Source of the DNA: Vibrio cholerae ATCC 14035
GTDB lineage: Bacteria > Pseudomonadota > Gammaproteobacteria > Enterobacterales > Vibrionaceae
DNA: 32,000 bases
NCBI RefSeq assembly: GCF_000621645.1
Contig: NZ_JHXR01000002.1
Coordinates: 60,001-92,000 of the forward strand
Direction of reading: 5' to 3'
A model generated the notes under the pieces. The model did not search any database, was not told where the DNA came from, and was given only the letters and a program-made list of their open reading frames with translations. The position numbers and the translations under genes are program-made. This document shows positions 1-32,000 of the stretch, in pieces. How positions within the stretch are numbered: position 1 is the stretch's first letter; every line of letters begins with the position of its first letter.

Positions 1-3000
1 AGTGAAACTCACTGCTGCTCTTCCAAGTCGCAATATCCGCTACGCTTTCAATCTCGATGCGCATGTTGCCGTTGGTGAAATGATCACGCACACCATTGTG
101 CAAAATTTCCACACTCACTGAGGCATTCATGCCTCCATTGCCTGTCGAGTAGTGACGATCCGGCACAAAGTAGAGGTTTTCGACCGTGGCAATAGTGCCA
201 TTGATCGATTGTTGCAACAGTGCGGCAGGCAGCACAACATGTCCGCTTGCCGGATCGACATCCAGTTTCACTAGCTGGTTGGCGCTATCCAAATAATAGA
301 AATCGCCACGGATCTGGTTTGGATTCCAAATCGAGACTTCACCTAAGCTTTCCCCTTGGTCTACATCATACAGGTTGACCTGCAAGGCGAGTTTCAGTGC
401 TTCAACCGGTAATCCACCCAAGTTATCTTGCGCATTGCTTTGCTCACCCGCAGGCACCAAGTTCAGCGCCGCATCGTGGCCTTGGTCTTCATAGCCCGTA
501 AATTTCTGCTGAGTAATGGTCGCTTTGTGATCGGAAATCGTAATGTTGAGCTGTTCCGTCGAGGTATCGTGATCGTAATCGGTCGCCGTCACATCCACCG
601 TAAATTTGATGTCGTTTCCATCAGTGTGATCCAACTGTGTAACTGGAGTGAAAGTGGCCGTTCCGTTAGGTTGAATGGTTAACGTACCAAGATCGCGGCT
701 CACACCATTAACGATTTCCACCACAGTGACGGTTTTCGCGGCGCCATTGAGCTCAATATCATTACTCAGCACACTGCCTTCACGGAACTGGATATCACGC
801 CCCGCTTCGTCTACTGCACTAAAGTGAGTAATCACTCCGCGATCTGCACCTTGTGTATCTGGGCTTAAGTTATTGTCACGCGAGAATAGATTCACCGACG
901 ATGCCACTGAGCCCTCTTGCAGCGCGATATTTTTATCATGCAGGATCGGTACATCATCGACGATAGTGACAGGCAAGGTGATCGGTGAGGTATCGCCGTC
1001 CGCATCTTGCGCCAGTACTGGAATATTCAGCGTTAGCTCATTGGCATTGAGCGGATGATCCACCGCGCCATTTAAAGTAAAGCTGTAGCTGCCATCGGCT
1101 CTTAGCACTAGGGTGAAGATCACCACACCATTGGCGATACCTTGATAGGTATAGACTTGACCACTACTGGTTGTAGTTATGCTAGGCGCGCCCCATACCA
1201 CAGGCTGACCTTGTGAAGTGAGCCCAGTATCGCTACTTGTGCTGGTATCAATCTGATAATGGGCAATGCCATCTGCACCTTGGGTGGTTGTAAATTGACC
1301 ATTGGCGGTGGTTGATTCTTTGCTTTGATCTGTACCAGTGGCTAAATCATCTTCGTTGACCGACAAGGCTTGCGCACTGATCACCGATGGTTGGTCATCT
1401 AATACTGTGACTGGCAGCACTATGCTCGCCGTATCGCCATCAAAGTCGGTGGCAATCACTTTGAAATTCAGTGTCAAGCTATCGCTATTCAGCGCATGCT
1501 CAACCGGTGCCGCCAGCGTAAAACTGTAAGTTCCATCGCTATTTAGGGTCAAGGTAAAGACGGTAACTGAGCCTGCCATCGCTGTGTAAGTCAGGTTGCC
1601 ATTACCATCATCGACAGGCGCTGACAGCGTCACCGCCACGCCATTGGATGTCAGCCCTTGTACTGGATTGACGCTGCTATCGAGCGCAAAACTCGCGACC
1701 GTATCTGCCCCTTGCACCAACTGGAATTGACCATTAACGGTCACGGGCTCTTTGTCGGTGTCCGAGCATTGTGGCAAGTCGTTTTCGTGTACGTACAAGC
1801 CCTGCACATTGGTGAAGTAAGGCTTGTCGTCATTGATTTTGACGGGCAACACGATGCTGTCGCTATCACCATCAAAATCGGTGGCAATCACTTGGAAATT
1901 GAGCGTTAAATCGTTGCTATTGAGCGCATGGTCAACCGGCGCTGCCAGCGTAAAGCTGTAGGTGCCATCGGTATTCAGGGTCAAGGTAAAGACGGTGACT
2001 GCGCCCGCCATCGCGGTGTAAGTGAGATTTCCATGACCATCATCGACAGGCGCTGACAGCGTCACCGCCACGCCATTCGACGTCAGGCCTTGCACAGGAT
2101 TGACGCTGCTATCGAGCGTGAAGCTCGCTACGCGATCCGAGCCCTGCACTAATTCAAACTGACCACTCGCGGTGAGTGGTTCTTTCGTCACATCAGAACC
2201 TTGCGGCAGATCGTTTTCATGAACGTTCAAACTGGTGACATTGGTGAAATAGGGTTTGTCATCCTTCACTGTCACTGGCAAGGTTATGCTTGCTGTATCA
2301 CCATCAAAATCAGTTGCGACTACGGTGAAATTGACCAACAACTCATCGCTGTTGAGCGCGTGATCGAGTGAGCCTTGTAAGGTAAAGCGGTAGCTCCCAT
2401 CTTGGTTGAGCAGCAGAGTGAATACTGGCTCACCGCCAGCCGTCGCGGTATAGGTGTAATTGCCGTTAGCATCAACCGATTCGCTCAATGTCACCGCGAC
2501 ACCACCTGACGTAATACCTGCTACGGAATCCGTTAGGCTGTCTAAACGATAAGACACCACACCATCTGAGCCTTGAGTGGTAGTAAAATTGCCATCGGCC
2601 ACCAAACTCGCGCCACCACCGATCGAGCCTGTATCTAAGGTTTGTTTTGCGACGGTAAGCTGCTCGGCTCCGATAATGATCGGTTTATCATCTTGAATTT
2701 CGATATTCAAATTACCCGGTGCTGAGCTGTCGTTATCGTAATCTATCGCGACAATTGGCAAGCTAATGGTCAATGCATCACTGCCGGCAGCATGATCCAG
2801 AGTGCCTTGTAATACGAACTGGTAACTGCCGTCGGCATTGAGCGTCAGTTGGAAAATATCACGGCCGCCCGCGGTAGCTTGATAAACGCGGTTGCCATCA
2901 ATCAGAGTTGGCTCACCTAATATGACCGCGTCACCTTGTGAAGTCAGCCCAGCGATAGGATTAGCAGTGCTGGGATCAATTTGATAAGACGCAACCTGAT

Positions 3001-4138
3001 CGGAACCTAACTGAGTATCAAACTGGCCAGACACAGTCAGTGGATCCGCGCCATCCGATCCCGCGGGTAGATCATTTTCATTCAAGCTGAGGGTCGGTTC
3101 ATCGACCATCACCGGCGCACTACCATCATTGATGGCCACAACCACATCAATCGGAGCTTGGATCACGTTGCCGTTACTGTCGGTTCCCGTCAGTTGGAGT
3201 GCAATTGAAATTTGATCACCACTGATAGAGACCAAACCGCCCCCCACCGAAGGCAAGTGGTCAATCGGCTGGCTGAGAGTGGTTGTGATGGTGAGATTAA
3301 CATCTCGGCCTATCGATTCCGCGCTAATCGCGATACTCAATACCGTGCTACCGTTTTGCTCACCAATAATGCTATTGGTCGCGGCATCATAACGGAAAAC
3401 TACAGGTTGCCCGGAAGAGGTAATGTCTTGGTTGAGCTCGGCAAGCAGCGAGGTTAAAAAAGCCGCTTCAGGCACAAAAGAGGCTGGCAGCAGCGCGAGG
3501 CTACCTGCCGTAATTAAGCTGGTCACCGTAGACGTTTGCGGATAAGTGCCAAGTGACAGCGACCCTTCGGTGACTTGCGTGCTCAGGCTTTCACCACCCG
3601 CGGCAAAACGCAGTGGGTTAACCAAAGTTTGAGTTGTCGAAAACGTTTGGTTGTAGCCTTGAGTATCAAAGGCGGTACTGGCAAGCACTTCTAAGAAGTT
3701 ATAGTCAATGGTAATTGCACCACCGTTAGCCGAGCCACCCGCACCAGCGCCTGCCGCGGCGGCTTCTAATGCGGTGGTTGGGTCGACACCGTCTAAAATC
3801 GCCTGCTGAATCGCCGCGATAGCTTGCTCATCAAAATTCGCCGTATCCAATTGCGCTAAATCAAGGTTGATTTGACCTTGAACGGGTGCAGCTTGCACTT
3901 CCGGCTGTCCATCTGCTGAGAACTCTGGCAAACACGCCACGCAGTTCTCATCAATCTGCACACCACCTTGTGTTGTTTGCAGTTCGATCGCAGATTGATT
4001 GACCGTAATGATAATTTCATCTGGTTGCAGAACATCCCCTGCATTCACAATCCGCGCTTGGCCCTGCGCATTAACAACAACCACATTGCCAGACAAACTT
4101 GTGACTGTTACAGGTTGAGTGACGACTTGAGACTGCAT
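1..4138 (-). CDS. craA: Giant LapA-like T1SS repeat adhesin, N-terminal 1379 codons (gene continues beyond the left window edge)
   Basis: The minus frame is open from the ATG at 4138-4136 (GGGGG 4 nt upstream) down to position 2, and the ORF track shows only short plus-strand shadow ORFs here. My translation starts MQSQVVTQPVTVTSLSGNVVVVNAQGQARIVNAGDVLQPDEIIIT, the type of N-terminal retention module seen in LapA-like adhesins. A poly-Ala-Gly motif follows, then at least 6 tandem units of about 144 aa, each ending in DFDGD / DYDND / DADGD acidic motifs (size and pattern of the Vibrio T1SS-143 repeat). The symbol is assigned from architecture plus synteny with hapA, ompW and volA (recalled as VCA0849), not from an alignment. 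Confidence 0.85.
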   Translation of the reverse strand, partial: MQSQVVTQPVTVTSLSGNVVVVNAQGQARIVNAGDVLQPDEIIITVNQSAIELQTTQGGVQIDENCVACLPEFSADGQPEVQAAPVQGQINLDLAQLDTANFDEQAIAAIQQAILDGVDPTTALEAAAAGAGAGGSANGGAITIDYNFLEVLASTAFDTQGYNQTFSTTQTLVNPLRFAAGGESLSTQVTEGSLSLGTYPQTSTVTSLITAGSLALLPASFVPEAAFLTSLLAELNQDITSSGQPVVFRYDAATNSIIGEQNGSTVLSIAISAESIGRDVNLTITTTLSQPIDHLPSVGGGLVSISGDQISIALQLTGTDSNGNVIQAPIDVVVAINDGSAPVMVDEPTLSLNENDLPAGSDGADPLTVSGQFDTQLGSDQVASYQIDPSTANPIAGLTSQGDAVILGEPTLIDGNRVYQATAGGRDIFQLTLNADGSYQFVLQGTLDHAAGSDALTISLPIVAIDYDNDSSAPGNLNIEIQDDKPIIIGAEQLTVAKQTLDTGSIGGGASLVADGNFTTTQGSDGVVSYRLDSLTDSVAGITSGGVAVTLSESVDANGNYTYTATAGGEPVFTLLLNQDGSYRFTLQGSLDHALNSDELLVNFTVVATDFDGDTASITLPVTVKDDKPYFTNVTSLNVHENDLPQGSDVTKEPLTASGQFELVQGSDRVASFTLDSSVNPVQGLTSNGVAVTLSAPVDDGHGNLTYTAMAGAVTVFTLTLNTDGTYSFTLAAPVDHALNSNDLTLNFQVIATDFDGDSDSIVLPVKINDDKPYFTNVQGLYVHENDLPQCSDTDKEPVTVNGQFQLVQGADTVASFALDSSVNPVQGLTSNGVAVTLSAPVDDGNGNLTYTAMAGSVTVFTLTLNSDGTYSFTLAAPVEHALNSDSLTLNFKVIATDFDGDTASIVLPVTVLDDQPSVISAQALSVNEDDLATGTDQSKESTTANGQFTTTQGADGIAHYQIDTSTSSDTGLTSQGQPVVWGAPSITTTSSGQVYTYQGIANGVVIFTLVLRADGSYSFTLNGAVDHPLNANELTLNIPVLAQDADGDTSPITLPVTIVDDVPILHDKNIALQEGSVASSVNLFSRDNNLSPDTQGADRGVITHFSAVDEAGRDIQFREGSVLSNDIELNGAAKTVTVVEIVNGVSRDLGTLTIQPNGTATFTPVTQLDHTDGNDIKFTVDVTATDYDHDTSTEQLNITISDHKATITQQKFTGYEDQGHDAALNLVPAGEQSNAQDNLGGLPVEALKLALQVNLYDVDQGESLGEVSIWNPNQIRGDFYYLDSANQLVKLDVDPASGHVVLPAALLQQSINGTIATVENLYFVPDRHYSTGNGGMNASVSVEILHNGVRDHFTNGNMRIEIESVADIATWKSSSEFH
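530..3130 (-). repeat. In-frame tandem coding repeats, 432-441 bp (144-147 aa) per unit: 5 clear units plus 1 divergent unit
   Basis: Equivalent positions of the conserved ...D/E-H-A/P-L-N... codons fall at 1056, 1497, 1929, 2361 and 2793, giving spacings of 441, 432, 432 and 432 bp. The 42 nt at 1604-1645 are identical to 2036-2077, exactly 432 bp apart. The leftmost unit (about 530-960) is recognisable only at protein level (TQLDHTDGNDIKFTVDVTATDYDHDT). Confidence 0.9.
3749..3763 (-). other. Candidate LapG-type periplasmic protease processing motif (residues 126-130, A-A-A-A-G)
   Basis: Codons GCC GCC GCG GCA GGC occur within ...DPTTALEAAAAGAGAGGS..., just after the N-terminal retention module. 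This matches the (T/A/P)-A-A-G type di-alanine site known for LapA-family adhesins. The assignment rests on position and motif only. Confidence 0.4.
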
Positions 4139-4437
4139 ACTGCCCCCATTTCTCGCGGTAAATAATTGGTAATAAATTGGCCCCTTTCAATTTGAAACTG
4201 CAGCCGTGTTGCTCACAGCAATACCAATAAGAAGGGGATATTTTTATTTGGAATCGTGATTATGATTTTGTAACTAAACTTCCTGCTTAAGTTATAAGCG
4301 ATGCATAACTAAATAACTACTAACAAGAAAGCTAAATAGCGAAAGTCTCAATTGTGAAATGGCTCGCAAGTACTCTTGCGAATTAATTGTTAGACAGTAG
4401 GAGAGTGGAGAGAAAAATAGGCAGGCGTGCTATCGGT

Positions 4438-5223
4438 TTAACTGACTTTGAATAGGTGCTGCAGTGCTCGACTCACGGGTAGCTGAAGTCTATCAATATG
4501 CACCCACATTTTGCCGCCAAAATCACGGGTAACTTTATCGATTTTTCCGACATTGACCACGATAGAACGGTGAATTTGCCAAAACTGGTTGGGATCGAGC
4601 TGCGCAAGCAGCTCTTTCAAAGAAGAACGCAACAAATACTCATGCGTTGTCGCGCCATGCACTTTGTACAAAGAGAGGTACTTATCCTCCGCTTTCACGT
4701 AGAGCAACTCATTTACGGCAATAAGATGGATCTCCTCACCTTTACTGGCTTTTAACCAGACCTGGTATTGAGGTTTAACAGTGCGAGTAAGTTGCTCAAA
4801 TTGGCTCATCAACTGTGCCAAATCATTGCTTGGAGCCACGTTACGCCGCAATTGTTGCTGCAATTTTTCGCAGCAACTCGCTAGTCGAGAAGACGAAAGT
4901 GGCTTCAGCAAATAGTCGATAGCATGTGTTTCAAAGGCACTGACTGCGTACTCATCATACGCGGTGATGAAAACCACTAACGGGACTTTAGGCTGTTGAA
5001 GTAGACGCCGAGCCACTTCGATGCCATCCATTTTAGGCATCCGAATGTCTAAAAAAACCACATCAGGCTGATGCTGTTCAATTGCCTGCAAAGCGATTTG
5101 ACCATTTTCCGCACTGGCCACGATCTCAAGCGCTGGCCACAACTCAGCCAAGAGCTTATTGAGATGATGACGCAGTAAAGGTTCATCATCCGCAAGAACC
5201 GCAGTGTAGGTCTGGTTCATCAT
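4438..5223 (-). CDS. LytTR-family response regulator (receiver domain plus LytTR DNA-binding domain)
   Basis: 261-aa ORF. The N-terminus is receiver-like (LADDEPLL, VVFLDIRMPKMDG, LVVFITAYDEY). The C-terminal roughly 100 aa follow the LytTR pattern (IHLIAVNELLYVKAEDKYLSLY...HRSIVVNVGKI). AAGAGG lies upstream of the ATGATG start. Confidence 0.9.
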   Translation of the reverse strand: MMNQTYTAVLADDEPLLRHHLNKLLAELWPALEIVASAENGQIALQAIEQHQPDVVFLDIRMPKMDGIEVARRLLQQPKVPLVVFITAYDEYAVSAFETHAIDYLLKPLSSSRLASCCEKLQQQLRRNVAPSNDLAQLMSQFEQLTRTVKPQYQVWLKASKGEEIHLIAVNELLYVKAEDKYLSLYKVHGATTHEYLLRSSLKELLAQLDPNQFWQIHRSIVVNVGKIDKVTRDFGGKMWVHIDRLQLPVSRALQHLFKVS

Positions 5224-5382
5224 TAGAGCCTCTTCTTACTTTTTGTATACCCAAGCTACTTGACGTTGCAGGTAAACGCCGAGTGAAAAATTTATCTGGA
5301 ACAGATTGGCATCGCCGTAGACCGACCTTTGTTGCTTAGCCAAGGATACCCTCATTCCTCTTATTATGCGCATAGACAAACT

Positions 5383-6462
5383 CTACGATTGAGGTGAACG
5401 AGCCTGCGAGTAATCATAAAAAGAACGCTGCAATCCCTGCAAATGGTGCAAACGGATGCGAATCGTGGCCGTAACGCCGCCAGAGCAATTTTGCGCCACG
5501 GTCAGTAAACCTTCATGCCCAAAGAGCCCAGACAGACGGTCGCGAACATTCTGCAAAGCAATACCATTGCCCTTGGGGGTATCACTTAAGCCCATGCCAT
5601 TATCTTCTACCGATAGCTCAAACCAGTCATCAGCCACTTCGATTCTCACCCGAATGGTACCGCCTTCGGCTTTGGGTTCAATACCATGTGACACTGCATT
5701 TTCGACCAAAGGTTGGATCAGCATAGGCGGCATGCCGAGTGTACCCCATTCTGACAACTCGGGCAGAGTGTATTCCAGCCTTTCCCCTAAGCGTATTTTT
5801 TGAATTCCCAGATACGCATCAATCAGTTGCATCTCTTCACGCAAGTCTCCTGTATTGGTTCGTCGCAAGCGCATAGTACCGCGCAGTAACTCAGTGAGTT
5901 TCTCCAACATTAACTGCGCTTTATAGGGTTCTACCGCAATCAAAGCATTAATATTGGCCAAAGTATTGAACAGAAAATGAGGCTCCATCTGACTTTGTAG
6001 CTGCTTGAGTTGACTCAATAACAGCGCTTTTTCTTGCTCCGACTGGCGGCGGCGAGCCGCTTCCAATGCGCCTTGAGCTAGGATTTTTTGTTCGTGAGAA
6101 TAAAAATACAAAAAACAGACCGCGGAAAAAATAAACCCAAGAAAAATAATGGGCTTATAAGCAGAAAACTCATCAAAGCCCGGGTAATGGCGCAGCCATA
6201 GATAGGCGCTGCTGGTACCCAGCACCACCGCACAGCTTAAAGATAAGATATTCACCAAACGCTTTGATAGTTCCGGCCAGCGCCGTGCAATCCATTGCGC
6301 GGAAAAAAAGGCGCTGTAGCCATAACTAAAGCTGATGGCGAGATGCTCTCCAAATAGCCCACCCCAAATTGACATCGTCGCGAGAGCGATCACGATGCAA
6401 AACAGTGTGGTAAAACCAAAACTTTTCAAATCTTGTGCTGAAATATCAAAGCGTTCCATCAT
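5383..6462 (-). CDS. Membrane-embedded LytS/YehU-type sensor histidine kinase (no obvious extracytoplasmic sensor domain)
   Basis: 359-aa ORF. The first roughly 130 aa contain four hydrophobic segments joined by short loops. The H-box is MEPHFLFNTLANINALI (His_kinase/LytS type), the N-box is LVENAVSHG, and the G-boxes are VEDNGMG and GNGIALQNV. The start ATGATG directly abuts the TAG stop of the upstream gene. Confidence 0.9.
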   Translation of the reverse strand: MMERFDISAQDLKSFGFTTLFCIVIALATMSIWGGLFGEHLAISFSYGYSAFFSAQWIARRWPELSKRLVNILSLSCAVVLGTSSAYLWLRHYPGFDEFSAYKPIIFLGFIFSAVCFLYFYSHEQKILAQGALEAARRRQSEQEKALLLSQLKQLQSQMEPHFLFNTLANINALIAVEPYKAQLMLEKLTELLRGTMRLRRTNTGDLREEMQLIDAYLGIQKIRLGERLEYTLPELSEWGTLGMPPMLIQPLVENAVSHGIEPKAEGGTIRVRIEVADDWFELSVEDNGMGLSDTPKGNGIALQNVRDRLSGLFGHEGLLTVAQNCSGGVTATIRIRLHHLQGLQRSFYDYSQARSPQS

Positions 6463-7707
6463 CTAGAATTTTCCTTTTAGATTGAACAAAACCCTAACGC
6501 TATCGGGTAAGTTGACGTACGCCGAATCCGTTTCGCCACCAAAGAAACGCGCGGCCAGTTCCAGTTCCAAAGAGGCAGAGCCCGTGTCGTAAGCTTGCCA
6601 ATTGATCCATTGAGTAATCATCCAACCGCCCTCTTCCGGAGACCACAAAACATCAAGAGTTGGCGTGAGGTTATCCATACCAAACCGTTGACCATTACCG
6701 CTATCCCATGTCCAATGCAGCATAAAATTGTGCGCCACCAGGTTAGTGGCTTGATAGCCTTGTGCATACGCAAAAGCCATTGGTGACCGGCCCTGTTGAT
6801 GCAGCAAAGTCGCATCAGCCAATATTTGCTGCCATTCATCAGCATTCCAACTGCGTCCGTCGTACCAGTATTCGGCAATGACGTTGTGCCCCTCTGGGTT
6901 TGCCCAGTTTATGCCAAACAAAAACTGCGCCGCATTTTCTTGTTTAACCAATTCGATCGGCTGCTCAGTTTGTCTTTGGTATTGCCAATATTCTCGTTGA
7001 TATAGCCAAGAGCTGTGCACGCCCCATGTGCTATTGAGTACAGAAACCCACGAGCCGCCCACTAAACCACGCCGGACATTGTCGTAATAAACGATGCCTT
7101 GGATTTCACTCTCCCCTATTAAGCGATAGTGGCGTAATCCAATGCCTTGTTGTTCATTTTGAGTCACTAACTGCGCTTCGCTCGAACGCCCCCAAGCACT
7201 ATCCGTGGCGATCAAAGTCCATTCACCTAACTCTTGATAGGAGGAGAGCGCGAGCACACCAGCCCCCTCTTCCACTTGAATACCTAATGGATTGCGCCGA
7301 TAGGGTAAAAAAAGATCCAGCGGCCGATAACCATAGCCCACTCCCCAATCGAGACGAATTTTTCCGGCGGTAATATCTAGTGTTTGTCCAGCAAGCGTGC
7401 TTTCCCCTTGCCAAAACAGTTCACTGAGTGTCAGCCTCGTTTCTTTTGCCTGCTCATCACTTCGATAGAGTGCGCGGCTAGTGAGCGCAAAACTCGCCGT
7501 CCAACCTTGCCAGCGAGACTGTAAATCGAGCCCGATATCCACTTGCTGCTGTTCATCATCTTGAGCAGCAGCCCACACCAAGGAGTCATTGCGTTGAGCA
7601 TGCGAAGCGCTCACCATCCAATCCCAGTCTAACTTGAGCGGCTCTTGTGTCCATGCAGGAGGACAACTCAGTAGCCCAATAATTCCTAACGCCTGAGCAC
7701 ACCTCAT
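6463..7707 (-). CDS. Predicted outer-membrane beta-barrel protein, family not recognised
   Basis: 414-aa ORF. It has an N-terminal signal sequence (MRCAQALGIIGLLSCPPAWTQEP, with a possible lipobox LLSC) and a sequence rich in Trp, Tyr and Gly with alternating hydrophobic pattern. The C-terminus VRVLFNLKGKF ends in Phe with hydrophobic residues at alternate positions, as in the BAM beta-signal. GGAG lies 9 nt upstream of the ATG. Confidence 0.65.
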   Translation of the reverse strand: MRCAQALGIIGLLSCPPAWTQEPLKLDWDWMVSASHAQRNDSLVWAAAQDDEQQQVDIGLDLQSRWQGWTASFALTSRALYRSDEQAKETRLTLSELFWQGESTLAGQTLDITAGKIRLDWGVGYGYRPLDLFLPYRRNPLGIQVEEGAGVLALSSYQELGEWTLIATDSAWGRSSEAQLVTQNEQQGIGLRHYRLIGESEIQGIVYYDNVRRGLVGGSWVSVLNSTWGVHSSWLYQREYWQYQRQTEQPIELVKQENAAQFLFGINWANPEGHNVIAEYWYDGRSWNADEWQQILADATLLHQQGRSPMAFAYAQGYQATNLVAHNFMLHWTWDSGNGQRFGMDNLTPTLDVLWSPEEGGWMITQWINWQAYDTGSASLELELAARFFGGETDSAYVNLPDSVRVLFNLKGKF

Positions 7708-7711
7708 AGCA

Positions 7712-8455
7712 TTACTCCAAGGCCGTATTTTGAATCAAATACGCCGGGTTGTAGAACTTATCCTCCAAACGTTTCGGCTGTACGGATTGATATTCGATCA
7801 CGGTTCGTCGCAAGGGTTGAATTTTATCCAGCAACGTCATCTCAACCACTCGATCACCTTGCACGGTAAACCACGCCACCTTGGCCAGTTTACCGGAATG
7901 CAGATAAAGTTCGGCTTTGATTGGTGAAGCATCCGCACGATTAAGCCACAAGGTGATCGCTTGATAGCTGGCCCCTGCGGTTTTCGCTTTGAGCGCCAAG
8001 CGGTACGTTTCAACGCTGGATTGATCTTCACGTTGCACCGAGTCTTCTCCCTCTAAACTCGCTTGATAATCATCACTCCAAGTCAGTGTTGAAATATCAC
8101 CGACTGAAGCTTCACCGAGCAGTTTTTGCATCGGTGTAATACGGATTGGGCGGCGACTTTTCGGCATCAGTAACCAATAGTTATCTCCGAGCATCAACAT
8201 TTTTTGTCCAGCTTCTGTCGCCGATTGAAACAGCACTAGCGATTCGCGATTTTCACGCACATAGACATCATACTGATTGGTTTTTTCCAACTGGCCATCA
8301 TGATAAAGCTGCACCACAGAGACGACTTTCGCTGCCGCTTCTTTAAGCCGGTACTCATCGGCTCGCTGCACCATGCTGCTCACATCCATCTCGACCGCGA
8401 AAGATCGATCCATCACCACAAGCCCTAAAACCACCATAAAAATGAGTTTAAACAT
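7712..8455 (-). CDS. Periplasmic LolA-like protein (outer-membrane lipoprotein-sorting protein family)
   Basis: 247-aa ORF with a signal peptide (MFKLIFMVVLGLVVMDRSFA-VE). The stretch NYWLLMPKSRRPIRITPMQKLLGEASVGDI matches the w-x-y-x-P...r-x-x-r-i......G.....D core that I recall for the LolA_like family. The ATG overlaps the permease stop (ATGTTTAA). Confidence 0.7.
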   Translation of the reverse strand: MFKLIFMVVLGLVVMDRSFAVEMDVSSMVQRADEYRLKEAAAKVVSVVQLYHDGQLEKTNQYDVYVRENRESLVLFQSATEAGQKMLMLGDNYWLLMPKSRRPIRITPMQKLLGEASVGDISTLTWSDDYQASLEGEDSVQREDQSSVETYRLALKAKTAGASYQAITLWLNRADASPIKAELYLHSGKLAKVAWFTVQGDRVVEMTLLDKIQPLRRTVIEYQSVQPKRLEDKFYNPAYLIQNTALE

Positions 8456-9707
8456 ACGCTAACGCCTCCGTAATTGGCTTATTGACGCCTTTGCGCGCAG
8501 AGAACCACGCCGCGAGTACACAAATGAGCACTGTGCCTAGGGTGCAAAACCCAACCAGAGTGAAGGAAAAATAGAGATCGAGCGGATAACCTTCGGTTCT
8601 TCCCGGGGGCGGTGGCATTTGAATATCCGCTACGCGTACCGCCACTATGGTTATTCCTGTAAGCAAGGTACCCAAGAGTGAGCCGCACAGCGCCAGCAAG
8701 GTCGCTTCGCGCACAAAGCCCGCCAAAATGTCGCTTGGGTACGCGCCAAGAGCCGACAAAGTTCCGATTTCACGAGTCCGCTCACTGACCGACATGGTTA
8801 AGGTATTAAAGAGCGCAACAAACACCACCATCGCCATCACGGTTCCCATCACGCCAAACAATCGGTCATACAAGTCTTTGACTCGGGTGTAAAAGAAAGC
8901 GAGTTGCTGCCAAGGTGTCACTTGCAGCTCTTGTGATAAGGACAACTGATTCAGTTGATTTTCCACCCACGTTTGTAGCGTTTGAGTATTCTCGGTGTTA
9001 AACAGATACACAGACAAGGTGCTGACTTTACTGGAGTTGAGCAGCTCTTGAGCCGATGCTAAGTGCAAATAGAGCTGCCGTTTATCCAACTCAGGCACTC
9101 CTGTCGAATAGAGACCACGCACTTGAAAATCCAGTGCGTTCAGTGCGCCATCCGCCGTGGTAGCGAGCAGCGTCACCCAATCACCGACGCCCACACTTAA
9201 GTTGCGCGCCAGATCTACGCCAAGCATCACTTGAGGTTGAGTCGGGTCAAAGCGCGGAGACTTAGGATCTTGCAAGGTTTGCCCTGCTCGCAGATCCAAA
9301 AACGGGCCTTTCATATCAAACTCTTTGTCATCCACACCAAGACCAACAAAAATCGTTGATTTTTGGCCATTCGAAACCAGCCCTGTTAACTCAATACGTG
9401 GCTGGATGCCACGAATCGCCGGATTCGCCAGCAACACTTGGCGAATGTGGTCGCTGCCTTCTAATCCATTCGCCAAAGGTGTCTCTTCCTCTTGTGCAAA
9501 ATAGCCACGCTGGCTCAGCGTTAAATGTCCGACATCCCGCGCTGTCGATTCACGTAGTGAATCATAGGTATAAAGACCAAAGCCGCCTGCAGATGTTAAT
9601 GCCAATACTGCAATCGCGATGATCGAAATAGAGAGTAGGCTGCGGCGACGATTACGCTGCAGGTTTAACGCCGCCAATCGCCATGCTTGTGAGATCAACT
9701 TGCCCAT
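8448..9707 (-). CDS. MacB/LolCE-type ABC transporter permease (FtsX domain with a large periplasmic domain)
   Basis: I moved the start to the ATG at 9707 (MGKLISQAWRLAALNLQRNRRRS), which has GGAGG 7 nt upstream and overlaps the ATPase stop by 13 nt. The protein has one N-terminal TM helix, a periplasmic region of about 240 aa, and then three C-terminal TM helices (LFGVMGTVMAMVVFVALFNTL, LLALCGSLLGTLLTGITIVAV, FTLVGFCTLGTVLICVLAAWF). Confidence 0.85.
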   Translation of the reverse strand: MGKLISQAWRLAALNLQRNRRRSLLSISIIAIAVLALTSAGGFGLYTYDSLRESTARDVGHLTLSQRGYFAQEEETPLANGLEGSDHIRQVLLANPAIRGIQPRIELTGLVSNGQKSTIFVGLGVDDKEFDMKGPFLDLRAGQTLQDPKSPRFDPTQPQVMLGVDLARNLSVGVGDWVTLLATTADGALNALDFQVRGLYSTGVPELDKRQLYLHLASAQELLNSSKVSTLSVYLFNTENTQTLQTWVENQLNQLSLSQELQVTPWQQLAFFYTRVKDLYDRLFGVMGTVMAMVVFVALFNTLTMSVSERTREIGTLSALGAYPSDILAGFVREATLLALCGSLLGTLLTGITIVAVRVADIQMPPPPGRTEGYPLDLYFSFTLVGFCTLGTVLICVLAAWFSARKGVNKPITEALAYV

Positions 9708-10378
9708 TGCATCGCCTCCAATGAAATTTGTCCGTCCACCAGATTGAGGGTGCGATCGCACTGAGCTGCCATGCGCCCGTCATGAGTGGCAACCACAAAA
9801 GTCGTGCCTAACTCATGACCAAGACTTTTCATTAAACTGATCACGAGGTTGGCTGTTTGACTATCCAGACTCGCGGTAGGCTCATCCGCGACCACCAATT
9901 TCGGGTTGTGAACCAACGCCCGAGCTATCGCTACACGCTGCTGCTGACCACCGGAAAGATGATCTGGACGCTGCTGCATCACCGCTTCTAATCCAACCTT
10001 GGTTAGCATGTCATGTGCTAACTTGTGCTGATCACGACGGCTAAAACCATTAAGCATCAAGGGATAGGCGACATTCTCTAGCGCCGTCATCACGGATACT
10101 AAGTTGAATTTTTGGAACACAAAACCAAACTGAGTACGACGCAGTAAGGCGGCAGACTTACCCTTACGTGGATATACACGTCCCTCTAATGCCACTTCAC
10201 CTTGGTAATTAGGGTCAAGTAATCCCAAGATGTTGAGCAAAGTGCTTTTACCCGAGCCGGAGGGGCCACACAGCACTAACATCTCGCCTTGCTGTACCAC
10301 ACCGCTCACACCACGTAGCGCTGGCACGCTTTGAACTCCCAATGAGTACTGTTTTTCTATACTTTGAAAATGCAGCAT
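9695..10378 (-). CDS. ABC transporter ATP-binding protein (LolD/MacB-NBD-like)
   Basis: I moved the start to the ATG at 10378 (MLHFQSIEKQ), preceded by AGGAGG. The motifs are Walker A GPSGSGKST, signature LSGGQQQR, Walker B LVVADEPT and H-loop ATHD. The 29-codon extension in the ORF track overlaps the upstream gene and has no SD. Confidence 0.92.
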   Translation of the reverse strand: MLHFQSIEKQYSLGVQSVPALRGVSGVVQQGEMLVLCGPSGSGKSTLLNILGLLDPNYQGEVALEGRVYPRKGKSAALLRRTQFGFVFQKFNLVSVMTALENVAYPLMLNGFSRRDQHKLAHDMLTKVGLEAVMQQRPDHLSGGQQQRVAIARALVHNPKLVVADEPTASLDSQTANLVISLMKSLGHELGTTFVVATHDGRMAAQCDRTLNLVDGQISLEAMQWAS

Positions 10379-10386
10379 GCGTCCTC

Positions 10387-11058
10387 CTACCCTTGGCTCA
10401 GCAAGGCTTGAGCTTGCTGGGTATCTGGATGTTGCGCATCCGCTTGCTGCATGGCTTCTAGCCAAAGGCGAGCTTGCGCTTCATCTTCGGCGCGCAAGGC
10501 AGCAACAATAGCTAAGCGATAGATCCACGCGGTGGCCGCAAACGGCTGCGCTTGAAATTGAGGATCGGACAATAGATTCAGGTAGAGATCATATCCGCGC
10601 TCAAAATGGTTAAACATGTCGGGCATGGCGGTATAAGTGGCCGCCGCCACTGCCATAGCAAGCATTTGAACTGGTAAACCGTTGCGTATCTCTTCTGAAC
10701 TTGCCGTGTGCTCACTTGATTGGGTCACCTGACTACTTAATAAAGAAAGGCCTTTCTCTATTGTGGCAAGCCCCTCTTCGCTATAACGCATTTTCTTCCA
10801 CGGTAAAAAAGCATCACGTCCCATCAAGGTGCGTGTACTGCCCAAATAGACCAAGCTCAGTGCCGTCGCCCCTTCTTGCGCAACCAATTTTTCTAAATCG
10901 GCGTACAAGGGTTCAACTAACTTTTCATCACCTTGTGCGGCTTGGTTATAACGTTGGATCATGGCTTCGCTTGGCAGCGCAAATACAGGCCAAGCAGATA
11001 AGCTAAACAACAAAACGGAGACATAAGCAGTCAAGCTCAACGAAGTTCGAATTTTCAT
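10387..11058 (-). CDS. Secreted, predominantly helical protein of unknown function (first gene of the cassette)
   Basis: 223-aa ORF with a signal peptide (MKIRTSLSLTAYVSVLLFSLSAWPVFA-LP). The remainder is rich in Ala, Leu, Gln and Glu and looks helical or TPR-like. No family was recognised. Its stop lies inside the SD of the ATPase gene. Confidence 0.7.
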   Translation of the reverse strand: MKIRTSLSLTAYVSVLLFSLSAWPVFALPSEAMIQRYNQAAQGDEKLVEPLYADLEKLVAQEGATALSLVYLGSTRTLMGRDAFLPWKKMRYSEEGLATIEKGLSLLSSQVTQSSEHTASSEEIRNGLPVQMLAMAVAAATYTAMPDMFNHFERGYDLYLNLLSDPQFQAQPFAATAWIYRLAIVAALRAEDEAQARLWLEAMQQADAQHPDTQQAQALLSQG

Positions 11059-11276
11059 GTGAACGGTCCTTTTCAGTAACGTAATTGTCAGAACGTAAAC
11101 GTCCTCAACTGCTCATCGTGTTTGTGCCACGACGCAGCAGCTATCAAGAATGGAGTGAGCTTACTGAACTTCGTCTGTCGTTATCGGGCTTTGCGACCAA
11201 TGGTCTTTATGGGGCGTGAATGGACAATATCGGGAGCGAATGGGTGGCAAGAAGTGAAGAGATAAGATATGAGTTG

Positions 11277-11308
11277 ATAAAAACTGCGCCAGTACAAAGA
11301 CTGGCGCA
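11277..11308 (-). terminator. Rho-independent terminator downstream of the ydhF-like gene
   Basis: The 9-bp stem TGCGCCAGT (11285-11293) pairs with ACTGGCGCA (11300-11308) around a 6-nt loop. On the minus strand the hairpin is followed by GTTTTTAT. Confidence 0.75.
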
Positions 11309-11370
11309 AGAGTATCTCCTCAAACAACTTGGAGCTGCAGGTAGGAAGAAGATTGAGCCGTAATAACCCG

Positions 11371-12294
11371 TTATGGCACGCCATGACCTTTGGATGCGAC
11401 CCACACCCGATACCACTGCTCACGAGAAAGCTCTAACGACAAGGCTGCTATTGCACTTTGAACTCGCTCGATTTTTCCGGATCCGATAATCGGTAGTGGT
11501 TGGCTCGGTAAACGACGCACCCACGCATAAATCACCTGCTCAATCGACTCTGCGCCGAGCTCAACACGGATCTCTTCCAGCACAGCTCGTACGCGCTGCG
11601 TTTGCTCAGTTTGACCTGAGAAAATTGCGCTGCCACCGAGGCATGACCATGCCATTGGGCGAATGCGCAGACGCTGCAGTTGATCCAAGGTGCCATCGTG
11701 TGCCACATCAAAATTGAGTGGATTGATTTCGACTTGGTTAGTCACCAATAGCTTACCTAAGCGTGACTGCAGCAAATCAAACTGCGCTGGGCTGAAGTTT
11801 GAAACACCAAAGTGTTTCACTTTACCGACCTTGTGCAGTTCAGAAAATGCTTCCGCGACTTCATCAGCATTCATCAGTACATCTGGGCGGTGGATCAGCA
11901 AGACATCGATCTCATTGACTCCCAAACGCTCAAGCGAGTGATTGACCGATTGATAGATATGCGCCGCGCTGGTGTCGTAGTGATTAATTTTGCGCTCAGG
12001 AAAGCGATCGCTACACAGTTTAATGTCGCATTTGGTCACAATCTCGATCTGCTCGCGCAGTGAAGGTTCCAACGCTAGGGCTTCACCAAACAGTGTTTCA
12101 CATTGATAGTTACCGTAAATGTCCGCGTGATCAACGGTACTGATCCCCAGCTCAATATGCTGCTTCAAAAAGGTTAAGCGCTGCTGAGGCGTCATATTCC
12201 ATTCCGCCAGTCGCCAGTAACCTTGAACCAGTTCAGACAGCTCTGGCCCTTGTTGCGCCATGGTCACTTTCTGTACGGTTGCTTGTTGTTGCAT
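11371..12294 (-). CDS. ydhF: Aldo/keto reductase, YdhF-like oxidoreductase
   Basis: The sequence is collinear, near full length, with E. coli YdhF as I recall it (QGPELSELVQGYWRLAEWNM, STVDHADIYGNYQCE, LLIHRPD, HFGVSNFSPAQF, LPSQPLPIIGSGKIERV). The start is set at the ATG at 12294, with AGGAG 7 nt upstream. The ORF-track start at 12315 is a GTG with no SD. Confidence 0.85.
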   Translation of the reverse strand: MQQQATVQKVTMAQQGPELSELVQGYWRLAEWNMTPQQRLTFLKQHIELGISTVDHADIYGNYQCETLFGEALALEPSLREQIEIVTKCDIKLCSDRFPERKINHYDTSAAHIYQSVNHSLERLGVNEIDVLLIHRPDVLMNADEVAEAFSELHKVGKVKHFGVSNFSPAQFDLLQSRLGKLLVTNQVEINPLNFDVAHDGTLDQLQRLRIRPMAWSCLGGSAIFSGQTEQTQRVRAVLEEIRVELGAESIEQVIYAWVRRLPSQPLPIIGSGKIERVQSAIAALSLELSREQWYRVWVASKGHGVP

Positions 12295-12585
12295 GGTTAT
12301 TCTCCTGTTTTTCACTCAGCACATCCTATGCAGCTGGCCGTCTCTGTGCAAAAACTATCAATATCGATCCATAAAGTTGTGACTTGAATTAGATTTTTAG
12401 ACGATAACGCATGGCGGCAATCTGGCTTTCTACGCCCTATCCTGTTGGGTTGTGACGCGGTGCAAATTAACAAGGCGTAGCGCTAAGAATGATGTTGAGT
12501 GACGCGGTGCAATTTATCCTTTATCGATACAAAAATCGGCGCCATTTGGGTAGGAAAGCCGAATCAATAATAAGAAGGATAGACA

Positions 12586-14658
12586 ATGAAACTGAATGCC
12601 TTGACCCTATCGCTGCTCTCAGCTCTAGCTTTGCCAGCGCTGGCCTCGCCAGCTTCCACTGCGAATTTAACGGTAGCAACCACCACCAACAGCCGCGATT
12701 TTCCACTGCAAGCCGATGAACCACTGGTGATCCCGCTCACTAAGGGCGACTACACCTTGACCATTAGCGGGATTGGCGGTGATTGCCCACCGGTCCCCGA
12801 ACAAGAGATCAAATTCAACACGCCCATCGCTCTCAATTGCCATGTCCCGACTCAGTTACCTTTGAGTATCCGTTTTACCGGGGATTACGCATTTCAGTGG
12901 CAAGCGCAAAACAATACTCTCACCTTCGTGCGTCAAACCACTAAGGCAGCCAAAACTGAGTTTCATCGCCCGATCCCAAACGTCAGTTGCGAAGTGTATC
13001 AAGGCGGTGAAGTGACTTTAGATCTGGCGAGCAGCTTTGCCGATGGAACCGAGTTGCAAGATGCTATGACTGGGCAAGTAGTGACCATCGAGCAAGGCAA
13101 AGTGCGCTTAACCCCTTCCGCTAACAGCGGCGGCTTGGTGTTGTTGGAACCTAAACAGACAGCAAAAGCCGAGCCCAAACAGCCCTTTACCTATCGAAAT
13201 GCCAATATTTATTTTGTGATGGTTGATCGCTTCTACAACGCAGACCCAAGCAATGATGGCAGTTATGGTCGTCACAAAGATGGCCAAGAGGAGATCGGAA
13301 CATTTCATGGCGGCGATCTCAAGGGTGTGATTGCAAAACTTGACCATATCCAAAGCTTAGGCACAGATGCTATCTGGCTCTCTCCGATTGTCGAACAGGT
13401 ACATGGGTTTGTCGGCGGTGGCGAGAAAGGATCATTCCCGTTTTATGCCTATCACGGCTATTGGACCCGCGATTTCACCAAGATCGATGCCAACTTTGGG
13501 AAAGATGAGGATTTACAAACCTTAGTGCGTGAGGCGCATCGTCGCGGCATTAAAATTTTGATGGATGCGGTGATCAATCATGCAGGTTACGCGACACTCG
13601 CCGATTTACAGCAAGATGCAGTACAAGTGGTGAACGCACCTATGCTGCCTGAACGTTGGAATGACTGGAAACCCAGCGCCGACGAAAACTGGCACAGCTT
13701 CCATCAAGCCATTGATTACCAAAGCAAGAATTGGCAACAGTGGTGGGGGCCAGACTGGGTACGCGCAGGCTTACCGGGCTATCCTGCGCCGGGCAGCAGT
13801 GACATCACGATGAATCTCGCCGGTTTACCGGATTTTCGCACTGAATCCCCCCAAGCCGTTACCCCGCCGCAGTGGCTACTCAACAATCCCGGCACACGAG
13901 TGGTGAGCAAACCCAATTACACTGTCGCTGACTATTTAATTGAATGGCAAAGCGATTGGGTACGCCGCTTTGGGATCGACGGTTTTCGCATCGACACCGT
14001 CAAACATGTGGAAGGGGAAGTGTGGCAACGCTTAAAACAGCGCGCGACGGAAAGCCTTGCAGCGTGGCGTAAAGACAATAATCAAAGCGGTGAGCCGTTT
14101 TGGATGATGGGCGAAGTGTGGGGGCACGGTGCCTATCGCAGCCCCTACTTTGATGATGGCTTTGATGCATTGATTAACTTTGACATTCAAAAACGTATGG
14201 ATAACGGCGCAGCCTGTTTGAGCCAGATGGCGATGGTGTATCGCGATTACGCGCAAACCCTCGCCAAATATCCCGACTTTAACCCCGTCAGTTATATGTC
14301 CTCGCACGATACTGAGTTGTTTTTCGGGCGCTTTAAATCACTGGATATGCAACGTAACGCCGCCAATGCCCTGCTACTGACACCGGGTGCTATCCAAGTG
14401 TATTACGGCGATGAAGTCGCCCGCGAAGCGGGACCGTACGCAGACGATTTCCATCAAGGCACTCGCTCTGATATGCCTTGGGAATGGAATGCCGAACGCC
14501 AAGCACTGCTCAAGCATTGGCAAACCTTAGGTCAATTCCGTCAACGTCACCCTGCGATAGGAACGGGAGAGCATCGCGAAATCGCCCAATCTAACGCTTA
14601 TGTTTTCACTCGCACATTGGGTGAAGATAAGGTGGTCGTGGCGTTCGTTGGCCGCTAA
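12586..14658 (+). CDS. malS: Periplasmic alpha-amylase (GH13), MalS-like
   Basis: 690-aa ORF with a signal peptide (MKLNALTLSLLSALALPALA). The four GH13 conserved regions are present: DAVINHAG, GFRIDTVKH, MMGEVWG and YMSSHDT. The size and the N-terminal extension resemble E. coli MalS. Confidence 0.88.
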   Translation: MKLNALTLSLLSALALPALASPASTANLTVATTTNSRDFPLQADEPLVIPLTKGDYTLTISGIGGDCPPVPEQEIKFNTPIALNCHVPTQLPLSIRFTGDYAFQWQAQNNTLTFVRQTTKAAKTEFHRPIPNVSCEVYQGGEVTLDLASSFADGTELQDAMTGQVVTIEQGKVRLTPSANSGGLVLLEPKQTAKAEPKQPFTYRNANIYFVMVDRFYNADPSNDGSYGRHKDGQEEIGTFHGGDLKGVIAKLDHIQSLGTDAIWLSPIVEQVHGFVGGGEKGSFPFYAYHGYWTRDFTKIDANFGKDEDLQTLVREAHRRGIKILMDAVINHAGYATLADLQQDAVQVVNAPMLPERWNDWKPSADENWHSFHQAIDYQSKNWQQWWGPDWVRAGLPGYPAPGSSDITMNLAGLPDFRTESPQAVTPPQWLLNNPGTRVVSKPNYTVADYLIEWQSDWVRRFGIDGFRIDTVKHVEGEVWQRLKQRATESLAAWRKDNNQSGEPFWMMGEVWGHGAYRSPYFDDGFDALINFDIQKRMDNGAACLSQMAMVYRDYAQTLAKYPDFNPVSYMSSHDTELFFGRFKSLDMQRNAANALLLTPGAIQVYYGDEVAREAGPYADDFHQGTRSDMPWEWNAERQALLKHWQTLGQFRQRHPAIGTGEHREIAQSNAYVFTRTLGEDKVVVAFVGR

Positions 14659-14668
14659 GCCACTCCAT

Positions 14669-14700
14669 CAGGAGCATACACAGTATGCTCCTGAATTTGT
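14669..14700 (+). terminator. Rho-independent terminator of malS
   Basis: The 10-bp stem CAGGAGCATA (14669-14678) pairs with TATGCTCCTG (14684-14693) around the loop CACAG. AATTTGT follows the hairpin, which lies 11 nt after the stop codon. Confidence 0.75.
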
Positions 14701-14783
14701 CGAAATTCGTGGCGATGTCCCCTCCTCAAAAGCACTCAAAAATCATCCTTTGGTTGTAACTGACTGTAAAGCCTGCAAACTTA

Positions 14784-14800
14784 AACTGGTACAACCAGAA
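14784..14800. promoter_or_regulatory. FadR-type operator upstream of fadL-volA
   Basis: AACTGGTACAACCAGAA contains the perfect inverted half-sites CTGGT/ACCAG. It differs at only 3 of 17 positions from the E. coli fadB operator ATCTGGTACGACCAGAT (recalled from memory). Confidence 0.55.
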
Positions 14801-14878
14801 AATGACTTTAATTCATTGATCTTGATGAATTAAATCTCTATCTTGCGCCTCTTTTATAAAATAATTCAGTTATTTTCT

Positions 14879-14907
14879 TTGACATAGCATTAACACAAAT
14901 TTAACAT
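14879..14907 (+). promoter_or_regulatory. Candidate sigma70 promoter (TTGACA - 17 nt - TAACAT)
   Basis: A perfect -35 TTGACA lies at 14879-14884, followed by a 17-nt spacer and the -10-like TAACAT at 14902-14907. A TSS here would give fadL a leader of about 280 nt. This rests on sequence match only. Confidence 0.35.
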
Positions 14908-15192
14908 CGCGCTTCATGTGCTCTTTTCAGTGGTTGGGTTCCTTTACTTGCACCTTCTCACCCCCACCCGTTACGCATCCAACCACTTGCTCGCCATAAC
15001 AAAACGACTTGGCGTTATAGATCGGTAGCAAGGGATATCCGTCATGGGTCAACTGAAAAAATCGCATCAAGCCAATAACAATAACCACACACCCAAGCGG
15101 TTTGAGAATACCGATTAGCAACCAAGCACTCCTGCGTGCTGCCAATGTTGCTTTTGTTCTTCAATCGTGCGGAAAGACCTAGGAGGTCGAGA

Positions 15193-16431
15193 ATGTTGTA
15201 TAAATCTTCCCTTGCTGTCGCCATCTCAGCCCTGATTGCGGGGCAAGTTAGCGCCGCTGGTTTTCAAGTTGCCGAACACTCAGCATCGGGTTTAGGTCGT
15301 GCATTTTCTGGTGAAGCGGCGGTAGCCGATAATGCCAGCGTGTTAGCACGAAATCCTGCCGCCATGATGCTTTTTGAGACGGCACAATTCTCTGGTGCAC
15401 TGTCGATCGTCGATCCTGAAGTCAATGTGGACGATCTTTCCAACAATCAGTCGATGAAGGATGTGGCTCCTCTGCAAATTGTGCCCGCCGCGTATTATAT
15501 CCGCCCAATCAACGACCAATGGGCTTGGGGGCTAGCCATGTTTACGACCTATGGCGTTGCGACCGACTACCCCAATGAGATTTATGCAGGCGACTTAGCC
15601 GGCGATACCTCACTCATCTCAGTCAACCTCAACCCGAATATCGCTTATCGTGTTAACCCAGAACTGAGCTTAGGTTTTGGCCTTGATCTGGTCGCCGCCA
15701 AAGCCAAATTAACTCGCCACAAAGGTGGATTGGCTCCCTTCATGGGCGGCGGAAATCCTAGCGATAACCTGATTGGCATGACGGGTGAAACCCTTGCTTT
15801 AGGCTGGAATATCGGCGCGCTTTATGAATTGGATGAGCAAAACCGGATCGGCTTTGGCTACCGTTCGCGCGTTAAGCTGAATTTCGATGATGGCGAGTTC
15901 TCCAGTTATGACTCAGGCATCGCGACCAGTGCGGTTGTTCCGGGACAACTCAAAATCGAACTGCCAGCCATTTGGGAGCTCTCCGGCTTCCACCAACTGA
16001 ATGAACAATGGGCTGTGCATTACAGCTACCAACAAACCGATTGGAGCAGCTTTGAAGAACTCACTGCCACTTCCAGCCAATGTAAAAACGGCACCTGTTT
16101 CCAAAAAATCGAACAATACCAAGACAACGGACGCTGGTCTGTCGGCGCAACCTATACGCTGAACACCACTTGGACATTGCGCGCAGGTTTGGCTTTCGAT
16201 GAGCAAGCCGGTAAGGCAACACTCAGTATTCCCGACAGTGACCGTTTCTGGTACTCAGCGGGTTTGACGTACACCTTGACGCCACAACTGACTATGGATG
16301 CCGGTTTTGCGTTAGTACAGAGCCGTAAGGGGTCTTTTACTGAAAAAAACCAAATCGGCCAGAACCTTCAGTTTGAGTCTGAGGCGGTCGCCTATATCAG
16401 TGCATTGCAATTTAACTACCGTTTTCACTAA
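15193..16431 (+). CDS. fadL: Long-chain fatty acid outer-membrane transporter (FadL/OMPP1/TodX family)
   Basis: The start is set at the ATG at 15193, with AGGAGG 6 nt upstream. The N-terminus has a signal peptide followed by AGFQVAEHSASGLGRAFSGEAAVADNASVLARNPAAM, which parallels E. coli FadL [35 protein letters not shown]. The C-terminus is FNYRFH. Confidence 0.9.
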   Translation: MLYKSSLAVAISALIAGQVSAAGFQVAEHSASGLGRAFSGEAAVADNASVLARNPAAMMLFETAQFSGALSIVDPEVNVDDLSNNQSMKDVAPLQIVPAAYYIRPINDQWAWGLAMFTTYGVATDYPNEIYAGDLAGDTSLISVNLNPNIAYRVNPELSLGFGLDLVAAKAKLTRHKGGLAPFMGGGNPSDNLIGMTGETLALGWNIGALYELDEQNRIGFGYRSRVKLNFDDGEFSSYDSGIATSAVVPGQLKIELPAIWELSGFHQLNEQWAVHYSYQQTDWSSFEELTATSSQCKNGTCFQKIEQYQDNGRWSVGATYTLNTTWTLRAGLAFDEQAGKATLSIPDSDRFWYSAGLTYTLTPQLTMDAGFALVQSRKGSFTEKNQIGQNLQFESEAVAYISALQFNYRFH

Positions 16432-16446
16432 TTTCTGGAGTCGAAC

Positions 16447-18837
16447 ATGAAACAGGTTATTAAGCTCTCCCTACTCTGCTCAGCACTCTGGTTAGCCGGT
16501 TGCGGTGATGAGACCAATAGTTCAGGTGCAAGCACTGAGGTGGTATACGAATCCTATATTCAACAAGCCTTGCAACGTGATACCACGATCAAATTTGCGT
16601 TAAGTGGCAAAGATGCCAATGTGCCTCTACCCTCCTTTGCCTTAATGAATGCTAAGGATGGCACGTTGGAAATTCCGCCAGGAAGCAATACTTCTGGCTC
16701 TAACCCATTGGTCGCGATGGGACAAGTGGATGGCTGGCCCATCACTATGCCGCTGTTCCTCGATTTTAAAGGTGCAGGTTTAGCCGATAACATCATCACA
16801 TCGGGTATTTATCTGTACGAGTTAACCGACTCGATGACCGGTTCACCGAGTATCAAAGCTTTATTAACCAATGGGGTGGATTACACCGCCGTATCCAGTG
16901 CTGCTTCCGATAAGATTCTCATCATGCCGACCAAAGCACTCAATGCCTCTTCGGAATACATTCTGGCGGTCACCTCAGAAGTCTCGGATGCCAACGGTAA
17001 TCCGGTGGGGACTTCTGCAAGCTATGCCGCACTAAAATCCAAAAACAAGATTTACAGCGAAGGAGATATTGCGACGCTACAAAAAGTCACTCAAGGGGTA
17101 GAAAAAATCTTCCAACTCAGCGGCGTCGATGAGACTCAAATCGTTTACTCGACGTGGTTTTCCACCCAATCGGTGAGCAATACTCTGTTTGCCACGCGCG
17201 GTGCGACCGCATCCGCTTTTGCCAGTGGCAGCAACCAATTAGAGACAGTGTGGAAACAAACAGGCCTTGGGCTCGATACGGCTTACACCATACAATTAGG
17301 TACACCCGTTGACTTCGCTGCCGCTCTGACAGCGGATGACAATTTCAGTACCTATGTTGGTGCAGACAAAAAAACCGCTATTTTAGGTACTTACACGGCC
17401 AATACCGTTGATGTAACCAAAGGCACAGTCCGTCTACCTTACTACCTTGAAACTGGCAGTAACTGGAATACTCAACCGTTTGAATCGGCGATGCCAAGCC
17501 TCGCCAAGATCAAAGCCGCACTGGCAGACAGTAAAGAGCAATTAACGATCGGCAGCCAACTGCTTGCCGCGGGGATTGATACCACCAAGCTCGCCACTGA
17601 TGCGAGTGAACAGCTCAAGCTGATGGGTTTGACATTGACCAAGTCCGATGGCACTGCATTGGACCCTGAACGCTACATCACTCGCTATTCACCCGTACCC
17701 AAAGTGAAATCGGTGCAAGATGTGCCATTTTTACTGTTTACTCCGGCAGGTGCTGCGCCAACTGATATTGTGATTTATCAACACGGTGTCACCACTGCCA
17801 AAGAAAATGCCTACGCTTTCGCGAAAAATCTTACAGCTGTGGGACTTGCTGTTATTGCCATTGACTTACCGCTGCACGGGGAACGTAGTTTAGACAGCAC
17901 GCGCTCGGCCAATAGTGATCCCCTTGCTTACATCAACCTCACCTACTTGGCCGTGGCTCGGGATAACTTACGCCAAAGCATTCTCGATGTATTGGGACTG
18001 CGAGCAGCGTTAACCCTGTCTCAGCCTCTTTTCACTGGTACCCGACTGTCTGGCATCAATGTAGGTACAGGCTCGAAAGTTCGTATGCTGGGACATTCAT
18101 TAGGGGGAATTGTCGGCACTTCTGCGATTGCGGAAAGCAACAAGACCTTAGGATCTACTGCTGCAGATGCTATGTACAGCTTCTCTGGCGCGGCGATTCA
18201 AAACTCAGGCGGGCAAATTTCTAACCTACTATTGGGATCAGCGTTTTTTGGTCCGAAGATCAAGCATAACGTTGCATTAAGCGCTAGCACAGAATACAAA
18301 GGGTTTGCTGATGCACAATGTGCCAGCTTAGATGATTCTGCTTGCTATAACTTGTTCACTTCCTTGGCAACCCAAGAGCAGCTGGCCCAAGTCACCTCAG
18401 GCTTCCAGATGTTCTCGTATGCGGCGCAGACCCTACTCGACACCATTGATCCTTACTCTATAGTGAGCACAAAGCTCAATAATGGTGGGCTGACCACACC
18501 ACTTTACTTCTCAGAAGTGGATGGTGATAGCGTGGTACCTAACAAGGTGAGTAATCCTACTGGCTCGCTGGTTTATCTCAGCCCTCAGTTTGCCGGCACA
18601 GAGCCGCTGGCTACCTTGCTTGGTTTAACCACAGTCAATGCAGGACAAACAGCGCCAAACGCAACCAAAAGCTTTGTTCAGTTCAACAGCACGGCGAAGC
18701 ACTCGACCTTTGTTGCACCGCAAGATGCGGGATATGCGGATCTTGCACATCATACGGAGATGCAAACTGAAACCGCTGATTTTCTTGCTGACGATAGCCT
18801 TGGCGCCGTATCTAATAGCAACTCTGTCTTGAAGTAA
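16447..18837 (+). CDS. volA: Surface lipoprotein lipase / lysophospholipase VolA
   Basis: 796-aa ORF starting 15 nt after fadL. It has a lipobox (LWLAGC-GDE) and the serine-lipase pentapeptide GHSLGG. The gene order fadL-volA and the protein size match the V. cholerae VolA locus (VCA0862-0863) as I recall it. Confidence 0.85.
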
Positions 18838-18872
18838 CTTTCATCCCTTCTTAGAGGTTTAAGGATAAAGCG

Positions 18873-18902
18873 AAAAGCGCACTCTCGAGTGCGCTTTTTT
18901 AT
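18873..18902 (+). terminator. Rho-independent terminator of fadL-volA
   Basis: The stem GCGCACT (18877-18883) pairs with AGTGCGC (18888-18894), flanked by AAAA on one side and TTTTTTAT on the other. Confidence 0.8.
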
Positions 18903-19314
18903 CCAGTGTAAAAAACACCTTCCGCATCGATTAAGTGTATCCAAATGTAAAAACCTTCCTGAAATGCATGAACCTTAACTAAGCTTACTATTAATAAAAA
19001 TATTCATAAATAAGACAAGATTCACGGTTATTATCTCATTGATTAGCGTTGGTTTACCTAACAACCGATATTCCGATTGTTTTGTACTTTAATCATTTAA
19101 ACCGACGTAAGTTGAAGTGTTGCTTAGAGGCGGGATCGTTTTGCCGTTTTGAATGGAGAGGCACTACGCTCAATAAGTCGAACTCACCATCTCAGCGATG
19201 CCTCACATTAAAGGGAATTGCCCTTTCAGCCATGAAAGATTGCTGCGTTGGGTGGTCCCAGTGACGAATTTGTTGGCTGCAAATAAGGGCGTATCAACTA
19301 TTAAAGGGTCACTT

Positions 19315-20595
19315 ATGTTTCTTTTTCAAAAACAAAAACCATCGACCAAACCTTCCCATCAGGACAATATTGTGCAGTCCCTATCCGAGCATATTGCTTC
19401 GATTGAATTTGATACCTCAGGTAATGTCATCTCTGCTAATCCACTTTTTCTCAATGCCGTTGGTTATCGGTTAGAGGAGCTTACCGGGAAACATCATCGT
19501 ATTTTTTGCTCTCCCGCAGAGTGTCAATCGCAACAATATCAGCAATTTTGGACCTCTCTTGCTCAAGGTAAGTCGCATTCTGGTACTTTTATGCGCTACA
19601 AAAAAGATGGTTCACTTTTAGTCTTAGAAGCGACCTATTTCCCCATCAAAACCGATGGGAAAGTGAGTAGTGTGATGAAAATTGCCAGTGATGTTACGGA
19701 ACAATATCTCCACGCTGAGTCACAACGAGATCTTTTGACGGCACTGAACCAAAATTTTGCAGTGATCGAATTTGAACCTGATGGCACGATTATTTCTGCA
19801 AACAGTGCATTTCTCAAAACAATGGGCTATTCACTCGACCAAATAAAAGGCAAACACCATCGCCTGTTCTGCTTTGATGAGTTCTATCAGCAACATCCAA
19901 CCTTTTGGAAAAGCTTGGCGGCAGGGCAAGCTTATTCTGGTCGGTTCTTACGCAAAAATAGTTATGGTAGTCAGGTATGGATCCAAGCCTCCTACAGTCC
20001 GGTCAAAGATCAAAACAATAAGGTATATAAAATTGTCAAGTTCGCCTCAGACATCACTGCAGAGGTATTACGTGAACAGCAAGTAACAGACGCTGCCAAT
20101 ATCGCCTATAGCACCTCAGTAGAAACCTCGCAAGTAGCACAAGGCGGGAACCATGTACTGCAAGATTCAGTTCGTTTAGCAGAAAAAATGGTGGGCAATA
20201 TCGAACAATCACTACAACAGATTGAGCAGCTCGTGGTTCTCTCGAAAGATGTCTCTGAAATTGTCAAAACCATCAGTGGTATCGCTGACCAAACCAACTT
20301 GCTCGCATTAAATGCAGCGATAGAAGCGGCGCGAGCGGGTGAGCAAGGACGCGGTTTTGCGGTGGTTGCCGATGAAGTGCGTCAACTGGCTTCTCGCACC
20401 TCAAAAGCCACAGAAGAGATCAATCAAGTGGTGAATAAAAACCTCTCCTTAACTGAAGCGGTAACCAGCTCTATTTCTCAAGTCTCTCAGATTGCCAATG
20501 AAACCAATGGCCGCATTGTGGAAGTGTCAACCATCATGGAACAGATTTACCAAGGTGCAGAAAATGTTTCTTCGGCGGTCAGCCAACTCAAATAG
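19315..20595 (+). CDS. Soluble methyl-accepting chemotaxis protein with two PAS domains and a short signalling domain
   Basis: There are two PAS-like units ([35 protein letters not shown] and [35 protein letters not shown]). The MCP hairpin tip is [36 protein letters not shown] see no hydrophobic TM segment. I prefer the start at ATG 19315 (AAGGG 6 nt upstream) over the ORF-track start at 19198, which has no SD, so the start remains uncertain. Confidence 0.85.
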
Positions 20596-20627
20596 TTGAT
20601 ACATCCTAGAAACTGCCCTTCAAAAAC

Positions 20628-20655
20628 AACGCCCTCAGACTTTGCTGAGGGCGTT
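20628..20655. terminator. Hairpin terminator shared by the convergent MCP gene and hapA
   Basis: The 11-bp stem AACGCCCTCAG (20628-20638) pairs with CTGAGGGCGTT (20645-20655) around a 6-nt loop. An A-rich run (CAAAAAC) lies on its left side, giving a T-run for the minus-strand hapA transcript. The right flank is weaker. Confidence 0.7.
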
Positions 20656-20675
20656 GCAGGTAGGTGGCAAGGAAG

Positions 20676-22508
<1,833 letters not shown>

Positions 22509-22885
22509 TCAATCCTAGAGATGTTGAATGTATTAAGCGTTGAACCGCTCCCATCAACGCCGATTGCACGCGAAATACCGCGTTCAATCAAAGTGGTACA
22601 AGTCAATGAAAAACACCAAATTCGAGTTAAAAAAATGTTAACAAGCAGTGTGAACTCTACGTGTCACAAACTACTCAGTAAGCAGAAATACTCGATACGA
22701 AAGCCAGAAATAAAGAAAAGAAAATCATAAAGATAAAATCTTACTGATAGGTTTGCGCCTTTAAAATTTGACACCTATTTATCAGTATCAACAGGGGATT
22801 GACGTACGTCTCAGGCTCTGAATAGAGATTACGTTAGAAAACAATCACTACCGCTAAAAATGATGAAATCGAGGCCACAAAAAAA

Positions 22886-22910
22886 TAAAGCCGCGATTTC
22901 GCGGCTTTAT
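22886..22910 (-). terminator. Rho-independent terminator of ompW
   Basis: The stem AAAGCCGCG (22887-22895) pairs with CGCGGCTTT (22900-22908) around a 4-nt loop. On the minus strand it is followed by a T-run (the complement of CCACAAAAAAA). It lies 16 nt after the ompW stop. Confidence 0.8.
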
Positions 22911-22925
22911 TTTCGAAATAGGGCG

Positions 22926-23579
22926 TTAGAACTTATAACCACCCGCGATCATAAATACCCAAGGATTGATTTCAACATCCGTGGATTTGGCATCTGCACC
23001 TGCTTTGTAGGTTGCCGTTGTTTCAATATTGGCATACCACACAGAAGCGTTGAGGAACCAGCTATCATTGAGCATATAATCAAAGCCAACGTTAGCAGCA
23101 AGTCCCCATGAGTCGTCCAGTTTTAAATCACTCAATGCATTATTAGTACCCGTACTATTAAAGCTTTCATCAAAGAAAGTGGTGTAATTCAAACCCGCAC
23201 CAACATATGGACGGAAAGTCGAATTAGCTTCACCAAAGTAGTATTGGACCATAAAGGTAGGTGGCAAATGTTTTGTTTCACCAATATCACCAAGGCTACC
23301 TAACTCACCACCAGAGGTAGAAATCTTATGTGAAAATGGCGTAGCAGCGAGGACTTCAAAACTGATGTTGTCAGTAAACATATAGCCAAGCGTTAACCCT
23401 AACTGGGTATTGCTATTAACTGCCAACTCACTTTGAGTGTTTAACACTTTATCGCTACTGTCATTAGGTACTACCGAGGCAATACCCGCGCGCACAATAA
23501 AGTCACCTTCTTGGTGAGCAAATACAGGAGCGGAGCTTAGGGCTGCAAGTACGGCTAGGCCGCAAATGGTTTGTTTCAT
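22926..23579 (-). CDS. ompW: Outer membrane protein W
   Basis: 217-aa ORF with a signal peptide (MKQTICGLAVLAALSSAPVFA-HQEGDF) and an 8-strand barrel pattern, ending in GGYKF. I recognise it as V. cholerae OmpW. Confidence 0.95.
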   Translation of the reverse strand: MKQTICGLAVLAALSSAPVFAHQEGDFIVRAGIASVVPNDSSDKVLNTQSELAVNSNTQLGLTLGYMFTDNISFEVLAATPFSHKISTSGGELGSLGDIGETKHLPPTFMVQYYFGEANSTFRPYVGAGLNYTTFFDESFNSTGTNNALSDLKLDDSWGLAANVGFDYMLNDSWFLNASVWYANIETTATYKAGADAKSTDVEINPWVFMIAGGYKF

Positions 23580-23628
23580 GACGTTTTCCTTTTTTGTAGG
23601 GCTATGTTGTTATCTTTGTGTTGCGCGC

Positions 23629-23669
23629 ACAGTAGCACACAAAAATCACACAAACTTGATGGAAATCAA
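23629..23669 (-). promoter_or_regulatory. Candidate class II FNR-dependent ompW promoter: perfect FNR box plus extended -10
   Basis: TTGATGGAAATCAA at 23656-23669 is TTGAT-N4-ATCAA, a perfect match to the FNR consensus. Twenty-one nt downstream on the minus strand lies TGcTACTGT (-10 hexamer at 23629-23634). That places the box centre near -41.5 and the TSS about 40-45 nt before the ATG at 23579. Confidence 0.55.
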
Positions 23670-23768
23670 TTTGCATCATTTAGGCACATTAATAATGTGT
23701 TTTTGCAACTTGCATCACTTTTTGCAAACATCCTTAACATTCTTCTAGTGCGAGCATGACGTGCCATC

Positions 23769-24002
23769 ATGGCATCAAATATGCAAAAGATTCGTTGTTC
23801 CCCAATCGAGGATGACGATATGGACACACTCTACAAAATCGAGTCATACAGTGATGAAGCCGTTAATACCATTGCCGAGTTCATTCGATCCAAAGGCGGC
23901 AGATGTTGCGTCGCCGGTTACGCCGTCATCACCAATCACCCGTTTCGAGAAAGTGAAGCGTGGCGTTTACTGCCGCTGGTCGGAAAAGTCACGGACAGTT
24001 GA
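23769..24002 (+). CDS. Small hypothetical ORF (77 aa), possibly a truncated GNAT-like remnant. Weak call.
   Basis: This ATG ORF has no SD and is overlapped by a 92-aa ORF in another frame (23761-24039). The segments IRCSPIEDDDMDTLYKIE...GGRCCVAGYAVI loosely resemble the first half of a GNAT acetyltransferase, but the ORF stops where motif A would begin. Confidence 0.25.
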   Translation: MASNMQKIRCSPIEDDDMDTLYKIESYSDEAVNTIAEFIRSKGGRCCVAGYAVITNHPFRESEAWRLLPLVGKVTDS

Positions 24003-24532
24003 AGTGATTGGGATATCACCCAATTTGAAGAGTTGGTGAGCGAAGTCACCCATTAATAGTGACCGTAGTTAAGTAGAGGGTTGATACGTTGCATATGGCA
24101 TCGCACTTGTAGGCATGCCTCACGGTAGGGATTGAAATGAATGAGCGCAACAAACTGTGCTTTCGTACTCAAACTTTATCATTAGGTGCGACTCGCTTCA
24201 GATGGACACCTTTTCTAAGTATTGAAATTCACATAAGCTCAGCACGCCAGACCGTATACCAAAATCTAGATTTTTCCAGTAGTTGAGTGCCAAAAAAGGA
24301 TAAATATATTTTCAATGGCGCTTCTATTGCTCCGAAACTAAGCCTCTTATACTTACTTTGTCAGTGATACCCAAACGACTCGATGTCCAGGTAACCACTC
24401 AAAAGTAAGCCACCAGCAGCATAGTGTAATCGTGCCGCGGGCATTCGTAAGCGCGGTTTAATGCTGTGGTTTCGAGTAGATTGGGTACAAATGACAAACC
24501 TTTGACTTAATTAACCGTTCAGTGAATTCAAA

Positions 24533-25483
24533 ATGAAGATCTTCTCTCGCCTTGGTCATGTTCTTCTGATATGCAGCAGTTTAATCATTGCCATACCAGC
24601 GCATTCCGCCGATTCCTCAACTACGACCAAAGCTGGCGTAAAAAAAACCGTTAAGAAGCAAGAACTCTCTGCCAATAGTGCATTGGTGATCGATCTTAAA
24701 ACCAATGAGATTATTTATTCCAATAATCCTGATGCGGTAAAACCCATCGCTTCAGTCACGAAATTAATGACAGCCATCGTGACTTTAGATGCCAAGCTGC
24801 CCATGGATGCCAAACTGCCCATCACCATCAAAGACGCGAAAGAGATGAAAGGCGTGCACTCTCGAGTAAAGATCGGCAGTGAAATCAGTCGAAAAGATAT
24901 GCTATTGCTGACATTAATGTCATCTGAAAACCGCGCCGCGGCAAGCCTTGCCCACCACTATCCGGGCGGCTATAAAGCGTTCATTAAAGCCATGAACGCC
25001 AAAGCGAAAGCATTAGGTATGAAAAATACGCGCTTTGTCGAGCCAACCGGGCTCTCAGCGAAAAATGTCTCAACGGCTCGCGACTTGGTGGTATTACTGA
25101 AAGCCAGTAAAAAATACCCTTTGTTGGGTAAATTGAGCGCCACCGACAAGAAAACCGTCACCTTTTCTAAACCTCGATACACGCTCGATTTCCGTAACAC
25201 GAACCGATTGGTGCACAACGACAATTGGAAAATTGACCTCACAAAAACCGGATTCACCAATGCCGCAGGACATTGTCTTGTCATGCGCACACAGATGGGT
25301 AGACGCCAAGTTGCCTTCGTCGTACTGGATACTAAAGGCAAACTTTCACCCGTCGGTGATGCCAATCGTCTACGTACTTGGATAGAAACCGGCAAGGTCA
25401 CGCCTCTTTCATCGGAAGCCAAGCAATATAAAAAGCAACGCAGCCAAGAGCAAATCGCTAAAATCAGTGATTACAAAAGCTGA
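24533..25483 (+). CDS. pbpG: D-alanyl-D-alanine endopeptidase (PBP7, peptidase S11)
   Basis: 316-aa ORF with a signal peptide and the active-site triad motifs SVTKLMT (SxxK), SSEN (SxN) and KTGFT (KTG). Long stretches are identical to E. coli PbpG as I recall it ([60 protein letters not shown]). Confidence 0.92.
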
Positions 25484-25720
25484 CGATCCAATCTCACTCT
25501 GAGCGCTATGCCCTTTGCCTCTCTTACGACGTAAGAAGGCAAAAGGCGGTATTGGAATCCATCTCAATCTCGGCGCACAGGCTTTTTGCGATGAGAATAA
25601 ACTCGCCTCACCAATCTCACCCTAGTCTCAACGAACAAGCAAAGATATAGTTCGCTCTGCGTCGCCACAGTCAGTAGGATGGATAAGCGGTGGGGCAAAT
25701 GAGAGCAAACAGGTTTTTTG

Positions 25721-27139
25721 ATGAAGAAATCGCAAGTACTGGCCAACACAATTAAAAGTCAAATCGAGCAGAATATCTGGCTTAGTGGAGAAAAAATCCC
25801 ATCGATTCGATCCACCTGCAAACGATACAAGCTGAGTATTGAAACTGTGCTCCAAGCCTATCAACAGTTGGAAGATCAAGGCTATATTCGCGCCAAAGCG
25901 AAATCAGGCTATGTCGTGTTACCGCGAAGAAATACTCTATTTGCCGGCAATCTCAGTGCAAAAGTGATTAAACCCTATCCAGTAAAAATCAGCGATTTAC
26001 TATACGACGTCCTACAAAGAGCAAAAGACCCCGAGATCATTCCATTTAGTTCAGCATTCCCTGACCCTGCGTTATTTCCACACCAAGCGTTATCACGCAG
26101 TTTAGCGAATGCTAGCCGTCAAATGTTGGGAAGCTGCATGCTGACTAATTTACCTCCTGGCAGCCAAACGCTAAGACGGCAAATCGCTCAGCGCTATCAA
26201 AAAAGTGGTTTAAATGTATTACCCGATGACATCGTCATTACTTCAGGGGCAATGGAAGCGTTGAACTTATGCTTACAATCTTGCACAAAACCGGGGGATT
26301 TAGTCGCCATCGAATACCCCGCTTTTTATGGTGTTTTGCAAGCGATTGAACGGCTCAATCTTACGGCGGTTGAGATCCCAACCGATCCTAGAGATGGCAT
26401 TGATCTCGATGTGTTAGCCTCTGTATTTTCTTCTATGGATATTAAAGCATGCTGGTTTATGACCGAGTCACAGAATCCGCTCGGCTATTCTATGAGTGAA
26501 ACAAACAAGCAGCGTTTGGCAGAGTTAGTCAATCACTATCAAATTCCAATGATTGAAGATGATGTTTATCGTGAGCTTGGTATAGGTAACCCAAGCTCAC
26601 TGCCAGCAAAAGCTTACGATAAAGTAGGCAATATCCTGCTATGCGGTTCATTTTCGAAATCTCTATCGCCCGGTTTTCGTATCGGTTGGGTCGTTGCGGG
26701 AGAACGCGCCTTAAACATCCAACGCTTACAGCATTTGTCCACTCTTTCTAGCAGCATCCCGATCCAGCTCGGCCTATCTCATTACCTCACTTTTTATAAC
26801 TTTGATCACCACTTAAAAAAACTGCGTAAATTGCTGAACGAGCGTAAAAAAGCACATGCTGAATTACTGCGAACCTACTTGCCACATAACACTAAAATCC
26901 ATCTCAATAACGGGGGCTATTTTATCTGGGTCGAACTGCCCCAAACCATTTACGCAGAAACTCTGTACGAACAGGCACTTGAACACAATATAGCAATTGC
27001 TCCGGGGATCTTGTTCAGCAGCGATAAACGCTTTTCCCATCATATCCGTCTCAACTGTTCTTATGCATGTGATGAACGAATCGAGCAAGCCATTCAAACT
27101 CTAGGTCAGCTTATTCACACCATGGAAATCAATAGGTAA
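25721..27139 (+). CDS. MocR/GabR-type transcriptional regulator (GntR wHTH fused to a fold-type I aminotransferase-like domain)
   Basis: The N-terminus is a GntR wHTH (LSGEKIPSIRSTCKRYKLSIETVLQAYQQLEDQGYIRAKAKSGYVV). It is followed by an aminotransferase-like domain of about 370 aa with the PLP-lysine context CGSFSKSLSPGFRIGW. The ORF track starts at TTG 25718, and I prefer the adjacent ATG at 25721. Confidence 0.88.
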   Translation: MKKSQVLANTIKSQIEQNIWLSGEKIPSIRSTCKRYKLSIETVLQAYQQLEDQGYIRAKAKSGYVVLPRRNTLFAGNLSAKVIKPYPVKISDLLYDVLQRAKDPEIIPFSSAFPDPALFPHQALSRSLANASRQMLGSCMLTNLPPGSQTLRRQIAQRYQKSGLNVLPDDIVITSGAMEALNLCLQSCTKPGDLVAIEYPAFYGVLQAIERLNLTAVEIPTDPRDGIDLDVLASVFSSMDIKACWFMTESQNPLGYSMSETNKQRLAELVNHYQIPMIEDDVYRELGIGNPSSLPAKAYDKVGNILLCGSFSKSLSPGFRIGWVVAGERALNIQRLQHLSTLSSSIPIQLGLSHYLTFYNFDHHLKKLRKLLNERKKAHAELLRTYLPHNTKIHLNNGGYFIWVELPQTIYAETLYEQALEHNIAIAPGILFSSDKRFSHHIRLNCSYACDERIEQAIQTLGQLIHTMEINR

Positions 27140-27279
27140 TCGCACAATGATCGTCGTGACCACCATCAATCTGTTCTATTTTTTAACTTTCGAACTGTTC
27201 TAGTTCTCACTTCAAAAGCTGTGCTGAAATGCCTTCCAATTCTTGATGTAAAGCCATCTTACGATGGTTGGGAGCTTTC

Positions 27280-28860
27280 ATGATTGATGTTGTTGAATTA
27301 TCGCGTTTGCAGTTCGCATTAACGGCCATGTTTCACTTTCTCTTCGTCCCTTTAACCATAGGGATGTCTTGCCTACTCGCTATCATGGAGTCGATTTATG
27401 TACTCACAGGGAAGCAGATTTACCAAGACATGACCCGCTTTTGGGGCAAGCTCTTTGGAATAAACTTTGCGTTAGGTGTGACGACGGGTTTAACCATGGA
27501 GTTTCAGTTTGGAACCAACTGGTCTTACTATTCACATTATGTTGGCGATATTTTTGGTGCTCCGTTAGCGATTGAGGCTCTCGTCGCCTTTTTTCTGGAG
27601 TCCACTTTTGTGGGCCTGTTCTTCTTTGGTTGGTCACGCTTGTCAAAACGCCAGCATTTGCTCATCACATGGCTAGTAGCCCTAGGATCTAGCTTTTCTG
27701 CCTTGTGGATCTTGGTTGCAAACGGTTGGATGCAAAATCCCGTCGGAGCAGAGTTCAACTATCAAACCATGCGTATGGAAATGACCAGCTTTGCCGAAGT
27801 GGTATTAAACCCGGTCGCGCAGGTGAAATTTCTCCATACTGTCGCATCCGCTTACACCTGTGGTGCAATGTTTATTCTCGGGGTGAGTTCTTATTACTTA
27901 TTGCAAGGCCGTGACATCGAGTTTGCGCGCCGTTCATTTGCCATCGCCGCCACTTTTGGTATGGCAGCCATTATCTCAGTGATCGTATTGGGGGATGAGT
28001 CGGGCTATAAACTTGGCGATGTCCAAAAAGTAAAGTTGGCCGCGATTGAGGCAGAATGGCACACCGAACCAGCCCCAGCAGCGTTCACTCTGTTCGGCTT
28101 ACCCAATCAGAAAGAAGGTAAAACCGATTATGCCATTAAAATTCCCTACCTCATGGGGTTAATCGCCACCCGTTCGTTTGATGAACAAGTAACAGGGCTC
28201 CACGATTTACGCCATGAACATCTACTACGCATTCGTAACGGAATGGTGGCTTATCAACTACTTGAACGGTTACAGGCTGGTGATGCATCCGTAGAAACAC
28301 AACGAAAATTTGAGCAAACGAAGCATGACCTCGGCTACGGGCTGTTACTCAAGCGTTATACCGATACCATCACAGATGCCAACGAGGCACAGATCCAGCA
28401 AGCAGCAGATGATTCCATGCCTACTGTGTGGCCACTGTTTTGGTCATTTCGCATCATGGTTGGCTGCGGCTTCATTATGCTGTTTGTATTTGGTGCCGCC
28501 TTGCTACAAACCTGCCGTCAACGCATCACTCATAAGCCTTGGGTACTCAAAGCTGCGCTCTGGTCAATTCCATTGCCATGGATTGCTATCGAGGCGGGTT
28601 GGTTTGTCGCCGAATATGGTCGTCAGCCTTGGGCAATCGGTGAAGTCCTTCCCGTCACGGTTGCCGTCTCATCCCAAACGTTCGAAAACTTAATCACTTC
28701 GCTCGCCATCATTCTAAGTCTTTATACCGTTTTTATTTTTGTGGAAAGCTATCTCATAGTCACCGTTGCTCGAAAAGGACCCAGTAGCTTAAAAACTGGT
28801 CGCTATCAGGACGAACAAAGCTTATACGAGCATAAGTTGGCACAACAAGTACAATATTAG
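27280..28860 (+). CDS. cydA: Cytochrome bd-type ubiquinol oxidase subunit I (paralogous bd oxidase)
   Basis: The start is set at the ATG at 27280 ([29 protein letters not shown], the canonical CydA N-terminus), with GGGAG upstream. The protein has multiple TM helices and the Q-loop region, and is 526 aa long. Confidence 0.92.
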
Positions 28861-28872
28861 GAGAGAGTATTC

Positions 28873-30009
28873 ATGTTTGAATATGACACATTGCGCCTCA
28901 TTTGGTGGGGGCTGATCGGTGCATTGCTGATTGGTTTTATGATCACCGATGGTTTTGATATGGGGGTAGGTGCACTCTTGCCCATCCTTGGACAATCGGA
29001 ATCCGACAAACGAGTGATGATCAATTCAATTGCGCCTCATTGGGATGGCAACCAAGTATGGCTAATCACCGCAGGGGGAGCACTCTTTGCCGCCTGGCCT
29101 TTAGTTTATGCCACCTCTTTTTCAAGCCTGTATATTGCTATGTATTTAATACTGTTGGCGCTTTGGTTACGGCCACTAGCATTGGAATATCGCGCAAAGA
29201 TTGATACCCCTTCTTGGCGAAAAATCTGCGATATCTCGATTTCGCTTTCAGGTTTAATTCCTCCTCTTCTATTTGGTGTCGCCTTTGGGAATTTAATGCA
29301 AGGATTACCTTTCTCGCTCAATGCGTTACTGATGGTAGATTATCATGGATCCTTCATCGATCTCATTACCCCTTTCAGCGTGCTGTCTGGCGGTATTGGC
29401 GTATTAATGGCATTAGTGCAAGGCAGTGCATGGCTCACGCTCAAAACCAGCGATATTCTTCATAAAAAAGCGCGGCTAACCGCTCAAATAAGTGTCTTGT
29501 GTCTCTTTGGATTATTCATCATAGGTGGGTTTATGGTGCATGGAATGAATGGATACCTGATTGTCAGCTCATTAGACTATAACGCCATATCTAATCCGTT
29601 AAATAAGGTCGTCTTCCAACAAGCCGGTGCTTGGCTAACCAATTTTGAACGTTACCCGTGGATGTGGTTTGCACCTATGGGTGGCTTAATGATGGCTATG
29701 GGAGTATTCCTCAGTGCGAAATGGAAAAACGATGCTATCACCTTCGTCTGCGCCAGCGTGACGAATGCTTGTATTATTTTAACCGCAGGTTTTGCGATGT
29801 TCCCCTTCATCATGCCATCCAGTTTTGAACCAAGCCATAGTTTAACTTTGTGGGATGCGACATCCAGTGAGCGAACATTAAATATTATGACGGGCGTAGC
29901 CTTTGTCATGTTGCCCATCATTCTTTTTTATACCGCTTTCAGTTACAGAACCATGTTTGGTCGACTTGATAAGCAATATATCGAACGTAATCATCACTCA
30001 CTCTATTAG
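28873..30009 (+). CDS. cydB: Cytochrome bd-type ubiquinol oxidase subunit II
   Basis: 378-aa polytopic ORF starting 12 nt after cydA, with GGAGAGAG upstream. The N-terminus LRLIWWGLIGALLIGFMITDGFDMGVG and the segment HWDGNQVWLITAGGALFAAWP are typical of CydB. Confidence 0.92.
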   Translation: MFEYDTLRLIWWGLIGALLIGFMITDGFDMGVGALLPILGQSESDKRVMINSIAPHWDGNQVWLITAGGALFAAWPLVYATSFSSLYIAMYLILLALWLRPLALEYRAKIDTPSWRKICDISISLSGLIPPLLFGVAFGNLMQGLPFSLNALLMVDYHGSFIDLITPFSVLSGGIGVLMALVQGSAWLTLKTSDILHKKARLTAQISVLCLFGLFIIGGFMVHGMNGYLIVSSLDYNAISNPLNKVVFQQAGAWLTNFERYPWMWFAPMGGLMMAMGVFLSAKWKNDAITFVCASVTNACIILTAGFAMFPFIMPSSFEPSHSLTLWDATSSERTLNIMTGVAFVMLPIILFYTAFSYRTMFGRLDKQYIERNHHSLY

Positions 30010-30019
30010 AGGTATTCGC

Positions 30020-30121
30020 ATGTGGTATTTCATATGGATTTCAGGCTTATTTCTAGCGGCCACATTCTCTATTCTGAATATCATTAATTTAGAGAAAAAT
30101 AGCACGGAAAGACAACCTTAA
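30020..30121 (+). CDS. cydX: Cytochrome bd oxidase small subunit CydX (33 aa)
   Basis: MWYFIWISGLFLAATFSILNIINLEKNSTERQP parallels E. coli CydX (MWYFAWILGTLLACSFGVITALALE...). The ATG lies 10 nt after the cydB stop, with AGAGG 7 nt upstream. It is hidden inside the 72-aa ORF of the track (29903-30121). Confidence 0.85.
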   Translation: MWYFIWISGLFLAATFSILNIINLEKNSTERQP

Positions 30122-30830
30122 ACTTAAGCAGAGGTTACCAACATAACCATCCAGTGCCATATCGAAAGATACCCTAGAAAAATCTTTCAGGTATGTGGGT
30201 AAACAAGAGCACATGGATCACGCTCGCATACCATTTATGAGCATTTTAATCATGGCATGTCACTCAGTGGCATGTCATGGTTGCATCAAAATCTGCTCAA
30301 CGATCAACGCTATGAGTGATGCTAAAAACTACAATCAATGCGTTCACACATTAACTCTTGTGAAGCATGTTAACCTTAAGGCTAACCATGAAAGAGCGAA
30401 AAAAGTCTATCTATTTCATTTTATCCGTGTATAGTGAGCCTCGTTTTTTATCTTGAAATATTCATTCTTTGGTTAGTCTGAATTTCTTTTAGGTTTCATT
30501 TTGAGTGTGTAGTAAAACGAGCACTTAGTGACATGTTTTTATTATCATAAGATAATCTCAATGCATATCATTGCGCGAGCCATCTTTAGAAGATAAAAAA
30601 TCGCGCATTGGAATTTTAAAAAGAAGTATATTCCTCATATAACCAAAGAAGCATAAATTATTGATTAACGTGTTCCGTTAATTAAATGACCACTTCTCAA
30701 GATAACAAGTCAAGCATTCAAGATTATCTTAAATGCTTGGGTTTAAATATTGATGAGTATTTATTATTAAACTGAGTAAAAATCACAAGTAATAATAAAT
30801 ATGCATCACATGGCTTTCAAAAGGTAAATC

Positions 30831-31034
30831 ATGAAGAACAAAAGAGTTAAATTGCCTAAAAAAAATAAAAAAGGTGCATATGAAGCAAAATTTGAAGAGA
30901 TGGTAAAAGAGTATCATAGCGCCCAAGCGGTTTTAGGCGAAATGTCTGTCGGCTCTGAAGAGTACACTGAACAAAAAATTCTCTGTGACAAGCTATTTGC
31001 TCATGCTGAGCGCTTTTTTAAGCAGAATCAATAA
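30831..31034 (+). CDS. Small hypothetical protein (67 aa), Lys/Glu-rich and helical
   Basis: This is the only ATG ORF of at least 60 codons inside the AT-rich interval. It has a weak SD (AAGG, 8 nt upstream). No family was recognised. Confidence 0.4.
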   Translation: MKNKRVKLPKKNKKGAYEAKFEEMVKEYHSAQAVLGEMSVGSEEYTEQKILCDKLFAHAERFFKQNQ

Positions 31035-31250
31035 CCAAACTTATTAATAAGCCTAATGATGGTGGTGTGTAAGTTTTATTCCTCTTCACATCATTCTCAT
31101 CACTCACCTTTGATAAATATGACTTGTCTCTAGAGCAATTTCCCAAACGGCTGCAACATCAAGTCGCAAGGGATATGTTGAGTCCGATGAACCTTTACAC
31201 ATCAACGGCGCTTCACTTTTTGGTGAAACGCCTTACCTCTTATTGTTAAA

Positions 31251-32000
31251 TCAACGATTTTTTAGGTAAGAGTCCATCTCTTCTGCTGGAACCATTCCCC
31301 CGCCAGTCGCCCAAACAAGATGCGTGGCATTCCCCATCACGGTATCATCAAACTGCATTCGAGCTCGATATTCAACACTCTTTGTGACCACGATAGGGCC
31401 AATCATACCGGCTAATGCAGAAGGCTCGAGCTGGATATTCTCCGCTTCATTCAATTGCCCAAGCAGTCGGTACATACGCTCATCACTGATGGTTAAATAG
31501 CCATCCAGCAGCCTTTCCATTGCTCGACCGACAAAACCAGAAGCTCTCCCCACCGCTAAACCATCAGCTGCAGTGATGTTATCAATCCCGATATCTTGAA
31601 CACTGATTGCGTCATGCAAGCCAGTATGAACACCAAGCATCATGCATGGAGAATGAGTCGGCTCAGCAAAAATACAATGAACATTGTCCCCAAAAGCCAT
31701 TTTCAGACCGAAAGCAACCCCTCCCGGTCCCCCACCAACGCCGCAGGGTAGGTAAACAAATAAAGGGTGCTGCGCGTCGACTACAATACCTTTTTCATCG
31801 AACTGTTTCTTGAGGCGTTCACCTGCAACCGAATACCCTAGAAATAGAGTTTGCGAATTTTCATCATCAATGAAAAAGCACGTCGGATCATTTTCAGCTT
31901 CTTTGCGCCCCTGAGCGACCGCAACACCATAATCTTGGGCGTACTCAATCACATTGACCCCAAGAGCACGGAGTCTGTTTTTCTTCCACGCCCTTGCATC
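31251..32000 (-). CDS. dsdA: D-serine ammonia-lyase (dehydratase), C-terminal 249 codons (5' end beyond the right window edge)
   Basis: The frame is open to position 32000. The translation ...[60 protein letters not shown]...[17 protein letters not shown]...[16 protein letters not shown] is collinear with E. coli DsdA as I recall it. Confidence 0.93.

Follow-up and report, generated by a model that had tools for sequence, protein, structure and literature searches.

A candidate self-regulated trans-envelope module encoded by the VCA0856-VCA0850 operon of Vibrio cholerae

Results

A tightly packed operon of seven genes

The window analysed here is a 32,000-nucleotide stretch of the genome of Vibrio cholerae ATCC 14035, and its positions 4438-11058, read on the minus strand, correspond to V. 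cholerae VCA0856-VCA0850. The seven genes are co-oriented, and the features of the locus are, in the direction of transcription:

11284..11309, minus strand: intrinsic-terminator-like hairpin and T-run (10-pair stem with 6 GC pairs, TTTTT tail)
11192..11245, minus strand: three phased direct repeats, predicted by sequence comparison to be binding sites for the LytTR regulator
11245-11233, minus strand: repeat 1, ACCCATTCGCTCC
11225-11213, minus strand: repeat 2, GTCCATTCACGCC
11204-11192, minus strand: repeat 3, ACCATTGGTCGCA
11158..11163, minus strand: candidate -10 hexamer TAAGCT (family consensus TAATCT), 28 nt downstream of the proximal repeat
10387..11058, minus strand: VCA0856, secreted 223-aa all-helical TPR-like protein (AF2, hydropathy)
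9695..10378, minus strand: VCA0855, ABC ATPase of the LolD/MacB/FtsE group (Pfam ABC_tran, E 1e-31)
8448..9707, minus strand: VCA0854, 4-TM type VII ABC permease (FtsX, E 1e-18, and MacB_PCD, E 5e-13, residues 23-249)
7712..8455, minus strand: VCA0853, secreted LolA-like protein (PF17131, also named TP_0789-like; Pfam E 1e-35)
6463..7707, minus strand: VCA0852, predicted 414-aa outer-membrane barrel with 18 predicted strands (AF2 pLDDT 83, pTM 0.79)
5383..6462, minus strand: VCA0851, AlgZ-type histidine kinase (His_kinase, PF06580, and HATPase_c)
5224..5382, minus strand: kinase-regulator spacer, 159 nt
4438..5223, minus strand: VCA0850, response regulator with a LytTR DNA-binding domain (Pfam Response_reg and LytTR)

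The first six genes are tightly or translationally coupled, and reading the minus strand exactly reproduced every junction given in an earlier note on this DNA. The VCA0856 stop codon (TAG, 10389-10387) sits within an AGGAGG, and the ATPase ATG follows after 8 nt, at 10378; the ATPase and permease reading frames overlap by 13 nt (ATGGGCAAGTTGA), and the permease and LolA-like genes by 8 nt (ATGTTTAA); a 4-nt gap separates the LolA-like gene from that of the 414-aa protein, which meets the kinase gene with a 0-nt gap (TAGATGATG). The kinase and regulator genes lie 159 nt apart, and searches of this spacer found neither a terminator-like site on the minus strand nor an AlgR-type box. In other species, tblastn matches to the two genes are far nearer each other or abut, and the regulator is invariably the last gene of the module in the loci examined. 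The gene set proposed in the earlier note stands, although VCA0850, which it had set apart from a six-gene unit, is part of the conserved unit. The terminator predicted ahead of the cassette was also located, at 11309-11284 on the minus strand; it ends the upstream aldo/keto reductase gene (Aldo_ket_red) and marks the upstream boundary of the cassette.

Components of a putative extractor-carrier-barrel route

All of the earlier domain calls were upheld, by Pfam, by hydropathy and, for the barrel, by a structure model. In the permease, four TM segments flank a periplasmic domain of ca. 236 aa by hydropathy, and its nearest solved chains are LolE (E 6e-14), MacB and LolF; because there is one permease gene, it presumably acts as a homodimer. 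The best NCBIfam model for the ATPase is LolD, at 211 bits under a cut-off of 308, and all Lol equivalog scores in NCBIfam are far under cut-off (211 vs 308; 101 vs 362). The 247-aa product of VCA0853, previously called LolA-like, matches PF17131 strongly (123 bits, cut-off 30) and has PDB 3BUU (NE2245) as a structural relative (E 2e-24), with no score from the LolA-family models of Pfam and NCBIfam. VCA0856, whose orthologue is conserved as first gene of the cassette, has a hydrophobic segment at its N terminus by hydropathy, is not a lipoprotein by sequence check, and yields no Pfam or NCBIfam family above cut-off; its AF2 model (pLDDT 88) contains 11 helices and gives weak fold matches of TPR type, and proteins of this type are named TPR/Sel1-like in some database records.

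VCA0852 likewise scores above cut-off for no Pfam or NCBIfam family, and is predicted to be an 18-stranded outer-membrane barrel of a previously unclassified family. The earlier assignment as a barrel is borne out by a confident model and by Foldseek, which retrieves AlgE as best match (E 3e-11, TM 0.53), followed by ChiP, OprD and the Occ channels; with TM-scores of just 0.5-0.57, the protein is as similar to the uptake channels Occ and ChiP as to the exporter AlgE. It has a long and highly conserved loop 3 (residues 118-148), a helical loop at residues 289-319, and a C-terminal signal (...NLKGKF) in which N409, K411, G412 and F414 are invariant across 31 homologues. The family is small, with 257 representatives in 1.84 billion proteins.

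An AlgZ/AlgR-type regulatory pair and its predicted sites

The earlier note had proposed a LytS/LytTR pair, of which the LytTR regulator stands but LytS does not. The N-terminal 125 aa of VCA0851 are hydrophobic with negligible loops, comprising three strong hydrophobic segments and a weaker one by hydropathy, and lead into a PF06580 core that carries the H, N, G1 and G2 boxes. The protein is not LytS/BtsS-like, a domain search having found neither 5TMR-LYT nor GAF; four TM segments on a PF06580 core are AlgZ-like. The kinase shares 33% identity over 221 aa with Pseudomonas AlgZ, both being of 359 aa, and VCA0850 shares 35% over 230 aa with AlgR. The TM region of the kinase is poorly conserved among homologues, which leaves no basis for proposing a ligand site.

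The triple repeats upstream of VCA0856, new relative to the earlier note, are spaced by 20 and 21 bp (20-21 bp period), and the consensus of the repeat family, CCATTCGTCGCA, agrees at 8 of 9 positions with the P. aeruginosa AlgR core CCGTTCGTC (PMC4064291). Across the family, the phased triple repeat keeps a constant distance to the start codon and is followed by the -10-like TAATCT. With at most one mismatch, 49 of 77 loci carry the AlgR core upstream of their first gene (2.0 in shuffles), and 18 of 22 distant kinase-bearing loci carry TNRTCGCA (0.85 in shuffles), counts that overstate independence because the loci are phylogenetically related. A conservation profile anchored on the proximal repeat revealed the candidate -10 and no conserved -35, which fits an activator-dependent promoter, as we infer from the sequence. 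Because the repeats match the AlgR box and the kinase has the AlgZ architecture (PMC4064291), the VCA0856-VCA0850 operon is probably autoregulated.

Conservation and genomic context

Co-occurrence of these genes outside V. cholerae, which the earlier note had named as a test, was evident in a neighbourhood census: every one of the 77 loci with informative sequence on each side, in Vibrio, Photobacterium, Aliivibrio, Moritella, Ferrimonas and Microbulbifer, keeps the order A-B-C-D-E-F-G. Distant relatives from metagenomes have 26-50% identity to a distant seed; 22 of these loci, with informative sequence on each side, hold the full set, and most of the distant relatives preserve the seven-gene order. 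Kinase and transporter are linked in ca. 90% of loci, and five distinct distant loci have the transport core without the kinase pair. One genome (L085/L086) has the barrel, kinase, regulator and boxes but is missing the ABC and LolA-like genes, and its repeats precede the barrel gene (L085); likewise, contig L091 has a barrel gene without ABC genes upstream. From these arrangements, the barrel is apparently able to work without the extractor.

The surroundings are variable, with no conserved flanking gene and no flanking family in more than 19 of 80 loci, and across more than 150 loci the cassette carries no biosynthetic or cargo gene. In V. cholerae, the neighbouring gene is craA (VCA0849, identified by locus tags in PMC6890996), whose start is at 4138 and whose end lies outside the window. 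Only the cholerae clade (L001, L002) clearly shows the adjacency pointed out in the earlier note; adhesin-like matches in L011 and L016 are weaker, and a search upstream of craA found no AlgR-type box. The link is lineage-specific rather than conserved.

Discussion

A proposed function and its alternatives

In agreement with the earlier note, our literature search found no paper assigning a function to VCA0856-VCA0850 and no experimental study. Our best explanation, to which as a whole we give an even chance, is that the operon encodes a self-contained, self-regulated trans-envelope module: an inducible route for a hydrophobic substrate, from ABC extractor to LolA-like carrier to barrel. The kinase would sense a cue inside the inner membrane, and the phosphorylated LytTR regulator would bind the three boxes and switch on the whole operon, its own genes included, in a positive loop. 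The ABC homodimer could then, by mechanotransmission, draw a hydrophobic or lipidic molecule from the inner membrane's periplasmic leaflet, in line with the extraction of lipid-like molecules by type VII ABC systems for partners in the periplasm (PMC12646458). The LolA-like protein would shield the extracted molecule, docking or scaffolding of the transfer may fall to the TPR-like protein, and the barrel would take the molecule at the outer membrane and release or insert it.

The earlier note had proposed such a route, and all three bioinformatic tests that could have refuted it, on the barrel prediction, the LolA-like match and co-occurrence outside V. cholerae, spoke for it. A housekeeping-type lipoprotein cargo is unlikely because the operon has its own inducible two-component switch and no linked cargo gene. 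We favour instead that a membrane-active amphiphile (a xenobiotic, fatty acid, bile-like or lipid species) is removed or relocated in response to stress or substrate, since the module is predicted to be conditional, has a dedicated membrane-embedded kinase and lacks the biosynthetic or cargo genes sought in the survey. Housekeeping Lol systems are not known to have a dedicated autoregulated two-component switch, and this also weighs against a second, dedicated Lol pathway that would carry a single specific lipoprotein, or a small number of them, to the outer membrane or the surface of the cell, where the barrel would serve as LolB-like receptor or surface-exposure pore. That possibility, which we consider quite unlikely, draws on LolE as nearest solved relative of the permease, LolD as best model for the ATPase, the LolA fold of the carrier, and the preference for lipoproteins of the authors describing the analogous Borrelia cluster BBJ23-29. 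However, the 80-locus flank survey found no lipoprotein gene conserved in or beside the cassette, the lipobox-like LLSC of the V. cholerae barrel is not conserved, and both the low Lol equivalog scores and the PF17131 membership of the carrier point away from Lol.

The transporter itself might be the true sensor, as in Bce modules, with a sensor-less kinase complexed to the type VII permease and reporting transport. The kinase has almost no extramembrane sensor and its linkage to the transporter is frequent, and BceAB-BceS offers a precedent in which a type VII ABC transporter has a membrane kinase as partner (PMC12646458); nevertheless, we judge this unlikely. The 4-TM permease, AlgZ-type kinase and LytTR regulator are unlike the Bce types, L085/L086 retain kinase, regulator and boxes without ABC genes, five loci have the transport core without kinase, and the nearest kinase to have been characterised, AlgZ of Pseudomonas, has no ABC transporter gene beside its own. 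The earlier suggestion that the kinase reads transporter load, founded on gene adjacency, is for these reasons not upheld. Inward traffic appears improbable: a hydrophobic nutrient or signal from outside would enter through the barrel and travel inward with the LolA-like protein, to be detected in the inner membrane by the kinase, which would then induce the system. The similar matches to ChiP, OprD and Occ and to AlgE, and the isolated barrel-kinase-regulator trio of L085, agree with uptake, and substrate-induced autoregulation is typical of uptake systems too. However, the flank survey found no linked catabolic genes, and type VII ABC transporters lack a transmembrane substrate path and work by periplasmic mechanotransmission, with no importer known among them (PMC12646458, PMC5985334). 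Finally, it is very improbable that the TPR partner and AlgE-like barrel, fed by the ABC and LolA-like pair, form a polymer or glycolipid export portal like the AlgK-AlgE, PgaA, BcsC or PelB systems. AlgE as top structural match, the TPR/Sel1-like first product, the AlgR-like regulator and weak matches to Pfam Wzi (an 18-stranded capsule-assembly barrel) in 2 of 40 distant barrel homologues would suit such a portal, but no locus links a glycosyltransferase, synthase or polymer-modifying gene, Alginate_exp matches neither VCA0852 nor the distant homologues examined, and the TPR-like protein is short, unlipidated and without a specific AlgK match.

Comparison with known systems

The module that we propose resembles LolCDE-LolA(-LolB) of E. 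coli in its LolE-related permease, separate LolD-group ATPase and soluble LolA-fold periplasmic partner, and LolDF of Acinetobacter in that a single permease gene implies a homodimer, as for LolF. Unlike Lol, the cassette scores well under every Lol equivalog cut-off, uses a PF17131 carrier, has no LolB-like lipoprotein but an 18-stranded barrel together with a TPR-like protein, and is predicted to be inducible via its own two-component system, and it is not universally present. AlgK is the periplasmic TPR-type partner of AlgE in alginate secretion, and the cassette likewise combines a TPR-type protein with an 18-stranded barrel whose top fold match is AlgE; unlike AlgK-AlgE, it lacks polysaccharide synthase genes and an Alginate_exp match, and its TPR-like protein is small and not lipidated. 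As in BceRS-BceAB of Firmicutes, the type VII ABC transporter shows genetic coupling to a kinase that lacks an extracellular sensor domain and, by prediction, to an inducible promoter of its own. In Bce modules the permease has 10 TM segments and the kinase two, the regulator is of OmpR type and the envelope is Gram-positive, none of which applies to the cassette, and these modules are not known to include a periplasmic carrier or outer-membrane barrel.

The regulatory pair is closest to AlgZ(FimS)/AlgR of Pseudomonas, with a 359-aa kinase, about four N-terminal TM helices directly on a PF06580 core, a LytTR partner and predicted DNA boxes with the AlgR core CCGTTCGTC. However, identity is just 33-35%, the Pseudomonas context is argH-algZ-algR-hemCD, VCA0851 retains the G1 and G2 boxes reportedly missing from AlgZ (PMC4064291), and the VCA0856 boxes are three phased repeats beside the promoter, whereas AlgR sites are dispersed.

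The earlier note knew of no functional description of this combination; this holds for the operon, but the combination is not wholly unprecedented, because a computational study proposed the same transport logic for Borrelia burgdorferi BBJ23-BBJ29 (Biosci Rep 2026, PMC13078400). Both comprise secreted TPR proteins, an ABC ATPase, a homodimeric 4-TM type VII permease, a LolA-like protein and an outer-membrane beta-barrel, a likeness of parts list. The Borrelia barrel is an Omp85-superfamily domain, unlike the AlgE/Occ-like VCA0852, and its seven-gene cluster is plasmid-borne, spirochaete-restricted and described without a two-component system (PMC13078400). AmeABCD of Castellaniella defragrans differs in being energised by an RND/HAE3 pump instead of an ABC transporter, in its DUF1329 carrier and DUF1302 barrel (605 aa), and in lying in a catabolic island, with no AlgZR-type regulator described in the cassette (PMC6394551). 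Nevertheless, it also unites in one cassette a transporter of the inner membrane, a periplasmic protein of the LolA superfamily and a dedicated outer-membrane barrel of a poorly characterised family, and provides an experimental precedent for such an assembly in tolerance and efflux of hydrophobic compounds (PMC6394551).

Organization of the cassette

The cassette lies on chromosome II of V. cholerae and comprises seven minus-strand genes, designated A to G, with these limits in the ORF listing:

10387-11058, minus strand, VCA0856 (A), TPR-like protein
9695-10378, minus strand, VCA0855 (B), ATPase
8448-9707, minus strand, VCA0854 (C), permease
7712-8455, minus strand, VCA0853 (D), LolA-like protein
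6463-7707, minus strand, VCA0852 (E), barrel
5383-6462, minus strand, VCA0851 (F), kinase
4438-5223, minus strand, VCA0850 (G), regulator

Direct reading of the minus strand reproduced all the junction distances reported in the earlier note: +8 nt for VCA0856/VCA0855, with the VCA0856 stop codon within an AGGAGG, −13 nt for VCA0855/VCA0854, −8 nt for VCA0854/VCA0853 (ATGTTTAA), +4 nt for VCA0853/VCA0852 and 0 nt for VCA0852/VCA0851 (TAGATGATG). A gap of 159 nt separates VCA0851 from the regulator gene VCA0850. At the terminator proposed upstream there is a terminator-like hairpin, which closes the aldo/keto reductase gene that precedes the cassette:

11309-11284, minus strand, terminator-like hairpin

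A search against Rfam identified no RNA families in the whole window. An exact match to an AphA ChIP-seq site, entered under VCA0851 in PMC6855506, occurs at 5815-5834 within the kinase gene; it confirms the identity of the locus, and this quorum-sensing regulator may bind inside the operon. Elsewhere in the window, 4 kb from the cassette, the plus strand carries a FadL/TodX-family outer-membrane channel gene (431 aa) and, directly after it, a gene for a lipase of 796 aa that has a Lipase_bact_N domain (15136-18837); this is probably the VolA lysophospholipase region, a second lipid-handling outer-membrane pair. The minus strand also carries a HapA-like thermolysin-type M4 metalloprotease with a PPC domain (20676-22505) and an ompW gene (22926-23579).

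Conservation and gene neighbourhood

Scanning one genome per species, we retrieved a close set of 80 loci from Vibrio, Photobacterium, Aliivibrio, Moritella, Ferrimonas and Microbulbifer. Mapping with tblastn placed the genes in the order A-B-C-D-E-F-G on a single strand in every locus with enough sequence, including all 77 that were informative on both sides; two truncated loci retained the kinase. The flanking genes showed no conserved eighth member among the 80 loci, the commonest flanking family being present in at most 19. This commonest neighbour, which is not conserved overall, lies after the regulator on the same strand and encodes a protein of about 941 aa that resembles a lipoprotein (LLGCSS close to the N-terminus); it occurs in L065, one of the compared loci (11304-14129), and in 18 others, mainly from the V. 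splendidus group and related vibrios.

A distant set was assembled by tracing barrel homologues through contig look-ups and a metagenome scan, using a 14-sequence subset of a 40-sequence alignment as the query and assigning neighbours with iterated local HMMs. The transport genes and the kinase are kept together in 22 distant loci informative on both sides (20 counted by script, plus L090 and L098 by inspection), and the kinase follows the barrel gene in 23 of the 24 loci informative downstream only. Five distinct distant loci contain the TPR-like, ABC, permease, LolA-like and barrel genes and no kinase, L081 and L110 being examples of such kinase-less loci; L085 and L086, from one genome, lack the ABC and LolA-like genes but have the barrel, kinase and regulator; and L091, a single contig, has the barrel with nothing recognisable upstream. 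The co-occurrence anticipated in the earlier note was therefore borne out in both sets, and from this distribution we conclude that the cassette is an old, coherent unit, in which a regulatory pair is usually attached to a transport core.

In L085 (AP028990.1), about 870 bp between zapA and the stand-alone barrel gene (6134-7001) hold three tandem near-copies of a unit of about 100 bp (…GAACCTCATGGTTCAAGGGCTAAAATCAACA…), which may be repeats of the 3' portion of a 6S-RNA-like sequence.

Predicted transporter, LolA-like protein and TPR-like protein

Pfam comparisons agreed with the ABC ATPase, FtsX/MacB and LolA-like calls already made from the sequence. VCA0855 matches ABC_tran with 110.8 bits and VCA0854 matches FtsX (67.7 bits) and MacB_PCD (50.4 bits); hydropathy gives the latter four transmembrane (TM) segments, which flank about 236 aa of periplasmic domain, and a PDB search retrieved LolE, MacB and LolF as its closest solved relatives, with FtsX also matched. 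By sequence, VCA0854/VCA0855 thus qualify as a predicted type VII ABC transporter of the MacB/FtsX superfamily. Within NCBIfam the two proteins are nearest to LolD and LolC/E, at roughly one third to two thirds of the equivalog cut-offs (VCA0855 against LolD, 210.9 bits for a cut-off of 307.75; VCA0854 against lolCE, 101.4 bits for a cut-off of 362.45). Both scores being under the cut-off, the two proteins are not assigned as LolCDE equivalogs.

VCA0853 scores 123.1 bits against the Pfam family LolA_like (PF17131, TP_0789-like; cut-off 30), matches the structural-genomics protein NE2245 (3BUU) with an E value of 2e-24, and has a hydrophobic N-terminal segment at residues 4-22 by hydropathy. 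These features assign it to the LolA_like/TP_0789-like proteins, with a predicted signal peptide. For VCA0856, no family in Pfam or NCBIfam exceeded the cut-off; its model consists of 11 helices (pLDDT 88), with weak fold matches of the TPR type, such as PilF and designed TPRs, and it is labelled in some database records as a TPR or Sel1 repeat protein.

VCA0852, a predicted barrel of an unclassified family

No Pfam or NCBIfam family scored above cut-off with VCA0852, and sequence and profile searches of the PDB retrieved nothing meaningful. An exhaustive profile search found only 257 representatives of the family among 1.84 billion proteins. The AF2 model, built from a 31-sequence alignment, has 18 beta strands (pLDDT 83, pTM 0.79), and Foldseek retrieved 251 PDB matches at E ≤ 0.001, the best 50 of which are almost all outer-membrane barrels. 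Among these 50, AlgE ranks first (E 3e-11, TM 0.53-0.55), and ChiP, OprD and Occ channels come next, reaching a TM of 0.57. In the C-terminal NLKGKF, the N, K, G and F (F414) are invariant in the 31-sequence alignment. The model thus points to VCA0852 being an outer-membrane beta-barrel protein, as had been proposed from its C-terminus.

The most conserved block of the family, GKxRLDWGVGYGYRPLDxFxPYRRNPxGIQVEEGAG, falls in the loop between strands 5 and 6 (residues 118-148). Given the strand order in the model, we infer that these residues correspond to extracellular loop 3, folded into the lumen as in porins.

Wzi is also an 18-stranded outer-membrane barrel. Weak Pfam matches to Caps_assemb_Wzi in 2 of 40 distant homologues (P0121-P0268, alignment A3; best E 1e-4) hint at a remote tie of the family to capsule or exopolysaccharide barrels. 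Membership in the AlgE/Alginate_exp family was not borne out, the likeness being of fold only (TM 0.53): neither VCA0852 nor the 40 distant homologues gave a Pfam match to Alginate_exp (PF13372). We also discarded VCA0852 as a lipoprotein, since the lipobox-like LLSC in its signal peptide (window 7707-7639) recurs in just a single close relative of V. cholerae; at this place LLSC is missing from the remaining 29 homologues of the alignment, whose signal peptides end in the ordinary signal-peptidase-I manner, two of them with a chance lipobox-like match elsewhere.

An AlgZ/AlgR-like two-component pair

VCA0851 contains the Pfam domains His_kinase and HATPase_c alone, and VCA0850 contains Response_reg and LytTR. 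The earlier note had described a LytS/LytTR pair; the LytTR regulator was confirmed, and the kinase is AlgZ-like and not of the LytS/BtsS type, because Pfam detects neither a 5TMR-LYT nor a GAF domain in it. Vibrio possesses a separate BtsS/BtsR system (PMC5552118). Hydropathy indicates three strong and one weaker hydrophobic segment ahead of the kinase core of VCA0851, within a poorly conserved TM region. The pair fits the AlgZ/AlgR architecture, with about four TM segments joined to a PF06580 core, no extracytoplasmic domain and a LytTR partner. AlgZ has 358 aa, four N-terminal TM helices, no known signal, an H box RPHFLFNSL and an N box LQPLLENALIYG (PMC4064291); the corresponding figures for VCA0851 are 359 aa, EPHFLFNTL and IQPLVENAVSHG, and, unlike in AlgZ, its G1 and G2 boxes are conserved.

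Taking Pseudomonas AlgR from the protein database and AlgZ from its neighbour gene, identities on these database sequences were 35% for VCA0850 and 33% for VCA0851, the latter over the kinase cores. The Pseudomonas genes sit in argH-algZ-algR-hemCD, a context different from that of VCA0851/VCA0850, and the BtsR model gives similar scores for VCA0850 and genuine AlgR. For these reasons orthology is not claimed, and the pair is called AlgZ/AlgR-like, in architecture and in predicted DNA specificity.

In a phyletic-profile study of FlhF, only CheA and VCA0851 among 51 V. cholerae kinases exceeded FlrB in correlation (PMC7064773); for VCA0851, this may merely mirror the distribution of the cassette in polar flagellates.

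A predicted promoter with AlgR-type boxes

When the sequences ahead of gene A were aligned by their best match, three direct repeats emerged with a period of 20-21 bp (consensus aCCATTcAc.CC, ACCATTCACTCC, aCCATTcGTCGCA) and, about 27 nt downstream, a conserved TTAATCT; the aligned regions contain no conserved −35. In the window, the alignment and the family conservation place these elements as follows:

11245-11233, 11225-11213 and 11204-11192, minus strand, predicted AlgR-type boxes
11163-11158, minus strand, candidate −10 (TAAGCT)

An independent repeat finder also reported a 20-nt repeat at 11199-11238. The regulator AgrA and similar LytTR proteins have sites with a 21-bp period (9-bp sites and 12-bp spacers). 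In 74 of 77 sequences the proximal box agrees with the seed at no fewer than 9 of 12 positions; it is located about 78 nt ahead of the start codon in most other vibrios, as against 145 nt in the window and 108 nt in V. metoecus. It includes CCGTTCGTC/CCGTTTGTC, which is the 9-bp AlgR core of P. aeruginosa (PMC4064291).

As a non-circular test, we searched for this literature core, allowing at most one mismatch, within 200 nt ahead of gene A, and compared the result with 100 dinucleotide shuffles. The core was present in 49 of 77 loci (shuffles, mean 2.0 and maximum 6), and 18 of 22 distant kinase-bearing loci had TNRTCGCA close to where gene A begins (0.85 in shuffles), counts that come from related loci and are not independent trials. 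The boxes and their phasing are kept among loci whose flanking bases have diverged, and in L085 equivalent phased boxes precede the barrel gene. Together, these comparisons reveal a conserved, predicted activator-type promoter with AlgR-type boxes ahead of gene A, and the operon looks autoregulated through mutable, predicted VCA0850 boxes.

The window search found no AlgR-type boxes upstream of craA (VCA0849) or in the kinase-regulator spacer. The link with craA drawn in the earlier note did not hold: craA-like sequence follows the regulator only in the cholerae clade (V. mimicus and V. metoecus besides V. cholerae) and, more weakly, in V. paucivorans and V. proteolyticus. This lineage-limited adjacency and the lack of a box rule out craA as a member of the module.

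The 5' leader of VCA0856 contains a second short direct repeat at 11078-11103 (AACGTAATTGTC / AACGTAAACGTC, plus strand), which reads as TTACGTT motifs on the coding strand, just ahead of the ribosome-binding site.

Possible role of the cassette

Our results establish the parts list of the cassette, the predicted compartments of its products, and the coupling and co-inheritance of its genes. Type VII ABC systems act through mechanotransmission in the periplasm, and lipid-like molecules are a recurrent substrate that they handle for specific partners (PMC12646458). There is experimental precedent in AmeABCD of Castellaniella defragrans, whose transporter, LolA-fold protein and barrel confer tolerance to hydrophobic compounds (PMC6394551). 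We propose that VCA0850 would activate the whole operon, its own genes included, that the LolA-like VCA0853 would carry a substrate whose transfer the TPR-like VCA0856 may scaffold, and that the barrel VCA0852 would receive it. The neighbour survey found no cargo gene linked to the cassette; because the operon has a dedicated inducible switch and no linked cargo or biosynthetic gene, we argue for a conditional role, driven by stress or substrate, rather than for housekeeping lipoprotein sorting.

Bce-type modules combine a 10-TM permease, BceB, that has a large extracellular domain with a kinase of two TM helices that senses within the membrane and a regulator of the OmpR type. The 10-helix fold of BceB and its partner BceS are described in PMC12646458. 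The likeness to these modules put forward in the earlier note does not extend to their defining features, since the cassette has a 4-TM permease, an AlgZ-type kinase and a LytTR regulator; Bce-like sensing of transporter flux is accordingly doubtful. A second Lol pathway specific for lipoproteins, with LolD and LolC/E as the nearest NCBIfam models and both scores below equivalog level, appears unlikely. An uptake system, a reading to be set beside the ChiP, OprD and Occ fold matches of the barrel, seems improbable, and a polymer export portal, to be set beside the AlgE fold match and the faint Wzi similarity, highly improbable.

In a bolder reading, possible but less likely than not, the cassette would add a fifth class, by function, to the type VII ABC systems: a widespread trans-envelope shuttle under two-component control, for a non-protein substrate of lipidic or amphiphilic nature. 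In such a shuttle, the LolA-fold carrier and the TPR adaptor would bridge a LolE-like extractor and its dedicated outer-membrane barrel, 18-stranded and from a new family, and the AlgZ-type kinase would directly sense, within the bilayer, either the substrate or the membrane state that results. If true, this would open for the first time a practical way of learning what AlgZ-type kinases respond to. The observation behind the earlier note stands, and its interpretation is partly supported.

The seven-gene envelope module, recovered from V. cholerae and 80 related genomes, mostly Vibrionaceae, has no functional study that we could find. It is a conserved module, it occurs in a major pathogen, and it lends itself readily to testing. 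It contains a predicted outer-membrane barrel family without a Pfam or NCBIfam model, a LolA-fold protein outside the Lol pathway and a paralogue-like relative of AlgZ/AlgR, whose signal in Pseudomonas has been a question for decades. Since the operon looks autoregulated through clear boxes, a reporter screen on them could reveal the inducer and the likely substrate. The answer would bear on the movement of hydrophobic molecules between the membranes of diderms, on how vibrios tolerate antimicrobials and bile, and on an analogous cluster in Borrelia.

Comparison with known systems

In the literature searched we found no function assigned to VCA0850-0856, and no functional study for VCA0850-0855, TP0789, NE2245/3BUU/PF17131 or the combination of LolA-like, FtsX and LytTR proteins. 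Kitts et al. mention VCA0854/0855 merely as neighbours of craA (PMC6890996), and VCA0851 has been termed "an uncharacterized kinase". The claim that no functional description was known agrees with these searches. The combination as a whole is not unprecedented: a 2026 computational description of Borrelia BBJ23-29 comprises two secreted TPR proteins, an Omp85-type barrel, an ABC ATPase, a type VII permease and a LolA-like protein (PMC13078400). Compared by description only, five categories of parts are common to both clusters, and this is the closest conceptual precedent of the Vibrio module; however, VCA0852 belongs to a different class of barrel, and the apparently autoregulatory pair is an addition of the Vibrio module. 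In all, the cassette falls among the established type VII ABC trans-envelope systems that have a partner of the LolA fold. To these it adds a predicted outer-membrane barrel of an unclassified family and a predicted AlgZ/AlgR-like autoregulatory circuit that is unreported in the literature found.
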